A DNA stretch of 64,000 nucleotides, taken from the sequence record MW879344.1; one strand, given 5' to 3'. The notes beneath the pieces were generated by a model. The model saw only the letters and a list, made by a program, of their open reading frames with translations. It was not told where the DNA came from and made no database searches. Of the stretch, positions 1 to 64,000 are shown piece after piece. The first letter of the stretch is position 1. Every line of letters begins with the position of its first letter. The translations under genes and the position numbers were made by a program.

Positions 1-3
1 AAA

Positions 4-405
4 TTGATAGATTTAATTAAATCAATCGAAAACATTTGTCCTAATCCAGATTGGAAATTACAAATGTACGGTGTTAATGATCCTATAGATTTAGATATTG
101 ATAAAATTACTGATGGTATGGAACTCGTTAATGAAGAAGATTTGAAAGAATTTTTTGATTTTGCACCTGTAAATGTAGAAATTTTAAAAGAATCCATTAA
201 ACTTAGAAGTGTATATGGTTCAGAATTGCATTACAGCTTAGGTTCAGGTATAGTTAATGAGAGCTACGTTACTGGTCTTCTAAAAGAAGAAATGACACTA
301 GATGGCACTCGTTTAAGTGCTGTACTAGGAGAAAACTATGACGTGCTAAGAAGTGGGAAAAACTACATTGTAGGCATCAACGGACGTTATATAGTACTAA
401 GATAA
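4..405 (+). CDS. hypothetical protein (may be 5'-truncated by the window)
   Basis: ORF track; stop overlaps next ATG. Confidence 0.6.
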   Translation: MIDLIKSIENICPNPDWKLQMYGVNDPIDLDIDKITDGMELVNEEDLKEFFDFAPVNVEILKESIKLRSVYGSELHYSLGSGIVNESYVTGLLKEEMTLDGTRLSAVLGENYDVLRSGKNYIVGINGRYIVLR

Positions 406-1199
406 TGAAAATATATAATATGTTAATTGCACTACATGAAAGTACTAAAACATCAATACAACAGTATGGTAATGTTGGTTTGAGTAAGCGTCTATATGTT
501 AGGACGTATGAAATCAACAGAATCGGAAAGAATTATGATGAAGTAAATCGCAATGATGTAAGTACTGAGATGGTTCTCAAAGCATATTTGGCACGTAAAG
601 TATACATTAATGAAAAATACCTTAGAGGAAGATTTTTAATTGATGAATTTTATGAGCAAGAGGTAGAATTCACTGAAGGTTTATGGAGAATATTCTCTAT
701 GGAAGTATTCGGTGAACTTCTTCCAGAGTTACCAGTACCTACTACATATAAAGAATTACAACATATATTTGATCATAGTGATATGTATAAAGAATTCAAT
801 TTATACACTACGGTCAAAGAAGCAGTTATTCATAATCAAATAGCTGATTCCGATAAATGTGTTAGTATTAGAGATTTCGATTTATTTTGTTCATTACCAG
901 GAATTCCTGGTTGGACTTCAGTACAGCATGGTGCAAGCCTTGTTGACGGTCGCACAGAAGCCCCACAAAGGCTACTACAAGCGTGTATGGGAATGTATAG
1001 ATATGATTATCTGAAATGCCCTGAACCGTATGAAAACTTCTGGAAAGAACGTGCTGAGGCTGCGATGAAAAAAGCAGTTGCAATTTTGGAAAGAACGTAT
1101 ATAATAAAATTTAGAAATGCAACGATGTACGGCATGACGCCTGTACCGGAAAGATTTGATCCGGTAACCTCGTTTCATTGGAATATCAAAAGGACGTGA
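405..1199 (+). CDS. hypothetical protein
   Basis: 264 aa ORF followed by hairpin-T-run terminator. Confidence 0.7.
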   Translation: MKIYNMLIALHESTKTSIQQYGNVGLSKRLYVRTYEINRIGKNYDEVNRNDVSTEMVLKAYLARKVYINEKYLRGRFLIDEFYEQEVEFTEGLWRIFSMEVFGELLPELPVPTTYKELQHIFDHSDMYKEFNLYTTVKEAVIHNQIADSDKCVSIRDFDLFCSLPGIPGWTSVQHGASLVDGRTEAPQRLLQACMGMYRYDYLKCPEPYENFWKERAEAAMKKAVAILERTYIIKFRNATMYGMTPVPERFDPVTSFHWNIKRT

Positions 1200-1219
1200 A
1201 TTTATTTTCGTCCTTTTTT
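1191..1219 (+). terminator. intrinsic terminator
   Basis: AAAAGGACG...CGTCCTTTTTT. Confidence 0.6.
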
Positions 1220-1228
1220 ATTTTCTCC

Positions 1229-1320
1229 CTTGACAGGGGTCACTTTTAAGCGTAGAATGTACCACATGAACACAGCGTAACAAAGTACTTGACAAAACGC
1301 TGAGTTCAATATAAAATCTT
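1229..1320 (+). promoter_or_regulatory. tandem sigma70-type early promoters
   Basis: TTGACA-N17-TAGAAT and TTGACA-N17-TAAAAT. Confidence 0.7.
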
Positions 1321-1349
1321 TCGAGTCAAAACCTAAAAAGGAAAAAGTA

Positions 1350-1940
1350 ATGAAAACTGTAAATTTCTTGTACACTGAAGGCGTTTCTTACAAAGCAACC
1401 AACGTTGAAAACATCGAGTCCGATGGTTATACTGTTGATTATTCTCGTACTGTTCAGAACGAATCTGGTACAGTTGTTGGGGTTGACTTCCGTTCTGTCA
1501 GTACCGAAGATTTGCTTTTCGCTACTGTAAAAGATCACAGTACTGGTATTGTTACAATCATCCCTGGTATCTACGATCATTTCGATATTGTGCCTAAAGG
1601 TAACGCGGTTACTCGTCAACAAAATATCGAACGCGAAGCGGCTGCCGTTGCAGCAAATCGTGCAGCAAAGGCACCAGAACGTAACGCTAAAGAACTTGCT
1701 AAGTTCGAAGCTCGCCGTGCAGCACGTAAAGCAGCATGGGAAGCTGAAAACGGCGTAACCCCTGTTGCCCCTGCTCCAACACCACGAGCCAAGGCTGTAG
1801 CTCCAGAAGCTCCTGTAATGATGATGAAAGCAGAGCCGACTCCTGCACCATCTGCAAATACTGCGATTGAACAGCTACGTAATGCTGGCGTTTCTGAAAG
1901 TGACATTGCAGTACTAAAATCTCTAAACGTGTTGAAATAA
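1350..1940 (+). CDS. early hypothetical protein with Ala/Pro-rich C-terminus
   Basis: ORF with AAGGA RBS behind two sigma70 promoters. Confidence 0.75.
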   Translation: MKTVNFLYTEGVSYKATNVENIESDGYTVDYSRTVQNESGTVVGVDFRSVSTEDLLFATVKDHSTGIVTIIPGIYDHFDIVPKGNAVTRQQNIEREAAAVAANRAAKAPERNAKELAKFEARRAARKAAWEAENGVTPVAPAPTPRAKAVAPEAPVMMMKAEPTPAPSANTAIEQLRNAGVSESDIAVLKSLNVLK

Positions 1941-1969
1941 TTTGACACTCTGATAAAAAAGGATATATA

Positions 1970-2170
1970 ATGGAAACCGGAAAATACTTAGTAGTATCGC
2001 GTGATAAGACAACCAAGCGTTGTTCTATGTCTGCATCACCAAAAGAGCATAGCACTGAAGCAGTTGCGAAAGCAGAAGCGGCACGTCTAGCTCAAGAAAA
2101 CCAAGAAAAAGAATTCACTGTTGTACGTGTAGTCGCTACAGCAACAGTTGCTAAGGTTTCTTGGCGTTAA
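1970..2170 (+). CDS. small hypothetical protein
   Basis: own TTGACA/TATAAT promoter, AAGGA RBS, terminator after. Confidence 0.7.
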   Translation: METGKYLVVSRDKTTKRCSMSASPKEHSTEAVAKAEAARLAQENQEKEFTVVRVVATATVAKVSWR

Positions 2171-2229
2171 TTACAACGGGGAGTTCTAGAACTCCCCGAT
2201 CTTTTAAGTAAACAGCGAGATTAAAATCC

Positions 2230-3390
2230 ATGAAAGGCAAATATTTTTTCAAAGATACAAATGGAAATCCTGTCGAAATTCAAGAATTCGACTACGAGTA
2301 TGTTCGTAATTCTTTGCTAAAAGTTTTTGATAAAAATGTCGCAAAGAAATACATCTTTAATGTGGTCGTTCGTCGTGATTATGATTCGATGGGATTACCA
2401 GTTTTTGATGTTCGTCCATTAAATTTAAATGAAATCTATTATGATAGTACACGTCTTCGTGTACTAGAAATGATGCTTGATGACATTTACTTTGGTCGCA
2501 TCTCTATCAAAGAACTGGCAGTTCCACGGTTGCAGCAAGAATATAACGAATTCTTGGAAGGTCGCACTAAACCCGCACCAGTTCCGGCAATTCCTGATGT
2601 TCCTGCACCGATAGTTCATACTCGTGTTGAAATCAGTGAAAACGATCCACGAATCATGAAAATTGCGACCATTGATTCTAATGTACCAATCTTACCAATG
2701 AAGGTACTTGATTGGATTGACAACTTCGAAGTGTGTAGTCAAGAAATGACTGTATGTACTCAGAAGTTGTCAGAAGAACAAATTCGTCTAGTACAAGTAT
2801 TGAAAACAAATAGTGATTACATTCACAGCGTGTTTTCGAACTTAACTTCTGTACTAGAAACTATGTTCCCATTGAAACCTTCGTTCACACAACGTTTGTT
2901 TGGAACAAAGAAAGATATTGAAGTTAAACAGGATGAATTGGGTACTATTCTCAGTACTTTGCGAAATGCGGTTTCTGTTGACCCGAACCGTTTTAGTGGT
3001 ATTGGTGAAGTGTTTAAAAACATCCAAAGTAGTATTCAGGAAATAAAAGATAGTGTAGAACAAGGTGTTGTTGGTTGTAAGTACGTGATTCAAACAACCG
3101 AAGATGCATATGAGTTTGAATTACGCCAAGAGCGTTTGATGAAAATTCGTGCTACTACTGAAATTTCTGAACTGTCTTTGGTAACTATCAATAAGAAGTT
3201 TCTTTCTGACTTGAATAAGTTAAAAGAAGTACAAGAAGTGGTAGTCCCTCTGTTAATTATTAAATTACAGAATCAGGCTACTAAGAAGGTTGATGACGAA
3301 ACGGTCAATATTATCCGCAATCTGGCATATAGCCGTGATGCTGAAAAACCGATTCTACCACCTGAATATAAACCTGAAGATGATTACTAA
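2230..3390 (+). CDS. hypothetical protein with TelA-like coiled-coil C-terminal half
   Basis: SFTQRLFG segment and long amphipathic helices; adjacent to telA. Confidence 0.5.
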   Translation: MKGKYFFKDTNGNPVEIQEFDYEYVRNSLLKVFDKNVAKKYIFNVVVRRDYDSMGLPVFDVRPLNLNEIYYDSTRLRVLEMMLDDIYFGRISIKELAVPRLQQEYNEFLEGRTKPAPVPAIPDVPAPIVHTRVEISENDPRIMKIATIDSNVPILPMKVLDWIDNFEVCSQEMTVCTQKLSEEQIRLVQVLKTNSDYIHSVFSNLTSVLETMFPLKPSFTQRLFGTKKDIEVKQDELGTILSTLRNAVSVDPNRFSGIGEVFKNIQSSIQEIKDSVEQGVVGCKYVIQTTEDAYEFELRQERLMKIRATTEISELSLVTINKKFLSDLNKLKEVQEVVVPLLIIKLQNQATKKVDDETVNIIRNLAYSRDAEKPILPPEYKPEDDY

Positions 3391-3480
3391 AATCTCTTGA
3401 CATGCCATGAGAGTGCTGATATAATCTTTTACATCAAGACGACACACTCTCCCATTAACTTAGAATGAAGGAATTACCCA

Positions 3481-4620
3481 ATGATTGACGATCAGATGAA
3501 CGGTTTTGAAGCGGAACAGCAGCCAGCGAAACGTACTCGTAAGCCACGTGCAAAGGCGACGAAACAAGCTGAACCAGTAACTATCGATCAAGATGTGTTC
3601 GAACAAGAACAAAAAAATCTGCCAGTACTGCGTGATGCTAAAGGCACACAAATGGAACTGACAGTATCGAACATCCATTCGTTGGGTTCAGATGCTGGTC
3701 AGAATATTGGTAAATTGTCAGAAGAAATTCTGTCTAAAGTAAAAGTTGCAAATACTGGTGAACTCGGTGAAGGTATTTCAAACATTCTGACTCTGACCCG
3801 TAAAGTCGATATTACACGGCTCGGAACTCAGCAAACAGGTATTCTGTCTCGTGTTTGGAACATCTTTGGTGATACTAAACAAAAAGTACTCGACCAGTTC
3901 GAAACCAGCAAAGACCAGATCGAAAAGATCACTACTACATTAAGTACTGGTATTGATCGTATGCGTGGTGAAGCAGTTTGGCTTGAAAATGCATATGACG
4001 CTAACATTGAATATCTCCATGAACTAGAAGATATTCTGGATAACGTCGATATGGTTAAAGAGATCGAAGATAAAAAGTTATCAGTACTGATGGGTAATCC
4101 AGATACTCCAATGAACGTTCTGGATGAACAACGTATCATCACTGATGCATTGGACAAACAAGCTGATAAACTTCGCCGTTTAGTTCAACTTGCTAAATTG
4201 ACTGCACCTCAAATTGCATCAATGCGTAAAGTGAACGTTAACACTGTTGAAAAGTTTGAATCTCTAAACACAGTTGTAATTCCAGCATGGAAAAACAACA
4301 TGAGCTTGAGTCTCATCAGCTTGCAACAGAAGAAAGATAACGAGTTGTCAAACATGATTGACAATGAAACTAACCGTCTGTTGAAGGATAACGCAAAAAC
4401 CGTGTCTCAGAACATGAAAGACGCAGCAGCAGCGAACCAGCGTGGTGTTATTGATTTGAATACTCTCCAATCTATCCAGAACGATATGTTGGCTGGTATT
4501 AAAGAAACAATCCGCATCGAAGAAACTGGTCGTCAAGAGCGTAAACAAGCTGCAATTCAAATGCAAAAAATGGATAATGATCTGAAAAATGCACTACGTG
4601 ACATTGCTCAGAAAAAATAA
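3481..4620 (+). CDS. telA: toxic anion (tellurite) resistance protein TelA/KlaA family
   Basis: LGSDAGQNIGKLSEEILSKV, ILSRVWNIFG, TVVIPAWKNNMSL motifs; coiled-coil. Confidence 0.85.
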   Translation: MIDDQMNGFEAEQQPAKRTRKPRAKATKQAEPVTIDQDVFEQEQKNLPVLRDAKGTQMELTVSNIHSLGSDAGQNIGKLSEEILSKVKVANTGELGEGISNILTLTRKVDITRLGTQQTGILSRVWNIFGDTKQKVLDQFETSKDQIEKITTTLSTGIDRMRGEAVWLENAYDANIEYLHELEDILDNVDMVKEIEDKKLSVLMGNPDTPMNVLDEQRIITDALDKQADKLRRLVQLAKLTAPQIASMRKVNVNTVEKFESLNTVVIPAWKNNMSLSLISLQQKKDNELSNMIDNETNRLLKDNAKTVSQNMKDAAAANQRGVIDLNTLQSIQNDMLAGIKETIRIEETGRQERKQAAIQMQKMDNDLKNALRDIAQKK

Positions 4621-4641
4621 TCTAACAAAGTAGTAATACAT

Positions 4642-4667
4642 AAGGTTCCCAAAAGGGAACCTTTTTT
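4642..4667 (+). terminator. intrinsic terminator
   Basis: AAGGTTCCC-AAAA-GGGAACCTT followed by T-run. Confidence 0.7.
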
Positions 4668-4670
4668 CAT

Positions 4671-5012
4671 ATGGAGAAAATAAACATGGATTCTATTCAT
4701 ACTAAAGAACTTTTGGATAAATTATCGGAAATTATTACTGAAGGTGATTTTGAAGAAGATGCTAACGGTGAGTACAATGATGAAAAAATCAAATATGTAC
4801 AAGTAGAAGAAGGTGATTGGGTTGATGAAGGAAAGTACTCATATCGTGATGATACATTCTTCTTTCCAGATCTAAACGTATATGTAAATGTAGGCCAATC
4901 TCGTTCAGGATCATATTACAGTGATTATTACTATGATGATCCTAGTTTTATGTTCGTAGAACCACAAACAAAAACAGTAGTAACTACTGTATATGTAGGA
5001 ATTAAACTATGA
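4671..5012 (+). CDS. hypothetical phage protein
   Basis: ORF track; acidic/aromatic-rich. Confidence 0.65.
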   Translation: MEKINMDSIHTKELLDKLSEIITEGDFEEDANGEYNDEKIKYVQVEEGDWVDEGKYSYRDDTFFFPDLNVYVNVGQSRSGSYYSDYYYDDPSFMFVEPQTKTVVTTVYVGIKL

Positions 5013-5677
5013 GATTTTGTCTAGATATTGAAACTCTTGCAACACCAGAACAATCAGGATATGGTATTGTAATTCCTAATTACGCTATTGTTAAAATTCC
5101 TGAAGTACTAACTTCAGAATTAGAATGGATGTATGTACAACTTCCAATTCAAGAACAACTTGACCTTGGATTAAAAACAGATGCTCCTACTATGAATTTC
5201 TGGTTTAATATATGTGCACAGGAATTCCCATTAGCATTGTGCGAAATGCAAAAATCCTTCACTTTGAAAAATTCAAAAGTTATTATCAATGGTGAAGATG
5301 TTGATTCACACAATATCCCATTAATGCTAAGAAATTTCTTACATGGTTCTGATAAAATTGATAATAAAGTTAAAGTATTTGGTAATGGTTGTCACTTTGA
5401 CTGTTCAATTTTACAAGAAAATCATCGTGTTCTTTTTGGTGAGGGTAATCTATGGCATTATAGTGCACCTAATAATATCCGCACCTTACGCTTACTACTA
5501 AGTGAGCAGGAAGAACAAGATATGAAAGAAGCAGTAGAGCCAGTACTAGAGCAATTTTGTCAGGCAATGGATGAACAGGGTTATACTTATGATCTATGTT
5601 TACATAATCCAATCTTTGACGCTGCAAAAGAAGCATTATTCGCTACCTATATTCTAAATCTTAAAAAATCCACTTGA
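5009..5677 (+). CDS. DEDDh 3'-5' exonuclease (DexA/RNase T-like)
   Basis: LDIETL (ExoI), GNGCHFD (ExoII), HNPIFDA (ExoIII). Confidence 0.8.
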   Translation: MRFCLDIETLATPEQSGYGIVIPNYAIVKIPEVLTSELEWMYVQLPIQEQLDLGLKTDAPTMNFWFNICAQEFPLALCEMQKSFTLKNSKVIINGEDVDSHNIPLMLRNFLHGSDKIDNKVKVFGNGCHFDCSILQENHRVLFGEGNLWHYSAPNNIRTLRLLLSEQEEQDMKEAVEPVLEQFCQAMDEQGYTYDLCLHNPIFDAAKEALFATYILNLKKST

Positions 5678-5733
5678 CATGAGGTGGACAGTACTATATA
5701 ATAACCATGTTATCAACTAACTAGGCGAAAATC

Positions 5734-6828
5734 ATGGATTTTGTAATAATTGCATTACCTGCATTATTAACCTGTATAATCATGAAGTTCATTTTTAAGC
5801 ATGACATTACAGTAAAAGAATTTTTCATTCATTGTGGAGCAGCAATCGCCGCTATTGCTTTGATGATGGCAATCACGTATGCAAGTATGTATGCATCGAT
5901 GGCTGATCGGGAAATTCTTAATGGTAAAGTACTGTCCAAAACAAGGGAAGTAGAAACTTGTACTCAATACAGTTCATGTAAACATTATCATTGGAAAGAA
6001 AAATGCCACTATTATACTGATAGTAAAGGTAAACGACAAAAATCATGCGAATCATATAAAGTTTTTGACTACCGTTATGAAGTAGATTGGTATGTAAAAA
6101 CATCAGTTGATCGTCATGAAATTGAACGTGTAAACCGACAAGGTACTTCTATACCTCCAAGGTGGGAAATGGTTAAGATTGGCGATCCTGCCAGTACTAC
6201 CCATATGTACATTAACTATCTGTTAGGAAACGAAGATTCATTATTCTATCAGGAACAGTACAAGAAAGATTTTACTGAAGAATATAAAAAGACTTTACCT
6301 GAATATCCACAAATTTATGATTATTATCGAATTAATCATGTAATAAATTTGACAAAGCTACCAGATTCAGGGTATAATGATTACATCAACAACGTTCTGC
6401 GTGATATGGGTGAAAGCCAGCAAGTAAATCTTGTTTTGATAATGTATCCGTATGAAAATAAATCATTCGTACAAGGCGTTACTGCTAAATGGCGTGGTGG
6501 TAAGAAGAACGATGTGATTATGTTCTTTGGATTAGATAGTGAAGGGCGTGTTCAGAACTTTAGTAGTACTTCATTCGGTAAAGGTATGAAGAACGAGTTT
6601 CTACACAGTCAATTACGTATGACTGCATTAACTGAACAAATGTCACTTGACTTAGTGCAGAAAACAGTGCAAGATGTACAAAAGAATTTCAAACGGCTTC
6701 CAAATGCGGAATTCGAATATTTGAAATATAAACTTGAACCGAGTCGTTGGGTTGTGATATTATGTTCACTCTTAGCGTTAGGTATCTCAATCGGTGTTGG
6801 AATGTACATGAGGAAAGTAGATTTATGA
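5734..6828 (+). CDS. membrane protein, N- and C-terminal TM helices with large soluble domain
   Basis: hydrophobic termini; own sigma70 promoter at about 5675. Confidence 0.7.
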   Translation: MDFVIIALPALLTCIIMKFIFKHDITVKEFFIHCGAAIAAIALMMAITYASMYASMADREILNGKVLSKTREVETCTQYSSCKHYHWKEKCHYYTDSKGKRQKSCESYKVFDYRYEVDWYVKTSVDRHEIERVNRQGTSIPPRWEMVKIGDPASTTHMYINYLLGNEDSLFYQEQYKKDFTEEYKKTLPEYPQIYDYYRINHVINLTKLPDSGYNDYINNVLRDMGESQQVNLVLIMYPYENKSFVQGVTAKWRGGKKNDVIMFFGLDSEGRVQNFSSTSFGKGMKNEFLHSQLRMTALTEQMSLDLVQKTVQDVQKNFKRLPNAEFEYLKYKLEPSRWVVILCSLLALGISIGVGMYMRKVDL

Positions 6829-7382
6829 AGAACGGTATTATTGCAGTACTAATCGCATTTTTTGTTGTAATCGTTGTTGGTGGCATCGGTCTGTTTTCAG
6901 CTTATACTGGAACATACGATACAGCGAACAAGTTCGAACACAACATTGAACGTCTTAACAAAGCAAGTGAATCAGAGTTAAGTACCTTTACACTTAAAGT
7001 ACAGGAACAAGCTCAAATTCCTGCAATGTATAAAGATGATTTAAAAGACGTACTGAAAACTTACTTCGAAGGTCGTGGTAAGCAAGATGATACATATGTG
7101 CGTTCATTCGTTAAACAAGCACTACCAGAGTTCAGTACAAAAATGTACGAAAACTTGATGGTTACTATTGATGCTGGTCGTGATGCATTCAATAATATCC
7201 AGAAACAAAAAATTGATGCTTGTTCCGATTATGGCGAATACCGTGGAAAGTTCTGGAATAAGAAAATTCTTTCCGGTGAGTACCCGTCAAAGAACATCGA
7301 AGATATGTGTAAAGTAATCAGTGATGCTCGTACCAAAACAGCATTCGCAACTGGTGAACAAGAAGTAATTAAACTACGTTAA
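6825..7382 (+). CDS. membrane-anchored helical protein (LemA-like)
   Basis: single N-terminal TM then amphipathic helices; ATG overlaps previous stop. Confidence 0.5.
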   Translation: MKNGIIAVLIAFFVVIVVGGIGLFSAYTGTYDTANKFEHNIERLNKASESELSTFTLKVQEQAQIPAMYKDDLKDVLKTYFEGRGKQDDTYVRSFVKQALPEFSTKMYENLMVTIDAGRDAFNNIQKQKIDACSDYGEYRGKFWNKKILSGEYPSKNIEDMCKVISDARTKTAFATGEQEVIKLR

Positions 7383-7424
7383 CAATTAAAGCTACCTTCG
7401 GGTAGCTTTTTTGTATGGATTTTT

Positions 7425-7937
7425 ATGGAAAAATTAATACCCTTTAATATATGGTACAATGATTTAGAAGAACTACTTTCTATTGTAAACAAATCAAATC
7501 TTGAAGTACTGAAATATGCTAACTCTTATGTATTTGGGAATTTTAAATTTACTACACCAATGGAGAATTTATACAAATTCACAATTAGTAGAAATGCATC
7601 ACAATTTAATCCCCCTCCACCACCTCCACCATCTTTAAGTTCTAATGTTGGTTTAGCGTCATTTGGATCAACATTTAAACAAGACCTAATTAGTTATTCA
7701 GTATCATTAACTTTTACCAAAGATTTTATGGTTAAACTCGAAGTTACTGAAAACTGGAGTGGTACTTTTGAACATGACAAAAACATTCATAGTATTATTT
7801 TTGATAAAGATAATATTTTGGTTAATGGAAATTGGTATAAGGTTGATTCACCAGAACCGTTTATGAATGATATATCTGAAGATGATATTAGTATTTTAGC
7901 AGTACTTGATGTTATGAGTAGGTTTAATCCACAATGA
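7425..7937 (+). CDS. hypothetical protein
   Basis: ORF track. Confidence 0.6.
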   Translation: MEKLIPFNIWYNDLEELLSIVNKSNLEVLKYANSYVFGNFKFTTPMENLYKFTISRNASQFNPPPPPPPSLSSNVGLASFGSTFKQDLISYSVSLTFTKDFMVKLEVTENWSGTFEHDKNIHSIIFDKDNILVNGNWYKVDSPEPFMNDISEDDISILAVLDVMSRFNPQ

Positions 7938-8410
7938 TACATGAAATGAAATGTAATAAGGATCTTCCTTATAATGACATTATAAAAATTATTACAAATG
8001 TACTAGAATCTATGACTGATATTGATTTTAGCATTTTTGATCATATGACTGATTCAGAAGATTATGTTGAAGTTAATGTTGGAATGAAAGCCAGTAAAGA
8101 TAAAGATAACATAATATTCTATGGAAAAATGGGTGAAGAATTTTTTATTAGAATTTGCTTTAGAGATTCGAAATTACATTTTGTAAAAGTGATACATACC
8201 AAAAGTTCACATTTAATTTTACAATTTTATGTTGGAGAAAAAAAGTACTTGATTAATGAGATGTGGTTTGATAGAATAGAGTTCGAGTCAAAGGCATTCC
8301 AAATGGATACCACAAATGAATTACCATTTAGCCTTCTTGACATAAATGAAATTTTTAAAATTATGGGAGTTGCATATGTTCACGATAATTCTGACTCTGG
8401 TACTGACTAA
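7934..8410 (+). CDS. hypothetical protein (divergent xxFQ-motif family member)
   Basis: C-terminal ESKAFQMDTT. Confidence 0.6.
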   Translation: MIHEMKCNKDLPYNDIIKIITNVLESMTDIDFSIFDHMTDSEDYVEVNVGMKASKDKDNIIFYGKMGEEFFIRICFRDSKLHFVKVIHTKSSHLILQFYVGEKKYLINEMWFDRIEFESKAFQMDTTNELPFSLLDINEIFKIMGVAYVHDNSDSGTD

Positions 8411-8558
8411 TCAATCATCAAGCTCAGTAACTTACGGGTCATTCGATGATATTGATAAATGTAAAACTGCCATTTCTGAAGTGAAAAAAGAATATATTGG
8501 AAGTTCAGTCCGTGAAGTTATTGGGCGTTGTGCTCGTGCTAAGTAAGAGGAATAAATT

Positions 8559-8915
8559 ATGTCATGGTATTTTCTGGTAATTGTAATTTGTCTAGTACTG
8601 AATTTTGTAATTTGGTACGCATTCAGTCGCTGGTATCTTAAAGATGATTTTGTCATCATTATTGGCGACAATATGAAACGTTTTATGAAAACAATGTTAC
8701 TAGCGGTTGTTATTGCTACATTACTATGTTCCGTAAAACTATTCAAAATGAGTTCTTGTGCTACTAAAGGTTTCATTACTAATGCAAGTACTCAATATTC
8801 ATGGGTAATGGATCAATGTCAAGCTAAAAACGCCACTGGTGTTTATGTTGATATTGAACGTACACGTGGAACTCCTGGTGAAGACCACGGAATTGTAGAC
8901 GATACAGCGAACTAA
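8559..8915 (+). CDS. membrane protein
   Basis: two hydrophobic segments; GAGGA RBS. Confidence 0.6.
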   Translation: MSWYFLVIVICLVLNFVIWYAFSRWYLKDDFVIIIGDNMKRFMKTMLLAVVIATLLCSVKLFKMSSCATKGFITNASTQYSWVMDQCQAKNATGVYVDIERTRGTPGEDHGIVDDTAN

Positions 8916-8955
8916 ATACAATCCCCCAAATGGGGGATTTTTGCTATGGAAAATT

Positions 8956-9441
8956 ATGTTTGAATTTGAACAAGAACCTATATATAATCCTGATGAAGAT
9001 GGAATTACTCATATAAACATCTATAGTCAGGCCAAGACTGAACTTGGAAGACTTTTATCTAACTTTGCACATTCACCATTTGTATATGAACCTTATGGAA
9101 AATTTGAAAGTGGTGAGGGTTTTTGGTACTGGTATCTTACTGGACAACAACATGATTCATTAAGATACTTATCAGGATTTGAAGCAAAGAAAGAAGGAAA
9201 AAAATATAGAAATGATCGGTTAGACGTGTTAGGATTAACCGATGAAGATTTAGAAGTAATGATGCAAATGTTAGCACTTAAAGTGGCTTATAATCCACAC
9301 ATTGCAGCATTGTTAAAAGAAAGTACACTACCATTTTGCCACTATTATAACTATAGTGGAAGGGTAATAATGTGTACTGAATTCGATTGGTTATCTTCTG
9401 CCTATGCAGATATTAGAACAGTACTTAATGAATCGAACTGA
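8956..9441 (+). CDS. NADAR/YbiA-like protein (T4 30.3-like)
   Basis: DGITHINIYS..KTELGRLLSNFAHSPF and ESGEGFWYW motifs. Confidence 0.65.
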   Translation: MFEFEQEPIYNPDEDGITHINIYSQAKTELGRLLSNFAHSPFVYEPYGKFESGEGFWYWYLTGQQHDSLRYLSGFEAKKEGKKYRNDRLDVLGLTDEDLEVMMQMLALKVAYNPHIAALLKESTLPFCHYYNYSGRVIMCTEFDWLSSAYADIRTVLNESN

Positions 9442-9489
9442 TCAATTATTGATCAGAAATATAAATAGTTTTACCTTATTTTATACAAC

Positions 9490-11292
9490 ATGGAGTGTTA
9501 TATAATGATTATTAAAGTTACCCAAAAAGTCGTGTCTCTTGAAGATTGTGTTTACGACATTGATGTACTAAACAAAATTCAAAAAGAAATTGGTTCTGCG
9601 TATGTAGTTAAGTATTCAGTATCGCCAAAGAATATTGTTTTTTATGTTGAAGAACATGGTAGTCAATTTACAATTGATATGGAAGTTGAAACACAGACAT
9701 ATGTATTGCCAGTAATTGCAGGATACGAATTACTTGAAAAATTCCCAAATTCATTCAAAAAGACTCGTAGAATTGGTGATAGTTCAGTAGCCGATATTGA
9801 CAATCCAGTTGTAGCTGAACTACATAAAGATGAAAATGCCGAAATTAATGAATATATAAGAAAAATGCGTAATTTGGTAAATTCTTACATTGGTAAGCGT
9901 ATTCCAAATAAGCAAATTGAATTTGTTAACGGTGGTGCACAAATCTTTGAACCAAACGGTGACATTGTACTATTACTTGACAAGTACGTTCTAGAGTTTG
10001 ATCCTGCATCATTTGATATTCAGGATGAATCTGAAATAAACACAACTCTTATTCGTCGTTCAGAAACAATTAGGGATGAATATTTCTTTACTTCAGATGA
10101 AGAAATTACTCCTGAAGAAATAAACAAAATTCTCAATGAGACAAAAGAATTTCTTGATGAATTAACGTATAAAGAACAACAACCAGAAGTGAGTAAAATC
10201 TCTGGAACGGATGAAATTCAAGATTTACTAAATGTGTTTGAAGCAATTGAAAAAGATTTGCCTTATGCAGCCGCAGTTCCATCTTATAATGAATATGAGA
10301 AAAATGTTCAAGCAATGAAAGAACTTCTAATAAATGTACGTGGTGCAGATGAGGATACAACTACGATGGCACAATCCGTTAATACCTATACTTCTATGGA
10401 TGCTACTGGTGAACTTCATGCTGCACCTTCTAAAGAAGTTGTTGCATTACGATGGAGTAAGATTCCAGAAGGTGCGGCTTCTGATGGAGAATATATTCTT
10501 AATGCCCCAGCTACAGAAGCAGAGATTGAAGAATTAACTCAAGAAGAAGTTCGAGAACTAACTAAAGTACAACGTACTAATGAAGTTATTGAAGTTGAAA
10601 ATGCAGTAATTAGTTTTGATGCATTTGATAGCTACGCTTCTAAACATCATGTAATTGGTTGGGATTTGGCAACACCAAGTACTCTATCAATTAAGTTTAT
10701 TGAGGGTATTACACCAGAAAGTACTATTAGGAAATTTCATGATATGATGGATAGTCTTGATACTGGATGGATTAATAAAGAATATATGAAACGTCTTCAA
10801 GATGCCGAAGTAAGTACTAAATTCTTAGCTGATCTCCGAAATATGATTATAGATGATAAAGATATTGCAGATGAGTTTATTACTCGCGTCAAAAAACATA
10901 ATGTATTTGTACGTGACAGTATGGCTAAAATCCGTGCAGCACTACTTGATATGGAAAGTGATTTTGAACGCTCACTAAAAAGTGAAGTTAATCTATCTAT
11001 TGATTGGGATAAACTAACTGCTTATGCCGCTAAGAAGGAACGTACAGAGCACCGTGTTAATGGTGTGCGTATTATTTCAGGCAATGATGGAGTAGATTCA
11101 AACGTAGTTCGTGTTAATTCTGAATATAACAATGGAGATTTCTTCATTCCTATACATTTACTAACTGATGAACTTCGTTCTAAATATGTCCTAGAAGATT
11201 ATCCACATTACATTGAAGATGTTCCAGATTATGCATTCTATGAAGTGCATTTAAATGGTCACTACATTCTTATTGAGAATACAGAACTTTAA
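9490..11292 (+). CDS. large acidic hypothetical protein
   Basis: 600 aa ORF; terminator at about 11300. Confidence 0.75.
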   Translation: MECYIMIIKVTQKVVSLEDCVYDIDVLNKIQKEIGSAYVVKYSVSPKNIVFYVEEHGSQFTIDMEVETQTYVLPVIAGYELLEKFPNSFKKTRRIGDSSVADIDNPVVAELHKDENAEINEYIRKMRNLVNSYIGKRIPNKQIEFVNGGAQIFEPNGDIVLLLDKYVLEFDPASFDIQDESEINTTLIRRSETIRDEYFFTSDEEITPEEINKILNETKEFLDELTYKEQQPEVSKISGTDEIQDLLNVFEAIEKDLPYAAAVPSYNEYEKNVQAMKELLINVRGADEDTTTMAQSVNTYTSMDATGELHAAPSKEVVALRWSKIPEGAASDGEYILNAPATEAEIEELTQEEVRELTKVQRTNEVIEVENAVISFDAFDSYASKHHVIGWDLATPSTLSIKFIEGITPESTIRKFHDMMDSLDTGWINKEYMKRLQDAEVSTKFLADLRNMIIDDKDIADEFITRVKKHNVFVRDSMAKIRAALLDMESDFERSLKSEVNLSIDWDKLTAYAAKKERTEHRVNGVRIISGNDGVDSNVVRVNSEYNNGDFFIPIHLLTDELRSKYVLEDYPHYIEDVPDYAFYEVHLNGHYILIENTEL

Positions 11293-11340
11293 TATCCAAG
11301 ATACCAGCTTAACCGCTGGTATTTTTTTAATTGAGATTTA

Positions 11341-11369
11341 TGGAACAGCTTAAAAAAAGCTGGTATAAT
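11341..11369 (+). promoter_or_regulatory. TGGAAC-N17-TATAAT promoter (variant of phage class)
   Basis: exact 17-nt spacer, extended -10; precedes orphan ncRNA. Confidence 0.6.
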
Positions 11370-11390
11370 AGAAGTACAGAAATTTAGATA

Positions 11391-11748
11391 CAACTCTGAT
11401 TGACAAGGAACGTCCTTGATGAGTAAATGCACCTGATCCTATCGAAAACGTAGATGGCAGATGAGTAGTTCAATCAGTACGCAGAGCAGAAGAAACCCGT
11501 AAGGAGTTGGCATAGTTTGTACCACCCACGGCAATACGGCTCTATAAAGGGATATAATAGGCACACCCATGTCCCCTCGATAGATATATAAGGTCACACT
11601 TACCATTTCGCTAAGGGAGTTGACTCGAAAGAGTTGACAAGTACTGGTTTGGTCGAATAGACTCAGTACTCAGTGGAGCAATGAAAAAACTCCGACCGTT
11701 GCACATGACTGTGATAGAGAGAAACAGAGCAACCCGCTTTCGTTCTCC
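11391..11748 (+). ncRNA. orphan structured RNA, about 360 nt
   Basis: GC-richer, no credible ORF; CAACTC/GAGTTG, CTGATTGA/TCAATCAG, GACTC-GAAA-GAGTT, AGTACTG/CAGTACT helices; own promoter. Confidence 0.6.
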
Positions 11749-12025
11749 AAATTAAGTACAATGAAGTTGTATCTAAAATTCAGAGAAATTCACAATTCGA
11801 CAGATTCCGACGACTATCATCGTCAGGTATATAATCAGTACACAAACGTGTACTTTTTTTACGTCTTTATTCCCCTGTGGGGGGATGAAAATACCTCTAC
11901 AAATCTCGTCAGTATAATAGTATTAAACGTAATAAGTATTGAATTGAGTTTGTTTCAGTACAAACGAAGTGAAGTACAGAACAAACGAAAATTCTTTGAC
12001 ATTCGAAGAATGGCAAATTAAAAGG

Positions 12026-12961
12026 ATGATTATGAGTAATAATTTAGATAGATCTATTGGTGCATTAGTAGGATTGGCTGTTGGTGATGCATTAGGGACT
12101 ACGTTAGAATTTCATCAACGGGATACGTATGAACCATTGACCGATATTGTTGGCGGTGGACCATTTCAATTAAATGCTGGTGAATGGACAGATGATACCA
12201 GTATGGCTTTATGTTTAGGTCATAGTCTACTTGCTCGTTATAGATTTGATGCAAAAGACCAATTAACAAGATATTGTAATTGGATGAATTATGGTTATAT
12301 GAGTAGTACTGGTAAATGTTTTGATATTGGAACCACTACAAAAATTGCATTACGGGATTTTCTTCAACATGGTACGTTAATTAACAATCACCATTTTTTA
12401 GATTCTGGTAATGGAAGTTTAATGCGTTTAGCTCCAATCACTATATTCTATAATACTAAAGAAATGTACTCAGAAGATTTTGTAGAATTACTGAAATATT
12501 CAGAGTTAAGTTCAAGTACTACTCATGCACATCAAATTCCAGTACAGTCATGTGTTGCATTCTCAATTATGCTAAACCGTGCCATTCATGGTTATGATAA
12601 GGTTGATATTATAGATATAGATGAACCAGAAAAATTTGGAATTTTTGATGAAAATGTTAAAAGTACAATTAGTCTTGGTAATATTCTATCTAAAACACGA
12701 AATTCTATAAAAAGTACTGGATATGTAATTGATTCATTGGAAGCCGCTTTATGGTGTTTCATTACAACCGATTCTTTCAAGGAAGCTGTTCTTTTAGCTG
12801 CAAACTTAGGTGATGATGCAGATACTGTAGCTGCTATCACAGGACAAATTGCAGGGGCGTACTATGGAATCAATGAAATCCCTACTGAATGGGTTAATAT
12901 TATTACTGATTCTAAAGAAATAATTACATTAGCAGAAAACTTATATAATTGGAGAAACTAA
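12026..12961 (+). CDS. ADP-ribosylglycohydrolase (DraG/ARH family)
   Basis: GLAVGDALG, WTDDTSMALCL, GNGSLMRLAP, GDDADTVAAITGQIAGAYYG. Confidence 0.92.
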   Translation: MIMSNNLDRSIGALVGLAVGDALGTTLEFHQRDTYEPLTDIVGGGPFQLNAGEWTDDTSMALCLGHSLLARYRFDAKDQLTRYCNWMNYGYMSSTGKCFDIGTTTKIALRDFLQHGTLINNHHFLDSGNGSLMRLAPITIFYNTKEMYSEDFVELLKYSELSSSTTHAHQIPVQSCVAFSIMLNRAIHGYDKVDIIDIDEPEKFGIFDENVKSTISLGNILSKTRNSIKSTGYVIDSLEAALWCFITTDSFKEAVLLAANLGDDADTVAAITGQIAGAYYGINEIPTEWVNIITDSKEIITLAENLYNWRN

Positions 12962-13311
12962 TGCCTAACATGAGTTATTGTATGTTCGAGAACACATCGA
13001 AAGATATGCAAGATATAATTGATAAAATGTATGAAGATGATTTTGATCCTGATAAACTAAGTAAAACTGAACGTAGAGCATTTGATGCTCTTTGGGATCA
13101 ATGTGAAACTATTAGTGAAAGATTATCTGAACTTGACGACATGTTACAAGAACGTGCAGATGCTGAATGGGAGGAATCCGATGAAGCTCGTGAAGAAGAA
13201 TATCAAATGCATAAAGCTATTGTAGGTACAGAACGTGCCAATGAAGATTTTGGAATTGATAGTAGTACTGAAGATGATTTTTCAAGAAACACATTTACGA
13301 GGAAAGACTAA
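12949..13311 (+). CDS. hypothetical protein
   Basis: ORF track; true start probably 12961. Confidence 0.6.
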   Translation: MEKLMPNMSYCMFENTSKDMQDIIDKMYEDDFDPDKLSKTERRAFDALWDQCETISERLSELDDMLQERADAEWEESDEAREEEYQMHKAIVGTERANEDFGIDSSTEDDFSRNTFTRKD

Positions 13312-13511
13312 TGTTTAATGATGAAGAACTTAAAGCATTCTATGCGGGTAAAGAACAAGGTTATAAAGCAAATGAATATAAAAATCCACATCTTGAATTT
13401 GTAAATGGTTTAGGTGGTGCCGCAGCCATTGCTGAAGATAAACTACATCAACAGTTCAAGCGTGGTTATAGTTGGGGTCAAGCTCAAAAGAACGAGGAAG
13501 ATTCTAAATGA
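13311..13511 (+). CDS. small hypothetical protein
   Basis: translationally coupled ORF. Confidence 0.6.
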   Translation: MFNDEELKAFYAGKEQGYKANEYKNPHLEFVNGLGGAAAIAEDKLHQQFKRGYSWGQAQKNEEDSK

Positions 13512-13870
13512 GTCAAGAACCTTATATAAAAACTATCCGTACTATTGAGGAATTTCATTATAATCCCGAATATGGTGATGACCGTATTTGCGAATGTGGA
13601 CACTCTTATTATCGCCATTTTGATTCATATGAAGAAATGGCACCAATCGGATGTAAGTACTGTTCATGTTATGAATTTGTTGAAATACAAGATGGAAAGG
13701 ATACAATTGCTGATGCTGGTGACCAAGGGTATAAAGACGGTAAAGCTGGCTTGCGATACTTAAACCCATATGCTCAATATGGTTCAGATGGTCGTTGGCA
13801 TGAAGCATACAAAACAAAATACAATTATGGTCTAGACACTTATCGAGATTTAGGAAACACAGATGACTAA
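13508..13870 (+). CDS. hypothetical protein with Cys/His motif
   Basis: CECGHSYYRH...CKYCSC. Confidence 0.6.
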   Translation: MSQEPYIKTIRTIEEFHYNPEYGDDRICECGHSYYRHFDSYEEMAPIGCKYCSCYEFVEIQDGKDTIADAGDQGYKDGKAGLRYLNPYAQYGSDGRWHEAYKTKYNYGLDTYRDLGNTDD

Positions 13871-14171
13871 GAACGAAGCACTAAAATTAGCAGTGGGGAT
13901 GCATCAAACATTCAATAAAGCTGAAACTACTATTAGTTTAGAATTTGAATTATGTGAATACCGTTGGCGTTTTGATAGTAATGAAATTTGTTATATTGAA
14001 GAAGACGGTACTCTTGAAGATTTTGAAGAAGGAAACTGCTATTCATTAGAAATTTGTTATATTTCATACGAAGATGAAGATTTTCTTCACGCTAAGGTTG
14101 ACAACGGCTGTGGTGATCGGTATTATGTCGTTTTCCTAAAAGAAAATTTATTGCCTAATGAAGACAATTGA
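13863..14171 (+). CDS. hypothetical protein
   Basis: coupled ORF. Confidence 0.6.
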   Translation: MTKNEALKLAVGMHQTFNKAETTISLEFELCEYRWRFDSNEICYIEEDGTLEDFEEGNCYSLEICYISYEDEDFLHAKVDNGCGDRYYVVFLKENLLPNEDN

Positions 14172-14242
14172 TGATGCGTATCAGTTTGAAAAGTTATTCT
14201 TAAAATATATTAAATCTAGTAAGTAAAATGTAAGGAATTTAT

Positions 14243-14971
14243 ATGTCTACACGTTCTAATATCAATGTTAAAGTTGGTGATAAGTACCATTCGGTATATT
14301 GTCATTTTGATGGTTATCCAAGTGGTGTTGGTATGATGCTTGCACTACATTATAATTCACAAGAACTAGCAGAAAAATTAGTATCACATGGTGATATTTC
14401 TTCGGTTTATGAATCTTGTGAAAAACCAGAAGGTCACAGTTATGATACTCCAGTTAAAGGATACTGTGTGTATTATGGGAGAGATCGTGGAGAAGAAGAT
14501 ACTGAGTTCTCTGTGGTCGATGAACCGGTATGTGTAAATGAGTTTGGTTATGTATGGGATGGTACTAAGTGGACTATCTATGGTCACGAATATGATGAAG
14601 ATGATAACATGATCGAATGGTATGGTACTCCATTGGATGAAGTACTTGATTTAGAAGTTGCTCAAGATGATGAAATTCTTGAGGATGAAGGTACTAAAGT
14701 ATTCAAGTACTTCGGTACTAATATGGATGAAGTGCAAAACATTTATAACGAATGGGATGTTACTTTCAATACACCAGATGAGCGAATGACGGATTCATAT
14801 AATGAACGTATTCGTTGGATGGTTCGCCACCGCTTTGCCCCATATCAAGGAATTGATGAAGATGGCATTTGGCATCACACATTCTTTGGACGCACTTTGT
14901 ATGAAGCAGTTAGCCGTGCTAACGAATATCTACAACGTGCTAAAGATATGGAAGATGATCATCGTGGATAA
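14243..14971 (+). CDS. conserved phage hypothetical protein
   Basis: MSTRS..SVYCHFDGYP N-terminus common in phages. Confidence 0.7.
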   Translation: MSTRSNINVKVGDKYHSVYCHFDGYPSGVGMMLALHYNSQELAEKLVSHGDISSVYESCEKPEGHSYDTPVKGYCVYYGRDRGEEDTEFSVVDEPVCVNEFGYVWDGTKWTIYGHEYDEDDNMIEWYGTPLDEVLDLEVAQDDEILEDEGTKVFKYFGTNMDEVQNIYNEWDVTFNTPDERMTDSYNERIRWMVRHRFAPYQGIDEDGIWHHTFFGRTLYEAVSRANEYLQRAKDMEDDHRG

Positions 14972-15202
14972 TATCTTTGAATTCCATCCAATTAGTGAGC
15001 TACGTGAGCCGTTTGACGGCTCACAAGTTTATATGAATCGGTACTGGATTGTAAAAGATGATTGTGTTTTACGGTATATAAAACATCAAGCATGGCAATG
15101 TAATGCACATGAATTTGTTATTCAATCTGCAATGAAAGATAATCCAATCTATGAAGGTTGTAGTATTGTATTTTTCCCGTACTTGTATATTCCGAGGTAA
15201 TA

Positions 15203-15406
15203 ATGGAAGAACAATTCTTGTTCGATGAGCCGATAGAGTGCATCTATCGGGCTATACGCGGTTTAGACCGCTTGGCTGACCGAGGCATCAACCTCACTGA
15301 AAAACGTGCTCTGGATGAGCTACAGGCCAAATTTACACAGTTCTCAAGGGATGAGCTAAAACACATTTACAACACATACGGTGTTGTTGACGATTTTCAA
15401 ATTTAA
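15203..15406 (+). CDS. small hypothetical protein
   Basis: GAGG RBS. Confidence 0.55.
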   Translation: MEEQFLFDEPIECIYRAIRGLDRLADRGINLTEKRALDELQAKFTQFSRDELKHIYNTYGVVDDFQI

Positions 15407-15420
15407 AATAAGGATTTAAT

Positions 15421-16422
15421 ATGTCTCATTTTACAGTACTTGTACACATCCCATTTGAAGAAGCACAAGATGGTGAAATTCAAGATTTACTAGCTGCGAA
15501 ACTACAACCATTCCATGAATTTGAATGTACTGGTGTTAAAGACCAATATGTACAGGAATATGATGAAACTGAAGAACAACTTGCATCATATGGAATTGAA
15601 ACCACATCAGTAGTTTACAAAGATGGCGAAGTATTTGGTACACGTTATGGTGAACAGTGTGAACGTTTTTGGGTACGTAATGGGCTTGGTATCTCATCTT
15701 CAGATGAATTTGTTCTCCCTGAAGGTTATGAACTACGAGAAAATGTTCCAATCAAAGAAGTTTACACTTTTGAAGAATATCTTACTTCATGGCAAGGTTA
15801 TTCAATGGATGGGAACTATTCTGATTTCCGTGACGGTCGTTTCTATCGTTATACGAATCCAAATCGTAAATGGGATTGGTGGACTGTTGGTGGACGTTGG
15901 AGCGGTCACTTCTTAACGAAAGAAGGTAATCACGAAGATATGATCCAAGTACATGATTGGGATCTTGCAGGTGCTATGGCAAATGCCGTACAAAGTTATG
16001 TACACTTCTTCGAGAAGTATGAAGCCTCTGGTTTAAATGAATTGGAATACAAATCATGGTCTGAATGTGTTGATCTTTTCAATAAAGATTATAATGCAGC
16101 ACGTGAATATTATCATTCACAAGAAATTAAAACTAAAATTCGTGAATTGTTCAGTTCACCCGAAGAAGAACAAAAGTCTTATCTATTACATGATGTTGAT
16201 ACCTTCTATAAAGTATCACGTGAATCATTTATTAAAGCTCGTGTCTTTAATGAAATTGGTACGTTCGCAGTACTAAGTGATGGTCAATGGGTAGAACGTG
16301 GTGATATGGGCTGGTTTGGCATGGTCAGTGATGAAAATGCAAATTGGGATGACATTTACCTTGACAAAATCCGTGAGTTCGGTGATAATGATTACCTAAT
16401 CCTAATCGACTGTCATATCTAA
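15421..16422 (+). CDS. conserved phage hypothetical protein
   Basis: MSHFTVLV...NPNRKWDWWTVGGRWSG. Confidence 0.75.
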   Translation: MSHFTVLVHIPFEEAQDGEIQDLLAAKLQPFHEFECTGVKDQYVQEYDETEEQLASYGIETTSVVYKDGEVFGTRYGEQCERFWVRNGLGISSSDEFVLPEGYELRENVPIKEVYTFEEYLTSWQGYSMDGNYSDFRDGRFYRYTNPNRKWDWWTVGGRWSGHFLTKEGNHEDMIQVHDWDLAGAMANAVQSYVHFFEKYEASGLNELEYKSWSECVDLFNKDYNAAREYYHSQEIKTKIRELFSSPEEEQKSYLLHDVDTFYKVSRESFIKARVFNEIGTFAVLSDGQWVERGDMGWFGMVSDENANWDDIYLDKIREFGDNDYLILIDCHI

Positions 16423-16432
16423 CGGGTAAAAA

Positions 16433-16737
16433 ATGAAAAAAATATTGATGGCTTCTGTAATGGCACTAGCTGTTCTTAGTACGTCTGTTGTTGCAGATGA
16501 TGATTTCAAAACTGTTCCATTGTGTAAAGTTCAGGTCTGTAATAAGATTGAGCGTTTCTCAATGAGTCTTTGGTCGATAGTATGGGTGAAACCTGTATGG
16601 ATATTGTGATACCAAAAACTGAAGCAGTTGTGGGTAATGCACTAAGTGACGAATCTCGCTGGTATCAGGGGTCATCAATTAACCCTACCAAACGTTCAGT
16701 TACTCGTGTTTCGCAAGTATACAAATGTCAGGAGTAA
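16433..16737 (+). pseudogene. secreted small protein gene broken by a -1 frameshift near 16570
   Basis: signal-peptide frame MKKILMASVMALAVLS... continues in another frame as VDSMGETCMDIV...YKCQE*; span of 305 nt is not a multiple of 3. Confidence 0.6.
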
Positions 16738-16740
16738 CTT

Positions 16741-17799
16741 ATGACTAACGGGTTATTTTTTGGAAAATTTGCCCCATTAACTGTGGGGCATATTTCAGCT
16801 ATTGTACAAGCTGCAACTAAAGTTGATGAATTGTACGTAGTACTATGTTGGGATGATAAGTTTCAAAGTACTCTTACGCCTGAACTCAAAAAAGTAATGA
16901 CTTTGCGTAATCGCCAAATGTGGCTGAAAGATACTTTCAAACATATGTCTCATGTTCATATAACTTATGTAGATGAGTCACCAATTCAATCATATCCTGA
17001 TGGTGCAAAAGACTTTACTGATCTTGTTCGTAATGAACTATTCAGTACATTCAATTGCACGGTTCTGGATAAAGTATTCAGTTCAGAAACTGAGTATAAT
17101 GATTACTTCAGCCAAAATTGGCCTGAATGTGAACATGTTCTCATTGATCCACCACGTGACTTTGTAGATATTAGTGCAACTCGCGTTCGCAGTAATCCTT
17201 ATTTGTATTGGGATTTATTAGCACCCGCAGCACATCAACATTTTGTTAAAAAGGTTTGTATCATTGGTGTAGAAAGTACTGGCAAAAGTACTTTAACTAT
17301 CAATTTGGCAAATCATTTTAGTACTCAATATGTTGAAGAAGTGGGACGTACTATTTGTGAAAATGAATACCATTGGGCAGAAAACATGATGAATATTGAA
17401 GATTATGTTTATGTAGCAATGGAACATAAAGTAAAAGAACACAAATATGCAAAAACAGCAAATAAAGTACTCTTTAGTGATACCAATAATTTGATTACAC
17501 TTTTTAGTGCAGAATGTATGGGTAAAACGAGTGCATTGCTTAGCCAGATGGCAAATGCTGAAGATTATGATTTAGTAATAATGCTTGACATAGACGTGCC
17601 TTGGGTGTATGATCCATTACGTCTTAACAATACACCGGAGCGGCGTCAAGAAACATTTGACCATCTCAAGTTTTTGTGTCGTGCACATGGTGTCAAATAT
17701 CATACCGTTAGTGGTGATTTTGACAATCGTTATAAAACTGCTGTTAATTTGGTTCAGCAATTACTAGAAGGTTCATTAAATGAATGCACTGATTACTAG
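16741..17799 (+). CDS. nadR: NadR-like NMN adenylyltransferase / ribosylnicotinamide kinase
   Basis: FGKFAPLTVGH, ISATRVR, GVESTGKST P-loop, VEEVGR, DIDVPWVYDPLR. Confidence 0.92.
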   Translation: MTNGLFFGKFAPLTVGHISAIVQAATKVDELYVVLCWDDKFQSTLTPELKKVMTLRNRQMWLKDTFKHMSHVHITYVDESPIQSYPDGAKDFTDLVRNELFSTFNCTVLDKVFSSETEYNDYFSQNWPECEHVLIDPPRDFVDISATRVRSNPYLYWDLLAPAAHQHFVKKVCIIGVESTGKSTLTINLANHFSTQYVEEVGRTICENEYHWAENMMNIEDYVYVAMEHKVKEHKYAKTANKVLFSDTNNLITLFSAECMGKTSALLSQMANAEDYDLVIMLDIDVPWVYDPLRLNNTPERRQETFDHLKFLCRAHGVKYHTVSGDFDNRYKTAVNLVQQLLEGSLNECTDY

Positions 17800-18583
17800 T
17801 TTGAATTTATCACCAACCTTAGTATGGTCATATGCAGTATTCCTTACTTTGGTATGTGGTTTATATGTGTATCGTATTGCAGGTACAGATCTTAAACTGA
17901 CGCAAGTATTCAGTACTTGTTTCACTGACTTCAAAGGTTGGTCGTTAAAAGAATATGCATGGGCAATCATTGCACCTTCTATTATATTAGCTACTTCAGT
18001 AATAATGGGTGGTGGATGGATTGAATTTATCTGTTCAGTAACTGGTATCATTGGGGCAATTCTGGTTGCTAAAGGTAAGATTAGTTCTTATGTATGGGGT
18101 TTTGTAAGTACCGCCTTGTATATTTGGATCTCTTACCAGTACAAGCTATTTGGTGAAACAATTACTTATGCAATCTTGTTCTTACCAATGCAAGTTTCAG
18201 GTTATTACTACTGGATTCGTAACAAAAAAGTACAAGATACTGATGTAATTAAAAAAGTTATGAGTACTAAACAACGTATCTGCCTATTTGTAGGTACAGC
18301 AGTAGCTATCGCAGCTTACGCAGGTTTCTTGCGTTATCTCGAAGGCTCAATGCCAGGTTTAGATTCAGCAACCGCAATTCTATCTATCGTTGCAACAACC
18401 TTGATGGTTATGCGTTATGCAGAGCAATGGTTAGTTTGGATTATGGTTAATACCGTTGCAGTAATTATGTGGGTTATGGCTGTTATGCATCATCAGGATC
18501 AGGGCTTCGCAGTACTTGCAATGTGGTCTACATTCTGGTTGAACTCTGTATACGGCTGGTATCAATGGCGTAAAGGAAACTAA
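17780..18583 (+). CDS. pnuC: nicotinamide riboside transporter PnuC
   Basis: multi-TM protein, LVAKGKISSY, DSATAILSIVA..LMVMRYAEQWLVW; adjacent to nadR. Confidence 0.9.
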   Translation: MNALITSLNLSPTLVWSYAVFLTLVCGLYVYRIAGTDLKLTQVFSTCFTDFKGWSLKEYAWAIIAPSIILATSVIMGGGWIEFICSVTGIIGAILVAKGKISSYVWGFVSTALYIWISYQYKLFGETITYAILFLPMQVSGYYYWIRNKKVQDTDVIKKVMSTKQRICLFVGTAVAIAAYAGFLRYLEGSMPGLDSATAILSIVATTLMVMRYAEQWLVWIMVNTVAVIMWVMAVMHHQDQGFAVLAMWSTFWLNSVYGWYQWRKGN

Positions 18584-18586
18584 AAA

Positions 18587-18832
18587 ATGAAATTGATTGA
18601 ACATTCTCCAACAAAAGAAGTACAGTACTATGGTTTCACCTTCACTGTGCCTGTTTGTATCAAATATGCCGCAGTGGATGCAAATGGTACATTGATGGGT
18701 TTTGAAGATGAACCGAAAGTTGATCATGGATGGCAGTTTTGGGACAATCCAACTGCTAATGAAATGGTTGAAATGGGTAAAGTTGATCTAGAAGGTCAAG
18801 CTTGGGAAAGTACGCTACAAGTACTTAACTAA
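18587..18832 (+). CDS. hypothetical protein
   Basis: YAAVDANG..GFEDEP motif; paralog-like to 42054..42323. Confidence 0.6.
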   Translation: MKLIEHSPTKEVQYYGFTFTVPVCIKYAAVDANGTLMGFEDEPKVDHGWQFWDNPTANEMVEMGKVDLEGQAWESTLQVLN

Positions 18833-18850
18833 TGAATTTGTACTGCATTC

Positions 18851-19114
18851 GTGCAGTACTTTTTAATTGAGGTTATTATGTTTCTATTATTATTGAAATA
18901 CATTTTCTTTCAGTTTAAAAAATTCAAAAATAGTAGGATATTTTTCTATCTAGCTATGGGTATGCCAATTCCTCACGGTTTAACTGTATTGTTGTGTGAT
19001 TTGGTATTCAACATTGAACCATATATAAAAAATGGAATATTACTTGTATTGTTGCTATTACAAGTACTTTCTATGTTAATATATTTTAAACAACTTCGTA
19101 AAGGATACCTATAA
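18851..19114 (+). CDS. small membrane protein
   Basis: hydrophobic ORF. Confidence 0.5.
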   Translation: MQYFLIEVIMFLLLLKYIFFQFKKFKNSRIFFYLAMGMPIPHGLTVLLCDLVFNIEPYIKNGILLVLLLLQVLSMLIYFKQLRKGYL

Positions 19115-19536
19115 TGAAATACTTCCGTGTTAATGAAGGTGATGCATCTGGTATGTCAGATTTTTGGGAGTACTTTGCACTTCAAGATACTGATGATATT
19201 GATGAAGCAAAGGCATTGTTTGAAGAAAACAATAGCTGGGTATTCAGTCTTGATTGCCGCCGTAACCGTGCAGAAGAATTAACTGAAGAACAGTATAAAA
19301 TTGGTTTACAGTTTAATCGTCTGTACGAGTATGATCACGTGCGTAATGATCGTCGTAAGAAATACAATATCTATGACACTCGTGAAATGGCTGAAATGTT
19401 TGCAAACCGTGCACACAAATCTGGTACAGTTCGCATTGGTCATTTCAATTATCATAATGTGTATACCATTAATCAGAATGGTGAATTTATGTTCCGTTAC
19501 CATCATTGGGTGGATCGTATTGGAGTTTTGGTATGA
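19114..19536 (+). CDS. hypothetical protein
   Basis: coupled ORF. Confidence 0.6.
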   Translation: MKYFRVNEGDASGMSDFWEYFALQDTDDIDEAKALFEENNSWVFSLDCRRNRAEELTEEQYKIGLQFNRLYEYDHVRNDRRKKYNIYDTREMAEMFANRAHKSGTVRIGHFNYHNVYTINQNGEFMFRYHHWVDRIGVLV

Positions 19537-19769
19537 ATTCATCACAACTAAAGCAAGTTAAAGTTGCCGTTAGTATGTATAAAACTGATCCTGAACGGTT
19601 AAAGTTGTTGTATATGTCAGGTAGGCTACGGTTGTGTTATATTGCAATGTTCATTTTATATCTTCATTATATTCAACAGCGAACATTTGAAAATATTCGT
19701 TCAGATTATAGCTGGGGTTCTACTGAAAAGCTTATTTGTGATTTATTCATTGATGGGGATGACGAATGA
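19506..19769 (+). CDS. hypothetical protein
   Basis: coupled ORF; start probably later. Confidence 0.5.
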   Translation: MGGSYWSFGMNSSQLKQVKVAVSMYKTDPERLKLLYMSGRLRLCYIAMFILYLHYIQQRTFENIRSDYSWGSTEKLICDLFIDGDDE

Positions 19770-20077
19770 TAGAAGTTTATTATGATGACAAAATTGGTCG
19801 GGTTATACCTGATGGTTTAGCTATTGACTATTGTACTGAGAAAGTACAAATGGTAGATTTTGTCGATACGGTTGGATCTGAGTTTTTATTAATGTCATAT
19901 CGTTATTCTATGAAAATTAATAATATTCCACATGACTCTATTCGTTTCCATTTTGAACATGAGTATTATGGACATAATACTATTATCCTTGATGAAGATT
20001 ATAACATGCAATCTCCAGAGGGTGAACGTTTTTTGTATCCAGATTTAAATATTAAAATGATGTTGGAGTTCTTTTAA
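19766..20077 (+). CDS. hypothetical protein (paralog of next gene)
   Basis: MIEVYYD..G..IPD N-terminus. Confidence 0.6.
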   Translation: MIEVYYDDKIGRVIPDGLAIDYCTEKVQMVDFVDTVGSEFLLMSYRYSMKINNIPHDSIRFHFEHEYYGHNTIILDEDYNMQSPEGERFLYPDLNIKMMLEFF

Positions 20078-20382
20078 TGATTACTGTAATATTTGATAAT
20101 GAAAATGGCATTGCACTACCAGATGTTAAAGTACAAGAATTTGCTAATGATCTAATTAGCAAAGGAGAAGGTACTGTGTATGTTAGTCAGATGTTAATCA
20201 TTGATGCTATTCGTGTAGCTGTACTCAAAAATAAATTTGATCCTAAAAAGATCATTTTTGAAGTACATGATGGTGATAAAAAGACTTCCGTTAATATCGA
20301 TTCTGATGCGGTGATGAGTGATTGGCACCCATTTCCTGACGTTCAGATGAAATTATTACAAATACTTGCGAGGTGGGAATGA
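20077..20382 (+). CDS. hypothetical protein (paralog of previous gene)
   Basis: MITVIFD..G..LPD N-terminus. Confidence 0.6.
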   Translation: MITVIFDNENGIALPDVKVQEFANDLISKGEGTVYVSQMLIIDAIRVAVLKNKFDPKKIIFEVHDGDKKTSVNIDSDAVMSDWHPFPDVQMKLLQILARWE

Positions 20383-20723
20383 CTGTAAAAAATAAAGAAT
20401 TTATTCTTCGTTGTGAATGTCATGAGTTACGTGAGCATAGTATTCATGTAGCACAATACAATACAGGCGATGAATATGACGACGCGAATATTGGACAATG
20501 TTTAATGAACATGTCTATGGAAATCCGTCTTCCTTGGTATAAGCGTGTGTGGGTAGGTATCAAATATATGTTTGGTAGTACTGATCATGTACATTTTATG
20601 GATACTATGGTTGATGTTGAAGTACTTAAAGATCTAGTGCAAAAGCTAGATGATAATCGTACTGATGAACAGAAAGCCGCAGCAAAAGAAAGTCGTGATT
20701 GGTCTAAATTCGAGATTTTGTAA
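20373..20723 (+). CDS. hypothetical protein
   Basis: coupled ORF. Confidence 0.6.
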   Translation: MGMTVKNKEFILRCECHELREHSIHVAQYNTGDEYDDANIGQCLMNMSMEIRLPWYKRVWVGIKYMFGSTDHVHFMDTMVDVEVLKDLVQKLDDNRTDEQKAAAKESRDWSKFEIL

Positions 20724-21091
20724 TGGAATCTTTAAATGAAATTTTAGAGCTTGACTATGTTAAGCAAACCAATTATACTTTAAATGATTCAGTTAAAAGT
20801 GTTTGTCAGATTGAAATGAAATCAGGAACAAATGAGAAATATCTCATTATGAGCCGAATTATTGGTGAAAAAAATCAATACTGCACCTTAATTACTGAAT
20901 TCTTTACGTTGTCATATAATGGAACAACATTATCTGTAACTGATAGTGATGGAGTCATGTTAGATAATATAGATCCATCAATAACTGAAGAATGGTTTTT
21001 TCAACAATCGTGTGTTAAAAATTATAATGCTATTGAACATGAAGATATAACATTTTTAACTGATGTTTATAACATCCTTGTAAGGAAGTGA
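20723..21091 (+). CDS. TEExxFQ-motif family protein
   Basis: ITEEWFFQQS. Confidence 0.6.
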   Translation: MESLNEILELDYVKQTNYTLNDSVKSVCQIEMKSGTNEKYLIMSRIIGEKNQYCTLITEFFTLSYNGTTLSVTDSDGVMLDNIDPSITEEWFFQQSCVKNYNAIEHEDITFLTDVYNILVRK

Positions 21092-21411
21092 ATATGCTAA
21101 GTCCAATTTTTGAAATTATGTTAAATCCAGAACATTCCCATTCTAGATTTGAACGTTATGATGGTGTACGTAATAAACTAATCATCAGTACTTCAACACA
21201 TGAATTGGAAGTTACGTTGGATTATATTAAATTGGACTTAGTACATTATAACATGAATGTAATTAATCCATTTCATGGTATTCCTATTCATCGTGAGTTG
21301 GTTGTCATGATTGATTACGAAATATTCCTTATGTCTAATTCTGCTGAAGTATTTGGAATTACAAGGGATGATATTGTTGAAGTTTTAAGTTATTATAGGA
21401 AATTATCATGA
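21088..21411 (+). CDS. hypothetical protein
   Basis: coupled ORF. Confidence 0.55.
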   Translation: MNMLSPIFEIMLNPEHSHSRFERYDGVRNKLIISTSTHELEVTLDYIKLDLVHYNMNVINPFHGIPIHRELVVMIDYEIFLMSNSAEVFGITRDDIVEVLSYYRKLS

Positions 21412-21848
21412 GTAGATACGATCTGCTTGCCAATTTTGAAGTTGATAATATGGTAAGAACGTTTGACGAATTTTATGAGTATCAATCGGTACTTAATAAT
21501 GAAAAGTATATGTGCTTTGGAAGTACTATTAAATTAGTAGATGATATTGTGGCATCAGTATCTATTAATAAGTACAATGAACATGTTCAGTACTTTGGTG
21601 TTTGGGATAACAGTTTAACACATGTAATTTTTAGCACCCAAGATGAAGGATTTGTACAGCTTTTTGATATTGATAGTATTTTGTCAAATGATTGTTTAAA
21701 AGAATTTATATCTATCAATGATATTGAAGATGCGGATTTAGAGCGTTTTAAACTAACACGTGAGAATATTATTGTACTTTTCAATTTACACAGTCAAATT
21801 CTGCAAAAATTGAAAAAAGATGAAACAATCCAAAAAAATGTGCTATAA
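21408..21848 (+). CDS. hypothetical protein
   Basis: coupled ORF. Confidence 0.55.
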   Translation: MSRYDLLANFEVDNMVRTFDEFYEYQSVLNNEKYMCFGSTIKLVDDIVASVSINKYNEHVQYFGVWDNSLTHVIFSTQDEGFVQLFDIDSILSNDCLKEFISINDIEDADLERFKLTRENIIVLFNLHSQILQKLKKDETIQKNVL

Positions 21849-21849
21849 T
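21821..21849 (+). promoter_or_regulatory. TGAAAC-N17-TATAAT promoter
   Basis: exact motif, precedes tRNA-Ser. Confidence 0.7.
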
Positions 21850-21859
21850 ATACACATAC

Positions 21860-21952
21860 GGTAGATTGGGTGAGTGGTTTAAACCAGCTTCCTGCTAAGA
21901 AGTCGGTCGCTCAAAAGGCGGCCAGTGGGTTCAAATCCCACATCTACCTCCA
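21860..21952 (+). tRNA. tRNA-Ser(GCU)
   Basis: cloverleaf, CT-GCT-AA loop, long variable arm, CCA. Confidence 0.95.
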
Positions 21953-21979
21953 ATTAATCTTTTATTGAGATAATATAAA

Positions 21980-22291
21980 ATGTCTAAAATTTCTACATTG
22001 CGTCCTTGGGAACAACCTGCTAATTTCAAAATGGATTCATCTGTATTTGAAGAATGGGTACGTGAAGCATTGGTACAACAATGTCTCGAAGATGAAAATA
22101 TGTATGATTATTGTGATGGTGATTTTACCGGAGTTTTTAATTTGGATGATACGTTGTTCATTGATGGTTTCGTTGAAGAAGGTGAAACCGAAGATGATGA
22201 TGTTAATATTGATTTCATTAAGATTATCAAAGAACATTTACCAGCAGATTTTTCTGAAAAACGCATTGGGGTTTATTTCTGTAATGGCTAA
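21980..22291 (+). CDS. hypothetical protein
   Basis: ORF track. Confidence 0.6.
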   Translation: MSKISTLRPWEQPANFKMDSSVFEEWVREALVQQCLEDENMYDYCDGDFTGVFNLDDTLFIDGFVEEGETEDDDVNIDFIKIIKEHLPADFSEKRIGVYFCNG

Positions 22292-22700
22292 TATAAAATT
22301 AAAAGAGGAATTCTTACTACGTGAGGATGATTCTAAGCCAGTACAATATAGTATTGAACAAGGAGAACATGTGTTCTCCTATTTTGTTTGTACTTGTGCT
22401 GAAGAAGATAAAAAGTACTGGAAAGATAAATTGCATGATTATATGCCAGATTTTGATCCAGAAAAACACGCTGATATGATGAGTCAACTTGTTATGGAAC
22501 TTAATTGGTCTTATAATGGGTTTATTACAAGTATCGGTGCTGATCAATGGTTTGGTCTAAGCGTGGACTGTGCAATTTGGAATAAAGACCATACTGAACA
22601 TGAAACTGTTATTATTTCCATGCAGTGCGATGAAGTACTTTTTGGTATGATAGCAGTACTCGAAATATTAAAAAAGGTTATTTCGGATGAAGAAGATTAA
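22047..22700 (+). CDS. hypothetical protein (true start probably about 22284)
   Basis: C-terminal part has genomic codon style. Confidence 0.55.
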   Translation: MKNGYVKHWYNNVSKMKICMIIVMVILPEFLIWMIRCSLMVSLKKVKPKMMMLILISLRLSKNIYQQIFLKNALGFISVMANIKLKEEFLLREDDSKPVQYSIEQGEHVFSYFVCTCAEEDKKYWKDKLHDYMPDFDPEKHADMMSQLVMELNWSYNGFITSIGADQWFGLSVDCAIWNKDHTEHETVIISMQCDEVLFGMIAVLEILKKVISDEED

Positions 22701-23517
22701 ATGGTTAATTCAAGATACATCTCGGATGTATTCTGCCATTGAAGATGAAGTAACACCACTCAAAGCATTGGGGTTTGAGGTCATACCATTTGGTATGATA
22801 CCATTTACTGATACGATGACTGGTATTGATGATTTAGATCCTGATGATTTTTATATCATACGTGGTGGTACTAAAGTTGTACAACTTTTAGATTCTGGTG
22901 TTCCTGAAAATATCAGTCCAGAATTGATCAGCACCTTACGTAAAGGTATTTCGTATAATCAAAAAATGTTCGATCAAGCATATTATTCTAGTAATTTACA
23001 GTTACCATTACTTAATAGTACGCCAACAATTTTAGATTTATCAAACGAAAAAGATTTATATGCATCATTTAGTACTCCAAAGTTTGTTAAACCTAGTTCT
23101 GATTTGAAAGCATTTACTGCTGGTATTATGGAAGAAGGTGAAGTTATAAAGTACTTCATTGAAAACCATTATCATAGAACTAATTATGCAGAAGAAACTG
23201 CGTTAGTTCATGATGTTGTAGATATTGATGCAGAGTATCGTTTCATCTGTTTAAATGGTGAAGTGATTACAGGTTCAATGTACCGTAAAAATAACCAATT
23301 AGTATTAAGTTCAGAAATTCCTAAAATTGTACTTGACACGGCTGATGAATATGCGTTATTATATCGCCCAAGCGAAATTTACACTATGGATTTAGCTGAA
23401 ACACCCAACGGTATTAAAATCGTTGAGTATAATTGCTGGAATGGTTCAGGCTTGTATAAGATGGACACGATGAAACTTTTCAGTACTATTCATGAATATT
23501 ACAAAGGTAAACTATAA
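22687..23517 (+). CDS. ATP-grasp domain protein (R2K/DUF4343-like)
   Basis: FVKPSSDLKAF, AEYRFICLNGEVITGSMY, MDLA...KIVEYNCWNGSGLY. Confidence 0.75.
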   Translation: MKKIKWLIQDTSRMYSAIEDEVTPLKALGFEVIPFGMIPFTDTMTGIDDLDPDDFYIIRGGTKVVQLLDSGVPENISPELISTLRKGISYNQKMFDQAYYSSNLQLPLLNSTPTILDLSNEKDLYASFSTPKFVKPSSDLKAFTAGIMEEGEVIKYFIENHYHRTNYAEETALVHDVVDIDAEYRFICLNGEVITGSMYRKNNQLVLSSEIPKIVLDTADEYALLYRPSEIYTMDLAETPNGIKIVEYNCWNGSGLYKMDTMKLFSTIHEYYKGKL

Positions 23518-24794
23518 TGGGTTCTTTCAATACTACATGTGCTGTAAGTAATACACCGATCCGTGAAGGCGACAAAGTACGTTTGTTCTTCTTACTTTCT
23601 CATCGATTTAGTTATAATTTTGATCCTTTGCGAAATTCTATTTCACAAGGTTGTCAGTGCTATCCTCATGATGATTTTACTGTAATTGGTGGAATTTCAT
23701 TAGAAGCTGAGTATACTGATTATAATACTTACTCGTTTGACCAAGAATCAATTTTTGCTAATTATATTCATTCTATTATTCTTCGTGATTATGAAATGAA
23801 TGTTTCCGAAGAAGGTAAAGAATATAACCCATACCATGATCACATGGATGTACCAAAAAGTGATTTGACGTGGGAAAAAATTCAAGATATGATGCATAGC
23901 GGTCGTCTACATCTTAGGAGTTATGGAAATTGTAACCTTCCATTTGTTACAACGATGGCAATTCATGAATCAGTTTATCAGATCATGTTGAATGAACCAT
24001 TTGAACGTTATATTGGTTATCCTGATGGAATGGATTATCGCTCTGACTTCCACCCATATGAAACGGTTGATTTCAACAGCCTATTAGCAAATGAGTTGAC
24101 AAAAAATAACTCGGAAGAAATTGAAAAGCGAACTCAAGAATTGATTGAGATATTCAAAGACCAATTTGAAGCTGAACCAGAAAAAGAAGATGAAATTCTT
24201 AATATGATTAAGCGTATGGTCAAACGTGAATTGAGTTCTCGCCGTGATAACGGTTATGAATATGCTTATGCTATTATGTCACCACTTGAAGAACTTCGTG
24301 AACTTGCAGAAACCAGTAAAACTGATGAAGAAAATGAAGTTGAATTCACTCCATTTACTGACGTGGATTTAATTTCAAAAACCTTCGAAGGACGTTTCTT
24401 TGATGGTCGCATGTACACTCACAATATCATGTACAGGCCAATCATCACTTCTGGTCAAGAACACGATCTAACCAGTGATGGTATTTTCTGGATGAAAGTT
24501 GGTGCGGCATTAATGACCATTAATGACCGTTGGGAATCCGAAGAACATTTTGGTACTACCAAATATTCTGAACAATGGCAAGAAATGACATATGATCAAA
24601 TGATTGCTGGAATTAAAGAGTGGTATGAAGAAACTGATGAAGAATATTCAGATTTTGTAACTTCATTAAATGAATTGTTCAAAGATAAACATGAAATTGA
24701 AATTAAGGTTGAAGATTTTAAAAACCCTGAATACAAATTTATTTCTATGTATATCTGGAACAAGATGCTACCGTTGCGTATTTTGAAAAATTAA
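23517..24794 (+). CDS. hypothetical protein
   Basis: 425 aa; MGSFNTTCAVSNTPI N-terminus. Confidence 0.7.
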   Translation: MGSFNTTCAVSNTPIREGDKVRLFFLLSHRFSYNFDPLRNSISQGCQCYPHDDFTVIGGISLEAEYTDYNTYSFDQESIFANYIHSIILRDYEMNVSEEGKEYNPYHDHMDVPKSDLTWEKIQDMMHSGRLHLRSYGNCNLPFVTTMAIHESVYQIMLNEPFERYIGYPDGMDYRSDFHPYETVDFNSLLANELTKNNSEEIEKRTQELIEIFKDQFEAEPEKEDEILNMIKRMVKRELSSRRDNGYEYAYAIMSPLEELRELAETSKTDEENEVEFTPFTDVDLISKTFEGRFFDGRMYTHNIMYRPIITSGQEHDLTSDGIFWMKVGAALMTINDRWESEEHFGTTKYSEQWQEMTYDQMIAGIKEWYEETDEEYSDFVTSLNELFKDKHEIEIKVEDFKNPEYKFISMYIWNKMLPLRILKN

Positions 24795-24917
24795 CAAAAA
24801 GTGCTTGACACGGATATAGAATTGTGTTTTAATATCCGTGTTGAGCAATAAAGCTCCATTTTTAATTTATATAGTGCAGTACTTACCCATTGTTCAACAA
24901 AGTAACAGGAAAACTTA

Positions 24918-26087
24918 ATGTATAATCAAAGTGGTGATATTATCCAAATTGCTCGTGAATTTGGAAACAAGATTGATGTTCTACCAGCAGCAACTTACAC
25001 AGTAGAACAAAATCCACAAACTGGTGAATTTTACCTAATGAAGTCTAATCCATTTACTCGCCCATCTAAAGTATATGGTGAAATGACAAATCGTAATGAG
25101 AAAGTAATCAATACTTTCCTATCACGTGAAGGTAAAAACACTGGTGTACTACTAAGTGGTACAAAGGGTGCAGGTAAAACTCAGTTAGCAAAAGATGTTA
25201 GTATTGCATTGCTTGAAAAGGGAATCCCTACTATCATCGTTCAGAACTGTTATACCTGTGGTGGTTTCATCAACTTCATCAAAGCTATTGAAGATAAAGC
25301 ATTAGTTCTGTTTGATGAATTTGAAAAAGTTTATAGTGAACGTGAAGAACAAGAAGCAATTTTGACGCTACTTGACGGTACTGGTTCATACAATAAGTTG
25401 TATATTCTAACCTCAAACAATCGTCAAGTTTCTGAGTTCCTACGTAACCGTCCTAGCCGTATCTTCTATCACTTCGAATACAAGAAGCTAAGCAAACCAG
25501 TTATGTTTGATCTTCTTAATGACAAGTTGGTAAACAAAAACTACATTCCACAGTTTGATACGTTGTGGGAAGTTGCAGAAACTGTTAGCTTCGATATGAT
25601 TCAATGTCTAATTGAAGAACTAAACCGTTATCCAACTCAGACGTTCACTGAAACATTCCGTGAATTGAATGTGGAAGTTGAAGCTCGTGATGGTAATGCA
25701 TTCCTACTTTCTGAATTTACTTTAGATGGTAAAGAAGTTAAGTTCGATGCAGAAAATTACAACCACTTCACTACTTTCTCCTTTATGGCTAAGTATGATG
25801 ACTTCCGTGTGTACTTGTTCGCAGAAGAAGGCACAATGCTAGAAGAACTTAAAGCAATCGAAGCTCGTGAATACGACAACGATTATGATGAAGACGAAGA
25901 CGAAGAAGGTGAAAAACAACTTCGTGAAATCCAGTACTTTATCAATCTTGAGTTCAGCAAGGCAGATACTGTTGTAAATAGTACTGGCGTTACTATCGAC
26001 CGTGATCTAAATGGTGTAAAACTTCACGCTAAGTTCGTGAAAGCTGAATCACCAGATGTGATCGAAACCATGTTCGATGGTAAATAA
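24918..26087 (+). CDS. AAA+ ATPase
   Basis: Walker A GTKGAGKT, Walker B LFDEFEK, TSN, NRPSR. Confidence 0.88.
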   Translation: MYNQSGDIIQIAREFGNKIDVLPAATYTVEQNPQTGEFYLMKSNPFTRPSKVYGEMTNRNEKVINTFLSREGKNTGVLLSGTKGAGKTQLAKDVSIALLEKGIPTIIVQNCYTCGGFINFIKAIEDKALVLFDEFEKVYSEREEQEAILTLLDGTGSYNKLYILTSNNRQVSEFLRNRPSRIFYHFEYKKLSKPVMFDLLNDKLVNKNYIPQFDTLWEVAETVSFDMIQCLIEELNRYPTQTFTETFRELNVEVEARDGNAFLLSEFTLDGKEVKFDAENYNHFTTFSFMAKYDDFRVYLFAEEGTMLEELKAIEAREYDNDYDEDEDEEGEKQLREIQYFINLEFSKADTVVNSTGVTIDRDLNGVKLHAKFVKAESPDVIETMFDGK

Positions 26088-26096
26088 ATAACAATA

Positions 26097-26322
26097 GGGA
26101 AAGGAATTGTTAGTACTTGTACTTCCCCCTTTCCCGTATTGGATACCAAGGACTTCACCCTACTCAACGATGGTGAAATACCGGCTTCCCCTAAGCATAT
26201 TGAGACAAAACCAGACGGTTACTCTCTTTGGTGTGGCTGAAAGGCTTTCGGGGCTTGTTTGCAGTCAAGGTGCAAAAACTGAAGTGGTTATGCTGGTGGA
26301 CGCACTATAAATAACTGCGGGT
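26097..26322 (+). ncRNA. orphan structured RNA upstream of tRNA-Trp
   Basis: GC-rich intergenic; GGGAAAGG/CCTTTCCC, TTCACC/GGTGAA, TTTGCA/TGCAAA, CGCA/TGCG helices. Confidence 0.45.
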
Positions 26323-26324
26323 CT

Positions 26325-26395
26325 AGGAGATTGGCCGATTGGTCAGGCAGCGGATTCCAAATCCGTCTAGGTGGGTTCAATTCCTACATCTCCTG
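26325..26395 (+). tRNA. tRNA-Trp(CCA)
   Basis: AGGAGAT/ATCTCCT acceptor, GCGGA-TTCCAAA-TCCGT, TTCAATT T-loop. Confidence 0.9.
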
Positions 26396-26464
26396 CAAAT
26401 TTTACTTGACATATTATGTGAATTAATGATATATTATCCCTATCTTAAACGGTAGGGATTTTTT

Positions 26465-26935
26465 ATGAATCTAGTAACGAATGATGGACATAAAGTTTAT
26501 TATAGTGCATATCACTTAAAAGTACATGCTGATGTTTGTGAGTACTTAGAAGAAGCAATAAGTACTATTAATACGCATTCTGCACCATTTATTAAGGTAG
26601 CTGTCCAATTCGACAAAATTATTGGACAAAGTACATGTGTCAACGTTCGTAATGGTGATGAATTTAAATATGCTAAACGTATTGGACGTAAATATCCTAC
26701 TCGGTTTGTATTAAATCGTGAACCAGAACCATGTAGTACAGTCACCGTTATTATGAAACGTACTCCCAATAGTGAAAAGTACGGATATACCCTATTGACA
26801 GCATATATTGGTGGGTTAGCAACCAAAGAAGTGCATGATCCTAAACTAACTTATGAAGAAGCTCATGAGGCACATGAGTTTTGGAATTCACATGCATTGA
26901 TTTGGGATGAATCAATTATTGAACAGACGGCGTAA
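26465..26935 (+). CDS. hypothetical protein
   Basis: sigma70 promoter, terminator after. Confidence 0.7.
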   Translation: MNLVTNDGHKVYYSAYHLKVHADVCEYLEEAISTINTHSAPFIKVAVQFDKIIGQSTCVNVRNGDEFKYAKRIGRKYPTRFVLNREPEPCSTVTVIMKRTPNSEKYGYTLLTAYIGGLATKEVHDPKLTYEEAHEAHEFWNSHALIWDESIIEQTA

Positions 26936-26964
26936 GCCGTCTTTCTTATTAAAGGAAAGGTTAT

Positions 26965-27546
26965 ATGAGTTATGGCTATTGTCCGTACTGTGCAGCTAAA
27001 GGTGTTAACAGTGCAAGAAATCCAATCGGACCAACAATTTGTGAAAATGGTCACGAATATCCACATGCATTAAGACAGCCTACACCAACAATATTGTTCA
27101 AAAAAGCAGTTAAACCTTTGCGTATCTATGTTGATATGGATGGTGTTATTGCGGATTTTGAAGAACACTTAGATGGTCGTAATCCTAAAGTAGTAAAATT
27201 ACTACCAGGAACCTATATTAGTCTGAAACCAATGATCGGTGCTATTGATGCAGTACGATTATTGATTGAAGCTGGGCATGACGTGTTTTTGGCAACAAAG
27301 ATTCCAACACATAACGTTCTTGCTGCAACTGAAAAATTACACTGGATTAATCAACATTTTCCAGAAATGATTGCAAAAACAATTATCACACCAGACAAAG
27401 GTTGTTTGCGTGGTGATATTCTCATTGATGATCGCAAGCATAAAGCAAATTGCGAAGGATTCGAAGGAACTTTCATTCACTTCGGAACCGAAGAATTCCC
27501 ATCATGGGAAGAAGTACTTAAATTTATAGAGGGAATGCAATGTTAA
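26965..27546 (+). CDS. 5'(3')-deoxyribonucleotidase (HAD, NT5C-like) with N-terminal Cys/His finger
   Basis: IYVDMDGVIADF, EKLHWI..HFP, GDILIDDR; CPYC...CENGH. Confidence 0.85.
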   Translation: MSYGYCPYCAAKGVNSARNPIGPTICENGHEYPHALRQPTPTILFKKAVKPLRIYVDMDGVIADFEEHLDGRNPKVVKLLPGTYISLKPMIGAIDAVRLLIEAGHDVFLATKIPTHNVLAATEKLHWINQHFPEMIAKTIITPDKGCLRGDILIDDRKHKANCEGFEGTFIHFGTEEFPSWEEVLKFIEGMQC

Positions 27547-28094
27547 AAGAAGTACAAGATATTATTCAGCGTATCGCTGATGTTCTAAAAGATAATAATG
27601 ATTTCAGTACTGAAATTTTTGATGAAGGTGTTGGTATTCAAGTCATTTCCCGTAATGGTCCAGCTAATAACTATCACGGTTATGAATTGTATCTTATGGA
27701 AGAAGTAGTTAAATCATTAGGTCATACTCTTGATTTTAAGATCATTGATGGTGATGAATTTAAACGCTTTGTAGTGACAACTGATGCTAACTTTAATCTA
27801 CAATCGTATATTAATAGTACTAATCTAAAGTTACGTTCATTGAGTACTGATGAACTCCAAGTAGTATATATTTGTGAAAAGCTTACTGATGATAGTCGTG
27901 GTGAATTCAGTATTCTAACGGCTTACACCAATGGTACATGGACACGCTGTGATATTACTAAAGCCGAATTGCTTTATGCAGCAGTGAATAACCTTCCAAT
28001 TGAAGCTAATGAAAATGGTATCTATTGGTATCCAAAGCTAATTGAAATGAATGGCGTATTCTTTGATGAACTTTCAGAGGTCGCTAACGGGTGA
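27540..28094 (+). CDS. hypothetical protein
   Basis: coupled ORF. Confidence 0.65.
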   Translation: MLKEVQDIIQRIADVLKDNNDFSTEIFDEGVGIQVISRNGPANNYHGYELYLMEEVVKSLGHTLDFKIIDGDEFKRFVVTTDANFNLQSYINSTNLKLRSLSTDELQVVYICEKLTDDSRGEFSILTAYTNGTWTRCDITKAELLYAAVNNLPIEANENGIYWYPKLIEMNGVFFDELSEVANG

Positions 28095-28122
28095 TGAAAA
28101 TCACCTTTTTTAATTAAAAAAA

Positions 28123-28151
28123 TGAAACACTAAAAAAAATTGTGGTATAAT
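28123..28151 (+). promoter_or_regulatory. TGAAAC-N17-TATAAT promoter
   Basis: exact motif. Confidence 0.7.
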
Positions 28152-28174
28152 ATACACATAGACAAGATGAGACA

Positions 28175-28768
28175 TTGGAGAATCAGCAAATGAAAATTAC
28201 CTTACGTAAAGCACACCGTTTAGTAAAAGAATTACAATCAAAAGTATCAGTACGTTTTGAACAAAAAGATGTACACCATTCAGCTACAGACGATGAAGTA
28301 CGTGCGGTAGTTGCAGAAACCCAATCTGCAAGTTTCCAATCCGTTGAAAAAGCGTTGAAAGTTCAAGAAGCAATTTTTGACATTCGTAAATCTTTGCAAG
28401 ATGCAAACGCTAAAGATGTTGACGGTAACACCGTTGATTCTCTATTGAACCGAAAAGTTCTAGTAGAAGCACAAATGAAGGTTCTATCTTCATTCCGTGA
28501 ACCATCTAAGACTAAAGACGAAGAAGTGTTGAATAAAATTCTTCGTGAAGTAAAAGACAACCATGAAAGTACGTCCGAGTATCGTAGCACGTATACACGT
28601 GTTAGTGGGTTGTCATCTGTTATGCATGACAATTTGAATACGCTTTACGTGACGTTAAAGCAAGAACAAGAAACAGTTAGTGATAAACTAGCTTATATCA
28701 ATAATAAACTTGAAATCGAAGTTGATGACAAGTACAAAGAATTGTTTAAAGAACTTCAAGTTCTTTAA
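28175..28768 (+). CDS. coiled-coil hypothetical protein followed by a structured RNA
   Basis: MKITLRKAHRLVKEL; helical. Confidence 0.7.
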   Translation: MENQQMKITLRKAHRLVKELQSKVSVRFEQKDVHHSATDDEVRAVVAETQSASFQSVEKALKVQEAIFDIRKSLQDANAKDVDGNTVDSLLNRKVLVEAQMKVLSSFREPSKTKDEEVLNKILREVKDNHESTSEYRSTYTRVSGLSSVMHDNLNTLYVTLKQEQETVSDKLAYINNKLEIEVDDKYKELFKELQVL

Positions 28769-28774
28769 TAAACT

Positions 28775-29021
28775 GAGTAAGAGAGAAGTCGCTTAACTCA
28801 CTCTCTTACTCCCTTGCCTAAGAAGCCCATCGAATGAATTTTCGATGATATTATTTTTCTTACAAAAGAAAAATGGTCAATTACGCTAACGTAATTAAGA
28901 TAAAGAGTTTGCTCCGTTTATACTAAACAGATACTATATCTTGCTTGGTTGTAGAAACGGTTTAACTCGATTGTATGGTTGCATGATTGCATTGTTGAAC
29001 GGTTGCTTCGCTTCTTAGGCA
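28775..29021 (+). ncRNA. structured 3' RNA of the coiled-coil gene
   Basis: perfect 11-bp GAGTAAGAGAG/CTCTCTTACTC hairpin; perfect 12-bp TGCCTAAGAAGC/GCTTCTTAGGCA long-range helix. Confidence 0.6.
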
Positions 29022-29068
29022 CAATCTTTTTGTTACGTTTTTATATTGATAAATAAAAATGTAACGCT

Positions 29069-29140
29069 GGTTGGTTCATATAAAGGCTATTATGGCGGTT
29101 TTGTAATCCGTTCATCAGGGTTCGAGTCCCTGACTAACCA
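29069..29140 (+). tRNA. tRNA-Thr(UGU)
   Basis: GGTTGGT/ACTAACC, TT-TGT-AA loop, canonical T-arm. Confidence 0.85.
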
Positions 29141-29157
29141 CAAAATAATAAAGAATT

Positions 29158-29329
29158 TCTCTCGAAAGAGAGCGTAGGGTGGCCTGTAGTTTGGGCTGGC
29201 GTAAGATGGCGACTATACTCTGTATAGTTTCGATGATGAGACACAGCTATATGCTGTCACCGAACGGGAAGTTCTGAGGCATGTCAGCCAAGAAACAGAA
29301 AGACATACTGTACTGAATCTTCAGTACAA
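29158..29329 (+). ncRNA. orphan structured RNA between tRNAs
   Basis: CTCTC-GAAA-GAGAG, ACTATAC/GTATAGT, GGCTGGC/GTCAGCC, TGTACTGAA/TTCAGTACA. Confidence 0.5.
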
Positions 29330-29330
29330 T

Positions 29331-29449
29331 CGGGAATTGGTGTAATGGCAGCACAACGTTATAACATAAATTCTTGTACAGGAATTTCACAGCAACCAAT
29401 ACAATTGCATAGGGAGCCGTGAGATAAGGTTCGATTCCTTGATTCCCGA
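29331..29449 (+). ncRNA. tRNA-like RNA with ACAGCAA-helix insert in anticodon arm (TTGCATA loop)
   Basis: CGGGAAT/ATTCCCG acceptor, D and T arms, AAATTC/GAATTT helix, ACAGCAA at 29389. Confidence 0.75.
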
Positions 29450-29638
29450 CTAATTAACTAAACCAGCACATTGCTGGTTTTTTCATTTCTGGAGTTTTAT
29501 AATGAAGATATTAAAGTTACACAAAACTGTAGGATATATTAAAATTACATTATTAAAAAATAATCCACAATATGGCGGTCGCTGTGATACGTGTGGAAGA
29601 TATGATAATGATGGTGGCCCACTATGTGGTAATGTTTT

Positions 29639-29899
29639 TTGTCCAGGAGGAAACTGATGAATCCTAATGATTTAAATAATTCCGAAAAATATACATGGTC
29701 TGATCTTCGTGAGAACTATGATAAGCTAAAACTTGTCAATCAAGAATTTATTGAATTGCATGGATTTGCAATTCCTGATGATGTTAAAGTTGGTGATGTT
29801 TTTGTAGTAGTTGAACTGACTGAAGATCATGGTACTCGTGTTGATCGTGGTTTCGTTATTCCTCGTCATTATCTTGACTTCTTTGAGGCAAACTGCTAA
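29639..29899 (+). CDS. small hypothetical protein
   Basis: GGAGG RBS; start probably 29657. Confidence 0.55.
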   Translation: MSRRKLMNPNDLNNSEKYTWSDLRENYDKLKLVNQEFIELHGFAIPDDVKVGDVFVVVELTEDHGTRVDRGFVIPRHYLDFFEANC

Positions 29900-30687
29900 T
29901 GCACTTTTTAATAATGGACAAATACTTTAATGAAGAAGGATTCCGTGTAATGAAAGATTACATGGTACAACATAATATATCCCATACTTCAGTAAAACCT
30001 GTCCCTGTACTTAATATATTCGTTCCTGAAGATGTTAATGATTATTCAGACGCTTCATATGAGAAGTATTTTGATAAATCTGTACCAACTATGTCATTTG
30101 GAAGCTATGCATTAGCTAATCAACTTATACAAGAAGGATATACTCCTGGTGGTTATATTAATGAGAACTTTAATATAAAAGTACAAATGGAACATTGGGG
30201 ATTAGATAGTTTTCTTAATGGAATGGCTATTTTTGGGACGTTAGAAAATATGACTGCTCCTTATTGGAAACGTATTTTTATTCGTCCAGTACACGATACT
30301 AAACAAATGTTGGCTACCGTTATTGAAAAAGAAAACTTTGATTATTCTTTAGAACTATTTCGTTATGGTAAAGAACCAGGATTTGAAATTATGATCTCTG
30401 AATTTAAAGAAATTAAAGCAGAGTTTCGTTTGTTTATTGTTCATGGTAAAGTTGTTGCACATTCATTATATAAGTTGAATGGTTCAGTTTGTATTGCATC
30501 ATCTGTTCCTGAAGAAATAATTACAAAAGCAGAAGAACTATGTAATATTTGGACACCTGCTGATGCGTTCGTAATGGATTTTGCAGAAACTGTTGACGGA
30601 TTTAAAGTACTCGAAGTTAATAACATAAACTGTGCTGGATTCTATGCATGTGATATTCCTTCAATTGTTGAGGCATTTATAAAATGA
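29899..30687 (+). CDS. ATP-grasp domain protein (R2K/DUF4343-like), second copy
   Basis: IFIRPVHDTK, AEFRLFIVHGKVV..SLY, MDFA...KVLEVNNINCAGFY. Confidence 0.75.
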   Translation: MHFLIMDKYFNEEGFRVMKDYMVQHNISHTSVKPVPVLNIFVPEDVNDYSDASYEKYFDKSVPTMSFGSYALANQLIQEGYTPGGYINENFNIKVQMEHWGLDSFLNGMAIFGTLENMTAPYWKRIFIRPVHDTKQMLATVIEKENFDYSLELFRYGKEPGFEIMISEFKEIKAEFRLFIVHGKVVAHSLYKLNGSVCIASSVPEEIITKAEELCNIWTPADAFVMDFAETVDGFKVLEVNNINCAGFYACDIPSIVEAFIK

Positions 30688-31052
30688 AAAATCATTTGAA
30701 CGAGTACTTTGAAGGATTAGATAATCTCATATTTGAATTTTATGAAACTATAAATCAAAATATTAGTTCAAAAACAATAACTATTCAAATGACTTTTTTA
30801 TATAATAAGCATATAAATTTTCATTATAATATTGAAAATGACGAATTGGTTATAGAAGATTTTGTTGATAAAATAAAATTAAAATATCCAAATTTCTCAA
30901 AACTTCAAGATGAAGCTTATCATTTTCAAAAAATGACAGTATGGCCTCATATTAGTTTTGAATGTACTGAAGTTGAGAAATTTATGATTGAAATTGAAAG
31001 GATTAAAAATGAAACCAAATTTACCCCAAGAGCCAAATCCGAATTTGATTGA
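30684..31052 (+). CDS. TEExxFQ-like family protein
   Basis: DEAYHFQKMT. Confidence 0.55.
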   Translation: MKNHLNEYFEGLDNLIFEFYETINQNISSKTITIQMTFLYNKHINFHYNIENDELVIEDFVDKIKLKYPNFSKLQDEAYHFQKMTVWPHISFECTEVEKFMIEIERIKNETKFTPRAKSEFD

Positions 31053-31245
31053 AAGTATGTGTATGCGTTTTGATCACTCACATGGTATTAGATCTCTACG
31101 TATGAAAGATGGTAAGTACGATGTTGAAACGGAAGAAGAATTTGAACGTAGGCGAGATTCGAATCGTAGAGTAATGCGACAATTGTATGAAGAAGTATCT
31201 GGTTATGGATTTTATCAATATCCAAAGGATAGTACTGATGAATGA
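30988..31245 (+). CDS. hypothetical protein
   Basis: ORF track. Confidence 0.55.
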   Translation: MKLKGLKMKPNLPQEPNPNLIESMCMRFDHSHGIRSLRMKDGKYDVETEEEFERRRDSNRRVMRQLYEEVSGYGFYQYPKDSTDE

Positions 31246-31669
31246 AATAGTAAGAAAACAACTTCATGATATAGCGAATAATGCACATTGCATTTATACT
31301 ACCATAATCAGAGAACGAGTTAAGTATTCAAAATTTGGGTCAAAGGTTGGCATTCAGATTGATAATGCAATTCAATTTTCTAATACACCTGATAAATTTG
31401 AAATGTGGATTAAATTTGGAAAACATACTATTATATATACTGATAACAGTGTAATATATCGTTATTGGGATAGTAAGAAGCCAGATAAACATATATATGA
31501 TGTGATTGATTTACCTGATATAAATAAATTTCAATTCACCGAGGAATATTATTTTCAGTACTCTACATTATTCAATTTCAAGTATTTAGAGTTAGAAGAT
31601 CTTAAAGCACTTGACACTATACGTAGAAAGGTACAAAACATTTGGAGTACACAATTACTATGTTGGTAA
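31187..31669 (+). CDS. TEExxFQ-motif family protein
   Basis: FTEEYYFQYST. Confidence 0.6.
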   Translation: MKKYLVMDFINIQRIVLMNEIVRKQLHDIANNAHCIYTTIIRERVKYSKFGSKVGIQIDNAIQFSNTPDKFEMWIKFGKHTIIYTDNSVIYRYWDSKKPDKHIYDVIDLPDINKFQFTEEYYFQYSTLFNFKYLELEDLKALDTIRRKVQNIWSTQLLCW

Positions 31670-31835
31670 CACGTTATGAATTAATTGATGGGGAATTGAT
31701 ACCTCATGAATTTGGTGAATATGTAAAATTCACTGATTATAAAAAAGTGGAAGATGCCAGAAGTAAAGCAGTATCTGATGCTGGTTGGGCTGCTGATGCA
31801 GCACGTGAACAAGAAGAAATAAATCGTAATAGAGG

Positions 31836-32075
31836 ATGGAATTAATGGCTATAAAAGCAAAACTTAATTTTTGTGATCTAGATTTAGATTATGCACGTAC
31901 AGCATGGGATGGTGCATACATGGTACTAGCAGAAGTTAATGAAGTACTGAAAGAACGTGGAATTAAAATTGAATTTTTGTTAGAAGTTCATTCGGAAGAA
32001 GATTATCCTTCTAAGTTTTGGGATGAAGAAGATGTTGAATACACTACTAATACTACGGAAATTACTGACGAATGA
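31836..32075 (+). CDS. small hypothetical protein
   Basis: coupled ORF. Confidence 0.55.
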   Translation: MELMAIKAKLNFCDLDLDYARTAWDGAYMVLAEVNEVLKERGIKIEFLLEVHSEEDYPSKFWDEEDVEYTTNTTEITDE

Positions 32076-32578
32076 AAGATCCTAATCTCAATAATGAATT
32101 TATTGATTTTTTAGCAGATGAATTTCCAGAGGTATCGTTTAGTACTACATACGTACATTGGCACCCATCTGTAGGTGAGTACTGTGTATATATCAATGAC
32201 ACGTGGAGTGGTTACGTTCCTGAAGAATATATATTTAAAGCCGGATTTGAGTATTATACTCTTTGGTCTAAGTATTGGGAAAAGTACCGTCAAACTGAAA
32301 TTTTTATGGATTTAAATAGAAAATATGTTCAATCAATTTATAACATTCTTCAAGAAGAAAATACTACTGAATCTGATATTAGCCTTAATGTACGTATTCT
32401 TATGGACATTATACGGAATCGCTCGTACCCTACAGATTATCAAAATTTTACCATAAAGATGATATTAGAAGTATTACAAAATAAAGGATACAATCAGTAC
32501 ACAGAAATGTTAGAAAACATTATTGGTGAAATAAATGACTTGGAAGAAAATAAACGAAGTCGTAGGAAGGTTTTATAA
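32072..32578 (+). CDS. hypothetical protein
   Basis: coupled ORF. Confidence 0.6.
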   Translation: MKDPNLNNEFIDFLADEFPEVSFSTTYVHWHPSVGEYCVYINDTWSGYVPEEYIFKAGFEYYTLWSKYWEKYRQTEIFMDLNRKYVQSIYNILQEENTTESDISLNVRILMDIIRNRSYPTDYQNFTIKMILEVLQNKGYNQYTEMLENIIGEINDLEENKRSRRKVL

Positions 32579-32981
32579 AAACTTTAGTACATTAAGAAAA
32601 ACAGTTAATCGTGGAGATTATTGTTATTTTAAACTTAATGATTATTATGAGATTAAATGTGGTGATGATTATTTGGTTCAATTTAAGTATAAACCAAATA
32701 GTCAAGATTATTATTATATGAATTATGATTATAATAATGATTCTGTTATGTTTTATACAACTAGAAAGTATTCTGGTTATTGGAAACATTCAGCACCTGA
32801 TAATATCGTAATATTTAAGAACTTAACAAGGTTATGTACAGAGGAAGGACATTTTCAGGAAATGACCAGACAGGACTTGACAGATTTTGAAATTCCTGAT
32901 ATAATTTCCTTATTGATGATGGGAAAAGCCATCGTTGACAAAACTAAGGAATATAGAAATGTCGGAACGTCCAGTACTTAA
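32535..32981 (+). CDS. TEExxFQ-motif family protein
   Basis: CTEEGHFQEMT. Confidence 0.6.
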   Translation: MTWKKINEVVGRFYKNFSTLRKTVNRGDYCYFKLNDYYEIKCGDDYLVQFKYKPNSQDYYYMNYDYNNDSVMFYTTRKYSGYWKHSAPDNIVIFKNLTRLCTEEGHFQEMTRQDLTDFEIPDIISLLMMGKAIVDKTKEYRNVGTSST

Positions 32982-33390
32982 TTATAAATGTTACATTCTT
33001 CTTCGTGAAGATCTTGACATGCCGCAAGGTAAATTTGCTGTACAGGTAGGGCATGGTTTAGATCAAGTATGGCCTCTATATATGGACTACAAAGAACGTA
33101 GTCGTAAAGAGGATAATGAAGATTTAATCATGCCTGTTTCTAACTTTGAAGGTTGGTATAAAGAAGGTCGTCGCAAGATAGTACTACGCCTTAAAAGCGA
33201 AGACCATATGAACAAGATTAAAGAAAAAATTCAGGCTGAAATTGATTCTAATGAATATCATCCTGGATATTTTGTTCATGATATTTTTGATTATGGTTTT
33301 AACTTCTTTGATGGGTTAACACAAACTGGCCTTATCATTTATCCTAATAAAGAAGACATACGGGCAGTTAAGCGGTTACAGTGCTGGTAA
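32959..33390 (+). CDS. peptidyl-tRNA hydrolase, Pth2 type
   Basis: ILLREDLDMPQGKFAVQVGHG, GRRKIVLR, DYG..FF...TQTGL. Confidence 0.8.
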   Translation: MSERPVLNYKCYILLREDLDMPQGKFAVQVGHGLDQVWPLYMDYKERSRKEDNEDLIMPVSNFEGWYKEGRRKIVLRLKSEDHMNKIKEKIQAEIDSNEYHPGYFVHDIFDYGFNFFDGLTQTGLIIYPNKEDIRAVKRLQCW

Positions 33391-33463
33391 AAAGGTACAC
33401 ACTATTATACCCATGTATTATAGTGCTTTCCATAAATAATATAAAGTTATTATGGAGAGTACT

Positions 33464-33934
33464 ATGAGAAAAGATATTCTAGAAAGTAGAGAGTTGATTG
33501 AAAAACTGATAAGTGAAAATCAACCAAAGACAGAAATCGCAAGACAACTAAATTGTAAGATTGACACATTAAATTTGTATCTTAAAAAGATGGAAATTGT
33601 GTATAATGGTAACATGGGTGGTAAGGGTATTAAAACTCAACCTAACCAATATGTTAATGCTATGGAATATATTGAACGCGGGGAACAAGGGCAATATGTT
33701 AAATCACACAAACTACGTCTTAAATTAATTAAAGATGGAATCAAAGAAGAAAAGTGTGAAATATGTGGTAATCATGAATGGAATGGTAAAACTATACCAT
33801 TAGAATTAGATCATATTGATGGTGACCATTATAATAACGATTTAGAAAATCTCCGTATTATATGTCCTAATTGCCATGCACAAACTGATTCACATGCTGG
33901 TAAAAATGTTGGTAAAAATATGAAACAGAAATAA
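33464..33934 (+). CDS. HNH homing endonuclease
   Basis: CEICG...LELDHIDGDHYNN..ENLRIICPNCH; adjacent to tRNA-Leu. Confidence 0.9.
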   Translation: MRKDILESRELIEKLISENQPKTEIARQLNCKIDTLNLYLKKMEIVYNGNMGGKGIKTQPNQYVNAMEYIERGEQGQYVKSHKLRLKLIKDGIKEEKCEICGNHEWNGKTIPLELDHIDGDHYNNDLENLRIICPNCHAQTDSHAGKNVGKNMKQK

Positions 33935-33949
33935 AAATTGTGGTATAAT
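33921..33949 (+). promoter_or_regulatory. TGAAAC-N17-TATAAT promoter
   Basis: exact motif, precedes tRNA-Leu. Confidence 0.7.
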
Positions 33950-33963
33950 ATAAATATAATAAA

Positions 33964-34049
33964 GGGGATGTGGCGAAATTGGTAGCACGCAAGGGTCTTA
34001 GAAGCCCTCGTCTGTAATGGGCGTGTCGGTTCGAGTCCGACCATCCCCA
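33964..34049 (+). tRNA. tRNA-Leu(UAG)
   Basis: class II cloverleaf, CT-TAG-AA. Confidence 0.93.
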
Positions 34050-34236
34050 CAAACGTAGATTCAGTAACCCGCTCTATGATGGTTTGAATCGTTCGAGTGC
34101 GTAGCACAGTAGAGCCATACGTGGCTCTCGCCCTTTTTGATTCATTTGGTAACATTCATTATTTGCTTGACAGTACCTCATCTTTGTGTGATAATATCTG
34201 TACAGGCGTTTAAGCTGCTAACGCAGCTTTTTTTAT

Positions 34237-34650
34237 TTGTGGAGATTGACAATGAAGCGTGAAGCAATGAGCAGTACTAATTTGTATTGGTTTATATTCT
34301 TCTGGATCGCATTTACTTGTGTTAATATATACGTTGTTATGTATAAACCAGAAGCGAACTGGAAAGAAAAAATCGAAACGCAAGTTAAAGCTGAATACAA
34401 AAAGAATGAACCAGCACCACCTGATGCAATGCGTCAAAACCAACCAGCATATATCCAAATGCTAAACGATATTCAAAAATGTCCTAATGTTACTGACAAA
34501 GAAAATAATACTTTCTATACCTGTGAAAATGGTACTAAAGCTAGTATGATACATTGGACACGTGGTGACAAGAAAGGTGTAGTTACTCGTGAATATAATC
34601 CTGAAGGTAAATTAATCTTAATCTACGGACACCCTGATGATGTTTACTAA
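34237..34650 (+). CDS. membrane-anchored hypothetical protein
   Basis: N-terminal TM; sigma70 promoter at about 34168. Confidence 0.6.
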   Translation: MWRLTMKREAMSSTNLYWFIFFWIAFTCVNIYVVMYKPEANWKEKIETQVKAEYKKNEPAPPDAMRQNQPAYIQMLNDIQKCPNVTDKENNTFYTCENGTKASMIHWTRGDKKGVVTREYNPEGKLILIYGHPDDVY

Positions 34651-34885
34651 AATTGAAAATGCCGAAGTACTTGTTCGAACCAGTTCTGGACTAAAAGTAC
34701 TACCCCTCTATACCCGCAATAGTAATAACCATGTATATGCTAAAAATGGTGCATACTATATTGCCCTAATGTCAACTAAACTAACAAGTAATCCTAAAAT
34801 TACTTGGCAGGAAGTATCTATTCCTGAACAATTCGAAAAGAGCTACATGACTTATGCACAAACATGCAAAGAATCTGTCAGTTAA
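34637..34885 (+). CDS. small hypothetical protein
   Basis: coupled ORF. Confidence 0.55.
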   Translation: MMFTKIENAEVLVRTSSGLKVLPLYTRNSNNHVYAKNGAYYIALMSTKLTSNPKITWQEVSIPEQFEKSYMTYAQTCKESVS

Positions 34886-35255
34886 TGACATGGTTAAAGT
34901 AGCTAAAGATGAGTACTTGAAAGTTATTAAAATCGAGTACTTTGAATATTCTGTTCGCATTCAGGGATTCATTAACTATGGAACTGACTGTGAACAGCGT
35001 AGTTTTGGCTACTGTGATGTTGTATTCCTTAAAGCTGATGAAAAACCATCCAGCTTATTCTCAAGAATAATAAAGTACTTTACATGAAAAATCCCGTATA
35101 TTTAATGAGCACTCATAATGGTCGTACTTTTATGATGACTAGCTATGATCCAAAAACAATCGTTATCTTTGAAAATCCTGTAAAAGAGCTTGACAAAGAT
35201 GGCAACGAACTGGTATTCTATACCACAATAGAAATTCGCAAGATGTGAGAACAAA

Positions 35256-35510
35256 ATGACAAAAGTAGTCCGTAAGCGTCGAGTACTTGATAATGATGAA
35301 TTCAAATCAAGGGAAATCCATCGCCAATTGTGGCGACGACTGTGTGCTGGTGAAAAGCAAATTGTTGTAACTGAAACAGTAGTTGAACCAGAAACAATTT
35401 TTGGGACGTACTTCAATGTATTCAATCATTTTATTAAAAAAGGATTACTTGAAGTAATTACTATTGATGAGTTAGATCCATCTGAACACGAATTCACTGT
35501 AATTAAATGA
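35256..35510 (+). CDS. small hypothetical protein
   Basis: ORF track. Confidence 0.55.
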   Translation: MTKVVRKRRVLDNDEFKSREIHRQLWRRLCAGEKQIVVTETVVEPETIFGTYFNVFNHFIKKGLLEVITIDELDPSEHEFTVIK

Positions 35511-35518
35511 GGTGACAT

Positions 35519-35884
35519 ATGTCTTGGAACAACCGAGTAAGTATTCATGAACATACTTACCAAGATGGTGAAAAAGAAAGTACTGCAACTGTGCATGAAG
35601 TATATTACACTGATGATGGTGTAATGTTCAGTGCTGCAATCGCTCCACAGGGTTCAGGTTCTAACAGTACTGAAGCACTTCAAGAATTGAAGTTAGAACT
35701 TCAGTTAATGCTTGAAGCAGTAGAATACGCACTTGATGGAAAAACTTCTATTTTTGATTATGATAACAAAGATACCCACGATGCGGGTGAACATTCTGAA
35801 ATTATTCGTAAACGAAATGAAGTTAAAGTACTTGATCCTGATGATGTGTATCTTGATGAAAAGTATGGTGATAATGATGACTGA
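35519..35884 (+). CDS. hypothetical protein
   Basis: MSWNNRV..HEVYY motif common in phages; GAGG RBS. Confidence 0.65.
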   Translation: MSWNNRVSIHEHTYQDGEKESTATVHEVYYTDDGVMFSAAIAPQGSGSNSTEALQELKLELQLMLEAVEYALDGKTSIFDYDNKDTHDAGEHSEIIRKRNEVKVLDPDDVYLDEKYGDNDD

Positions 35885-36156
35885 TGCAGAGTTTTTAAAA
35901 CAAGCTGAAGAAGATCTTTGGACTCAAGTTCAAAATCTTCGAAATCGAAGCAATGAAGCCCTTGAAGAAGGTGCTACATATCGCTTTGTTCTTTGTAATG
36001 CTAAAATCAGTTTTATTAATTCACTTTTACGTGATATTCAATTCGCAAGGTCTGGACATGCACCTGACATTGTGGTAAAATCAACAATAGAAGCAGTGAA
36101 GCACGTTGAAGAAAATTTCAAGCCGTTTTTAGGCCAGTGCGGAACGTGTAATTGAT

Positions 36157-36693
36157 TTGGAGGATAACATGGATCTCAACCGGATAGAAGTAATCAAAAA
36201 ACTTAATGAACTAGCGTTGGTTTATCAAAAACAAGCACAGGAAGTTTTTTGTTTATTCGATTATAAATTTGAATTTGGGCTTTCAGTTCATTTCAAAGAC
36301 CGTGTGATGCAGCGTTATCCTACATATGAAATTGCTGAAAATCTTATTAAGCAAAATTTTGATTTGTTTTTCAAGAATCATACTCAATATATTTCACGAG
36401 CAATCACTGAAGTTGTTGATGTAAAGTTAGTTAATATTCGTCATGATTCTTTGAATAAACAAAATGTCATCGTACTACAAATGTGTCGAATTGATGACAT
36501 TATAAAAATAATTGGTATTACGATGTTTCAAAAAAATACATCATATATCAAAAATAACCCAAATGAATTTGTACTATTACATAAACCAAAAAAATGGACT
36601 TCATTGGGAACAGTCGGTGAACGATTAAAACGATACGCCAAAAAACATGGCGTACCTGATGGGTTACAATGCTTAACCCAACCGTGGAGGTAA
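36157..36693 (+). CDS. hypothetical protein
   Basis: GGAGG RBS; start probably 36169. Confidence 0.6.
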   Translation: MEDNMDLNRIEVIKKLNELALVYQKQAQEVFCLFDYKFEFGLSVHFKDRVMQRYPTYEIAENLIKQNFDLFFKNHTQYISRAITEVVDVKLVNIRHDSLNKQNVIVLQMCRIDDIIKIIGITMFQKNTSYIKNNPNEFVLLHKPKKWTSLGTVGERLKRYAKKHGVPDGLQCLTQPWR

Positions 36694-36697
36694 TAAC

Positions 36698-37399
36698 ATG
36701 CATTCAGATATGAAAGCTGCATTGGATGCTGCGTTAGAAGACATTAAAAATATGTCATCTGATGATTTCTTTGCAAAATTGTATGGTTACAATCCAGAAC
36801 AGTTGCAAGCCTATACTGAAGAAGTATTTTTAGTCGAGCTTCAGTACTTGAGAAGTTTCTTTGTAGATGGGGCATATTCTTTTGAACCAAGCTATGATAA
36901 TCTTCCAGTACCAGAAATTACGAAGTTGTTTTGGAATTATATTGAAAGAAATGCTCGTAGCACATATGAAGACACTTCTACATCATTTCCAACATATTAC
37001 GTTGAATTGCCTAAGTATGGTATTCGTGTCACGCACATTTATGGTCAAGGTACTGTTACCGTTGTAGAAGACTTTGATTATTCTGATCCCATGTATATTG
37101 CTAAGAACATTACACGTTTTAAGCGTGAAGCTGCATGGGAACATCAACGTAAAATTGATGAATTATTGTATGGAAAACCAAAACATTTAGATGAAGTACG
37201 TTTTAGTACTGAAGTTAATGGTATTGGTATTGTGGATACTGGTATCATTGAACGTGTGTACACCAAGAAAGGTGTAGTGCGATATTTGATTGATTCTGTT
37301 AATAACGGTAAAGTACTAGTATTCTACGATCAGGGTGAAAAATATCCAATGGATGCAGTAGAAATAATTGAACTTCATCCAAACAACTACGATAGGTAA
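36698..37399 (+). CDS. hypothetical protein
   Basis: GGAGG RBS. Confidence 0.7.
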   Translation: MHSDMKAALDAALEDIKNMSSDDFFAKLYGYNPEQLQAYTEEVFLVELQYLRSFFVDGAYSFEPSYDNLPVPEITKLFWNYIERNARSTYEDTSTSFPTYYVELPKYGIRVTHIYGQGTVTVVEDFDYSDPMYIAKNITRFKREAAWEHQRKIDELLYGKPKHLDEVRFSTEVNGIGIVDTGIIERVYTKKGVVRYLIDSVNNGKVLVFYDQGEKYPMDAVEIIELHPNNYDR

Positions 37400-37405
37400 T
37401 ATATC

Positions 37406-37747
37406 ATGGAAATTGATTATAAGCTGGTGCGTGAGTTAACTCATGATTTGGAAATGAATGGTCGTCAATTTATTGCACGTGATCGTTTAATTCAGCAAAT
37501 GAAAGCTGATGGAACTTATGATGTTAAGCACGGTCAGGATTTAATTTATTTCCATGTAGTAAGTGGAATGATTAATTCCATTATTGAAAAGATCTTTATG
37601 TACTTAGAATATAAAACTGTAAATGAAGGTCTTGAAAGTGCATTTCGTGGTTTAGTGGAAAAAGAGTACAACGAATATAAAGAATATTATAACCATTGTG
37701 ATTTTTTATCTGCAATGGATAGAAAGTACGGATTGAATCTATTATGA
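37406..37747 (+). CDS. hypothetical protein
   Basis: ORF track. Confidence 0.6.
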   Translation: MEIDYKLVRELTHDLEMNGRQFIARDRLIQQMKADGTYDVKHGQDLIYFHVVSGMINSIIEKIFMYLEYKTVNEGLESAFRGLVEKEYNEYKEYYNHCDFLSAMDRKYGLNLL

Positions 37748-37941
37748 ATATTGAACAAAAACTTACACCTAAGTATTGGGCTGCACATGATTCCCGTACT
37801 GATGATGTTATTTTAAGTACCTTGTTTAAGTACAAGCAAGATACATATGATGAATTAGTGAAGTTGTATGGTGAAGATTGGGAAGATACACATCCTAATT
37901 TGACTATTAACTTAATTGAACTGAAGTTAGTTCAACTGTAA
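37744..37941 (+). CDS. small hypothetical protein
   Basis: coupled ORF. Confidence 0.55.
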   Translation: MNIEQKLTPKYWAAHDSRTDDVILSTLFKYKQDTYDELVKLYGEDWEDTHPNLTINLIELKLVQL

Positions 37942-37951
37942 CAGAATACTG

Positions 37952-38203
37952 ACCGTTGTTGGGATGTTGGCTTAGAGGCAGCAATCATATAATGAGTGTC
38001 GAGAACGATCCGTAATTGGTAAACGTACCACAATGACCAATCGTATAAGTTCAGGGGAAGAAAAGACCGGATACAGTTATGTTAGTACGGTATGCACGGG
38101 CGGCGTATACTTAATACAGGAAAGGTAGGTGGTACTACTTTGTACTGATAAATGCTAACATAGACCCTTAGAGACTTTGGCGTAATAGCACACCATCAAC
38201 GGC
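37952..38203 (+). ncRNA. 23S rRNA GTPase-associated-centre (H43/H44, L11 site) mimic with 182-nt insert
   Basis: GGATGTTGGCTTAGAGGCAGCAATCATATAATGAGT ... GCGTAATAGCACAC matches E. coli 23S 1055-1104; closed by CCGTTGTTGG/CCATCAACGG helix. Confidence 0.85.
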
Positions 38204-38234
38204 TTTTTAATTAAAATAATATATGGTATAACCT

Positions 38235-38567
38235 ATGACTATTAAAGTTAACGGTACTGTAACTGAAGTAAAATCAGTTGAAGTTGATATTAGCATAGTT
38301 GAACTCGAAAAAGCGGCAAATCAGTTGACAAACGGACAACTTCTTATTATATTAAAACGGAAGTTGGTTCAACAATTGATTTCAAAAGATCCTGCACTGC
38401 AAGGTGCAGAACTTTCATGGCATGGTACATGTTGGGAAGTTTTTGATTACTATGATTATCATCATCGTGAAGATAAGTACAAAAAACTTCGTGATTTAAA
38501 TGATGAAGAAAAGTACGCACTATCCACATTCAACGATGTATTTGAACTATTCAGGAAATTACAATGA
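38235..38567 (+). CDS. hypothetical protein
   Basis: ORF track. Confidence 0.6.
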   Translation: MTIKVNGTVTEVKSVEVDISIVELEKAANQLTNGQLLIILKRKLVQQLISKDPALQGAELSWHGTCWEVFDYYDYHHREDKYKKLRDLNDEEKYALSTFNDVFELFRKLQ

Positions 38568-38821
38568 CAGTACAAAAATTTGAAAAGTTACCTATCCAGA
38601 TTGATGCCCTTGAATGGACTGGTAATAATCTTAAAGAGTTAAAAGCCTTTGCGAGTCCAAAAGAAGTAAAGATTAATAATATGGGTCATTGCAAAATTGA
38701 AACTTTAGAAGGCTGGTTAACTGCATCGATTGGTGATATGGTCATCAAAGGTGTACAAGGGGAAATTTACCCATGCAAACCTGATGTGTTTGCACTAACG
38801 TATCGTAAAATTGAGGAATAA
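38564..38821 (+). CDS. conserved phage protein (IETLEG...IKGVQGEIYPCKPDVF family)
   Basis: widespread phage motif. Confidence 0.7.
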   Translation: MTVQKFEKLPIQIDALEWTGNNLKELKAFASPKEVKINNMGHCKIETLEGWLTASIGDMVIKGVQGEIYPCKPDVFALTYRKIEE

Positions 38822-38825
38822 AAAA

Positions 38826-39164
38826 ATGACGCACTAGAATGATAAAACTTGGATCTATGTATTTGTTCGTACTGATTTACCAATCGAACAAGTTGTAGTA
38901 CAATCAAACCACGCCGCTTATGAAAGCGGATTAGCATTCGAAAATAACAGTACTGAGACTAGTTCTCTAATCGTTATCTCGTGTAAGAATAAACATAAGT
39001 TACAAAAAGCATATGATGAACTCCAAGCTGAGGGTATTGATTTAATTCAATTCCATGAACCAGATTGGGATTATGGTTTAACGGCATTTGCCAGTGCTCC
39101 AGTAACCGCTGAACAGCGTAGTATCTTCCGTAAGTTTCAACTTTTTCGTGGAGGTGCTAAATGA
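38826..39164 (+). CDS. Pth2-like protein with in-frame TAG at codon 4 (missed by ORF track)
   Basis: GAGGA RBS, ATG ACG CAC TAG then 108 sense codons: YVFVRTDL..EQVVVQSNHAA...LIV...FHEPD...LTAFA. Confidence 0.75.
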
Positions 39165-39727
39165 TTTATCCTAACACTTTCGAAGAATTGCTACAAGTAA
39201 TGCAAAAAACTGAGCAAATGAAAGGTCTTAGTGTTCATGCACATGGACTTATGGTTGTTGAACAGTATAAAGTACTAATTTCAGAACTTGACACTGGATA
39301 GGGCGACCCTATATTACTTGAGGTATATGGTAAAATTAAAGATAAGATTTTATCAGATGATATTGTATTACGTTACCAAGAGTTTCATGATTGTGGTAAA
39401 CCAATATGTCGTGTAGTTGATGATGAGGGTAAAGTTCATTTTCCTGAACATGCTAATATCAGTGCAGATGTTTGGAGTAAGCTATTTCCAAATGAAAATG
39501 TCATTCAAGAGTTGATGCGAAAAGATATGACTTTCCATGTTGCAAAATCTGATGATTTTGATACAATATGGCAAGATCCTTTAGCACCTACTTTGTATGT
39601 AACTGCATGGGCTGAGATTTTAGCGAACTGTACAATGTTTGGTGGTCATGATAGCACTTCTTTTAAAATTAAAAAGAAGAAGCTAATCCAAGCAGGTAAA
39701 AAGTACTTAAACTCTTTACCTAAATAA
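39161..39727 (+). CDS. HD-domain protein with in-frame TAG at codon 47
   Basis: GGAGG RBS, ATGA overlap; HAHGLMV...FHDCGKP...HFPEHA; single TAG at 39299-39301, frame continuous. Confidence 0.75.
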
Positions 39728-39769
39728 TTTTAAGGCGGCTCCGGTCGCCTGTTTTAAGAGGTTTCCATT

Positions 39770-40231
39770 ATGGAAAGTAAAAATACTGAAAATGTAATGA
39801 CTGTTGAAATTTTCAAAGGAGCCACGCAAGAAACTATTTTTGTGTGTCGTTCACAAGGACAGTACTTTGCACCTGACCAAACGTATGATATTCATGAACA
39901 TGAATACATCAAACGCTACGATACACATTTTTATCATAAAATTGGTGAAAAGAATTGTCGAGAAAGTCATCGTGAAATCATGTTTGGTAAAGATGGAAAA
40001 CCTGGATATATCTTTAGTTTAGCTAAAGGTTTATCAAAATCATATAATTTAGGTGAACTTGACAGTATTATATTCACTTTTAGTGGATATGGTGACTGTA
40101 CGGGTGAAACCTTTATTGTTAGTACTCTAGACTATGCAGAAAAGGAAGAATTTCAGCAAATTGTCGATGACAAGGAATTACTCTTTAGTAAGTTTAAAGA
40201 AGCATTCCCTGAACATGAATTAAATTTATAA
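39770..40231 (+). CDS. hypothetical protein
   Basis: ORF track. Confidence 0.6.
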   Translation: MESKNTENVMTVEIFKGATQETIFVCRSQGQYFAPDQTYDIHEHEYIKRYDTHFYHKIGEKNCRESHREIMFGKDGKPGYIFSLAKGLSKSYNLGELDSIIFTFSGYGDCTGETFIVSTLDYAEKEEFQQIVDDKELLFSKFKEAFPEHELNL

Positions 40232-40436
40232 GGATGTATTATGATTACTACTGAAAATGTAACGCTATACGATACCCTAAATGAATCATATGGTTCTCCG
40301 TATGGCTTAGGATATAAGGGATATATCTTTGTGTTCGAAACTGTTGCTGAACGTGATTCTTGGATCAATGAATGCACCGACGAAGACTTAGATTATATCA
40401 TTGAAAATGAAAGTGTAGAAACCGAGGATTAAAACT

Positions 40437-40787
40437 ATGGGTTCGAATGTAGAAGCTTCAATTAATGTAAAACTTGTAAAACAACCACGTGGTATGAAAG
40501 GTGCTAAACCTGATATTGAACAAATTCATACTGATTTGTGTTCTATTGTTGAAAATGAAACGTTTTCTATTCATAGTAATACTAATATTGTGGCTGAACC
40601 AGAATGTCGTTGGAGTGAAATAGATTCTGATATGAAAAAATTATCAGTACTATATCCTGGAATTTTATTCACGGTTAAAGTTGTTATTCCAGACTATGAA
40701 GTAAATGAACTACATTACTTCTATGAAGGTAAAACTCACGAAGCTGTGATCACATTCTCACCATTCGATGAAGCACTTTTGAAATAA
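40437..40787 (+). CDS. hypothetical protein
   Basis: ORF track. Confidence 0.6.
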   Translation: MGSNVEASINVKLVKQPRGMKGAKPDIEQIHTDLCSIVENETFSIHSNTNIVAEPECRWSEIDSDMKKLSVLYPGILFTVKVVIPDYEVNELHYFYEGKTHEAVITFSPFDEALLK

Positions 40788-40805
40788 ATAAAGTACCACA
40801 AAAAA

Positions 40806-40834
40806 TGAAACAATATTATTTTTTGTGGTATAAT
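40806..40834 (+). promoter_or_regulatory. TGAAAC-N17-TATAAT promoter
   Basis: exact motif inside TACCACAAAAAA/TTTTTTGTGGTA inverted repeat. Confidence 0.7.
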
Positions 40835-40843
40835 ATTAGTATT

Positions 40844-40915
40844 CTCCTGTTAGCTCAATGGATAGAGCAGTAGCCTTCTAAGCTATAGATATAGGTTCGA
40901 TTCCTATACGGGAGA
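40844..40915 (+). tRNA. tRNA-Arg(UCU)
   Basis: cloverleaf, CT-TCT-AA. Confidence 0.93.
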
Positions 40916-40957
40916 CAAAACAAATACGCCTAAGCATATGCTTGGGCTTTTTTATGG

Positions 40958-41368
40958 GTGGATATTGTGGAAGAACAAACCTTTCCAGAAGAAATATTTA
41001 AAGCTCTAGAAGATATATATGTAAAATATATTATACCTAATGGTAAAGTTGATAAATTTCTATCATGGGCTGATTTAGAAGATAGAGATTTAACAGATTG
41101 TGGGTTTGAATTACATCCAGACTATGAAAATAAATATGAAAATTCTCACCATATTTGTTTGTATGGAACAATTGGAACCACTTATATAAGTGATAATAAT
41201 TTAACCTTCTTCTATCATGGTGGAGGACAACCACCTTCAGTACTTGACAATTACACTGAACTTACTGAAGAACGTCATTTCCAATTAGGGACAACCACCT
41301 TTCTTGCTGGTGTATTTGAATTACAAGATTTTCAAAAGATACACAACTATTTCAATAAGATTATGTAA
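40958..41368 (+). CDS. TEExxFQ-motif family protein
   Basis: LTEERHFQLGT. Confidence 0.6.
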   Translation: MDIVEEQTFPEEIFKALEDIYVKYIIPNGKVDKFLSWADLEDRDLTDCGFELHPDYENKYENSHHICLYGTIGTTYISDNNLTFFYHGGGQPPSVLDNYTELTEERHFQLGTTTFLAGVFELQDFQKIHNYFNKIM

Positions 41369-41819
41369 TATGAAAACTGTATTAGTATTTGACTATCACT
41401 TTATTGAACATGTAGAATATCCAGGTGGACCTGGTTGTTTAGGTACAGTAAAGTGGAATGAAATTGTAGAAGCTAATTTTACTACCTTCGAATTACAAGA
41501 CAATGGTTTATATTTGTCATGGGGATTGGAGCGGGAAGATGATGGTCATTATATAGAAATTCCAAGATATATATCATTTGATGAGATTGGTAAAGAACAG
41601 TACAGAATGTACAAAGAAGTCATAGAAAATGAATCATATTGGTTCGAAGATATTTCTATAGAAAGAGATTTTCTTTTATCGCAACTGTGCTATAATGAGT
41701 TGAACACCGTACAAAACCGTGCGTGGATTGAGTACTGGATTTTATATCAACATACTGAATGGACAAATGAATATGAAGAAAAACGAGCCAGAAAAGCCGC
41801 TGAAGCGTTCAACACGTAA
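41304..41819 (+). CDS. hypothetical protein (start probably 41370)
   Basis: ORF track. Confidence 0.6.
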   Translation: MLVYLNYKIFKRYTTISIRLCNMKTVLVFDYHFIEHVEYPGGPGCLGTVKWNEIVEANFTTFELQDNGLYLSWGLEREDDGHYIEIPRYISFDEIGKEQYRMYKEVIENESYWFEDISIERDFLLSQLCYNELNTVQNRAWIEYWILYQHTEWTNEYEEKRARKAAEAFNT

Positions 41820-42053
41820 TCCTTTACCGTGGCTTCAGCAATGGTTAAAAACGCCACAGATGCCTGTCAGTGAGCTTCCTGAAGTTCAAAAAAAGTGTAA
41901 AAAAGGGGCTTGACAATGAATCCGAGTAAGTGTAAAGTACATACATCGATGAGCGACGAAACTAAAGCTCGATTGAAAGAAATGATTAATCCGAAAAGTA
42001 ATGTTGTATTTGTAAACTTCAATTGTAAGTAATGGTAATTCAGGAGAATCAGA

Positions 42054-42323
42054 ATGAAGATGTTGAATTTACCTAGTACTGTAAAATGTAATGTCAATGG
42101 TTGTGAGCTTGAAGTTCCGCGTGGTATTCATTACATTGTAATTAATTACACTGGACATATTGACGCATATGAAACTAAACCATATTTGCGTGAAGGTATG
42201 TGGGTAAATGATGGTGAAGTAGGCATTTACCTTGGACATGCGAAACTTGAAGATAATGATGAATGGACACATCCATTCCTTGTTGATAAAAACCGTTTTA
42301 GTACATATAGTGATTGTGATTAA
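42054..42323 (+). CDS. hypothetical protein
   Basis: paralog-like to 18587..18832. Confidence 0.6.
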   Translation: MKMLNLPSTVKCNVNGCELEVPRGIHYIVINYTGHIDAYETKPYLREGMWVNDGEVGIYLGHAKLEDNDEWTHPFLVDKNRFSTYSDCD

Positions 42324-42409
42324 TTTTTGTTCAAGTCGTTGAAATTTTTGAGAAAAAGATGGAACGACTTAAAAAAGTCTGGTATAATATACGTATTGAA
42401 ACAACATAT

Positions 42410-42485
42410 GCCTTTGTAGCTCAGTTGGTAGAGCGGGAATCTCTAAAATTCTTTGTCGTCGGTTCGAGTCCGACCATCGGCACCA
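42410..42485 (+). tRNA. amber suppressor tRNA (anticodon CUA)
   Basis: GGAAT-CT-CTA-AA-ATTCT anticodon arm, canonical D/T arms, ACCA end; two mismatches in acceptor stem. Confidence 0.85.
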
Positions 42486-42487
42486 AT

Positions 42488-42596
42488 GTACAAATGATGG
42501 AATTGGTAAACATAACGTCCAACAATAGCTAATGCGACGATAGGAGGTGGGAAGTACCGCGAGGTTTCCTTATAGGTTCGAAGCCTATTTTGTGCA
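42488..42596 (+). tRNA. Leu-type tRNA-like element with 16-nt anticodon loop and enlarged variable arm (pseudo-tRNA)
   Basis: GTACAAA/TTTGTGC, ATG-GAATTGGTAAA-CAT, ATAGG-TTCGAAG-CCTAT. Confidence 0.6.
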
Positions 42597-42617
42597 CTTT
42601 TAATTGAGGGACATAAT

Positions 42618-42815
42618 ATGTCTAAATGTGAAAGTTGTAACGGAACTGGATACCATTATGCAGGTGATGGAATGGTATATGATTGTACTCCATGTAATAG
42701 TACAGGAAGTCAACGTACAGTAAGCACGGAAACTTTCGAAAAATTACAAGAAGAAATTCAAAAACCTTCTATGCCTACACTTATGTTACGAAAGTTAATG
42801 CGGCGGTTGAAGTAA
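42618..42815 (+). CDS. small protein with CxxCxGxG zinc-finger repeats
   Basis: CESCNGTG...CTPCNSTG. Confidence 0.6.
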   Translation: MSKCESCNGTGYHYAGDGMVYDCTPCNSTGSQRTVSTETFEKLQEEIQKPSMPTLMLRKLMRRLK

Positions 42816-42825
42816 AAACAAATTC

Positions 42826-42900
42826 GGCCCTTTAGCTCAGTGGTAGAGCAGGCGACTCATAATCGCTTGGTCGTTGGATCGTTCCCAACAAGGGCCACCA
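42826..42900 (+). tRNA. tRNA-Ile2(CAU)-like (ileX type)
   Basis: close to E. coli ileX body (GGCGA-CTCATAA-TCGCT); aberrant T-loop ATCGTTC. Confidence 0.8.
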
Positions 42901-43239
42901 TACACGCTACCTGATTAGTAGCTAGGAGAATTGCTATCTTCGAATGTAGCCAGTTGATCTTGGTAAAATAAGCTCTAATATGAGAGTACTCATATCTCGA
43001 CGTGGCGAGAATGGGATGGGGCTGGAGAGGAAACTCTGAGAAGGTCACGACCCCCGACCATTAACTATTAAGTGAGGTTTCATATGTGGAAATACATTAA
43101 GACCAATTTACATATAATTTTATTTGCAATTCTGGCTTTGATAGTACTTGGTATCGTCACTAATGCAATTGCAGATGGTATCGGGCGTATTGTTACTCAG
43201 CAGATGATTAATGATACCTATCTAATTCACAGGTGATTT

Positions 43240-43449
43240 ATGACAATTGCAGAAATACAAAAACAGCTTGCAAATTCTTTTCAAAACGGTTATTATATTC
43301 GTCGTCCACATTTTATCGCGTTAAACGTTGAGTTATACTTGGATAAGAATAACAACTTGTTCGAAATTGATACTCAAGAGGGTCGTGTGGTTGAAGTTGA
43401 ATTCACACGAGTAGAAAGTACTGTCACTGATTGGGAAATAATTTTATGA
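43240..43449 (+). CDS. small hypothetical protein
   Basis: ORF track. Confidence 0.5.
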   Translation: MTIAEIQKQLANSFQNGYYIRRPHFIALNVELYLDKNNNLFEIDTQEGRVVEVEFTRVESTVTDWEIIL

Positions 43450-43818
43450 GTCCTTCTGTAATCCGTATGATTTTTTCTGTTTCTTTGGGTATTATTGCAG
43501 CGGTTATTCATCCATATATTACTGCTGGTCATATTAGTAGCTTGATGTTAACTATTATATTCATTACTATTATGGCAGGTGGTGAAGCTTTGGGAGCATA
43601 CGCCGCGTCTTTGAAGAAAAAGGACATAAAATCATGATTTTGACCTTGATTTTTCTTTGGAGTCTGTTAAACTCTATTTCTGGTTGGGTGATGGCAACAA
43701 AAGCTGTCTTAATAGGAGATTATAGTACATTTTCCTATCGGGTGGGGAACTCATTACTATTCACTATTGTTTGTATTGATGCATTTCTCCGAATCTTTTC
43801 AGTTACACAAACAGGCTT

Positions 43819-44265
43819 GTGGTAATGAAACTATTAACTACTTCTGATTTTAAAACACAACACCTTGCAAAAATGTGTGTTGAATCACATCTATTTCATT
43901 CATATGCATGGACACTGTTTCAATGCTTTACTGATGTAATGGATGATGAAGATATTGCAAATACATCTGAGATTATGATTCTACAAGATGATTCTGGTAA
44001 GAATATTGGTACTATCTTCCACAATCATGAATATGAATCCAATTATTGGGGTACTAATATTCAGGTGTTTGTTATTGAATCTGAACGTGGAAAAGGTTAT
44101 GGCAAATTGCTGTACAAAGAAATGAACAAACTTCTTATTCAAAAGAAATTTGATGGAACACTTTATGCTGGTTCAGGTATTCAGGGTTCGATGGATTTTT
44201 GGGGTAAGATGGCTGAATTACATGAAAGTGACGAATGTCTGACTTTACAGGCTGAGTACTTTTAA
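43819..44265 (+). CDS. GNAT-family acetyltransferase
   Basis: VFVIESERGKGYGKLLY acetyl-CoA motif A. Confidence 0.75.
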   Translation: MVMKLLTTSDFKTQHLAKMCVESHLFHSYAWTLFQCFTDVMDDEDIANTSEIMILQDDSGKNIGTIFHNHEYESNYWGTNIQVFVIESERGKGYGKLLYKEMNKLLIQKKFDGTLYAGSGIQGSMDFWGKMAELHESDECLTLQAEYF

Positions 44266-44273
44266 TATATAAT

Positions 44274-44362
44274 GCGGGTGTGGCGGTATTGGCAGTACGC
44301 ACAGGACTTAAAATCCTGTAGGGGTTTCCCCCTTGTGAGTTCGAATCTCATCACCCGTACCA
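44274..44362 (+). tRNA. tRNA-Leu(UAA)
   Basis: class II cloverleaf, CT-TAA-AA, ACCA. Confidence 0.95.
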
Positions 44363-44395
44363 AATAACATTTCGAAGTAGTCTTTAGGAGACACT

Positions 44396-44707
44396 ATGAA
44401 AAAGATTTTTGTAGTACCAAATGGTGAAAGCTATTTTGGTGTTAGTATGGTAGCACTCACTGAAGATGGTGATTGTATCGCTGGTCATCTAAGTAGCAAT
44501 ACTACGTGGGGTCGCCATGATATGGGCATTGGTTCAGATTGGAAGCACGATCTTTATGATAAAGAATATGGTGCTGGACAATGGGAACTATTGTATGCTG
44601 ACGATGAAGTTATGGATTCAGAAGAATTCAAACTTGCAGTACAGCGTAATCATGAAAAAGGTGAAGCTGATGAACAGGAAGAAACTGAAGATGAAGAAAC
44701 TGAATAA
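44396..44707 (+). CDS. hypothetical protein
   Basis: AGGAG RBS. Confidence 0.6.
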   Translation: MKKIFVVPNGESYFGVSMVALTEDGDCIAGHLSSNTTWGRHDMGIGSDWKHDLYDKEYGAGQWELLYADDEVMDSEEFKLAVQRNHEKGEADEQEETEDEETE

Positions 44708-44933
44708 GTTAATTCTAGGAGCAATACTGTTAAGTACTTTCACGGTACAAGCAGACGCTCCACGCCAAGCACGTTATCATGCAGAATGTTCAAAACCTAT
44801 AGGTGTCTTCGACGAAGACATTTATGATTATAGTGAATATTCTTATGGTAGCTATAAAATTACACCACTTGTGGGTAAAAAAATATTATTCACAAATTCT
44901 TTTTGTGTATTCACTGAATACTAAGGTAAAAAT

Positions 44934-45167
44934 ATGAAGATTATCGAAGATGCAGTACTGGCTAAAATGAACCTTAAACGTCTGAAATCGCATCGTACTT
45001 CAGTACTGGCAAGTATTAACAAAGAGTTTTTTGATTATACCAAAGATGATGACCAAATTCGTTTTCCAGTAAATCATGATACGAAAGAATATGCTGATGC
45101 AATCGCGTATCGTAATAAAGTAAACAAATATTATGATGCTGCACGTTCAGCAGTAAAGGTGAAATAA
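44934..45167 (+). CDS. small hypothetical protein
   Basis: ORF track. Confidence 0.55.
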   Translation: MKIIEDAVLAKMNLKRLKSHRTSVLASINKEFFDYTKDDDQIRFPVNHDTKEYADAIAYRNKVNKYYDAARSAVKVK

Positions 45168-45424
45168 TGTCTGGAACATTTACAATTGTGCCACGGTACT
45201 GTATTGAAAGTGGTGAAGTTAGTGGTGTTGGTGAAATGATCGGACTAGATTGGAATGATGTATGTGATCTTGTATCTCGTGCTGGTCTTTATGGTGAAGA
45301 TGGTGCAGGTTACACTACTGTTCAAAAAGGTCAGACCTTTGGAAACGATTTAGATCTTATTTTCACTAAGATTTTTGAAGATAATCCATCTGCTGATGAA
45401 ATCTATATTCTTGATGATTTCTAA
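45167..45424 (+). CDS. small hypothetical protein
   Basis: coupled ORF. Confidence 0.55.
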   Translation: MSGTFTIVPRYCIESGEVSGVGEMIGLDWNDVCDLVSRAGLYGEDGAGYTTVQKGQTFGNDLDLIFTKIFEDNPSADEIYILDDF

Positions 45425-45616
45425 AAGGTAAATCTATGTGGATTGAATGTGATGACTTTACAAAAGTACCCGAAGGTACTTGGTTAGGAACTGCAATCGA
45501 AACTGACTGTAATAATCAAAAAATACTTGTTAAGATAGAAGTTGATCAAGCTTCTAACTATACCCTACGTATTGTTGATGGTCATCACGCATCTGATCGT
45601 GACTATTTGAAGCTCC

Positions 45617-46135
45617 TTGCCTATTGTGAACCACCAAAACTATTTGGAGAATAATATGATCGGCAGTACTGTGATATTTGAATATCATGAAATGTGTTAT
45701 CCTTACCATATTGCATGTTTTCATACCCATAAACAACTGACCAATGAAGAACTTGAAGCAGAGATGTGTAAAGTACTTGGTTGGGATGAAATGGATGATT
45801 GGCATCGCCATTCACTTAAATTTATTGATCACAATCGCCTACGCGGTTTGACAATTCTAGGTGAAGAAATTGATCCAGATATTATACGGGCATTGAAACG
45901 ATTCTTTCCTGAATCGTTGAAAGGTATGGGTGGTGATCAATCGTTTGGTAATTTTAGTTACCAATACTATGATGCTAAAGCAAACGAAGTTATTTGGATG
46001 AACTTATATCAAGAAGAACTTCAAGAACGTTTGCATGAATTGCAAAAAGCTTCAGCGATTCTTTATCAAGAACGGCGTTCTCGTGAAAAAGAGGAACGTA
46101 AAAATGACGAAAGCGGAACTACTGGAAATTCTTAA
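45617..46135 (+). CDS. hypothetical protein
   Basis: ORF track; start probably later. Confidence 0.6.
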   Translation: MPIVNHQNYLENNMIGSTVIFEYHEMCYPYHIACFHTHKQLTNEELEAEMCKVLGWDEMDDWHRHSLKFIDHNRLRGLTILGEEIDPDIIRALKRFFPESLKGMGGDQSFGNFSYQYYDAKANEVIWMNLYQEELQERLHELQKASAILYQERRSREKEERKNDESGTTGNS

Positions 46136-46718
46136 AGATTATTCAGATGATTCATGTATTGAAGTAGTTCATGGTGGTGCACATTTTGATATTACGTGTG
46201 TAGTACCTTATAATGATAATGGAACTATTATCGCTGAATTAGGAATTTTTGATCAAAAAACTATTCCTGAATCTGCAAAAAGGGTAATTTAAATGTCAAT
46301 AAAAATTGATCCAGAAACTCAAACTGCGGTAGACCCTGAAAGTATTGGTAAGGGTATGTGGAAACGTGCAGTACTAGCAATTTGTGTTATTGCTGCAATT
46401 ATTGTCACTGCAAAAATTCTGTAAAAAGTACTTGACAGATATTGATAATTTTGATATTATATCTGTCAAGGAATTTTTAATTAAGAACAAAAAAGGTACT
46501 TACATGAAAACTCTGTATTGCTGGGTCGCTGGTTTAATTAGTGTGATGGTTGGTATAATGATAACCTCTATCCGAATGGCAACATGGCCTCAAGGTAATA
46601 TGTATTATCTATCATATGATGAACGGCTGTTTGTCGGTTTGTGGGGTGGTGGTCTATTTTGTATGTGGGTGCTTATAATTGCACTTATTGTTTGGTTAGT
46701 TGTAAAAGGTACTGACTA

Positions 46719-47126
46719 ATGAATGAAGTAATTGAAACTTGGCTTAATAAGGCAAAAACGTATCCACCTGCGGAAATCTTTTTTGAAAAATACGGAAAAG
46801 AAGCAAAAGCAGAAGAACGCCTGAAAGGTGTTTGTGAAGAAGTATATCGTTTCTGTTTCCCTGAAAACCAAAAAAATCCATTAGGTGATTTGGGTGCTTC
46901 CTATCGTGATTTTGAAGTAGCTTATATTATGGGTTTTGAAGGTATGAAGCCAGAATATATTCAAAAAGTAAAAGATAAATTTCTCGAAGATGTGAAATTT
47001 GCAATTACTGCATTGGATAATCTGTTTAAAAAAGATCAAGTACTTCAACAGTATTATGCACCGTGGAAAGTTAAATTCTCTGAAATTAATTCTATTGTGT
47101 TCGATATGACTAAGGATTATCTATGA
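46719..47126 (+). CDS. hypothetical protein
   Basis: coupled ORF. Confidence 0.6.
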   Translation: MNEVIETWLNKAKTYPPAEIFFEKYGKEAKAEERLKGVCEEVYRFCFPENQKNPLGDLGASYRDFEVAYIMGFEGMKPEYIQKVKDKFLEDVKFAITALDNLFKKDQVLQQYYAPWKVKFSEINSIVFDMTKDYL

Positions 47127-47422
47127 AAAAGTTTCATCATGAACATCAAATTCATTTAGTATCACCTTGCATTGAACTTATTACCAATAATTCAGATTAT
47201 TGGGAAGTACGTGAACGCTTGGATGATAATATGAATGGTGAAGTATCATTGGTATGGGATCAGTATAATAGAAATCTTTTAAATCTCAGTATTAAAGTAC
47301 GTTCAGCCGATATTAATTATGCTGAAAAGCTTGATAAAGCTATTGACGATTTAGCTGGGTACTGTTATGATTACGAATGTAATATCCGTATCGGCGGTGA
47401 AATTGTTCGGAGTGAAGTATGA
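47123..47422 (+). CDS. hypothetical protein
   Basis: coupled ORF. Confidence 0.6.
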   Translation: MKKFHHEHQIHLVSPCIELITNNSDYWEVRERLDDNMNGEVSLVWDQYNRNLLNLSIKVRSADINYAEKLDKAIDDLAGYCYDYECNIRIGGEIVRSEV

Positions 47423-47655
47423 AACTTGTAGCAATCGAACGAATTGGTGATTTTTCTATGCCGTACTTGAAATTGTTCAAAGGTTCAGAAGATTCACCAT
47501 CACCTGAAGTAGTACTGGCAGAATTGGAAGCAGTTAATTATCAAATTAATGTATTCTCAGATCAGGATGAAAAATTAGATAAACAAATGACTCGTATTCT
47601 TAACCGTAATGGTTATACGGAGTTTGAACCACCAACGGTCACGATTAGTGACTAA
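47419..47655 (+). CDS. small hypothetical protein
   Basis: coupled ORF. Confidence 0.55.
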   Translation: MKLVAIERIGDFSMPYLKLFKGSEDSPSPEVVLAELEAVNYQINVFSDQDEKLDKQMTRILNRNGYTEFEPPTVTISD

Positions 47656-47662
47656 TTAATTT

Positions 47663-47778
47663 GCAGTGATCGTCTAGAGGCTTAGGACACGAAAAAGCGA
47701 TTCTTGGTTAAGAATCTTACGGCATCAATAAACTTTCATTTCACGAACGTAACGCAGGTTCGAATCCTGCTCACTGCA
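47663..47778 (+). tRNA. tRNA-Glu(UUC)-like gene interrupted by 43-nt helix/ACGGCA insert (47692-47734)
   Basis: Glu-type D arm GTCTAGAGGCTTAGGAC; CG|TTC-ATTTCAC-GAACG stem restored on removing the insert. Confidence 0.8.
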
Positions 47779-47796
47779 CTAATATTGGAGTAATAT

Positions 47797-48099
47797 ATGA
47801 AAAGTATTCTTCTCTTTGAGTACTTCGCAACTGGCGAAGGTTGGCGTACTGTAATCCGTTTCTATAATCAGAATCGTATTTCTGATGAGGCTGCACTGGA
47901 AACATTAAAATCAGAATTCGATCCATATTTTCATGTAGGATTTGAATTGCATGATATTAGTACTGTCAAGGATAACGCATCATTAATGCGTACTTTGAAA
48001 GAACATGTTCCAATTTTGTACAATTATGTTATGTTACCAGATGATGAATATCATCCAGTAATTAATGTAAAATATGAAGGTTATGTAAACTATTCATAA
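47797..48099 (+). CDS. hypothetical protein
   Basis: GGAG RBS. Confidence 0.6.
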   Translation: MKSILLFEYFATGEGWRTVIRFYNQNRISDEAALETLKSEFDPYFHVGFELHDISTVKDNASLMRTLKEHVPILYNYVMLPDDEYHPVINVKYEGYVNYS

Positions 48100-48108
48100 A
48101 AGTAATTT

Positions 48109-48234
48109 GTGGGGTTAGCTCAGTCTGGTAGAGCAGCGAAAGAAAAAACAATGGAATCTTGAAAAGGATTCTAACAGCATTATATCTTCTACTGTAAATT
48201 CGCAGGTCGGTGAGTTCGAATCCACCATCCCACA
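48109..48234 (+). tRNA. tRNA-Tyr(GUA)-like gene interrupted by 51-nt helix/ACAGCA insert (48141-48191)
   Basis: GCGAA|CT-GTA-AA-TTCGC; short variable loop; bulged T stem. Confidence 0.7.
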
Positions 48235-48307
48235 CAAATTTGTCTTGACATGGTGTATCCTGTGTGTTATATTACTATCATCAATTAAACGAGATAGGAT
48301 TTAAATT

Positions 48308-48580
48308 ATGGACGGGATTGCAATGCGTATTCAAGTCTTACCGAATGGTTTGATTATTGGTCATGTTGTTCCAAAAGAACATCCAGCGAATCGCTGTTAT
48401 AATTTGGAACCTAACCATGTATATGAACTTCAAATTGATCTTACTTATGGTAACGATAAATTGAAAAACATTGGCGAAGCTGATTTTAAAACTTCTGATG
48501 TTGATCCTCGTGGTTGTAGTATCGACCACTTGATTGCAGTAAGCAGTGGGCGTCATTTAACCGTGAATGATGGGAAATAA
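48308..48580 (+). CDS. hypothetical protein
   Basis: sigma70 promoter at about 48246. Confidence 0.55.
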   Translation: MDGIAMRIQVLPNGLIIGHVVPKEHPANRCYNLEPNHVYELQIDLTYGNDKLKNIGEADFKTSDVDPRGCSIDHLIAVSSGRHLTVNDGK

Positions 48581-48582
48581 AA

Positions 48583-48948
48583 ATGAAAGTATTCATTGAT
48601 GATATTCGTGACCCAAAAAATTACTTGACACCAGAACAGGCTGATGGTATTATTTGGATCAAAGAGTGGTGGTCAGCAAAACGCTTTTTGATTGATCATG
48701 CTGCTGAAATTGAAGTGATTCATTTTGACCATTACATGGATGAACCAACGTTAACTGGTAAAGATTTATTCTTTATGGTTGCTGGGGATTGTATGTGGGG
48801 TGGAAAAGAAACATGGATTAAACTACAGAAAATTTATTTACATTCTTCTGATGTTGATATGGTTGAAGAACTTGTTGAAGAATATAGTACTGAATTGGCT
48901 GAAGCTGGTGTTGAGCTTATTGATAACCATCAAGAAAGGAACTACTAA
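48583..48948 (+). CDS. cyclic-phosphate-processing receiver-like domain protein, copy 1
   Basis: VFIDDIRDP...IHFDHY...TGKD...IYLHSS. Confidence 0.65.
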   Translation: MKVFIDDIRDPKNYLTPEQADGIIWIKEWWSAKRFLIDHAAEIEVIHFDHYMDEPTLTGKDLFFMVAGDCMWGGKETWIKLQKIYLHSSDVDMVEELVEEYSTELAEAGVELIDNHQERNY

Positions 48949-49305
48949 ATGAAAGTTTATGTAGATGATATTCGTAATCCACAAAACCATCTAAGTTCTG
49001 AACAGGCAGCCGATGTAGTATGGATTAAAGAATGGTGGGATGCACGTAACTTTATCTTTTATAATAATTTAGAAATTGAAGTGATTCATTTAGATAATTA
49101 TCTAGGTGACCGTACCCACACTGGGGCTGATTTACTTCAAATGATTACATATAGGTTTCGCCGTGGGGAATTCCCTAAGTTGAAACAAATTTATCTTCAC
49201 AGTTCTGATAAAGATATTGTGAATAAACTGTATGACAAACATATTGAACGTTGTACAGAAGCTGGTGTTGAATTAATTAAAAATTCACGTCCAAACCGTA
49301 GTTAA
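48949..49305 (+). CDS. cyclic-phosphate-processing receiver-like domain protein, copy 2
   Basis: VYVDDIRNP...IHLDNYLG..TGAD...IYLHSS; tandem paralog. Confidence 0.65.
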   Translation: MKVYVDDIRNPQNHLSSEQAADVVWIKEWWDARNFIFYNNLEIEVIHLDNYLGDRTHTGADLLQMITYRFRRGEFPKLKQIYLHSSDKDIVNKLYDKHIERCTEAGVELIKNSRPNRS

Positions 49306-49311
49306 ACAAAT

Positions 49312-49433
49312 GGCGAGTTAGCTCAGTTGGTAGAGCAGGAAAAAAACCGATTCTTGTATTGAATCGTACAGCAAACAATACTATTGCACTTTTAATGCCC
49401 TTGTCGGGGGTTCAATTCCCTCACTCGCCACCA
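49312..49433 (+). tRNA. tRNA-Lys(UUU) gene interrupted by 46-nt helix/ACAGCAA insert (49340-49385)
   Basis: removing the insert gives GG|GCA-CTTTTAA-TGCCC, a perfect 76-nt cloverleaf with ACCA. Confidence 0.85.
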
Positions 49434-49441
49434 AAACATCA

Positions 49442-49493
49442 AATATTCGAACCTATATGATAAATAAAAATAAATTATATAGGTTCGAATATT
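49442..49493 (+). promoter_or_regulatory. 17-bp inverted repeat enclosing late-promoter word and occluding HNH RBS
   Basis: AATATTCGAACCTATAT / ATATAGGTTCGAATATT, GATAAATA in loop, ATG at 49494. Confidence 0.75.
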
Positions 49494-50105
49494 ATGAATA
49501 TATGTTTACAATGTAATCAAGAAATTGATGATAAGAAAAAGTTTTGTAATAAATCTTGTGCGGCAAAGTACAATAATTCTCATAGAATATTGTCGGAAGA
49601 AACAAAATCTAAAATTTCTAAATCTTTAAAAGATCGAGAAGCTAAATTTATTGAAACTGAAAATGTTAAGGCTGGTAGACTTCGAGCAGGTGCAAAACGT
49701 AGTGAATATGCGATTGGAAAATTATTATCTGATGATTTTGAATCATTAAGTGTTATAAGAAAGAAAAAACGTGTAAAAATGGAACAAGATAATAAATGTT
49801 TAATATGTGATTTATCTGAATGGCGTGGTTCTTTATTAACATTGGAAGTAGATCATATAGATGGAAATAACATGAATAATAGTAGAGATAATTTAAGAGC
49901 TTTATGTCCTAATTGTCATTCACAAACTGAAACGTGGCGTGGGAAAAATAGTAAAAAAGTTATTTCAGATGAACTTTTAATTGAGATTATTTCAGTTTCT
50001 TCATCTATTGCAGAAGTTATTCGAAATACCAATATGTCTAAATCAAAAACTTCGTATAATAAAATCCGTGCTATTATGGAAATGAATAAACTATCATTTA
50101 ACTAA
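49494..50105 (+). CDS. HNH homing endonuclease
   Basis: CLQC..FCNKSC finger; LEVDHIDGNNMNN..DNLRALCPNCH. Confidence 0.9.
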   Translation: MNICLQCNQEIDDKKKFCNKSCAAKYNNSHRILSEETKSKISKSLKDREAKFIETENVKAGRLRAGAKRSEYAIGKLLSDDFESLSVIRKKKRVKMEQDNKCLICDLSEWRGSLLTLEVDHIDGNNMNNSRDNLRALCPNCHSQTETWRGKNSKKVISDELLIEIISVSSSIAEVIRNTNMSKSKTSYNKIRAIMEMNKLSFN

Positions 50106-50310
50106 GGTATAATTATGTTCCTTGATGAAATTAAATCTGTTCCATTCCCAAGCTATAAAGCTTTGGAAAAATCACGTAACGAATCGTCTAAGTCTGTTAA
50201 TCCAACAACTTATGATCGTTATGAAAAGTACCATTATCCTGCTGGTACAGAATTACGTTTAGCAAAAGCTATTGATTCTGTAATTGTAAAAATTAAAAAG
50301 GTAATTAACT

Positions 50311-50721
50311 ATGTCGGTTAAATTCACACCAGTAGTAACTACATTGAAAAATACACTTGTTGTTGAATTGGAATACGAGCATGGTGATGCAGATGCAACT
50401 ACCTTTGAATATGTAAATATTCCAGTACTTCCTGAACAAAAAGAAAGTATTGGTGTGTTACTTTCAATGATTGAGCACGGTCTTGAATGTCAAAATGCTG
50501 AACGTTATGATGAAGATAGTGATCCAGTATTTGAAGATGACACTGTTTCATTATTAGTAATGGACGGTGGCGAAATTAGCTTTACATATAATGGTATTAA
50601 TGTTAACATTGGCAATGTTGGTGATTGTACCGTTGATGGTCAATTTAATGCATCGGGCGGTATTAATGCGGTTTATTACTACGATGAAAATGCTATTAAA
50701 TACAGTGTAACTGAATATTAA
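50311..50721 (+). CDS. hypothetical protein
   Basis: ORF track. Confidence 0.6.
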   Translation: MSVKFTPVVTTLKNTLVVELEYEHGDADATTFEYVNIPVLPEQKESIGVLLSMIEHGLECQNAERYDEDSDPVFEDDTVSLLVMDGGEISFTYNGINVNIGNVGDCTVDGQFNASGGINAVYYYDENAIKYSVTEY

Positions 50722-50928
50722 AATTTGCGGGAACGCTTGACAAACTGCCAAAGACCCCGCTATAATAGAGGGGTTCTTTATGAAGCATTATTATGATGTA
50801 TTAGTGACGGTAGTTGTCTTATTCGGTCTTGCAACTTGTTTGTTTAAAAGTATAATTGTGGCATTTATTGGAATAGCAATATTCTTTTTAGGATGCCTTG
50901 TTGAATATCTTATCAATAGGAACAAAAC

Positions 50929-51270
50929 ATGAAACACTTCTTGGAAGTACTGTTCGTAGCAATTGCAATTTTGGCGGGTTTATTAGGTCACGTTGGTCTT
51001 GCGATTTGGGCAGGTATGTTTGGTGTGATTATGTGGTTTATTATCCCAAATCCAACGTACCAACCACAAGTTCCTGTAGTACCAAAAATTAATGGTATTG
51101 AAGTGGAATTTAAATATCGTTCAGATGAAGAAGGTAAAACGTTCACCATCGTTGTGCCAAATAATGGTGATGAAGAAATTGTTAATGTGGTTAAGTACAT
51201 TAACAATTTAACAGGTACAGAAACCTCGGCTGAACGTTTAGAGATTTTATCTACTAGGTACTTAATTTAA
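50929..51270 (+). CDS. membrane protein
   Basis: two N-terminal TM segments. Confidence 0.6.
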   Translation: MKHFLEVLFVAIAILAGLLGHVGLAIWAGMFGVIMWFIIPNPTYQPQVPVVPKINGIEVEFKYRSDEEGKTFTIVVPNNGDEEIVNVVKYINNLTGTETSAERLEILSTRYLI

Positions 51271-51314
51271 AAGTACTTTAATAGTGAAAGCCCTTATTAA
51301 AGGGCTTTTTAATT

Positions 51315-51400
51315 GGGGATATGGCGAAATTGGTAAGACGCACCACACTCAAAATGTGGCGGTTTAATCCGTGTCGGTTCGACTCCGACTATCCCCACCA
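51315..51400 (+). tRNA. tRNA-Leu(CAA)
   Basis: class II cloverleaf, CT-CAA-AA, ACCA. Confidence 0.95.
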
Positions 51401-51600
51401 AAAAAAAAAGATTGACAGTGCTACAAATTTTAAGTAAGATAGAGTCATTGAGTTCAGCAAGTTTAAAAAATCTTTAAAAAACTGCTTGACAAGTGATTAC
51501 AAATTCGATACTATGTATCACATCGACGGATGTAAAACGTATCTCTTGGTACTCAACGTTGAGTACTGTTTTAGAAAATAATATATAAGGGCTTTAAAAA

Positions 51601-51822
51601 ATGGCTAAGAACACTATTACTGATATTGGCGAAGTTGAACGTACTGTGAACTACATCAAGTTCCAGATCTCTCAAGCTGACGAACAGCTTGCTCCATTCG
51701 CTAACAGCGATAAGCCAAAGATCTGCTATGCACATCTGTTGGATTGGAAAAAACAGTTGCAGTCTGAACTGTATGAAATCCGTCAGGCTCAGCAGAAAGC
51801 ACGTCACAACACGCACAAGTAA
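51601..51822 (+). CDS. small early protein
   Basis: two sigma70 promoters upstream (about 51412, 51487). Confidence 0.65.
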   Translation: MAKNTITDIGEVERTVNYIKFQISQADEQLAPFANSDKPKICYAHLLDWKKQLQSELYEIRQAQQKARHNTHK

Positions 51823-51882
51823 TGAGCCATGCCGCTAACATCGTTAGCGGCGTCTTTTAAGTGATAAAAAGAGTATAAAAAT

Positions 51883-52125
51883 ATGAAAAGTGCAACTACT
51901 TTAAAGAACATGCATACTCGCATTGAGTTACTTAAATCACAACGTGATTTAGCATGGATTGAATGGCATAAGTTAAATGATTTGGAACAGCGTAACAAAG
52001 AGCAAGGTAAAGCATTGTCTCAAACTTTCGCCCTTATCACTAAACTGACATATGAAATTCGCGGTCTGCAAATCACCTTTGGTGAACTGAAAGAACAAGT
52101 CATCAAAGAAATCATTTTGTCTTAA
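51883..52125 (+). CDS. small coiled-coil protein
   Basis: ORF track. Confidence 0.55.
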   Translation: MKSATTLKNMHTRIELLKSQRDLAWIEWHKLNDLEQRNKEQGKALSQTFALITKLTYEIRGLQITFGELKEQVIKEIILS

Positions 52126-52141
52126 CTAAAATGGGGTTGTT

Positions 52142-52603
52142 ATGGGTGCAATTATTCTGTACAGTATTTTAGGTTTTCTCGGTGTATTCACTTTGTATAT
52201 GTTCGTTGTAACATCTGCAATGGGTACTGAACGTTTAAAAACTTCACAGTACTTTATGTCTTCATTAAGTTATAGTGAAGAAGCTACAGTAAAAATCAAT
52301 CTTTTGATTGATAAGTATCAAGCTGGCTTACTTAAAGCTAAGCTTAAATCAAATGTTATAGAATTCACCGAAATGGAAGGTAATGCACTGGCTGGTGAGA
52401 TTTATATTGCAAATAAGTACTTCTCGTATGGTCAGTTGTATCGTTATGGTGCAAATGGAAATACTAAGTGGCAATGCAATAAACCAGATTTAAAAACTTT
52501 CAAGCGTATTATTAAACTTGAAAAACAACTTGATATTACTGATGAAGTTCCAGTACAAAAAAGTACTAGTAAGTCATCAGAAGAACAGGTTATTCTGGAC
52601 TAA
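52142..52603 (+). CDS. membrane-anchored hypothetical protein
   Basis: N-terminal TM. Confidence 0.6.
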   Translation: MGAIILYSILGFLGVFTLYMFVVTSAMGTERLKTSQYFMSSLSYSEEATVKINLLIDKYQAGLLKAKLKSNVIEFTEMEGNALAGEIYIANKYFSYGQLYRYGANGNTKWQCNKPDLKTFKRIIKLEKQLDITDEVPVQKSTSKSSEEQVILD

Positions 52604-52639
52604 GGGCAGTAATGCCCTATTTTAATTGAGAGATTTAAT

Positions 52640-53323
52640 ATGAATATCATTGAACGAGCAAAACATATTGTTTCCGTTTCTGAATTTGAAAGTAATGTTA
52701 ATCCAATAGAAATGAAAAAGATTAAAGCAGTTTGTCCATACGATGAACAATATATTTTACGTATGGTGGTAAGTACCGATGGTTTGACCTATCACTTACC
52801 TATTGAATTACGATGGATGTATCCATTGTATATTGCAGCTTTAAAACATCAAACTGAAGTAATTGGGATAAAACATCCGTTTTGTTATATTACTGTTCGT
52901 CATGGTTTAGTTAAATCAATAACTGATGACGAATGGCACGTTGATGGATTCAGTACTAAAATTGTTCATGTACCTGAACAGAACTACATTTGGTCTAACA
53001 GTATTCCTACCGAATACACCAATGTTTCTGTTAAGTTCCCTGATGATTTTGATTCTAATATTCATAATGTGAATCATTACTTACAAAAGTTTGTCCATAA
53101 TGATGAAGTTCAGCAGTGTAAAGAAAATGTGTTGTATTGTTTAGACCCATATATCTTACATCGTCGTCCATCATCAAGTACTGGTGAAGTACGTACTTTT
53201 GTTCGTATCTCATTTGTTCCAATTGAAATCAATGATGTTAATAACACCCAAAATAAGTTATTACCACGTACTTATAACAACGATGGGGTTCAAGTACGAA
53301 ATAAATTGAGAACGTATGGCTAA
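52640..53323 (+). CDS. 2OG-Fe(II) oxygenase-like protein
   Basis: WHVDG...ILHRRP...RTFVRISF (HxD...H...R pattern). Confidence 0.6.
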   Translation: MNIIERAKHIVSVSEFESNVNPIEMKKIKAVCPYDEQYILRMVVSTDGLTYHLPIELRWMYPLYIAALKHQTEVIGIKHPFCYITVRHGLVKSITDDEWHVDGFSTKIVHVPEQNYIWSNSIPTEYTNVSVKFPDDFDSNIHNVNHYLQKFVHNDEVQQCKENVLYCLDPYILHRRPSSSTGEVRTFVRISFVPIEINDVNNTQNKLLPRTYNNDGVQVRNKLRTYG

Positions 53324-53729
53324 AATTATTTGTGGATTTCCTGGTATAGGTAAGAGTAGTATTAAAAATATCGGCAAAGTACTTGATTTGGATAGTTCTT
53401 TGTATACCAAGAATTCTTTATTTCCTGCTAATTATATTGTTGATATTGTATCTGCAATGGATGAATATGATTATATTTTGGTAAGTACGCATGACGTACT
53501 TAGAAAAGAATTACAATCAATGGGTATTAGTTATACTAATGTATATCCAGAGATTGATTTAGGTGAAGAATACCACGACCGTTATGTTCAACGCGGAAGT
53601 CCTGAAAGTTTTATTAATTTTATTGATGAAAATTGGGATGACTTCATATACGAATTGCAGTATGATGATTCTGAATATGTTGAACTGGAAAGCGGTCAAT
53701 TTCTTTCAGATATTATAGCAAATATTTGA
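53316..53729 (+). CDS. small P-loop kinase-like protein
   Basis: IICGFPGIGKSS..VLDLDSS. Confidence 0.65.
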   Translation: MAKIICGFPGIGKSSIKNIGKVLDLDSSLYTKNSLFPANYIVDIVSAMDEYDYILVSTHDVLRKELQSMGISYTNVYPEIDLGEEYHDRYVQRGSPESFINFIDENWDDFIYELQYDDSEYVELESGQFLSDIIANI

Positions 53730-53755
53730 AACGAAAGAAAAAATTGTGGTATAAT
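53727..53755 (+). promoter_or_regulatory. TGAAAC-N17-TATAAT promoter
   Basis: exact motif, precedes permuted tRNA-like RNA. Confidence 0.7.
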
Positions 53756-53772
53756 ATAGTACATAAGGCAAC

Positions 53773-53889
53773 GGAATCTTACAGCAAAAATACTAATTTT
53801 TGATGAAAACGAAACGACGAGGTTCGAATCCTCACCCACGAATTGCCTTATTATTAGTGGGAGCACGGTGCTGGATAAACAAAGATTCC
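53773..53889 (+). ncRNA. circularly permuted tRNA-like RNA (YrlA/Y-RNA-like) 1
   Basis: GGAATCT-T-ACAGCAA...T-arm GAGG-TTCGAAT-CCTC, CCCAC/GTGGG closed acceptor, AGCA-CGG-TGCT, AGATTCC. Confidence 0.75.
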
Positions 53890-53910
53890 AGAATTTAAGT
53901 TAGAAAATTA

Positions 53911-53939
53911 TGAAACAAATCAAAAATTTGTGGTATAAT
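53911..53939 (+). promoter_or_regulatory. TGAAAC-N17-TATAAT promoter
   Basis: exact motif. Confidence 0.7.
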
Positions 53940-53951
53940 ATAAGAAGTAAA

Positions 53952-54059
53952 GCGGGATGGTGATTGATGAAAGCTATTATTTGATTCTAGAAAATCATAA
54001 TAAGCGAGTAAGAGAACAGGGTTCTTAATATCACGAGGGTTCGATCCCCTGTCGCTGCA
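53952..54059 (+). ncRNA. aberrant tRNA-like RNA
   Basis: T-arm GAGGG-TTCGATC-CCCT and imperfect acceptor; two internal hairpins replace D/anticodon arms. Confidence 0.45.
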
Positions 54060-54072
54060 CAAAGCAACAAAC

Positions 54073-54190
54073 GAAATCTCACAGCAAACAAAACAATTTT
54101 TTTCCTTGCATAGAAAAACGGTGGGGTTCGATTCCCCAACATCCAAGTTGCTTTTAGGATGTGTCTGGAAGGCCGTATGACAAAGATTTC
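54073..54190 (+). ncRNA. circularly permuted tRNA-like RNA 2 (TTGCATA loop)
   Basis: GAAATCT-C-ACAGCAA, GGGG-TTCGATT-CCCC, CATCC/GGATG, AGATTTC. Confidence 0.75.
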
Positions 54191-54366
54191 AGTTCCTATC
54201 AACTAAAAAGGATAGCATATAATGAGTTCTGAAGAAAATTTAGAATTATTAAATAAAATAATGAATGCCATTGCAAATGGTAAGTTGAATGAAACAATGA
54301 CTGAACTTGGTTACGAAGTAACTAAGAGTACTGATAAAAGTACAGAATGGTCATTAAAACAATAAT

Positions 54367-54440
54367 GTTCTGTTAGACAAATTGGTAAAGTCACCACCCT
54401 TTCAAGGTGGGGTTTACGGGTTCGACCCCCGTACAGAACG
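54367..54440 (+). tRNA. tRNA-Glu(UUC)
   Basis: cloverleaf, CT-TTC-AA. Confidence 0.9.
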
Positions 54441-54444
54441 CTAA

Positions 54445-54556
54445 AGGATTCGCACAGCAACAATAAAATCTTAAAATTCAATTGGTGAAAACAACCTTGC
54501 AGTTCGATTCTGCTTCCACAATGCGTGGATCTGGTCGATAGAAAAAACCGAATCCT
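54445..54556 (+). ncRNA. circularly permuted tRNA-like RNA 3
   Basis: AGGATTCG-C-ACAGCAA, GCAG-TTCGATT-CTGC, TCCAC/GTGGA, CGAATCCT. Confidence 0.72.
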
Positions 54557-54594
54557 GATTTTAATTAAGAAGTACTAAAGAATTTGATACACAC

Positions 54595-54747
54595 GGATTT
54601 ATACAGCAAACATAATCCTAAAATAAAACATACGATAATGTTACTAACTCGGAATTCGTTCCCTTCGTTAGTACTTGGCAACTTGGGTACTTAAATAAGT
54701 TGTATCACCTCACGTGTATCGGATTAGAGGTGATTATAAATAAATCC
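54595..54747 (+). ncRNA. derived member of the ACAGCAA family (permuted type) 4
   Basis: GGATTTA-T-ACAGCAA ... TAAATCC; AACAT/ATGTT, ACTAAC/GTTAGT, ATCACCTC/GAGGTGAT helices. Confidence 0.6.
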
Positions 54748-54783
54748 AGTAACACAAAAGTACCTTGAACGGTACTTTTTTAT

Positions 54784-54876
54784 GGTAGGTTGGCAGAGTT
54801 TGGCTTATTGCACTTGTCTTGAAAACAAGCGGGGGTTAACAGCCCTCCGAGGGTTCAAATCCCTCACCTACCTCCA
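54784..54876 (+). tRNA. tRNA-Ser(UGA)
   Basis: class II cloverleaf, CT-TGA-AA, CCA. Confidence 0.95.
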
Positions 54877-54887
54877 ATACAATAAAG

Positions 54888-55205
54888 GTGAACATGATGG
54901 ATTCAGTTGGTTTAATCGTTGTGTTTTTAGAACAACGTGTTCGTGGTTCTAATGAAATGCATTATGTAGTACAAGTTACTGAAGAAGGAACTTGTGACGT
55001 TCATGTTACTGACTCATGGAGTTTTAAGTCATGGGAAGATTTAAAAGAAACGCATCCTACTTTCAAAAGTTTGTTATATGAATTTTTTAATTCTTGCAAT
55101 TGGGCACCTTATGTAAACGAAAAAGAAATTTGGGCTGATGAAGTAATCGGCGGCGAAGGTCTTTATGATGATGATGATTCACATGTATTAAGTACTGATT
55201 TGTAA
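54888..55205 (+). CDS. hypothetical protein
   Basis: ORF track. Confidence 0.55.
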   Translation: MNMMDSVGLIVVFLEQRVRGSNEMHYVVQVTEEGTCDVHVTDSWSFKSWEDLKETHPTFKSLLYEFFNSCNWAPYVNEKEIWADEVIGGEGLYDDDDSHVLSTDL

Positions 55206-55213
55206 AGTTCAAT

Positions 55214-55288
55214 GGGGTACGTAGCTCAGTCTGGTAGAGCAGCCATGCGAAAACGGTGTGTCGGTGGTTCGAATCCACTCGCTCCCCA
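55214..55288 (+). tRNA. degenerate tRNA (Phe GAA-like, probable pseudo-tRNA)
   Basis: good D and T arms, mismatched acceptor and anticodon stems. Confidence 0.5.
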
Positions 55289-55292
55289 CTAA

Positions 55293-55349
55293 GGAATCTA
55301 GCAGCAACCATAACCCAATCAAACTTTTAATTTGACAATTATGGATTCC
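55293..55349 (+). ncRNA. mini ACAGCAA-family RNA carrying only a Lys(UUU) anticodon stem-loop
   Basis: GGAATCT-A-GCAGCAA ... TCAAA-CTTTTAA-TTTGA ... GGATTCC. Confidence 0.8.
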
Positions 55350-55527
55350 CGTTATTTTTAAGGATGTGATATGTCTAAAGAACAAGATGAATTTGAAAAA
55401 GAATATCTTATAAGTAAGCGTATTGATCCAAAAGCAACATTTTATATAAAATCTCGTAGAAAGAAAAATGGTTATAGAACTCGTGAATTGAATAATAAAT
55501 TTCAAGAATTTCTTAAACGATTTAAAG

Positions 55528-55619
55528 GGTAAAGTGGCAGAGCGGCTGAATGCAACCGCTTGGAAAGCGGTCAGGTTAGGTAATCCCTAGCCTCGTAGGT
55601 TCAAATCCTATCTTTACCG
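55528..55619 (+). tRNA. tRNA-Ser(GGA)
   Basis: class II cloverleaf, TT-GGA-AA. Confidence 0.93.
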
Positions 55620-55671
55620 CAAAGTAATAACTCCTTATTAAAGTGAAGTACAAAAACAATAGGAGAATATT

Positions 55672-56028
55672 ATGTACGAGAAAGATGATGGTCCATTAAC
55701 TGATGAACAAATTCGTATCATCCGTGAAATGAATAGCCATCTGAATCAAACTGATTTAGAAATTGATTTAAATTGGTTGAACAGTGATATACAAGGAAAT
55801 GCAATGTATTACGACTATTATTACAAAGTTGACGGTGATCTTCGTCGTTATACCAGTAATCAAGAGTTAACGGATGCGGAAATCAATAATATTTTTGGTG
55901 CAAGCAAACAAGTAGTAATGCTTACTCCAATTGTATTTGAACGTGACGTAACTACTGAAGACAAATCTGGTAAAAAGATTAAAAGTACTGAAAAAGTACA
56001 TGTTGGCTTCTTAGGATATGTGGAATAA
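55672..56028 (+). CDS. hypothetical protein
   Basis: AGGAG RBS. Confidence 0.55.
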   Translation: MYEKDDGPLTDEQIRIIREMNSHLNQTDLEIDLNWLNSDIQGNAMYYDYYYKVDGDLRRYTSNQELTDAEINNIFGASKQVVMLTPIVFERDVTTEDKSGKKIKSTEKVHVGFLGYVE

Positions 56029-56030
56029 AA

Positions 56031-56717
56031 ATGTCAAAAAAGACTGATAAAGAAGTAAAAGATACAAAAGAAAAGTACACTGTTGTTAAACACGGTTCAC
56101 TAACACTAGTGAATACACCAACAGTAAAAACTTTCTATATGAATGGTTCTATTGATCATCCTACATTAACTAAGTTCCAAAAGTTCTTAGAAGATACATG
56201 TACGGAAAATAATAAAATTGATACCGAAGAAACTGAACGCAAAGAAAAGGATGAATTTAAAAAGATTCATGATCCTGAATCTAAGCCAGAGTTTGTTCCT
56301 GCTAAACGTAAAGTTGAGCGTATCAATCTGGTTATCAATAGTGGTGGTGGTTTAGTTGCAGTAATGCTAGAAGTTGTAGCACTAATGAAAACTTCACCAA
56401 TTCCAATTGATACCTACTGTTTTGGTTCTGCAATGAGTGCAGCTTTCTTTATCTTCTTACATGGCAAACGCCGTTTTGTTGGTGAAGGTGCCTCATTTAT
56501 GACACATAGCATTGGTGCTATGGCATGGGATAATGTACCAAACATGACAATTCGTATGGAGTACTTGGTTAAACAAAACGAGTACGCACAACAGGAAATT
56601 GCTAAACGTACTGGAATTCCTCTTGAAAAATTAAAAGAGAAAGAACATCTCGATTGGTACTTGACTGCTGAAGAAGCGTTAGATGTTAAAATCGGTGAAT
56701 ATTTGATCCGAGATTAA
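56031..56717 (+). CDS. clpP: ClpP-like protease
   Basis: INSGGG, GSAMSAA (catalytic Ser), FMTHS, DWYLTAEEAL. Confidence 0.8.
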   Translation: MSKKTDKEVKDTKEKYTVVKHGSLTLVNTPTVKTFYMNGSIDHPTLTKFQKFLEDTCTENNKIDTEETERKEKDEFKKIHDPESKPEFVPAKRKVERINLVINSGGGLVAVMLEVVALMKTSPIPIDTYCFGSAMSAAFFIFLHGKRRFVGEGASFMTHSIGAMAWDNVPNMTIRMEYLVKQNEYAQQEIAKRTGIPLEKLKEKEHLDWYLTAEEALDVKIGEYLIRD

Positions 56718-56757
56718 ATATAAATTCTGGATTCGAAAGAATCCTTTTTTAAGTGAG

Positions 56758-56988
56758 ATGATTATGGACAATCAACACAAACATATTAAAGGGTATCGTG
56801 ACCTTTCACAAAAAGAAGTGGATGCGATGAATGAGATTAAACAACTGGCTGCCATCGTTGGAGAGTTGATAGAAAAACTTGAAAGTACTGAATCAGTAGA
56901 TAAACGTTGGCTTGCAATTGCAAAGACGGATTTACAAAAAGGATTCATGTCAGCAGTACGAAGTGTGGCTAAACCAGATTCCTTCTAA
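56758..56988 (+). CDS. acb2: Acb2-family cyclic-nucleotide sponge (anti-CBASS)
   Basis: MDNQHKHIKGYRDLSQKEVDAMNEIK...RWLAIAKTDLQKGFMSAVRSVAKPDSF matches the Acb2 pattern. Confidence 0.85.
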   Translation: MIMDNQHKHIKGYRDLSQKEVDAMNEIKQLAAIVGELIEKLESTESVDKRWLAIAKTDLQKGFMSAVRSVAKPDSF

Positions 56989-56997
56989 GGAACAAAG

Positions 56998-57378
56998 ATG
57001 TATACAACGGTTAATCATGCTGATATAATTGATGATATTATAACTGAAATACTTGAAATTTATACATGTCGAGTTGAAATTTATAAAGATGGTCATTTAT
57101 TCACTCAGTACGGGTATAATACTAAACATAATGTGAATTATCATATAAATGTAAAGTACTATAATGATAATCCAAGTAATGGTGATAAAGCGAATAGCTT
57201 AATGGTAGAATTTAAATTTACCAATAGAGTTCCGAAGGGACTGAAAAATCATTACAAGTTATCTATACCTGAAATAACAAGTCTTACAGAAGAACGGCAT
57301 TTTCAATTAATGTTTGTCACTGATGATATGTATTTGGATTATGAAGTTATAAATAAATTACGTACACATATTGTGTAA
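56998..57378 (+). CDS. TEExxFQ-motif family protein
   Basis: LTEERHFQLM. Confidence 0.6.
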   Translation: MYTTVNHADIIDDIITEILEIYTCRVEIYKDGHLFTQYGYNTKHNVNYHINVKYYNDNPSNGDKANSLMVEFKFTNRVPKGLKNHYKLSIPEITSLTEERHFQLMFVTDDMYLDYEVINKLRTHIV

Positions 57379-57389
57379 AAAAAAAGTTT

Positions 57390-57443
57390 TAGAATCTAAC
57401 AGCAATCAAAACTCATTGGATATATGAAAAAAGATAGATTCTA
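57390..57443 (+). ncRNA. mini ACAGCAA-family RNA (TCAT-TGGATAT-ATGA hairpin)
   Basis: TAGAATCT-A-ACAGCAA ... AGATTCTA; abuts tRNA-Ile. Confidence 0.75.
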
Positions 57444-57449
57444 GTATTT

Positions 57450-57522
57450 GGGAATATAATTCAGTTGGTAGAATGCTCGACCGATAATCGAGTCGCCGCT
57501 GGTTCGAGTCCAGCTATTCCCA
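57450..57522 (+). tRNA. tRNA-Ile(GAU), C at position 33
   Basis: cloverleaf, CTCGA-CC-GAT-AA-TCGAG. Confidence 0.85.
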
Positions 57523-57621
57523 CGAAGTAGTTCAGTACTGAAAAATGTACAGTGAAATTATTCAACACTATAGGTAGCACTTTGAATGAATCAGTAAGCC
57601 TATAAGTAACTACAATAAATT

Positions 57622-57750
57622 TGGAATTCAACAGCAATTCACTTACTAAAAACAGCTACCTCACGGTTTGTAGGTTCAAGTCCTACCTTGTACTTTCGAG
57701 TACATGTGGTGAAAATGGTAAACACGGCTGTCCAAAAGAAATGAATTCCA
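57622..57750 (+). ncRNA. circularly permuted tRNA-like RNA 5 (Leu-type D arm, long variable arm)
   Basis: TGGAATTCA-ACAGCAA, ACAGC/GCTGT, GTAGG-TTCAAGT-CCTAC, TGTACT-TTCG-AGTACA, TGAATTCCA. Confidence 0.8.
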
Positions 57751-57802
57751 GTATTAATTAAGACATAAATATTCTTATACACTTTTTTGTAAGGATATAA
57801 TT

Positions 57803-58402
57803 ATGGAAATGAAAAAGTTGATGGAAGATATTTCTGCCATCATGGAAGGACAATTACCTGGTTATTATTATCATGGAAGTTCTGCCCCAATATCAAATTT
57901 TAGTGATGAGTTTGTTGGTAGAGGAAATGATGAATACGGTCCGGGAATATATTTTAGTTCAGTTCCAAATACTTCTATAGGTTATGCAAAAGATGGCGGT
58001 TCTAATGGAATGGTATATCAGTGCGAAATCAATTTAAGAAAAGAACTATCTAAAAAAACTAGAGTTAATAAAGCAGTACTATTAAAATTAATGCAAAATA
58101 CACCTGATGAAGATGCATATACTAACTGGAATGAAAATAAAAATGTTGCTTATAGAACAGCATTACAGGGTTATGTAGATGAAGGTAATATGTATGATGC
58201 GTTAATGGGTGTTTGGTACGATTGGTATAGAGAATATCCTGTTCAATTCGTGCGTTCACTAGTACAGTTAGGATATGATGGATACATATATACTTTTGCA
58301 AGCGGTGAACGTTTTATTATAGTATATAATCCAGCAAGTATAAAAGTTGTAAACACATTCAATCCAGAAGAAGCTATGCAGAAACTGATTGGAAGTGAAT
58401 AA
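57803..58402 (+). CDS. ADP-ribosyltransferase-like (ART-fold) protein, probably late-expressed
   Basis: YYHGS...F...YGPGIYFS..YA...VY pattern; CATAAATA late word upstream. Confidence 0.55.
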   Translation: MEMKKLMEDISAIMEGQLPGYYYHGSSAPISNFSDEFVGRGNDEYGPGIYFSSVPNTSIGYAKDGGSNGMVYQCEINLRKELSKKTRVNKAVLLKLMQNTPDEDAYTNWNENKNVAYRTALQGYVDEGNMYDALMGVWYDWYREYPVQFVRSLVQLGYDGYIYTFASGERFIIVYNPASIKVVNTFNPEEAMQKLIGSE

Positions 58403-58409
58403 TAAGATT

Positions 58410-58529
58410 TGGAATTCAACAGCAAATCATTCTAAACCCGTAGCATGTCGTAGGTTCAAGTCCTACCAGTACTTTCGAGTACTGTAGCTCAGTTGGTAGA
58501 GCAGCCACCTTAAAAAGAAATGAATTCCA
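58410..58529 (+). ncRNA. circularly permuted tRNA-like RNA 6 (canonical class I D arm)
   Basis: T-arm, then CAGTACT-TTCG-AGTACTG acceptor, then TA-GCTC-AGTTGGTA-GAGC D-arm, inside TGGAATTCA/TGAATTCCA. Confidence 0.85.
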
Positions 58530-58560
58530 GTATTAATTAAAACAACATGAGTATAAATCA

Positions 58561-59010
58561 ATGTCTGATAAGCATCAATTTAAAGTAAACATCGGTGATT
58601 GGTCACAAGATGGTCATAATCAATATGATGTTTTAGTTCTTAACAGTACTAAACCAGTAGATGAAGTACAAAAAGCATTTAAAAAAGCTGCAACTGATTT
58701 ACATTTACTAGTAAATGGTCGTTTTCTAATTGCAGATGAATTTGAAGATTGTAGTCTATCTGAAGACCATGCAGAAGTTCTTAAAAATGCAGGTGTAAAA
58801 TTTGATGATTTAGTGTATAATGATGGCGATGATGAAGAACCAAATTATATTATTGAAGGTTCAAGTGATATGACTATCCTTGTGATGCGGATCGCCCAAC
58901 TTGAATTGGACTTTGAATTTGAAATTACGAATGATGCAATTCCGAACTTTAACGGGTTCTGGACAGAAGAACAAATGCCATCAATCGGATATGGTTTGTA
59001 TAACATATAA
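58561..59010 (+). CDS. conserved phage hypothetical protein
   Basis: IGDWSQDGH motif. Confidence 0.65.
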   Translation: MSDKHQFKVNIGDWSQDGHNQYDVLVLNSTKPVDEVQKAFKKAATDLHLLVNGRFLIADEFEDCSLSEDHAEVLKNAGVKFDDLVYNDGDDEEPNYIIEGSSDMTILVMRIAQLELDFEFEITNDAIPNFNGFWTEEQMPSIGYGLYNI

Positions 59011-59019
59011 AACAAGTTT

Positions 59020-59084
59020 TGGAATCTAGCAGCACCCATAAAATGAAATCAACTGTTAATTGAAAAATTCAAAAATGGATTCCA
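59020..59084 (+). ncRNA. mini ACAGCAA-family RNA carrying only an Asn(GUU) anticodon stem-loop
   Basis: TGGAATCT-A-GCAGCAC ... TCAA-CTGTTAA-TTGA ... GGATTCCA. Confidence 0.78.
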
Positions 59085-59103
59085 GCCTATTTCGGAGTAA
59101 AAA

Positions 59104-59373
59104 ATGTATTATGCTCGATTAGAATATCCAAACAATGGATATGAGATTGAAAGAATACGTCTTAAAGCCTTAGATCGCAAAAAGTACTACCCAGTAGTTT
59201 CGATTGATATTGGTAGTTCAAGTACTCGCATATATCTTGAAGGTGATAAGAATGCATATAATAGTGTGAACTTTGAATTCTATACCAAACATGGTGATGA
59301 ATATATTCTTGAAGATATTTTCGAAGACCCTGATTTAAATCCGTACTTGGATGATGATGATGAAGAATATTAA
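59104..59373 (+). CDS. hypothetical protein
   Basis: GGAG RBS. Confidence 0.6.
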   Translation: MYYARLEYPNNGYEIERIRLKALDRKKYYPVVSIDIGSSSTRIYLEGDKNAYNSVNFEFYTKHGDEYILEDIFEDPDLNPYLDDDDEEY

Positions 59374-59393
59374 ATAAAAATACCACAAATAAA

Positions 59394-59422
59394 TGAAACG
59401 CTTCAAAAAATTGTGGTATAAT
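59394..59422 (+). promoter_or_regulatory. TGAAAC-N17-TATAAT promoter
   Basis: exact motif; TACCACAA/TTGTGGTA inverted repeat overlaps. Confidence 0.7.
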
Positions 59423-59441
59423 ATAAGTAAGTTAAACAAGA

Positions 59442-59513
59442 GGTTATGTCGTATAAAGGTTATTACGGAGAGCTGTTAACTCTTTTATCTTGGTTCGATT
59501 CCAAGCATGACCG
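59442..59513 (+). tRNA. tRNA-Asn(GUU)
   Basis: cloverleaf, CT-GTT-AA. Confidence 0.9.
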
Positions 59514-59630
59514 CAAAAAGTTAAATTCACCAGGCGTACTATGGTGGGAAAGGTATCATGATACCAATTCGAATAGAATACGTATTAAACCCTTGAACGG
59601 TTTTCTGTAAACTCAATTTAACAAATAATT

Positions 59631-59685
59631 AAGAATCTAACAGCAATCAAAACTCATTCGATTATATGAAAAAAGATAGATTCTT
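59631..59685 (+). ncRNA. mini ACAGCAA-family RNA (TCAT-TCGATTAT-ATGA)
   Basis: near-duplicate of 57390-57443; abuts tRNA-Gln. Confidence 0.75.
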
Positions 59686-59690
59686 GTTTT

Positions 59691-59763
59691 AGGAGTATGG
59701 TGTAATTGGTTAGCACACGTGACTTTGACTCACGTAGTTGAGGTTCGAGTCCTTATATTCCTG
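59691..59763 (+). tRNA. tRNA-Gln(UUG)
   Basis: cloverleaf, CT-TTG-AC. Confidence 0.9.
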
Positions 59764-59914
59764 CAAATTAAAATTTCATTCATTTCCTTGTGTGAAACAA
59801 GCTGGTATGATTCCCCTTGCTTGTAAAATTATCGAACGGGAACCGCGTTGCACCTGTACAGGTCAGATTGTAAAGATCGAGTATGTACAGTACTGAGAGC
59901 GGCAGTACAATAAA

Positions 59915-59996
59915 GCGGGATTAGCTCAGTGGTAGAGCACTTGCCTTCCAAGCAAGAGGCGAATAGGTTCCATCGGTTCGAATCCGATATTCCGCT
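59915..59996 (+). tRNA. tRNA-Gly(UCC) with 15-nt variable region
   Basis: CTTGC-CT-TCC-AA-GCAAG, U73. Confidence 0.85.
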
Positions 59997-60114
59997 CAAA
60001 CTAAACAAACAATAAGGTGATTTTTATGCTATAGAATCCTAGTACTGGTCCTCCTAAAGAATTTAATTCTGATATAAACAACTCAAAATTAAACTACTAT
60101 AGGAAGAACATACC

Positions 60115-60441
60115 ATGTTAAACAAAGAACAATATATTACTGTAAAAAATACTTGGAAAGCTGTAAAAGAACATAACATTTTTGATCATGTGATCTATAA
60201 TGTACTTCGTGGAGTCCCATCTGATACTGGTTTCGCACCAATTACAGACAGGGGTCGTTTACACGCTAACAACAATGACCCGTTCAATATGTACAATTAC
60301 GCAGTTCGTGAAATTCATTATGAATTAAACGAAAAACGGTACAATTACGAAAAGACAGTAAAGCATTATTCTGAACTATTCGGCATTGAATTTACAAAAG
60401 AACTCATCGAAGAAATTGTTTCTTTGATTAAAGTTAAATAA
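60115..60441 (+). CDS. hypothetical protein
   Basis: ORF track. Confidence 0.65.
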   Translation: MLNKEQYITVKNTWKAVKEHNIFDHVIYNVLRGVPSDTGFAPITDRGRLHANNNDPFNMYNYAVREIHYELNEKRYNYEKTVKHYSELFGIEFTKELIEEIVSLIKVK

Positions 60442-60449
60442 CAGAATTA

Positions 60450-60506
60450 AAGAATCCAGCAGCAACTAAAACTCATTCGCTTAATATGAAAAAGAAACGG
60501 ATTCTT
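60450..60506 (+). ncRNA. mini ACAGCAA-family RNA (TCAT-TCGCTTAAT-ATGA)
   Basis: AAGAATCC-A-GCAGCAA ... GGATTCTT. Confidence 0.72.
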
Positions 60507-60514
60507 GTTTTTAT

Positions 60515-60754
60515 TTGGAAAACGATATGAAACGTAACTACTTCCATTTTGTTACTTTTACTAAACCAAAGGTATCTACAGCTAAAAGTGCAGACGATGT
60601 AGCACAATTAATTGAAGATACTATCAATAAAATGCAAGAAGATGGTGAAAAATATGGAGAAATTCATATTGATATGCCAGAAGACTTAACACCAGAAGAA
60701 CAACAAATGTTCATAGAAGAAATTATGAAACGATTTGGTGGAACTGATGAGTAA
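60515..60754 (+). CDS. small hypothetical protein
   Basis: ORF track. Confidence 0.5.
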   Translation: MENDMKRNYFHFVTFTKPKVSTAKSADDVAQLIEDTINKMQEDGEKYGEIHIDMPEDLTPEEQQMFIEEIMKRFGGTDE

Positions 60755-61001
60755 TTCATTTTATGAAGATTTAAGATTTAGATATATTGAAGTGCTTGAT
60801 TGTCAAGCATATTGTAATCCTGATGAACCTACTAGCAACAAACATTTAGTATGGATGTTATTAGAACTAAGTAATCCTAATATGTCTGAAACAAAGAAAC
60901 ACAGATGGTTAGGATACATACAAGGTTGTATGGTTTCTAAAGGACTAATCAATGTTCAAGAAGAACGTGAATTAACCAGAGATGTATTTCAAGGTAAATA
61001 A
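60735..61001 (+). CDS. conserved phage hypothetical protein
   Basis: KKHRWLGYIQG motif. Confidence 0.65.
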   Translation: MVELMSNSFYEDLRFRYIEVLDCQAYCNPDEPTSNKHLVWMLLELSNPNMSETKKHRWLGYIQGCMVSKGLINVQEERELTRDVFQGK

Positions 61002-61212
61002 TATGAAAAAATATTTTGTACGCTACACTTATCCTAGTACGGAATATAGTCAAGAACTTCATGACTTTGAACGAATAGAAACAAGTGATATTATTAGTAC
61101 TGAACACGAATTTGAAGATATTTCGGATGTTCGTGAAAAATTAAGAAGTGTATTTTCATGGCGTAATATTCAAGAACATGAATTTGACGTTATAGCATTG
61201 AACGTGCTATAA
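60982..61212 (+). CDS. small hypothetical protein
   Basis: ORF track; start probably later. Confidence 0.5.
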   Translation: MYFKVNNMKKYFVRYTYPSTEYSQELHDFERIETSDIISTEHEFEDISDVREKLRSVFSWRNIQEHEFDVIALNVL

Positions 61213-61217
61213 TAAAT

Positions 61218-61289
61218 GGAGCTATCGTATATCGGTTAGTATACTCCCCTGTCACGGGAGAGAGGCGGGTTCGATTCCCGCTAGTTCCG
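61218..61289 (+). tRNA. tRNA-Asp(GUC)
   Basis: CTCCC-CT-GTC-AC-GGGAG, G73. Confidence 0.9.
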
Positions 61290-61306
61290 CAAAAATAAGG
61301 AAAAAT

Positions 61307-61570
61307 ATGAATAAGAAAGCTAAAAAACGTATTTTTAATACTGTGATAGAAACATCATCAGAACATTGTAAGTACAATTACTGGTATCATAATCTTCTTA
61401 GAAAAACAATTTTACTTATGTCTAAAGGAAAGTATCGTAAATCTGAGAAAGAGATTATACGAATACTTACTGCAAGACATGGTAAACCTAGATATAATCC
61501 TACACCAGAACAACATGATGAAATGGTTCGTTTAGAACAAAGTGTTGGTCTAATGTGTGGTGTTAAATAA
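61307..61570 (+). CDS. small basic hypothetical protein
   Basis: AAGGA RBS. Confidence 0.55.
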   Translation: MNKKAKKRIFNTVIETSSEHCKYNYWYHNLLRKTILLMSKGKYRKSEKEIIRILTARHGKPRYNPTPEQHDEMVRLEQSVGLMCGVK

Positions 61571-61576
61571 ATTGGT

Positions 61577-61968
61577 AATAAAGAGTGTAAGGGTTAGTAC
61601 TTAGTATCATATCCCCCCCTCTACTTTCATCCCCCATAAATTGGGTTCTAGTCGTAGACACAAAGAAGTACTTTATTACCCGCGATTTTCCCGAAAGGGT
61701 GACGATGTGAATAGTGCATATCCTTGTAGTATGGGACAGTACTACATTTTTATAAATAAATTGGAATAGAGAATGAGACTGCCCTCACTATTCGACGCTT
61801 TAAGTAGCTAGCAGACGTTTACTGCATGTAATAAATATGATAGTAGGTTGCAATTCATATTGTTGTGCGGTATCATGCAACCACTTTGGATAAAGGTCAA
61901 GAAACTAGATTCTCTTTATCGACGCTTTAAGTAGCTTTCTAGAGAGTACTTTCGGGTACTCATCCCAA
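61577..61968 (+). ncRNA. orphan structured RNA region (two domains, second behind TATAAATA)
   Basis: GGTAATAAAG/CTTTATTACC, AGAGAAT/ATTCTCT, GAGTACT-TTCG-GGTACTC; 18-nt direct repeat. Confidence 0.55.
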
Positions 61969-61982
61969 ATAATATAAACACT

Positions 61983-62056
61983 GTTCTCGTAGCTCATTCG
62001 GATAGAGCGTCACGCTACGAACGTGAAGGTAGTAGGTTCGATCCCTTCCGAGAACG
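61983..62056 (+). tRNA. tRNA-Arg(ACG)
   Basis: cloverleaf, CT-ACG-AA. Confidence 0.9.
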
Positions 62057-62075
62057 CACATTAAAGGTCATTAAG

Positions 62076-62297
62076 ATGAAATCACTAGTAACTATGGTAA
62101 AAGACAAAAAAGTCTATTTTAGCCATTATCAAAACAACGAGTTATGGTACAGTACTGAATGCGGATTTATGTTTCCGGTTCCGGTATCTGATACTGGTAA
62201 CGCAGAATTTAAACAAGAAGATAAAGCCACTTTCTTTATGCGTTGGATTCGCAAACATCTTGAAATGATCGAGAATGAGCGAGTTCAGTTTGAATGA
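62076..62297 (+). CDS. conserved small phage protein
   Basis: LWYSTECGFMFPVPVSDTGNAEF...FMRWIRKH. Confidence 0.7.
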   Translation: MKSLVTMVKDKKVYFSHYQNNELWYSTECGFMFPVPVSDTGNAEFKQEDKATFFMRWIRKHLEMIENERVQFE

Positions 62298-62611
62298 GAG
62301 AACCAATGTCTGATGAGAACTGGAAAGAAGTACATACTATAATTAATAATTACATAACCAACGGTGAAAATACCGTCTATGGATATGTAACGTATGATTA
62401 CTTTCCAAAGTACTGTTATATGATGGGAACTGGCTTTAGTTTTACAAATGAATACGTTCATTTTAACGGAAGCCGACGCATTATAGATCAAGTACTGTCA
62501 GAAGAATCTTTCTTTCAACAAAGTACAATCTATGATTTTTACGACCTAACACTCGAAGAAATCATAGCATTAAAAGAAATCTATAAATTTATGCTAGGGG
62601 ATTTTCCGTGA
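62294..62611 (+). CDS. TEExxFQ-motif family protein
   Basis: LSEESFFQQSTIYDFYDL. Confidence 0.6.
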   Translation: MREPMSDENWKEVHTIINNYITNGENTVYGYVTYDYFPKYCYMMGTGFSFTNEYVHFNGSRRIIDQVLSEESFFQQSTIYDFYDLTLEEIIALKEIYKFMLGDFP

Positions 62612-63030
62612 GGAAAATCCCTTTTTCGTTTCTGGAGTTTATGTTGAACAATATTAATACATTACTTAGACAATATATTAAGATTATTAAATCGTTTGAC
62701 CATCCTATAACCCGCGACGAAATTGAAATTTATGGTTTTAATAATTGTATTAGAAATTTAAGAACTACACCGTGTAATACTAGTACTGATTTGTTATTTG
62801 ATTTTGGTAGATATACACATGATAAAAAGTTTAATCATATTGGAATAATAAAAGTATCTAGTGAATTATTATGGTACATTTATTTTGGTGGAAATATAAG
62901 ATTCAAAACTGACCTTACTGAAGAAGAAATATTTCAACAAAGTACTGTTAATAACTTCTATGATTTGGAACCTGATGTTGCATCAAATATATCAGAGTTG
63001 ATTTCATTATTAGAACACTTATGGAAATAA
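62608..63030 (+). CDS. TEExxFQ-motif family protein
   Basis: LTEEEIFQQSTVNNFYDL. Confidence 0.6.
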   Translation: MRKIPFSFLEFMLNNINTLLRQYIKIIKSFDHPITRDEIEIYGFNNCIRNLRTTPCNTSTDLLFDFGRYTHDKKFNHIGIIKVSSELLWYIYFGGNIRFKTDLTEEEIFQQSTVNNFYDLEPDVASNISELISLLEHLWK

Positions 63031-63033
63031 ATT

Positions 63034-63459
63034 ATGAATGTATTTGAAACGTGTTTTTTATATGCAAGTAATGGTAACCAAAATAAAACAATTAGAAGTG
63101 TAAATGATGAAAAAATTCTATTCATGTACAAAGTCATAACCGAATATGATTCTTCAATTGAACAGAATGTGTGTATTTTAATGATTACTGTGTTTGAGGA
63201 AAGTGAAACATTAATATTTGCCTTTGGCATATCTGAACAATATCCAGATATTGGAATTTCAATTATGAAAGTACAAGGTAATAAAACCTTACATTGCAGT
63301 GATGTAAGTACTGTAGAAGATTTAGAAGCACGTTTGTTTCAATTGGAAACAGTAGTTGATGTATATGATTTAGATACTTCTTTATTGGATAAAATGAATA
63401 TTATTCGTGAAGTATTTTTAAATAAAAAAGATGAAACGGTGCTGAATAATCTGGTATAA
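63034..63459 (+). CDS. TEExxFQ-like family protein
   Basis: LEARLFQLETVVDVYDL. Confidence 0.6.
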   Translation: MNVFETCFLYASNGNQNKTIRSVNDEKILFMYKVITEYDSSIEQNVCILMITVFEESETLIFAFGISEQYPDIGISIMKVQGNKTLHCSDVSTVEDLEARLFQLETVVDVYDLDTSLLDKMNIIREVFLNKKDETVLNNLV

Positions 63460-63460
63460 T
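63432..63460 (+). promoter_or_regulatory. TGAAAC-N17-TATAAT promoter
   Basis: exact motif, precedes tRNA-Pro pair. Confidence 0.7.
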
Positions 63461-63482
63461 ATCAGTACCTTAGAAATAAATT

Positions 63483-63559
63483 CGGGGTGTAGCTCAGTTG
63501 ATTAGAGTGCATATTTTGGGGATATGAAGCCGCTGGTTTGAGTCCAGCCATCCCGACCA
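63483..63559 (+). tRNA. tRNA-Pro(UGG), copy 1
   Basis: CGGGGTG/CATCCCG, TT-TGG-GG, ACCA; D-loop GA and T-loop TTTGAGT are atypical. Confidence 0.85.
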
Positions 63560-63568
63560 ATACAAAAT

Positions 63569-63640
63569 CTCCGATTGGGTCATTGGTTGATCGCATAGTT
63601 TGGGACTATGATTAAGGGTGTTCGATTCACTCATTGGAGA
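63569..63640 (+). tRNA. tRNA-Pro(UGG), divergent copy 2
   Basis: CTCCGAT/ATTGGAG, CATAG-TT-TGG-GA-CTATG. Confidence 0.8.
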
Positions 63641-63707
63641 CTAACTGTAGGTTTTGAGTTCAAAACCTACAACATTGATAAATATTCCATAACAGGGAGA
63701 TTTATCA

Positions 63708-64000
63708 ATGAAAATAAATTTTACGAAAGAGCAGCTTTTGAAAGCATCTATTGGTATAACAAGAAAAGTTCATCTTTATAGGAATTTAGGTATTGCGAAT
63801 ACAAATAGTACAACATCTAATAAAATAAAACAACTGTGTTTAGATAATGGTATTGATATAGAACAAATAATACACGACAATTTGTATGAATATAAATCAT
63901 GTCCAGTGTGTGGAAATGAGTTTAAAGTTTCTAAACAATATGAAACACATAGTCCAAAAACCACTTGCTCACATTCTTGCTCTAATACCTACTTCAGAAG
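63708..64000 (+). CDS. probable HNH homing endonuclease, N-terminal part (runs off the window; absent from ORF track)
   Basis: open from ATG 63708 to window end; CPVCG...CSHSC finger like the 49494 HNH; same hairpin/late-word leader. Confidence 0.65.
   Translation, partial: MKINFTKEQLLKASIGITRKVHLYRNLGIANTNSTTSNKIKQLCLDNGIDIEQIIHDNLYEYKSCPVCGNEFKVSKQYETHSPKTTCSHSCSNTYFR

What the first reader, a model, noticed from the sequence alone, without database searches (positions are those of the whole stretch)
47663..49433. tRNA-Lys, -Glu and -Tyr genes split in the anticodon arm by 43-51 nt inserts that are neither group I nor BHB introns
Seen in sequence: deleting 49340-49385 gives a flawless tRNA-Lys(UUU) with GG|GCA-CTTTTAA-TGCCC and an ACCA end. 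Deleting 47692-47734 gives CG|TTC-ATTTCAC-GAACG (Glu UUC), at the same 28/29 junction. Deleting 48141-48191 gives GCGAA|CTGTAAA-TTCGC (Tyr GUA, 31/32 junction). Each insert is an A-rich linker, a hairpin, the ACAGCA box and a second linker. A fourth, degenerate case is at 29331-29449. Established knowledge: Lys, Glu and Tyr tRNAs are targets of host anticodon nucleases (PrrC and PARIS AriB cut tRNA-Lys; the PtuAB retron effector acts on tRNA-Tyr; RloC acts on Glu/Lys/Gln-type wobble tRNAs). Inference: the insert is either excised by a protein-dependent cut-and-ligate route, or kept to make a protein-tethered tRNA chimaera or decoy. No other Lys or Tyr tRNA gene is present in this window.
Basis: partly seen in the sequence, partly recalled or inferred. 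Interest (0 to 1): 0.86.

Follow-up and report, generated by a model that had tools for sequence, protein, structure and literature searches.

The report
Ro-like RNA handle inside phage tRNAs
Four tRNA genes of this jumbo Erwinia phage are interrupted by a short conserved RNA element that, across many unrelated phages, travels with a Ro60-like RNA-binding protein. The interrupted genes therefore look more like tRNA-shaped "Y RNAs" than like ordinary intron-containing tRNAs, although splicing is not excluded.

Summary
Removing 47692-47734, 48141-48191, 49340-49385 and 29359-29406 restores canonical Glu(UUC), Tyr(GUA), Lys(UUU) and Pro(AGG) cloverleaves.

The inserts share a 29-nt module: a hairpin with a conserved upper stem (UCWU/RWGA) and GNNN loop, followed by (A)C(A/G)GCAA. 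It is not a group I intron, not a BHB intron, and matches no Rfam family.

The module is not confined to these four genes. Nine more copies lie at 54.4-60.5 kb in "opened" form, where the stem is made by the two ends of the unit. They carry bare Lys and Asn anticodon stem-loops or tRNA-like bodies with closed acceptor stems. One matches the tRNA-like half of Rfam YrlA.

The same module occurs in Vibrio, FelixO1-like, Listeria and gut phages. There it sits just upstream of, and on the same strand as, a DUF2828/vWA gene whose predicted fold is Ro60. This phage has that gene next to an RNA ligase.

Uninterrupted Lys, Tyr, Glu and Pro tRNA genes exist elsewhere in the genome.

Best reading: the insert is the docking handle of a phage Ro-like protein, making tRNA/Y-RNA chimaeras. 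Protein-dependent splicing remains a live rival. I found no published description.

The parts
29331..29448 (+). tRNA-Pro(AGG)-like gene with a 48-nt insert at 29359-29406 (junction 29/30). Module (hairpin AAATTCTT-GTAC-AGGAATTT plus CACAGCAAC) at 29369-29397.
   Evidence: Parser gives 5/5 stem pairs, ACGGC-ATAGGGA-GCCGT. CM hit 32.4 bits. Ortholog in CBB (L128 8550-8670). The loop CATAGGGAG is shared with nt-1 and D479 genes.
47663..47778 (+). tRNA-Glu(UUC) gene with a 43-nt insert at 47692-47734 (junction 28/29). Module at 47699-47727 (GATTCTT-GGTT-AAGAATC, box ACGGCAT).
   Evidence: ARAGORN after deletion. Parser. CM 29.6 bits. Orthologs with the insert in Yen9-04 and CBB.
48109..48234 (+). 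tRNA with a Tyr anticodon (GUA) on a short-variable-loop body, with a 51-nt insert at 48141-48191 (junction 31/32). Module at 48154-48182.
   Evidence: ARAGORN after deletion, and with -i. CM 31.8 bits. Ortholog in Yen9-04. Absent from CBB.
49312..49433 (+). tRNA-Lys(UUU) gene with a 46-nt insert at 49340-49385 (junction 28/29) and an encoded ACCA end. Module at 49349-49376.
   Evidence: ARAGORN after deletion. Rfam tRNA 46.5 bits spanning the insert. CM 25.1 bits. CBB ortholog keeps the split stem through compensatory changes: CG|AGC...GCTCG.
54445..54557 (+). Opened module unit: [AGGATTCG]-CA-CAGCAA-88 nt tRNA-like payload (T arm; acceptor-like hairpin closed by a 5-nt loop)-[CGAATCCT]G.
   Evidence: CBB ortholog has compensatory arm changes, AAGAATC/GATTCTT.
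54595..54749 (+). Opened module unit with a 130-nt payload: [GGATTTAT]-A-CAGCAA-...-[ATAAATCC]AG.
   Evidence: 8-bp perfect complementary arms. Payload not analysed.
55293..55351 (+). Opened module unit whose payload is a bare Lys anticodon stem-loop (TCAAA-CTTTTAA-TTTGA, 55319-55335).
57390..57445 (+). Opened module unit with a small hairpin payload, directly upstream of tRNA-Ile. Paralogs at 59631 and 60450.
57622..57751 (+). Opened module unit with a tRNA-like payload: T arm, acceptor-like stem closed by a UUCG loop, D arm.
58410..58531 (+). Opened module unit with a tRNA-like payload in YrlA topology: T arm, then closed acceptor (AGTACT-TTCG-AGTACT), then D arm.
   Evidence: Rfam YrlA model positions 24-84, 40.5 bits (gathering score 69) at 58443-58505. 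Arms TGGAATTC/GAATTCCA.
59019..59086 (+). Opened module unit whose payload is a bare Asn anticodon stem-loop (TCAA-CTGTTAA-TTGA, 59049-59063).
59631..59686 (+). Opened module unit with a small hairpin payload, 4 nt upstream of tRNA-Gln.
   Evidence: CBB ortholog TAGAATC/GATTCTA shows a compensatory change.
60450..60507 (+). Opened module unit with a small hairpin payload.
48583..49305 (+). Two tandem cREC_REC ORFs (48583-48948, 48949-49305) between the interrupted Tyr and Lys genes. Possibly associated RNA-end processing; the link is circumstantial.
   Evidence: Pfam PF20274, E 5.9e-8 and 4.7e-11. Conserved at the same place in Yen9-04 and CBB. Not found in the other module-bearing loci.

Best explanation
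The 43-51 nt inserts are copies of a conserved RNA module. It has three parts: a hairpin whose upper four pairs are 5'-UCWU/RWGA-3', a GNNN loop, and the single-stranded box (A)C(A/G)GCAA two to four bases downstream. This module is the signature element of a family of phage Y-RNA-like RNAs partnered with a Ro60-fold protein (Pfam DUF2828 + DUF7788/vWA).

Most likely sequence of events:
1. The four genes are transcribed within the tRNA cluster.
2. Their acceptor ends are matured like those of any tRNA.
3. The module stays in place and is bound by the phage's Ro-like protein (pEaSNUABM49_00180, encoded next to an RNA ligase).
4. The product is a ribonucleoprotein that displays a tRNA body and anticodon arm. 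It is the circular permutation of a bacterial YrlA-type Y RNA.

Together with the nine stand-alone units in the window, these RNAs would act as tRNA mimics. They could serve as baits or decoys for host enzymes that read anticodon arms (anticodon nucleases above all), or as platforms that bring the ligase to damaged tRNA. Translation would rely on the phage's separate uninterrupted tRNA genes.

Shown: the module, its covariation, its two topologies, its genomic linkage to the Ro-fold gene, and the redundancy with normal tRNAs.

Inferred: protein binding, retention of the insert, and the decoy or repair role.
For: 1. Same module, two topologies.
- Four closed copies lie inside tRNAs. Nine opened copies have the form [RWGANNN]-NN-CAGCAA-payload-[NNNUCWUG].
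- All are on the + strand of the tRNA region. 9 of 68 boxes have an 8-nt perfect partner downstream, against 0 of 63 on the - strand and 0.67 in shuffles.

2. Payloads that can never be tRNAs.
- Some are bare Lys(UUU) and Asn(GUU) anticodon stem-loops with canonical CU-NNN-AA loops.
- Others are tRNA-like bodies whose acceptor stem is closed by UUCG-type loops.
- One aligns to the tRNA-like half of Rfam YrlA at 40.5 bits.

3. Linkage to the protein in 118 IMG/VR loci (fetched only for ACAGCAA plus a T arm).
- 31 of 63 motif-positive loci carry a DUF2828 gene, against 6 of 55 motif-negative ones. Odds ratio 7.9, p = 8e-6.
- 73 of 76 motif copies are on the gene's strand. They often end less than 110 nt upstream of it.

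4. The same arrangement occurs in FelixO1-like, KVP40 and Listeria phages. In KVP40 the stem encloses the Shine-Dalgarno sequence and start codon of the DUF2828 gene, as an autoregulatory operator would.

5. The AF2 model of the DUF2828 protein has pLDDT 89.5. Its 11 best PDB matches are all Ro60/Rsr/phage Ro60, E 3e-8 to 7e-6, aligned over nearly their full length.

6. This phage encodes the protein beside an RNA ligase. Its CBB ortholog, CBB_183, is a virion component by mass spectrometry.

7. The interrupted genes are redundant. Normal Glu(ttc) and Pro(tgg) genes are in the window. Lys(ttt), Lys(ctt) and Tyr(gta) genes lie just downstream.

8. Several interrupted tRNAs pair a Ser or Tyr anticodon with a short-variable-loop body. 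Orthologs in Yersinia phage swap the anticodon on an unchanged body (UUC to UCA, UUU to GAU). Both are odd for decoders.
Against: - In about 30 diverse cases, in-silico removal restores exactly a 5-bp stem and 7-nt loop with U33 and a purine at 37. This holds wherever the insert sits (28/29, 29/30, 31/32, 37/38), which is what a spliced intron predicts.
- Inserts in the loop, such as the Tyr gene here, would spoil display of an anticodon loop if they were kept.
- The four genes keep an open 7-bp acceptor stem and discriminator base. The Lys gene also encodes CCA.
- Two cyclic-phosphate-processing (cREC) genes lie between the Tyr and Lys genes, and the Ro-like gene neighbours an RNA ligase. Both fit cut-and-join chemistry.
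- In this phage the Ro-like gene is about 146-194 kb from the module copies, and no copy lies beside it.
- Nothing here shows binding.
- The IMG/VR sample was ascertained with the box sequence itself.
Confidence: 0.5

Rival explanations
1. The inserts are true introns of a new, protein-dependent kind. The module recruits the Ro-like protein as a platform. An unidentified endonuclease cuts at the three-way junction. The ends are healed (cREC, kinase) and sealed by the phage RNA ligase, giving functional Lys, Glu, Tyr and Pro tRNAs. Acceptor-closed permuted genes would mature through a circular intermediate, as in the red alga Cyanidioschyzon.
For: - Exact reconstitution of canonical anticodon arms at varied insertion points.
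- Compensatory changes keep the split stem in the Lys gene: GG|GCA..TGCCC in this phage against CG|AGC..GCTCG in CBB.
- A perfect circularly permuted tRNA-Arg(UCU) is joined at 28/29 in L025.
- An RNA ligase lies next to the Ro-like gene, an RtcB gene lies near it in a Listeria phage, and cREC genes lie between the interrupted genes.
- Lak megaphage authors also read long phage tRNAs as intron-containing (10.1101/356790).
Against: - Bare anticodon stem-loop units and UUCG-closed acceptor stems cannot yield tRNAs.
- No endonuclease candidate was found, and no conserved residues mark the junctions. The distances from module to junction vary from 3 to 28 nt.
- The genes are redundant with normal tRNAs.
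- Anticodon and body class do not match in several members.
- No insert-less allele or spliced junction was found in IMG/VR or JGI contigs. This is a weak test, because these phages are rare there.
Confidence: 0.3
2. The module is a processing signal or small self-cleaving RNA that defines RNA ends in the polycistronic tRNA transcripts. Its natural circular permutations would resemble those of hammerhead or twister ribozymes.
For: - About 15 positions are strongly conserved.
- It occurs in two circular permutations.
- It lies between tRNAs in arrays, with 8-13 nt spacers between successive units.
Against: - No Rfam ribozyme family matches.
- A cut inside a tRNA's anticodon stem has no evident use.
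- This reading does not explain the tight linkage to the Ro-fold gene or the operator-like copy over its start codon.
Confidence: 0.07
3. The four genes are decaying tRNA pseudogenes hit by a small mobile DNA insertion, with no function.
For: Databases label them tRNA-Pseudo, tRNA-OTHER or tRNA-Undet.
Against: - Insert and exons are conserved across two phage genera, with compensatory changes in both the hairpin and the split stem.
- The hairpin covaries across phages of Proteobacteria, Firmicutes and gut hosts.
- No insert-less alleles were found.
Confidence: 0.03

Closest known systems
Bacterial and phage Y RNAs of the YrlA type with Ro60/Rsr (Chen et al. 2014, PMC4201824; phage phiLo Ro60 with Yrl1/Yrl2, PMC12135203)
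   Same: - A Ro60-fold partner protein.
- Small RNAs encoded beside it on the same strand in many phages.
- A stem made by the RNA's two ends plus a tRNA-like domain: T arm, closed acceptor, D arm.
- Genomic company of RNA ligases.
   Different: - The protein-side element is a different motif: UCWU(G)/RWGA stem plus CAGCAA, against the published GNCGAAN0-1G. The RNAs stay below the Rfam YrlA threshold.
- The payloads include bare anticodon stem-loops.
- In the four genes of the finding, the handle is a closed hairpin inserted into the anticodon arm of an otherwise complete tRNA with open acceptor ends.
- In this phage the protein gene is far from the RNAs.
'Enigmatic' introns in tRNAs of Lak megaphages and other huge phages (Devoto et al., 10.1101/356790)
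   Same: Over-long phage tRNA genes that give normal tRNAs when an internal piece is removed. The introns are conserved and the mechanism is unknown.
   Different: No link to a Ro-like protein was reported there.
Archaeal non-canonical tRNA introns and split or permuted tRNA genes (BHB-dependent), and permuted tRNA genes of Cyanidioschyzon merolae
   Same: Interruptions at non-canonical positions, including the anticodon stem. Circularly permuted gene order with the join in the anticodon arm (L025).
   Different: There is no bulge-helix-bulge. Bacterial hosts have no known splicing endonuclease (my own knowledge). The acceptor stems are closed by stable tetraloops rather than processable linkers.
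Bacterial group I introns in tRNA anticodon loops
   Same: They interrupt tRNA genes in bacteria and phages.
   Different: Those introns are 200 nt or more with a catalytic core and sit in the loop. Here the inserts are 43-51 nt, mostly in the stem, with no Rfam intron hit.

Membership tests
Group I intron | Catalytic core (P3-P9) of roughly 200 nt or more, detectable with the Rfam Intron_gpI model | tested here: not met
   The inserts are 43-51 nt. There is no intron hit at gathering threshold or at E<=10.
Group I intron | Insertion in the anticodon loop, with U before the 5' splice site and G as the last intron base | tested here: not met
   Three of four junctions are in the stem (28/29, 29/30). 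The 5' exons end in G and the inserts end in T or A.
BHB (archaeal/eukaryal) tRNA intron | Two 3-nt bulges separated by a 4-bp helix at the exon-intron junctions | tested here: not met
   MFE folds place both junctions in unpaired A/U-rich linkers at a three-way junction. Only the module hairpin forms in the insert.
BHB (archaeal/eukaryal) tRNA intron | Splicing endonuclease (EndA/Sen) available in the cell | not tested
   I did not search the whole phage genome. Its absence from enterobacteria rests on my own knowledge.
Ro60/Y RNA ribonucleoprotein | Partner protein with the Ro60 fold (helical-repeat ring plus vWA domain) | tested here: met
   AF2 model of the DUF2828 protein has pLDDT 89.5 and pTM 0.89. 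The top 11 PDB matches are Ro60, Rsr and phage Ro60. A homolog in this phage lies at record 101383-102909. No sequence-level PDB hit.
Ro60/Y RNA ribonucleoprotein | RNA encoded close to the Ro gene on the same strand | tested here: inconclusive
   Met in gut-phage loci (31 of 63 against 6 of 55; 73 of 76 same strand) and in FelixO1-like, KVP40 and Listeria phages. Not met in this phage or GAP32, where no module lies beside the gene.
Ro60/Y RNA ribonucleoprotein | Physical binding of the RNA to the protein | not testable with these tools
   Only indirect evidence: the KVP40 copy encloses the SD and AUG of the protein's own gene.
YrlA (Rfam RF02553) | tRNA-like domain in the order T arm, closed acceptor, D arm | tested here: met
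   Window 58443-58505 aligns to model positions 24-84. The four interrupted tRNAs are the circular permutation of this, with an open acceptor and a closed handle.
YrlA (Rfam RF02553) | Rsr-binding motif GNCGAAN0-1G in the terminal stem, and score at or above the gathering threshold of 69 bits | tested here: not met
   Score is 40.5 bits, with no alignment to model positions 1-23 or 85-114. The motif here is UCWU(G)/RWGA plus CAGCAA, against PMC4201824.
Circularly permuted tRNA genes (C. merolae type) | 3' half upstream of 5' half, with the join in the anticodon arm restoring a canonical tRNA | tested here: met
   L025: CT|..|CGC-CTTCTAA-GCGAG, a perfect Arg(UCU). Window units 57622 and 58410 are looser.
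Circularly permuted tRNA genes (C. merolae type) | Maturation to an aminoacylatable tRNA through a circular intermediate | not testable with these tools
   The acceptor stems are closed by UUCG- or GNRA-like loops, which argues against it.
Known self-cleaving ribozymes | Match to an Rfam ribozyme model | tested here: not met

The most novel reading that the evidence does not exclude
Phages of bacteria possess a third, protein-dependent way of splicing tRNA. A 29-nt handle recruits a Ro60-like protein and an RNA ligase, which excise inserts from anticodon stems and join split or permuted tRNA genes. Interrupted 'reserve' tRNAs would be invisible to host anticodon nucleases until they are spliced.
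Probability: 0.27. Interest if true: 0.95.

Novelty: new variant of a known kind. Interest (0 to 1): 0.8.

Why it matters
Ro60 and its Y RNAs are conserved from bacteria to humans, yet their function is poorly understood. About 700 sequenced phages carry a Ro-fold DUF2828 gene for which, as far as I could find, no RNA partner motif has been described.

A recognisable 29-nt handle would make those partners predictable from sequence. The handle is attached to whole tRNAs, tRNA mimics and bare anticodon stem-loops of defined specificity (Lys, Asn, Glu, Tyr and others). That points directly at the contest between phages and tRNA-cleaving host defences.

It would also explain a class of 'pseudo' or 'undetermined' tRNA annotations in jumbo, T4-like, FelixO1-like and gut phages. 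It suggests how tRNA-like Y RNAs could arise: a handle inserted into a tRNA, followed by permutation.

If the inserts turn out to be spliced, this would be a new tRNA splicing pathway in the bacterial world.

Tried and rejected
- **Group I, BHB and known ribozymes.** Rejected on size, Rfam scans and folds.
- **A closing helix (P1) between the two linkers.** Linker lengths do not correlate overall (r = -0.03). They correlate only modestly after dropping loop-located inserts (r = 0.51, p = 0.008). ViennaRNA pairs no linkers in the four window genes. Not claimed.
- **Pairing of the box with the 3' junction (GCAA/TTGC).** Seen in some members, not general.
- **DNA-level reading as a promoter.** I considered TTG of the hairpin as a -35 element with TAnnnT in the 3' linker, and the reverse strand TGCTGTA as resembling a MotA box. 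Dropped because the stem covaries and because the module occurs in Listeria and gut phages.
- **IS200/IS605-like or integron-like hairpin elements.** Considered and dropped: there is one hairpin only, at fixed positions in orthologs.
- **Insert-less alleles or spliced junctions.** None in IMG/VR or JGI contigs. Only the four known isolates carry the Glu gene.
- **A second conserved protein partner downstream of DUF2828 in gut-phage loci.** None found. cREC homologs occur only in the Rak2-like phages.
- **A module copy beside the Ro-like gene in GAP32 and in this phage.** None.
- **Literature.** Searches on phage tRNA introns, DUF2828 and phage Ro/Y RNA found no description of this motif. The library lacks most subscription journals.
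- **Structure job.** It was repeated without that row.
Full report
**Where we are.** The window is 100% identical to Erwinia phage pEa_SNUABM_49 (MW879344.1, Eneladusvirus, a 358-kb Rak2-like jumbo phage). Window position 47400 is record position 295400. It covers most of the phage's tRNA region. ARAGORN finds 20 ordinary tRNA genes, none of them Lys or Tyr, and none at the four sites of the finding. GenBank labels two of the four as tRNA-Phe(aaa) and tRNA-Lys(ttt) and leaves the Tyr gene unannotated. Relatives call them tRNA-Pseudo, tRNA-Undet or tRNA-OTHER.

**The observation.**
- An independent parser fixes the acceptor, D and T arms and then asks which split of the remaining 17 nt gives a paired stem. 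It returns 28/29 for Glu and Lys, with 5/5 pairs, U33 and a purine at 37.
- For the fourth gene it returns 29/30 with ACGGC-ATAGGGA-GCCGT, that is Pro(AGG). An equally paired Val(AAC) reading exists at 40/41.
- I prefer Pro because the loop CATAGGGAG recurs in insert-bearing genes of Vibrio phages nt-1 and D479, one of which has a typical tRNA-Pro body.
- The fourth case is therefore not degenerate. It is conserved in Pectobacterium phage CBB.
- The inserts share an A-rich linker, a hairpin, the box and a second linker.

**Relatives keep the inserts.**
- Yersinia phage fHe-Yen9-04 has the Glu, Tyr and Lys genes, and CBB has the Pro, Glu and Lys genes, all with inserts at the same junctions.
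- The split stem is maintained by compensatory change: Lys is GG|GCA...TGCCC here and CG|AGC...GCTCG in CBB.
- In the Yersinia phage the same bodies carry different anticodon loops: ATTCAAC (UCA) instead of Glu UUC, and ATGATAA (GAU) instead of Lys UUU.
- BLAST at low stringency then found the insert in T4-like Vibrio phages (nt-1, D479, CZ01, QD01, VS1), Xanthomonas phage XbC2, Erwinia phage Kaldavass and a human-gut phage contig.

**The module.**
- Aligning 18 inserts from these sources gives three variable, covarying base pairs, then four conserved pairs (5'-UCWU with 5'-RWGA), a loop that starts with G, two to four bases, and then (A)C(A/G)GCAA.
- The helix is 98.4% paired. Four of seven pairs change on both sides, no shuffle of 500 does as well, and every slid register collapses to 35-50%. 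I picked these sequences with a hairpin finder, so the pairing percentage is partly built in. The two-sided changes at a fixed distance from an invariant box are not.
- A covariance model (R1) finds only the four genes in the window (25-32 bits; next best 13.9).
- It finds about 65 further sites in 124 other loci, often 110-130 nt apart in arrays.
- About 30 of those are clean interrupted tRNAs. Most are at 28/29 or 29/30, and some lie in the loop.
- Junction residues are not conserved, and the distance from module to junction varies from 3 to 28 nt.

**What it is not.** Rfam (4227 families) gives nothing but tRNA over these genes, at gathering threshold or at E<=10. The same holds in gut-phage loci. 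The inserts are a quarter of the size of the smallest group I introns. Folding shows only the module hairpin. The junctions sit in unpaired linkers at a three-way junction, not in a bulge-helix-bulge.

**The turn: the module also exists opened.** Some R1 hits were not in tRNAs.
- Inspection showed units of the form [RWGANNN]-NN-CAGCAA-payload-[NNNUCWUG], in which the two arms are complementary. The same stem is made by the two ends of the unit, and the box now lies inside.
- A strict scan finds 116 opened and 20 closed copies in 1.0 Mb of IMG/VR loci, against 16 in shuffled sequence.
- The payloads are telling:
  - many are perfect anticodon stem-loops and nothing else (for example TAAGA-CTTTTAA-TCTTA), with Lys UUU the most frequent;
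  - some are whole tRNAs whose acceptor stem is closed by a 4-6 nt loop, such as a flawless Arg(UCU) joined at 28/29 in L025;
  - some are tRNA-like bodies in which the module takes the place of the acceptor stem.
- The window itself has nine opened units at 54445-60507, all on the + strand among the tRNA genes:
  - two carry bare Lys(UUU) and Asn(GUU) stem-loops;
  - three carry tRNA-like bodies with closed acceptors;
  - three carry a small hairpin;
  - one carries an unexamined 130-nt payload.
- Nine of 68 boxes on the + strand have an 8-nt perfect partner downstream. None of 63 on the - strand do. Shuffles average 0.67.
- CBB has orthologous units with compensatory arm changes.
- The unit at 58410-58531 aligns to the tRNA-like half of Rfam YrlA (T arm, closed acceptor, D arm) at 40.5 bits, below the family threshold of 69 because the Rsr-binding half does not match.

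**The protein partner.**
- In gut-phage loci the arrays end just before a 470-530-aa gene with Pfam DUF2828, DUF7788 and a weak vWA match. GenBank often names it 'Ro-like RNA-binding protein'.
- Of 63 IMG/VR loci with a strict motif copy, 31 contain this gene. Of 55 without, 6 do (odds ratio 7.9, p = 8e-6). The loci were ascertained by the box plus a T arm, not by the protein.
- 73 of 76 motif copies in those loci are on the gene's strand (p = 2e-18). The nearest often ends within 110 nt of the start.
- In FelixO1-like phage skuden the gene heads the tRNA cluster, with at least four opened units among the first tRNAs.
- In a Listeria phage three units lie directly upstream of the gene, and an RtcB ligase lies 1.3 kb downstream.
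- In KVP40 the unit [GACAT]-TTT-ACAGCAA-...GAGGA...-[ATGTC]AG wraps the Shine-Dalgarno sequence and start codon of the gene, as a translational operator would.
- An AlphaFold model built on 22 homologs (pLDDT 89.5, pTM 0.89) has Ro60 proteins as its eleven best PDB matches: Xenopus and human Ro60, Deinococcus Rsr and Thermus phage Ro60. They align over nearly their full length, E 3e-8 to 7e-6, TM about 0.5. Sequence searches of the PDB find nothing.
- About 700 phage records carry a homolog, including every phage in which I saw the module.
- This phage's copy is at record 101383-102909, preceded by an RNA ligase (PF21189 + PF09414), as in GAP32 and CBB.
- The CBB protein, CBB_183, was found in purified virions with 8 peptides (PMC5259590).
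- No module copy lies beside the gene in the Rak2-like phages.

**Redundancy.** The 46 kb after the window hold uninterrupted His, Phe, Lys(ttt), Tyr(gta), Cys, Lys(ctt), Met x2 and Ala genes. With the window's set, the ordinary genes cover every amino acid except Val. The interrupted Glu, Tyr, Lys and Pro genes are therefore extra copies.

**Weighing the two readings.**
- For retention as a Ro-like RNP (my best explanation, 0.5):
  - the module marks RNAs that can never be tRNAs;
  - the opened tRNA-like units have designed-looking UUCG or GNRA closures;
  - the architecture is that of YrlA;
  - the linkage to a Ro-fold protein is strong and phylogenetically broad;
  - the four genes are redundant;
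  - several family members combine a Ser or Tyr anticodon with a class I body, or swap anticodons on an unchanged body.
- For splicing (0.3):
  - canonical arms are restored exactly wherever the insert sits, including in the loop, where a retained insert would wreck the loop;
  - the acceptor ends are open, and one gene has an encoded CCA;
  - cREC genes (PF20274, predicted cyclic-phosphate processing) lie between the Tyr and Lys genes, and a ligase lies beside the Ro-like gene.
- The two are not exclusive. The Ro-like protein could be the platform of a cut-and-join machine. I could not find an endonuclease, and searches for spliced or insert-less sequences came back empty.
- A role as decoy, bait or repair platform against anticodon nucleases is inference. 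It rests on the anticodon-specific payloads and on published work that phage tRNAs answer tRNA-targeting defences (PMC10264068; PMC13096335, abstract seen).

**Known or new.**
- Lak megaphage authors reported 'enigmatic' tRNA introns without a mechanism (10.1101/356790).
- Bacterial and phage Y RNAs with tRNA-like domains are known, but their Ro-binding motif is GNCGAAN0-1G (PMC4201824).
- I found no paper and no Rfam family describing this module or its link to DUF2828. The library does not hold most subscription journals.
- I therefore file it as a new variant of a known kind: a Ro/Y-RNA system with a new RNA handle and a new architecture, the handle being inserted into the anticodon arm of complete tRNAs.

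Noticed in passing
window 49494-50105: An HNH/NUMOD3 homing-endonuclease gene sits just after the interrupted tRNA-Lys. It is present in pEa_SNUABM_49 and _50 but not in BF or the other Erwinia isolates, whose match stops at the end of the tRNA. The adjacent tRNA-Lys is only 80% identical to theirs while the flanks are 98% identical. This looks like co-conversion during homing.
   Followed up: partly
window 59915-59997; L127 2477-2563 (record 314477-314563): tRNA-Gly(UCC) of 83 nt and tRNA-Lys(UUU) of 87 nt each carry a long, class-II-like variable arm. This is unusual for these isoacceptors.
   Followed up: partly
window 55215-55287: A tRNA-like gene is seen by Rfam (36.4 bits) but not by ARAGORN, and its anticodon arm is degenerate. 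It is followed within 6 nt by the opened unit that carries a perfect Lys anticodon stem-loop.
   Followed up: partly
window 42410-42485: An amber-suppressor tRNA (anticodon CUA, called tRNA-Pyl by ARAGORN). It is also annotated in CBB.
   Followed up: no
L002 1516-1629 and 3349-3469: In Yersinia phage fHe-Yen9-04 the orthologs of the interrupted Glu and Lys genes have anticodon loops ATTCAAC (UCA, opal-reading) and ATGATAA (GAU) on otherwise conserved bodies. Vibrio phage nt-1 also has an interrupted UCA gene.
   Followed up: partly
L130 3905-3975 (KVP40 record about 169700-169760): An opened module copy whose stem includes the AUG, and whose payload includes the Shine-Dalgarno sequence, of the phage's own DUF2828 gene. 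This suggests translational autoregulation.
   Followed up: partly
L136 1938-3452 (CBB_183): The Ro-fold DUF2828 protein of phage CBB was detected in purified virions by mass spectrometry (8 unique peptides). It may therefore be delivered with the DNA.
   Followed up: partly
L025 reverse strand 1616-1733: A flawless circularly permuted tRNA-Arg(UCU). The order is 3' half, 6-nt acceptor-closing loop, 5' half, flanked by the two arms of the module and joined at 28/29.
   Followed up: partly
L128 22374-22483 (CBB gt009): A 110-nt 'tRNA-Val GAC' with a long insertion in the variable region that lacks this module. There is no ortholog in the window.
   Followed up: no
window 48205-48222 and L002 2435-2452: The interrupted Tyr-anticodon tRNA has a one-base bulge in the 5' strand of its T stem (GGTG-A-G / CCACC). 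It is conserved as a bulged T in the Yersinia phage.
   Followed up: no
L131 6843-8054: The Listeria phage carries an RtcB-type ligase 1.3 kb downstream of its DUF2828 gene and tRNA cluster. This parallels the Rnl-type ligase beside the gene in Rak2-like phages.
   Followed up: no

What the first reader, a model, noticed from the sequence alone, without database searches (positions are those of the whole stretch)
53773..58529. Six circularly permuted tRNA-like genes (T-arm, loop-closed acceptor stem, then D-arm)
Seen in sequence: the order is 3' half before 5' half. The clearest case is 58410-58529, with GTAGG-TTCAAGT-CCTAC (T arm), CAGTACT-TTCG-AGTACTG (7-bp acceptor stem capped by a UUCG tetraloop) and TA-GCTC-AGTTGGTA-GAGC (canonical D arm), all inside TGGAATTCA/TGAATTCCA. 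57622-57750 has a Leu-type D arm, a long variable arm and a GCTGT/ACAGC stem. 54073 shares its TTGCATAG loop and linker with the linear element at 29331, so similar cargo exists in both topologies. Established knowledge: this order is the architecture of YrlA Y RNAs; permuted tRNA genes are otherwise known from some algae and archaea. Inference: six diverse copies in 5 kb suggest specialised elbow mimics (T/D loop) that cannot be aminoacylated.
Basis: partly seen in the sequence, partly recalled or inferred. Interest (0 to 1): 0.8.

Follow-up and report, generated by a model that had tools for sequence, protein, structure and literature searches.

The report
Phage Y-like RNAs built from tRNA parts
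The flagged elements are real, conserved, rearranged tRNA look-alikes that all carry one shared stem-plus-ACAGCAA module, and the best reading is that they are Y-RNA-like partners of a Ro60-like protein encoded by this jumbo phage; this RNA family has not been described, also occurs in FelixO1-type phages and cyanophages, and is even inserted into otherwise normal tRNA genes.

Summary
The window is Erwinia jumbo phage pEa_SNUABM_49 (Serratia phage BF-like). Five of the six flagged elements are permuted tRNA-like RNAs (T arm, capped acceptor, D region). They are conserved and covary across five genera. The sixth (54595-54747) is not tRNA-like.

The window holds 14 modules: 6 with long cargo, 4 short, and 4 in hairpin form inside linear tRNA genes. 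In those, and in 11 of 13 such genes overall, removing one 41-51 nt segment restores a perfect anticodon arm.

The phage encodes a DUF2828+DUF7788 protein whose predicted fold matches Ro60 over its full length. It sits two genes downstream of an RNA ligase. In unrelated phages (FelixO1, a Leptolyngbya cyanophage, metagenomic contigs) the same module, with different P1 sequences, lies beside the homologous gene: 9 strict copies in 81 kb against 0 in 200 kb of control DNA.

Best explanation: Y-RNA analogues (YrlA-like) that display tRNA parts on a Ro60-like RNA-repair or anti-defence particle. Rival: a new protein-dependent tRNA intron or permutation signal. Binding and processing are untested.

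The parts
53773..53889 (+). Open-topology module with tRNA-like cargo (class C). P1 is GGAATCTT/AAGATTCC and the core ACAGCAA is at 53781. The cargo holds a hairpin, a T arm, a 5-bp closed acceptor-like stem and a small D-like hairpin.
   Evidence: extended -10 promoter at 53726-53755
54073..54190 (+). Open-topology module with tRNA-like cargo (class D). P1 is GAAATCT/AGATTTC and the core is at 54081. It has a T arm TGGGG/CCCCA and a closed acceptor-like hairpin.
   Evidence: three pair types at one T-stem position and at one acceptor position
54445..54556 (+). Open-topology module with tRNA-like cargo (class E). P1 is AGGATTCG/CGAATCCT. It has a 4-bp T arm and a 5-bp closed acceptor-like stem.
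   Evidence: P1 and T stem covary
54595..54747 (+). Open-topology module whose cargo is not tRNA-like (class F): three hairpins and no T arm.
55293..55349 (+). Short module. P1 is GGAATC/GATTCC and the core variant is GCAGCAA. The cargo is an anticodon-arm look-alike, TCAAA-CTTTTAA-TTTGA (Lys UUU loop).
57390..57443 (+). Short module directly upstream of tRNA-Ile. P1 is TAGAATCTA/TAGATTCTA and the cargo is a 4-bp hairpin.
57622..57750 (+). Open-topology module with a permuted class II (Leu-type) tRNA-like cargo (class B).
   Evidence: 100% of cells paired, 6 pairs with compensatory change
58410..58529 (+). Open-topology module with the most canonical permuted tRNA-like cargo (class A). The anticodon-like stem keeps a conserved C29.A41 mismatch.
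59631..59685 (+). Short module directly upstream of tRNA-Gln.
60450..60506 (+). Short module with core variant GCAGCAA.
29331..29447 (+). Linear tRNA-like gene carrying the module as a hairpin. Excising 48 nt after position 29 gives stem ACGGC/GCCGT and loop ATAGGGA.
47663..47778 (+). Linear tRNA gene with the hairpin module (core variant ACGGCAT) between positions 28 and 29. It reconstitutes CGTTC/GAACG with loop ATTTCAC (Glu UUC).
   Evidence: orthologs
48109..48234 (+). Linear tRNA-like gene with the hairpin module (core variant ACAGCAT). Excising 51 nt after position 30-32 gives GCGAA/TTCGC with loop CTGTAAA (anticodon GUA).
49312..49434 (+). Linear tRNA-Lys(UUU) gene with the 46-nt hairpin module between positions 28 and 29, and an encoded CCA end.

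Best explanation
The elements are non-coding RNAs of one family. Each has a protein-side module: stem P1, formed by the RNA's two ends, followed by an internal loop. The loop has the invariant RCAGCAA on one strand and an A-rich run on the other. Each RNA also has a variable display domain made of tRNA parts: an elbow with capped acceptor, an anticodon arm, or a whole tRNA.

I propose that the module is the binding site of the phage's Ro60-like protein (DUF2828+DUF7788; BF gp180), in the way the end-to-end stem of a Y RNA binds Ro60. The tRNA-derived domain would then recruit or decoy tRNA-recognising proteins, either host tRNA-targeting defence nucleases or the phage's own repair enzymes (Rnl1, Pnkp, Rnl2-type ligase, RlaP, CCA-adding enzyme).

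Shown here: the RNA structures and their conservation, the shared module, the Ro60 fold of the protein, and the genomic association of RNA and protein across unrelated phages.

Inferred: physical binding, the function of the display domains, and the role in RNA repair or counter-defence.
For: (1) Structure: the permuted cloverleaf with P1 is 96-100% paired with compensatory changes. Over all held sequence there are 72 distinct strict modules with 34 different P1 sequences, the same core, and G after P1b in 59 of 72.

(2) Y-RNA likeness: 58443-58505 matches the YrlA tRNA-like domain, and L108:3464-3572 matches the whole YrlA model at 31.4 bits.

(3) Protein: BF gp180 hits DUF7788 (8e-41) and DUF2828 (4e-33). 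The AlphaFold model (pLDDT 85.8) has Ro60/TROVE structures as its top 11 PDB matches (E = 3e-10 to 5e-6, TM about 0.57, full length). The gene is in the window phage at 99.6% identity. It lies two genes downstream of an Rnl2-type ligase, a synteny kept in distant relatives.

(4) Association: modules with unrelated P1 sequences lie beside the homologous gene in other phages. Leptolyngbya phage Lbo-JY46 has five in tandem starting 8 nt after the stop codon. FelixO1 has four in the adjacent tRNA cluster. L126/L127 has one in the upstream gap. L011 has two downstream on the same strand. That is 9 strict modules in 81 kb of such flanks against 0 in 200 kb of control.

(5) Precedent: a phage Ro60 binds adjacent Y-like RNAs (PMC12135203). 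The FelixO1-like Bas63 Ro60-like gp130 counters the Ppl defence, and its authors guessed that some 'tRNA genes' are Y RNAs (PMC11482910).
Against: No binding or expression data are available.

In the window phage the Ro60-like gene is about 150-200 kb from the RNAs, so adjacency holds only in other lineages.

Rfam YrlA scores are below the gathering threshold, and the YrlA Ro-binding stems are not matched in the window copies.

Two sampled Ro60-like loci (Acinetobacter phage ME3, L129) showed no module within 3.5-6 kb.

The association could reflect common residence in tRNA and RNA-repair neighbourhoods rather than direct binding.

Clean restoration of canonical tRNAs on excising the module suggests a splicing role that this model does not require.
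Confidence: 0.62

Rival explanations
1. The module is a new protein-dependent (or ribozyme) tRNA intron and permutation junction, playing the role that the bulge-helix-bulge motif plays in archaea and red algae. An endonuclease would cut at fixed distances either side of P1 and the core. The phage's Rnl1/Pnkp or Rnl2-type ligase would then join the ends. This would splice the linear genes and circularise the permuted ones, which RNase P and the CCA-adding enzyme would finally open.
For: In 11 of 13 linear genes one contiguous 41-51 nt excision restores a 5-bp stem and a 7-nt loop with U33 and R37, against 0.3-1.3% of shuffles.

The cut site is constant: after position 28 in Lys, Ile and Glu genes. 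Anticodon stems covary across the insert, and anticodons switch between orthologs while the loops stay canonical.

Permuted copies in other contigs become canonical Phe and Gln-like tRNAs when joined across P1 (L052, L071).

The phage has Rnl1, Pnkp, a second ligase and a CCA-adding enzyme.
Against: None of the window's six elements gives a canonical anticodon arm, and the class A loop is not conserved between orthologs.

Short modules carry only a hairpin, so nothing could be spliced from them. They place an anticodon-arm look-alike at the same 11-12 nt from the core as the linear genes do, which suggests the arm is displayed rather than spliced.

No endonuclease candidate was found. There is no BHB geometry and no match to any Rfam ribozyme or intron.

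Normal Lys tRNA copies exist in a sister phage (fHe-Yen9-03), so a spliced product may not be needed.
Confidence: 0.22
2. The module is a selfish mobile mini-element that has spread through the tRNA cluster. The permuted and short forms are recombination debris between its copies, with no function of their own.
For: There are many copies with near-identical P1 and core within one genome. Insertion always falls in tRNA genes or their neighbourhood. HNH homing endonuclease genes are scattered through the cluster.
Against: Orthologous copies are kept at syntenic positions across genera that are 75% identical, with compensatory changes in P1 and in the cargo helices.

The core is invariant across unrelated phage lineages whose P1 differs completely.

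The tandem array sits directly after the Ro60-like gene.
Confidence: 0.08
3. The elements are decayed tRNA pseudogenes, or a chance juxtaposition of the 3' half of one tRNA with the 5' half of the next.
For: tRNA arrays could in principle yield such fragments by deletion.
Against: The acceptor strands of the two 'halves' are perfectly complementary and capped by a tetraloop. Helices covary, and slid controls fall to 17-42% pairing. Strong promoters precede the elements.
Confidence: 0.02
4. P1 plus the U-rich tail acts only as a transcript-processing or termination signal that separates mRNAs from tRNAs.
For: Short modules sit directly upstream of tRNA-Ile and tRNA-Gln. The tail after P1b is G followed by a T-rich run. 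In the cyanophage array, units are only 4 nt apart and must be cut apart.
Against: This does not explain the invariant core, the tRNA-derived cargos, the hairpin form inside tRNAs, or the link to the Ro60-like gene. Processing at P1 is compatible with the best explanation rather than opposed to it.
Confidence: 0.06

Closest known systems
YrlA, the bacterial Y RNA with a tRNA-like domain (Rfam RF02553; Chen et al. 2014, PMC4201824)
   Same: The RNA ends pair into a stem next to a large internal loop. The tRNA-like domain follows the order T arm, capped acceptor, D arm. The partner protein has the Ro60 fold. The genomic context is RNA repair with a ligase.
   Different: Scores fall below Rfam's threshold and the Ro-binding helices of YrlA are not matched. 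Here the protein-side module is a short variable stem plus an invariant RCAGCAA core. The partner belongs to Pfam DUF2828/DUF7788 rather than TROVE. There are 10-14 copies per genome with interchangeable cargos. In this phage the RNAs are not next to the protein gene.
Thermus phage phiLo Ro60 with Yrl1/Yrl2 (PMC12135203)
   Same: A phage-encoded Ro60 homolog with phage-encoded Y-like RNAs next to the gene, and a stem-bulge-stem layout with a conserved loop motif.
   Different: That system has two RNAs with a CGAA motif and no reported tRNA-like domain. The system here has a different motif, tRNA-derived cargos and many copies.
Bas63 (FelixO1-like) gp130, a Ro60-like protein that counters the Ppl defence (PMC11482910)
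   Same: By inference the same protein family, based on the Ro60-like fold and the position directly upstream of the tRNA cluster (FelixO1 ORF86 was matched here; Bas63 gp130 itself was not compared). The authors guessed that Y RNAs hide among the tRNA genes.
   Different: No RNA was identified there. Here four module RNAs are located in FelixO1 between the annotated tRNAs.
Circularly permuted and intron-bearing tRNA genes of Cyanidioschyzon merolae and archaea (bulge-helix-bulge system)
   Same: One junction motif serves both interrupted and permuted genes, and joining across it can restore a canonical tRNA (L052, L071 and the linear genes).
   Different: There is no BHB geometry, no splicing endonuclease was found, the host is a bacteriophage, and most permuted copies in this window cannot form an anticodon loop.

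Membership tests
YrlA / bacterial Y RNA (RF02553) | tRNA-like domain in the order T arm, loop-closed acceptor, D arm | tested here: met
   The Rfam alignment covers model positions 24-84. Covariation supports it. It is fully met for 58410 and 57622 and partly met for 53773, 54073 and 54445.
YrlA / bacterial Y RNA (RF02553) | Reaches the family's curated score, including the Ro60-binding stems | tested here: not met
   The best window score is 40.5 bits against a gathering score of 69, and model positions 1-23 and 85-114 are unaligned. L108 aligns over the full length but scores only 31.4 bits.
YrlA / bacterial Y RNA (RF02553) | 5' and 3' ends pair into a stem flanking a large internal loop | tested here: met
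   P1 of 6-9 bp is present in all open copies, with 34 distinct sequences.
YrlA / bacterial Y RNA (RF02553) | Encoded next to a Ro60 (TROVE) gene | tested here: inconclusive
   The window phage has a Ro60-fold gene, but it lies about 150-200 kb away. The same RNA module is adjacent to the homologous gene in Lbo-JY46, FelixO1, L126/L127 and L011. The protein is DUF2828/DUF7788 rather than Pfam TROVE, and is Ro60-like by fold.
YrlA / bacterial Y RNA (RF02553) | Bound by Ro60 in vivo, with tRNA-type modifications | not testable with these tools
   This needs immunoprecipitation and modification mapping.
Permuted tRNA genes (BHB type) | Bulge-helix-bulge motif at the junction of leader and trailer | tested here: not met
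   The inferred junctions lie 6-11 nt before P1b and 8-16 nt after the core, and there is no 3-4-3 bulge-helix-bulge arrangement.
Permuted tRNA genes (BHB type) | Joining the ends gives a canonical tRNA with an anticodon loop | tested here: not met
   None of the window's permuted elements passes the test, although three in other contigs do.
Group I intron in tRNA | Catalytic core of about 200 nt or more, inserted in the anticodon loop | tested here: not met
   The inserts are 41-51 nt and sit in the anticodon stem, and there is no Rfam intron match.
Known small self-cleaving ribozymes (hammerhead, twister, pistol, hatchet, hairpin) | Match to the family's covariance model | tested here: not met
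   No hit at E <= 5 in window positions 49000-61000.
Ro60 / TROVE protein (for the partner protein) | HEAT-repeat ring plus C-terminal vWA domain | tested here: met
   In the Foldseek search the top 11 hits are all Ro60/TROVE structures aligned over the full length. Sequence-profile hits to TROVE structures and Ro60 are only weak (E = 0.13-0.98).

The most novel reading that the evidence does not exclude
The module is a previously unknown kind of tRNA intron and permutation junction in bacteriophages. On this reading a Ro60-like particle holds the pre-tRNA by P1 and the ACAGCAA core. An unidentified nuclease cuts both sides, and the phage ligases reseal the anticodon stem. This would be protein-dependent tRNA splicing and circularisation in a bacterial virus. 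It might keep the anticodon arms of Lys, Glu and Ile tRNAs hidden from host anticodon nucleases until they are needed.
Probability: 0.15. Interest if true: 0.92.

Novelty: new variant of a known kind. Interest (0 to 1): 0.76.

Why it matters
Ro60 and Y RNAs are conserved from bacteria to humans, but how the RNA specifies what the particle acts on is still unclear. This family offers a natural, modular series: one constant protein-side module carrying an elbow, an anticodon arm or a complete tRNA, in 10-14 versions per genome.

The family also occurs in the tractable FelixO1/Bas63 system, where the Ro60-like protein is already known to defeat a bacterial defence (Ppl). That gives a testable route to the missing RNA partners and to the mechanism of that counter-defence.

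It also means that many over-long, pseudo or undetermined tRNA annotations in large phages are module-bearing genes rather than errors. It raises the possibility of protein-dependent tRNA splicing in phages.

Tried and rejected
- **ARAGORN on deletion variants:** the permissive mode called too many of the roughly 1,800 variants per gene to be informative. I replaced it with a strict enumeration using shuffled controls.
- **BHB geometry, group I introns and known small ribozymes:** considered and rejected on spacing, size and the absence of Rfam hits.
- **A dedicated enzyme next to the modules:** an all-against-all blastp between unrelated module-bearing contigs and the Rak2-like tRNA region found no shared candidate. 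The Ro60-like lead came from Pfam annotation of neighbours instead.
- **ART-PolyVal ORF between the two best elements:** considered as a Tpt1-like splicing factor, but there is no evidence for this.
- **Covariance model of the short modules:** abandoned because MAFFT could not keep the 3' strand in register across variable cargos. P1 statistics were computed directly.
- **IMG/VR 14-mer scan:** it returned mostly chance hits and needed structural filtering.
- **Jumbo-phage survey supplements:** not held in the library.
- **Sequence-only search of the protein against PDB:** found nothing for a single sequence and only weak profile hits. The fold comparison was needed.
- **Core pairing with the P1b tail:** the Rfam alignment suggested this, but the cyanophage copies do not support it.

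Full report
**Origin.** The window matches Erwinia phage pEa_SNUABM_49 (MW879344.1, about 248001-312000) at 100% identity. This is a 358-kb Rak2-like jumbo myovirus, 99.5% identical to Serratia phage BF. ARAGORN and Rfam find 20 ordinary tRNAs on the + strand.

**Observation.** The features described for 58410-58529 and 57622-57750 are present exactly as stated.
- The core of 58410 aligns with the tRNA-like domain of Rfam YrlA: model positions 24-84, 40.5 bits, below the gathering score of 69.
- RNAalifold on orthologs from BF-like, Yersinia, GAP32, CBB, XbC2 and Kaldavass phages recovers the outer stem, T arm, capped acceptor and D arm.
- An explicit permuted cloverleaf has 96% (class A) and 100% (class B) of cells paired. 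Slid controls give 17-42%. There are 4 and 6 pairs changed on both sides.
- Class A keeps a C29.A41 mismatch in its anticodon-like stem in all five distinct sequences, from four phage genera.
- Elements at 53773, 54073 and 54445 have covarying T arms and closed acceptor-like hairpins but only rudimentary D regions.
- 54595-54747 has no T arm.

So five elements, not six, are permuted tRNA-like, and two are close to canonical.

**The shared module.** All these elements, and others, begin with a strand of the form GGAATYnn followed directly by ACAGCAA (variants GCAGCAA, ACGGCAT, ACAGCAT). They end with an A-rich run, the complementary strand and a tail beginning with G.
- The window has ten open copies, in which P1 is formed by the two ends. 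Six carry long cargo. The four short ones (54-57 nt) are at 55293, 57390, 59631 and 60450.
- It has four hairpin copies, in which the same two strands are joined by a loop. These lie inside linear tRNA genes at 29331, 47663, 48109 and 49312.
- No GAATC-type module occurs in 150 kb of BF outside the tRNA cluster.
- Strong extended -10 promoters precede the cluster units.

**The linear genes.** I fixed the D-arm end and the T-arm start and enumerated every single contiguous deletion.
- In 11 of 13 module-bearing linear genes from five phages, one 41-51 nt excision leaves a 5-bp stem and a 7-nt loop with U33 and R37. Shuffled versions allow this in only 0.3-1.3% of trials.
- The cut falls after position 28 in five Lys(UUU) genes, one Ile(GAU) gene and the Glu(UUC)/UCA pair. 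It falls after 29 in the window gene at 29331, and after 30-32 in the GUA family.
- Anticodon stems differ between orthologs but stay complementary across the insert (GGGCA/TGCCC, CGAGC/GCTCG, GGCCA/TGGCC, CGACT/AGTCG).
- The insert layout is constant: 6-11 A-rich nt, the P1 hairpin, 0-2 nt, the core, then 8-12 nt.
- The insert is far too small for a group I intron. It has no bulge-helix-bulge geometry and matches no Rfam family.

**Wider distribution.**
- blastn finds the elements only in Rak2-like phages: Eneladusvirus, Mimasvirus and the 121Q-like Salmonella and Klebsiella phages.
- An IMG/VR scan, filtered for a closing P1, finds modules in unrelated contigs of 45-170 kb.
- There, three permuted copies become textbook tRNAs when joined across P1: Phe with loop CTGAAAA, a Gln-like UUG, and one with anticodon AUG. 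None of the window's copies does.
- About a quarter of the short modules carry a 7-nt CT-started loop hairpin that looks like an anticodon arm. It sits 11-12 nt after the core, the same spacing as in the linear Lys genes. The loops include Lys CTTTTAA, Asn CTGTTAA and Cys CTGCAAA.

**The protein partner.**
- In contigs L011/L061/L108 the modules follow, on the same strand, a 593-aa DUF2828+DUF7788 gene and an AAA+ ATPase.
- BF gp180 is a strong member of the same family (DUF7788 8e-41, DUF2828 4e-33). It lies two genes downstream of an Rnl2-type RNA ligase, gp178. The same order, with a CCA-adding enzyme, NUDIX, glutaredoxin and macro-domain genes downstream, is kept in relatives only 50% identical.
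- The window phage has the gene at 99.6% identity.
- An AlphaFold model built from 17 homologs (pLDDT 85.8, pTM 0.83) has as its eleven best PDB matches only Ro60/TROVE structures from Xenopus, human, Deinococcus and Thermus phage. These score E = 3e-10 to 5e-6 and TM about 0.57 over the whole chain. Sequence profiles give only weak hits to the same proteins.
- BF also encodes Rnl1 and Pnkp side by side, an RlaP nucleotidyltransferase, Thg1 and a 2H/Acb1-like protein.

**Association test.** I sampled the neighbourhood of the homologous gene in unrelated genomes.
- In Leptolyngbya phage Lbo-JY46 the stop codon is followed 8 nt later by five tandem modules. Each has a different 7-9 bp P1 and the same ACAGCAA directly after it, and four of the five share the tail GATAA. 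One carries a T arm and two carry Lys-type anticodon-loop hairpins.
- In FelixO1 the gene (ORF86) sits just upstream of the tRNA cluster. Four unannotated modules (P1 AGACCnn/nnGGTCT) lie between the tRNAs, and one is a permuted tRNA-like element.
- In L126/L127 a module with P1 AGGTAAG/CTTACCT fills the 500-nt gap upstream of the gene.
- Under a strict definition there are 9 modules in 81 kb of such flanks, all on the gene's strand. There are none in 200 kb of control phage DNA.
- A permuted copy in L108 aligns to the whole YrlA model.
- Two sampled loci (phage ME3 and L129) showed none nearby.

**Prior knowledge.**
- YrlA RNAs beside TROVE genes were reported in bacteria and some phages (PMC4201824).
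- A Thermus phage Ro60 binds two adjacent Y-like RNAs and host PNPase (PMC12135203).
- In the FelixO1-like phage Bas63, the Ro60-like gp130 counters the Ppl defence. Its authors speculated that some annotated tRNAs are Y RNAs but did not identify any (PMC11482910).
- I found no paper linking DUF2828 proteins to an RNA, and none describing this module or the interrupted tRNAs.

**Mechanism.** The best-supported reading (confidence about 0.6) is that these are Y-RNA analogues. P1 plus the RCAGCAA/A-rich loop would be the handle for the Ro60-like protein. The tRNA-derived domain would specify what the particle meets: tRNA-recognising enzymes of the phage's repair set, or host tRNA-targeting defence nucleases as decoys. 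The shown and inferred steps are listed under the best explanation above.

The main rival (about 0.2) is that the module is a splicing and permutation signal. It explains the clean excision results and the canonical permuted genes elsewhere. It does not explain the short cargo-only copies, the non-canonical window copies, or the lack of a nuclease candidate. The two readings are not exclusive: the particle could hold pre-tRNAs for cut-and-reseal by the neighbouring ligase. Selfish spread, pseudogenes and pure processing signals are disfavoured by covariation, synteny across genera and the invariant core.

**Classification.** The system works like YrlA/Ro60, but the RNAs fail Rfam's YrlA threshold and use a different protein-side module. 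The protein is Ro60-like by fold, not by Pfam TROVE membership. I therefore file it as a new variant of a known kind. The insertion of the module into bona fide tRNA genes at positions 28/29 is the most unusual aspect.

Noticed in passing
window 57803-58402 (+): This 199-aa ORF lies exactly between the two best permuted elements. It is an ART-PolyVal ADP-ribosyltransferase (Pfam PF18760, E = 1.8e-11, with a weaker PARP hit). A homologous ORF lies among the corresponding elements in GAP32 and CBB.
   Followed up: partly
window 53940-54070 (+): A strong extended -10 promoter at 53910-53939 drives about 130 nt that contain a T-arm-like hairpin (AGGG-TTCGATC-CCCT) and a 5-bp end pairing. Neither ARAGORN nor Rfam calls it, and it has no ACAGCAA core. 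It may be another odd tRNA-like RNA.
   Followed up: no
window 56729-56744 (+): The terminator-like hairpin GGATTC-GAAA-GAATCC plus T-run, after the ClpP-like gene, uses the same stem letters as the module's P1.
   Followed up: no
window 42410-42485 (+): This is a tRNA with anticodon CUA (amber-suppressor type; ARAGORN labels it Pyl). It is conserved in the relatives, where it is annotated Sup, Pyl or Sup-CTA.
   Followed up: no
window 56031-56717 (+): A ClpP-family protease gene lies inside the tRNA cluster (Pfam CLP_protease, 1.9e-19).
   Followed up: partly
L011:3028-3358 (-) and L108:4162-4492 (+): The unrelated phage group that carries modules next to its Ro60-like gene also encodes a tmRNA (Rfam, 60-63 bits) in the same cluster.
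   Followed up: no
L040:3068-5897 (-): In another unrelated contig, a linear tRNA with the hairpin module lies a few hundred nt beyond a pair of adjacent genes for a CCA-adding enzyme and an RlaP RNA-repair nucleotidyltransferase.
   Followed up: partly
L001 12346-12459 versus L003 9725-9838: Orthologous module-bearing tRNAs differ in anticodon after excision: UCA (opal-reading) in fHe-Yen9-03 and UUC (Glu) in CBB and the window. Likewise the Lys(UUU) gene of the window is Ile(GAU) in fHe-Yen9-03. Anticodons switch on a conserved tRNA body.
   Followed up: partly
window 59915-59997 (+): tRNA-Gly(UCC) is 83 nt long, so it has an unusually long variable region for a Gly tRNA.
   Followed up: no
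window 2129-2295 (+): This is the only strict module-like match outside the tRNA cluster. It lies in a coding-dense region, lacks the GAATC-type stem, and is probably a chance match.
   Followed up: no

What the first reader, a model, noticed from the sequence alone, without database searches (positions are those of the whole stretch)
55293..60506. Five 54-65 nt mini-RNAs that display only an anticodon-like stem-loop (Lys UUU, Asn GUU, GAU/GCU-like)
Seen in sequence: 55293-55349 carries TCAAA-CTTTTAA-TTTGA, a perfect Lys anticodon arm. 59020-59084 carries TCAA-CTGTTAA-TTGA, an Asn arm about 360 bp upstream of the real tRNA-Asn. 57390, 59631 and 60450 are near-duplicates with TCAT-x-ATGA hairpins whose loops contain GAT, GAT and GCT; these loops are less canonical. 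The first of the three abuts tRNA-Ile(GAU). D, T and acceptor arms are absent, and the only other conserved part is the helix+ACAGCAA. Inference: these are minimal decoy substrates or sponges for anticodon nucleases or tRNA-modifying enzymes, which would be an RNA-only anti-defence mechanism.
Basis: partly seen in the sequence, partly recalled or inferred. Interest (0 to 1): 0.85.

Follow-up and report, generated by a model that had tools for sequence, protein, structure and literature searches.

The report
Phage Y-RNA-like RNAs in tRNA cluster
The five mini-RNAs are the smallest members of a large family of phage non-coding RNAs that share a stem-plus-ACAGCAA module, most likely the docking site for the phage's own Ro60-like RNA-binding protein, so they look like viral Y RNAs rather than free-standing anticodon decoys.

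Summary
The window is part of Erwinia phage pEa_SNUABM_49, a Rak2-like jumbo phage. All five elements exist as described. Each has a covarying terminal helix followed by ACAGCAA or GCAGCAA.

They are not a set of five. I count 15 members in the window, in three forms:
- five minis;
- six long forms, five of which carry a tRNA-like part (Rfam YrlA at sub-threshold score on 58443-58505);
- four complete tRNA genes with the module inserted in the anticodon stem.

The same module occurs in tRNA arrays of unrelated phages, such as Felix-O1-like, mycobacteriophage, Listeria and Enterococcus phages and uncultured ones. There it lies next to a DUF2828+DUF7788 gene.

This phage carries that gene about 150-200 kb from the elements. 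Its AlphaFold model matches Ro60/TROVE structures as the top six PDB hits.

Best reading: these are Y-RNA-like partners of a phage Ro60-like protein, working beside the phage's tRNA-repair enzymes (Rnl1, Pnkp, RlaP).

Two minis do display canonical anticodon loops. The Asn-type hairpin is invariant in seven phages. The Lys-type loop is only partly conserved. The other three loops are not anticodon-like.

An "RNA-only decoy" is not supported. Bait or tether use of the anticodon hairpins remains possible. This is a new variant of a known kind.

The parts
55293..55349 (+). Mini Y-like RNA. Terminal helix, GCAGCAA bulge, second helix CCATAA/TTATGG, and hairpin TCAAA-CTTTTAA-TTTGA (Lys UUU-type loop).
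   Evidence: CM R1 37.5 bits, E 8e-6. The Yersinia ortholog is identical. The loop differs in GAP32, CBB and XbC2.
57391..57442 (+). Mini Y-like RNA. Helix AGAATCTA/TAGATTCT, ACAGCAA, hairpin TCAT-TGGATAT-ATGA and an A-rich 3' strand. Ends 7 nt before tRNA-Ile.
   Evidence: CM R1 48 bits, E 3e-8. Hairpin covariation.
59020..59084 (+). Mini Y-like RNA. Terminal helix, GCAGCAC, helix CCAT/ATGG and hairpin TCAA-CTGTTAA-TTGA (Asn GUU-type loop).
   Evidence: CM R1 39.9 bits, E 2e-6. The 15-nt hairpin is invariant in 7 phages.
59632..59684 (+). Mini Y-like RNA, a paralogue of 57391. Ends 6 nt before tRNA-Gln.
   Evidence: CM R1 49.7 bits, E 1e-8. blastn finds it only in Rak2-like jumbo phages, and it is unannotated in all of them.
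60450..60506 (+). Mini Y-like RNA. Helix AAGAATCC/GGATTCTT, GCAGCAA, hairpin TCAT-TCGCTTAAT-ATGA. Followed by a T-run and an ORF.
   Evidence: CM R1 41.6 bits, E 9e-7.
53773..53889 (+). Long member. Terminal helix + ACAGCAA, carrying a T arm and a capped acceptor-like stem. A strong extended -10 promoter-like site lies at 53726-53755.
   Evidence: Orthologs in CBB, GAP32, XbC2 and Yersinia phage.
54073..54190 (+). Long member with a T arm and a capped acceptor-like stem. The cap loop holds a conserved GTTGCT.
54445..54556 (+). Long member with a T arm. Starts 4 nt after tRNA-Glu.
   Evidence: CM R1 E 0.016.
54595..54747 (+). Long member (153 nt) whose cargo is not tRNA-like.
   Evidence: Orthologs in CBB, XbC2, Munch and fENko-Kae01.
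57623..57749 (+). YrlA-like long member. Terminal helix + ACAGCAA, anticodon-stem equivalent ACAGC/GCTGT, variable arm, T arm, acceptor stem capped by TTCG, and D arm.
58411..58528 (+). YrlA-like long member with the same architecture.
   Evidence: Rfam YrlA RF02553 matches 58443-58505 at 40.5 bits (gathering 69), E 2e-6. The fold has z = -3.5. The GAP32 ortholog aligns to the full YrlA model at 44.7 bits.
29331..29449 (+). tRNA gene with the module inserted in the 5' strand of the anticodon stem (hairpin AAATTC/GAATTT + ACAGCAA).
   Evidence: (annotated tRNA-Leu, 119 nt).
47663..47778 (+). tRNA gene with the inserted module (variant ACGGCAT). My reading of the anticodon loop is ATTTCAC (UUC).
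   Evidence: The Yersinia and XbC2 orthologs keep the stem but have different loops.
48109..48236 (+). tRNA gene with the inserted module (ACAGCAT). Anticodon loop CTGTAAA (Tyr GUA). Not called by ARAGORN or Rfam.
49312..49433 (+). tRNA-Lys(UUU) gene with the module inserted after the second pair of the anticodon stem.
   Evidence: Rfam tRNA 46.5 bits across 119 nt.. The CBB ortholog keeps CTTTTAA with a changed stem. The Yersinia ortholog has an ATGATAA loop.
55215..55287 (+). Degenerate tRNA directly upstream of the Lys-type mini. Its orthologs in CBB, GAP32 and XbC2 carry the inserted module, which is absent here.
   Evidence: Rfam tRNA 36.4 bits. Not called by ARAGORN..

Best explanation
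The five mini-RNAs are small Y-RNA-like non-coding RNAs, comparable to bacterial YrlB beside YrlA.

**Proposed architecture**
- The 5' and 3' ends pair into a terminal helix.
- Next to it is a large asymmetric bulge: ACAGCAA on the 5' strand and an A-rich run on the 3' strand.
- I infer that this module docks onto the phage's own Ro60-like ring protein (DUF2828 + vWA-like DUF7788, gene at 101383-102906 of the same genome).
- The distal part is a variable cargo. It is a plain hairpin in three minis and a copy of a tRNA anticodon arm in two. In the longer relatives it is a tRNA-like elbow (T arm, capped acceptor, D arm). In four genes it is a whole tRNA.

**Proposed function (inferred)**
Known Y RNAs gate Ro60 and tether it to partner enzymes. 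By analogy, I infer that the cargo brings tRNA-recognising proteins or tRNA substrates to the Ro-like protein. This would be part of the phage's tRNA quality-control and repair apparatus (Rnl1, Pnkp, RlaP nucleotidyltransferase, CCA-adding enzyme, Thg1-like), which counters host attacks on tRNAs.

**Shown here:** the RNA family, its covariation, its link to the Ro-like gene across phages, the Ro60 fold of the protein model, and the YrlA likeness.

**Inferred:** physical binding, and what the cargo recruits.
For: 1. **The module defines a family.**
   - There are 15 members in the window, all on the + strand and all in the tRNA cluster.
   - The CM finds 34 further hits in 18 of 100 other loci and none in the T4 tRNA region.
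2. **The helix covaries while ACAGCAA stays fixed.** Helix sequences seen across phages:
   - GGAATC/GATTCC
   - AGACCG/CGGTCT
   - GGACACA/TGTGTCC
   - AGGTTCA/TGAACCT
   - AGAGAGC/GCTCTCT
3. **Long members score as Rfam YrlA.** They reach 31-46 bits in several phages. The RNA next to a mycobacteriophage 'Ro-like RNA binding protein' gene scores 39.3 bits and carries the same ACAGCAA module.
4. **The module lies next to the DUF2828 gene in unrelated phages.**
   - EC6
   - Clautastrophe
   - Listeria LMTA-94, Enterococcus EFDG1 and Vibrio phi-pp2
   - metagenomic contigs L133-L135
   - IMG/VR loci L013, L035, L045, L049 and L109
5. **The protein is Ro60-like.**
   - Pfam gives DUF2828 (E 4e-33) and DUF7788 (E 1e-40).
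   - The AlphaFold model has pLDDT 87.9 and pTM 0.87.
   - The top six Foldseek hits in the PDB are all Ro60/TROVE entries, E 6e-9 to 2e-6.
   - The gene is in this phage at 99.5% identity.
6. **Precedent.** Phage phiLo Ro60 binds two Y-like RNAs encoded upstream of its gene. Y RNAs are described as a 5'-3' stem with a large bulge holding a short conserved motif (PMC12135203; PMC4201824). Some jumbo phages are reported to have a ROT/TROVE protein (PMC7824862).
7. **RNA-repair context.** The near-identical phage pEa_SNUABM_47 encodes Rnl1, Pnkp, RlaP, a second RNA ligase adjacent to the Ro-like gene, a CCA-adding enzyme and a Thg1-like enzyme. DUF2828 neighbours elsewhere include RNA ligase, KptA-type and CCA-adding genes.
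Against: - No binding or expression data exist for this phage.
- The conserved motif (ACAGCAA) differs from the published Ro-binding motifs (GNCGAAN0-1G, CGAA).
- No element reaches the Rfam YrlA gathering score (best 46 against 69).
- The five minis have no tRNA-like domain at all.
- In Rak2-like phages the Ro-like gene is about 150-200 kb from the elements, and nothing of this kind lies directly upstream of it. The linkage argument therefore rests on other phages.
- L136/L137 carry the gene without a detectable module nearby.
- The elements chosen for the covariation counts were selected for having a helix.
- A universal host factor, or RNA-only activity, could also explain a module that recurs in tRNA arrays.
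Confidence: 0.7

Rival explanations
1. RNA-only decoys. The minis act alone as minimal anticodon stem-loop substrates or sponges for host anticodon nucleases or tRNA-modifying enzymes. The helix+ACAGCAA would serve only as a stabilising clamp.
For: - Two minis carry exact 7-nt anticodon loops.
- The Asn hairpin is invariant in 7 phages.
- Lys-type CTTTTAA hairpins recur as cargo in unrelated contigs (L013 and L035).
- Anti-defence genes lie among the elements.
Against: - Three of five loops are not anticodon-like.
- The Lys loop is lost in CBB and XbC2.
- An invariant 7-nt bulge and an A-rich opposite strand are not needed for a clamp.
- The same module carries tRNA elbows without any anticodon loop.
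- The module tracks a Ro60-like gene across phages.
Confidence: 0.1
2. A processing or insulating element of polycistronic tRNA transcripts, or a new small self-cleaving ribozyme. It would define tRNA ends or keep neighbouring tRNAs from misfolding, independent of any Ro-like protein.
For: - Many copies lie 2-8 nt from a tRNA end.
- The module occurs with different helices open or capped, as natural ribozymes do.
- It is found in tRNA arrays of phages from very different hosts.
Against: - There is no match to any Rfam ribozyme family at E up to 5.
- Only about 7 fixed nucleotides are present.
- Copies also stand alone before ORFs or directly upstream of the Ro-like gene with no adjacent tRNA called (L134 and L135).
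- A copy inside the anticodon stem of conserved tRNA genes would cut the tRNA.
- This idea does not explain the YrlA-like cargo or the gene linkage.
Confidence: 0.1
3. The inserted copies are true introns, removed by an unknown endonuclease and sealed by the phage ligases. The free-standing copies would then be excised or derived forms, and the module would be the splice signal.
For: - Four tRNA genes carry a 46-53 nt insert in the anticodon arm. Their acceptor, D and T arms are otherwise canonical.
- These insert-bearing genes are conserved in relatives.
- The phage encodes Rnl1, Pnkp and a second ligase.
Against: - The insert position varies: after stem pair 2, after pair 3, or after the whole 5' strand.
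- I saw no bulge-helix-bulge motif by eye.
- The insert is too small for a group I intron (established knowledge), and Rfam gave no intron hit.
- No splicing endonuclease was seen in the annotated half of the genome.
- At least the Glu copy duplicates a canonical tRNA-Glu in the window, and relatives carry canonical Lys and Tyr genes.
Confidence: 0.07
4. DNA-level repeats. These would be short inverted repeats used for recombination, homing or replication within the tRNA island, with no RNA role.
For: Many copies share a roughly 15-nt identical core inside one 35-kb region. tRNA content and anticodon arms differ between related phages.
Against: - Orientation is strictly one strand.
- Compensatory changes keep pairing, including G-U pairs, which only make sense in RNA.
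- tRNA-like cargo is conserved.
- One member has a promoter-like site directly upstream.
Confidence: 0.03

Closest known systems
Bacterial and phage Y RNAs of the YrlA/YrlB type (Rfam RF02553; Chen et al. 2014, PMC4201824)
   Same: - Both have a terminal 5'-3' stem, then a large asymmetric internal loop with a short conserved motif near the 5' end.
- Both then carry a variable module, which in YrlA is a tRNA-like domain in the order T arm, capped acceptor stem, D arm.
- Several paralogues occur per genome.
- They are encoded beside a Ro60-type gene in many genomes.
- The long members here align to the YrlA model. The RNA beside a mycobacteriophage Ro-like gene carries the same ACAGCAA module.
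   Different: - The conserved motif is ACAGCAA, not GNCGAAN0-1G.
- Scores stay below Rfam's gathering threshold.
- There are 15 copies in this window, spread through the tRNA cluster and far from the protein gene.
- Some cargos are bare anticodon-arm copies.
- Some copies are embedded in complete tRNA genes.
Thermus phage phiLo Ro60 with Yrl1/Yrl2 (PMC12135203; PDB 9KOP, 9L5Y)
   Same: A phage-encoded Ro60-fold protein with phage-encoded Y-like RNAs. The phiLo protein is among the top structural matches of the protein encoded by this phage.
   Different: - The phiLo protein is a recognisable TROVE protein and its RNAs carry the CGAA motif.
- Here the protein is of the DUF2828/DUF7788 type. Sequence profiles give no significant match to TROVE chains (E 0.9).
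- The RNAs here carry ACAGCAA.
- Binding has been shown for phiLo, not here.
Phage-encoded tRNAs that neutralise tRNA-targeting defences (for example the T5 tRNA-Lys against PARIS, PMC11464382)
   Same: Both are phage RNAs from a tRNA cluster that present Lys or other anticodon arms in a counter-defence setting.
   Different: Those are complete, translatable tRNAs that replace cleaved host tRNAs. The minis lack acceptor, D and T arms, and the module-bearing tRNAs have a roughly 50-nt insert in the anticodon stem.
T4 species 1 and 2 RNAs (rnaC, rnaD) in the T4 tRNA cluster
   Same: Small stable RNAs of unknown function encoded among phage tRNA genes. rnaC contains a T-arm-like segment.
   Different: The CM gives no hit to the helix+ACAGCAA module in the T4 tRNA region at E up to 0.001.

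Membership tests
Y RNA (YrlA/YrlB type) | A terminal stem formed by the 5' and 3' ends, next to a large internal loop or bulge | tested here: met
   The helix covaries across 34 minis and 17 close relatives. The bulge has ACAGCAA on the 5' strand and an A-rich 3' strand in all members.
Y RNA (YrlA/YrlB type) | The conserved Ro-binding motif GNCGAAN0-1G / CGAA in that loop | tested here: not met
   The invariant motif is CAGCA, within ACAGCAA. The published motif comes from PMC4201824 and PMC12135203.
Y RNA (YrlA/YrlB type) | A tRNA-like domain (T arm, capped acceptor, D arm). This defines YrlA, not YrlB. | tested here: not met
   None of the five minis has one. It is present in long members of the same family (57623-57749, 58411-528).
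Y RNA (YrlA/YrlB type) | Reaches the Rfam RF02553 gathering score (69 bits) | tested here: not met
   The best scores are 40.5 bits in the window and 45.6 bits in relatives. A mycobacteriophage RNA next to its Ro-like gene also reaches only 39.3 bits.
Y RNA (YrlA/YrlB type) | Encoded close to, and on the same strand as, a Ro60-type gene | tested here: inconclusive
   Not met in this phage: the gene is at 101383-102906 and the elements at about 277-308 kb. Met in EC6, Clautastrophe, LMTA-94, EFDG1, phi-pp2, L133-L135, L013, L035, L049 and L109.
Y RNA (YrlA/YrlB type) | Physically bound by the Ro60-type protein | not testable with these tools
   Needs binding or structural data.
Ro60/TROVE protein (the proposed partner) | A ring of HEAT-like repeats plus a vWA domain | tested here: met
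   The model has pLDDT 87.9. The top six PDB matches are Ro60/TROVE entries over the full length, with TM 0.47-0.60. One homolog carries Pfam VWA_2.
Ro60/TROVE protein (the proposed partner) | Match to the Pfam TROVE model, or significant sequence similarity to solved Ro60 chains | tested here: not met
   Pfam gives DUF2828 + DUF7788 only. The profile against PDB sequences gives E 0.9 to TROVE chains.
Anticodon stem-loop mimic (decoy) | A 7-nt loop with U at position 2, a purine after the triplet, and a closing stem of 4-5 pairs | tested here: inconclusive
   Met by 55293 (CTTTTAA, 5 pairs) and 59020 (CTGTTAA, 4 pairs). Not met by 57391, 59632 and 60450 (loops of 7-9 nt).
Anticodon stem-loop mimic (decoy) | The loop is conserved in relatives while the surroundings change | tested here: inconclusive
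   The Asn type is invariant in 7 phages, although its stem is invariant too. The Lys type is lost in CBB and XbC2. The third type has a variable loop and a covarying stem.
Known small self-cleaving ribozymes (hammerhead, twister, HDV-like, pistol, hatchet and others) | Match to the family's covariance model | tested here: not met
   No such hit at E up to 5 in 53600-60700, nor at gathering score in the whole window.
tRNA introns (group I or bulge-helix-bulge) | A group I core, or a bulge-helix-bulge at the exon-intron junctions | tested here: inconclusive
   There is no Rfam intron hit. Inserts are 46-53 nt at varying positions. Bulge-helix-bulge was judged by eye only.

The most novel reading that the evidence does not exclude
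The Ro-binding module may be a portable tag that the phage attaches to pieces of tRNA: anticodon arms, tRNA elbows, and even whole Lys, Tyr and Glu-type tRNAs. A Ro60-like ring would then hold these baits. Such an RNP could capture or sense host anticodon nucleases, or hand cleaved anticodon loops to the phage's Rnl1/Pnkp/RlaP repair enzymes. That would make it a protein-RNA counter-defence device built from tagged tRNA parts.
Probability: 0.2. Interest if true: 0.85.

Novelty: new variant of a known kind. Interest (0 to 1): 0.62.

Why it matters
- **A concrete partner for the RNA.** Y RNAs and Ro60 are known from animals, bacteria and a few phages. The partner RNAs of the very common DUF2828-type Ro-like proteins do not seem to have been defined as a class. 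Relatives of this protein occur in 709 of about 50,700 phage records.
- **A recognisable signature.** A covarying terminal helix followed by ACAGCAA gives a simple mark for such RNAs across many phage lineages.
- **Unannotated features explained.** It accounts for dozens of unannotated 'gaps', 'pseudo-tRNAs' and 'intron-containing tRNAs' in jumbo-phage tRNA islands.
- **Modular cargo.** The cargo can be an anticodon arm, a tRNA elbow or a whole tRNA.
- **A testable link.** This connects phage tRNA clusters, RNA repair and tRNA-targeting host defences.

Tried and rejected
- **Rfam.** A gathering-score scan of the whole window gave only tRNAs. The permissive scan gave YrlA as the only meaningful non-tRNA hit.
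- **Single-sequence folding.** The minis are not significantly stable on their own.
- **Ribozyme idea.** No known family matches. An HDV-like topology does not fit, because the first strand pairs with the very 3' end.
- **Pairing of ACAGCAA with cargo loops.**
  - ACAG can pair with CUGU of the Tyr and Asn loops.
  - AGCAA can pair with GTTGCT in one cap loop.
  - Neither pairing is general across the family.
- **T4 rnaC/rnaD as relatives.** Rejected.
- **IMG/VR pattern scan.** My first pattern had too few plain bases. The accepted pattern returned mostly chance hits, which I then filtered by helix pairing and by the CM.
- **Literature.**
  - Searches for the motif string, for tRNA introns in Rak2-like phages and for decoy RNAs found nothing on this element.
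  - One search was wasted on 'treasure trove'.
  - Burroughs and Aravind 2016 is not held in the library.
  - No supplement of Chen et al. 2014 is held.
- **Sequence searches of the Ro-like protein.** Searches against PDB chains gave nothing significant. Only the fold comparison did.
- **Enrichment test in the window.** 11 of 28 +-strand motif occurrences have an 8-bp partner, against 14.6% of random positions. This is weak, because AT-rich sequence pairs easily.
  - a stretch of the hairpin ribozyme of a plant-virus satellite;
  - a pistol ribozyme;
  - fragments of Y RNA and RNase P RNA;
  - a CRISPR repeat;
  - some E. coli anticodon arms.

Full report
**Origin.** The window is 100% identical to Erwinia phage pEa_SNUABM_49 (MW879344.1, positions 248001-312000). 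This is a Rak2-like jumbo phage of the genus Eneladusvirus. ARAGORN finds 20 tRNAs. Rfam adds two weak or interrupted ones.

**Check of the observation.**
- Each has a terminal helix of 6-8 pairs (GGAATC.../...GATTCC or AGAATCTA/TAGATTCT).
- ACAGCAA or GCAGCAA follows at once on the 5' strand.
- An A-rich run precedes the helix on the 3' strand.
- 55293 carries TCAAA-CTTTTAA-TTTGA, and 59020 carries TCAA-CTGTTAA-TTGA.
- The other three share a TCAT/ATGA hairpin with 7-9 nt loops.
- Folded alone, the minis are weak (z -0.8 to -1.5), so the case for structure rests on comparison with relatives.

**The family is larger than five.** A scan for the motif preceded by a strand with a nearby complement found more copies. 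There are three topologies.
1. Minis: the five of the finding.
2. Long open forms at 53773-53889, 54073-54190, 54445-54556, 54595-54747, 57623-57749 and 58411-58528.
   - Five of the six carry at least a T arm.
   - In 57623 and 58411 the full order is T arm, acceptor stem capped by a small loop, then D arm.
   - 54595-54747 has a different cargo.
3. Four otherwise normal tRNA genes in which the helix is capped by a loop. The whole module sits in the 5' half of the anticodon arm: 29331-29449, 47663-47778, 48109-48236 (Tyr GUA loop) and 49312-49433 (Lys UUU).

GenBank records annotate these as long, 'pseudo' or 'undetermined' tRNAs. The degenerate tRNA at 55215-55287 is the ortholog of such a chimera in CBB, GAP32 and XbC2, but lacks the insert.

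**Conservation among relatives.**
- blastn of one mini finds it only in Rak2-like phages of Erwinia, Serratia, Yersinia, Pectobacterium, Cronobacter, Klebsiella, Salmonella and Xanthomonas. It is never annotated.
- The Asn-type hairpin is invariant in seven phages, while its linkers change (0/90 against 25/152 positions).
- The Lys-type loop is kept in the Yersinia phage, is CTTTTAC in GAP32, and is replaced in CBB and XbC2.
- In the third type the stem shows compensatory change (C-G to U-A, A-U to U-A or C-G). The loop varies in length and sequence apart from a 3' UAU/AAU.
- In the chimeric tRNAs the lower anticodon stem covaries (GCA/TGC, AGC/GCT, CCA/TGG, ACT/AGT). The loop can change identity between orthologs, for example Lys UUU here and ATGATAA in the Yersinia phage.

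**The family extends beyond Rak2-like phages.** A pattern scan of IMG/VR gave mostly chance hits. Contigs of 45-185 kb and 400 kb stood out with several copies each. Those copies sit inside tRNA arrays, on the tRNA strand, and have quite different helix sequences.

On 34 minis from many lineages:
- 87.5% of helix cells pair, against 65% in shuffles.
- 61 cells changed on both sides, against 17.8 expected.
- 8 of 9 pairs show compensatory change.
- Only C-A-G-C-A is invariant.

The sequences were picked for having a helix, so the pair-type diversity is the informative part. A covariance model built on that alignment gave these results:
- 13 hits in the window, all on the + strand.
- 34 hits in 18 of 100 other loci (798 kb).
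- No hit in the T4 tRNA region at E up to 0.001.

**What kind of RNA this is.**
- Rfam's YrlA (Y RNA-like) model matches 58443-58505 at 40.5 bits (E 2e-6, gathering 69).
- It matches long members in GAP32, XbC2, CBB and two uncultured phages at 31-46 bits, twice over the full model length.
- In the full-length alignment the YrlA terminal stem and internal loop correspond in position to our helix and ACAGCAA/A-rich bulge.
- Chen et al. 2014 define Y RNAs by a stem containing the Ro60 site, a motif GNCGAAN0-1G near the 5' end, and, for YrlA, a tRNA-like domain. They found them within 4 kb of Ro60 genes in 254 bacteria and 22 phages.

**The protein partner.**
- The window phage's own record names no functions. 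The 99.7% identical pEa_SNUABM_47 record lists an Rnl1-type RNA ligase, Pnkp, a second RNA ligase, a CCA-adding enzyme, a Thg1-like enzyme and TyrRS.
- The 508-aa 'hypothetical protein' next to the second ligase is Pfam DUF2828 + DUF7788. A 'nucleotidyltransferase' elsewhere in the genome is RlaP.
- The AlphaFold model of the 508-aa protein (pLDDT 87.9, pTM 0.87) has six best PDB matches: Xenopus, human and Deinococcus Ro60, and the Thermus phage phiLo Ro60/TROVE entries. E is 6e-9 to 2e-6 and TM is 0.47-0.60 over the full length.
- Sequence methods alone do not see this relationship.
- The gene is present in the window's phage at 101383-102906.
- Relatives occur in 709 phage records. These include mycobacteriophage genes named 'Ro-like RNA binding protein'.

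**Linkage of RNA and protein.** In Rak2-like phages the gene is far from the elements, and nothing similar lies directly upstream of it. In other lineages they are adjacent.
- Three metagenomic DUF2828 genes have a helix+NCAGCAA element 14-30 nt before the start codon (L133, L134, L135). A fourth gene (L136/L137) has none.
- IMG/VR loci that were found only through the RNA pattern (L013, L035, L045, L049, L109) turn out to hold a DUF2828-like gene within the same locus of 15 kb or less.
- E. coli phage EC6 (Felix-O1-like) has four elements with helix AGACC.../...GGTCT, starting about 340 nt downstream of the gene, among its tRNAs.
- Mycobacteriophage Clautastrophe has two minis and one YrlA-scoring long form (39.3 bits) within 300 nt downstream of its Ro-like gene. 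Their helices are GC-rich and they carry the same ACAGCAA.
- Listeria LMTA-94 and Enterococcus EFDG1 have two or three copies just upstream of the gene. A weak hit overlaps the gene start in Vibrio phi-pp2.
- The Listeria and Enterococcus cases are close to sequences used to train the model. The EC6, mycobacteriophage and Vibrio cases are not.
- The phiLo study shows a phage Ro60 binding two Y-like RNAs encoded upstream of its gene.

**Mechanism.**
- I conclude that the helix+ACAGCAA module is most likely the docking site for the phage's Ro60-like protein, and that the elements are Y-RNA-like. The five minis are the YrlB-like, cargo-poor end of the family.
- Binding itself is inferred. So is the role of the cargo.
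- Known Y RNAs gate Ro60 and tether it to partner enzymes. By analogy, the tRNA-like and anticodon-arm cargos may bring tRNA-recognising enzymes or substrates to the ring.
- This would happen in a genome that also encodes the T4-type anticodon-loop repair pair (Rnl1, Pnkp) and RlaP.
- The neighbourhood includes an Acb2/Tad1-like sponge gene and an ART-PolyVal ADP-ribosyltransferase. The latter is flanked by the two YrlA-like RNAs, with that synteny kept in CBB and GAP32.

- The sequence observation is largely right, but it covers only the small members.
- Only two of the five loops are anticodon-like.
- 'RNA-only' is not supported.
- A bait or decoy role for the anticodon hairpins, as part of an RNP, remains open.

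**Novelty.** Phage Y RNAs and phage Ro60 are known. I found no description of the following:
- ACAGCAA as the signature motif;
- its pairing with the DUF2828-type protein;
- its spread through tRNA arrays of many phage groups;
- the mini forms with anticodon-arm cargo;
- the module-bearing tRNA genes.

The library is incomplete, and one key paper was not held. I rate this a new variant of a known kind.

Noticed in passing
window 56764-56985 (+): A 74-aa ORF matches Pfam Acb2/Tad1 hairpin domain (E 7e-19). This is a likely cyclic-nucleotide sponge against CBASS or Thoeris, inside the tRNA island.
   Followed up: no
window 57803-58399 (+): A 199-aa ORF matches ART-PolyVal ADP-ribosyltransferase (E 2e-11; weak PARP match). 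It is flanked by the two YrlA-like RNAs at 57623 and 58411. The same order is kept in CBB and GAP32.
   Followed up: partly
window 56031-56714 (+): A ClpP-like protease ORF (Pfam CLP_protease, E 2e-19) lies in the tRNA island. The near-identical pEa_SNUABM_47 also lists a second ClpP and a ClpA-like ATPase elsewhere.
   Followed up: no
window 53950-54062 (+): An odd tRNA-like stretch with a clear T arm follows a strong promoter-like site (53910-53939). Neither ARAGORN nor Rfam calls it a tRNA, and it has no ACAGCAA module.
   Followed up: no
window 42410-42485 (+): A tRNA with anticodon CTA, labelled 'Pyl' by ARAGORN and in GenBank. It may be an amber suppressor. A CTA-anticodon tRNA also follows the Ro-like gene in contig L133.
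   Followed up: no
L003 2159-2279 against window 49312-49433: Orthologous module-bearing tRNAs share the same acceptor stem but have different anticodon arms (Lys UUU here, ATGATAA in the Yersinia phage). A second pair differs as UUC against UCA. This suggests anticodon-arm turnover next to the module.
   Followed up: partly
L141 3966-4005 (Vibrio phage phi-pp2); L133-L135: The module lies 14-30 nt before, or overlaps, the start codon of the Ro-like gene. This could allow the protein to regulate its own translation. The Vibrio hit is weak (E 0.28).
   Followed up: partly
L140 6849-8060 (Listeria phage LMTA-94): A 'tRNA-splicing ligase' (RtcB-type) gene lies 1.3 kb downstream of the Ro-like gene and its three module RNAs. 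This echoes the bacterial rsr-yrlA-rtcB arrangement.
   Followed up: no
pEa_SNUABM_47 53390-59249 (L131): A cluster of NAD-related genes lies elsewhere in the genome: NMN adenylyltransferase/ADP-ribose pyrophosphatase, nicotinamide phosphoribosyltransferase, a Sir2-like protein and a Nudix hydrolase. This suggests NAD reconstitution against NAD-depleting defences.
   Followed up: no
window 54073-54190 and CBB L004 4457-4574: The loop capping the acceptor-like stem keeps GTTGCT while its stem changes. GTTGCT is complementary to AGCAA(C) of the module, so a loop-bulge or intermolecular contact is possible in this one paralogue.
   Followed up: no
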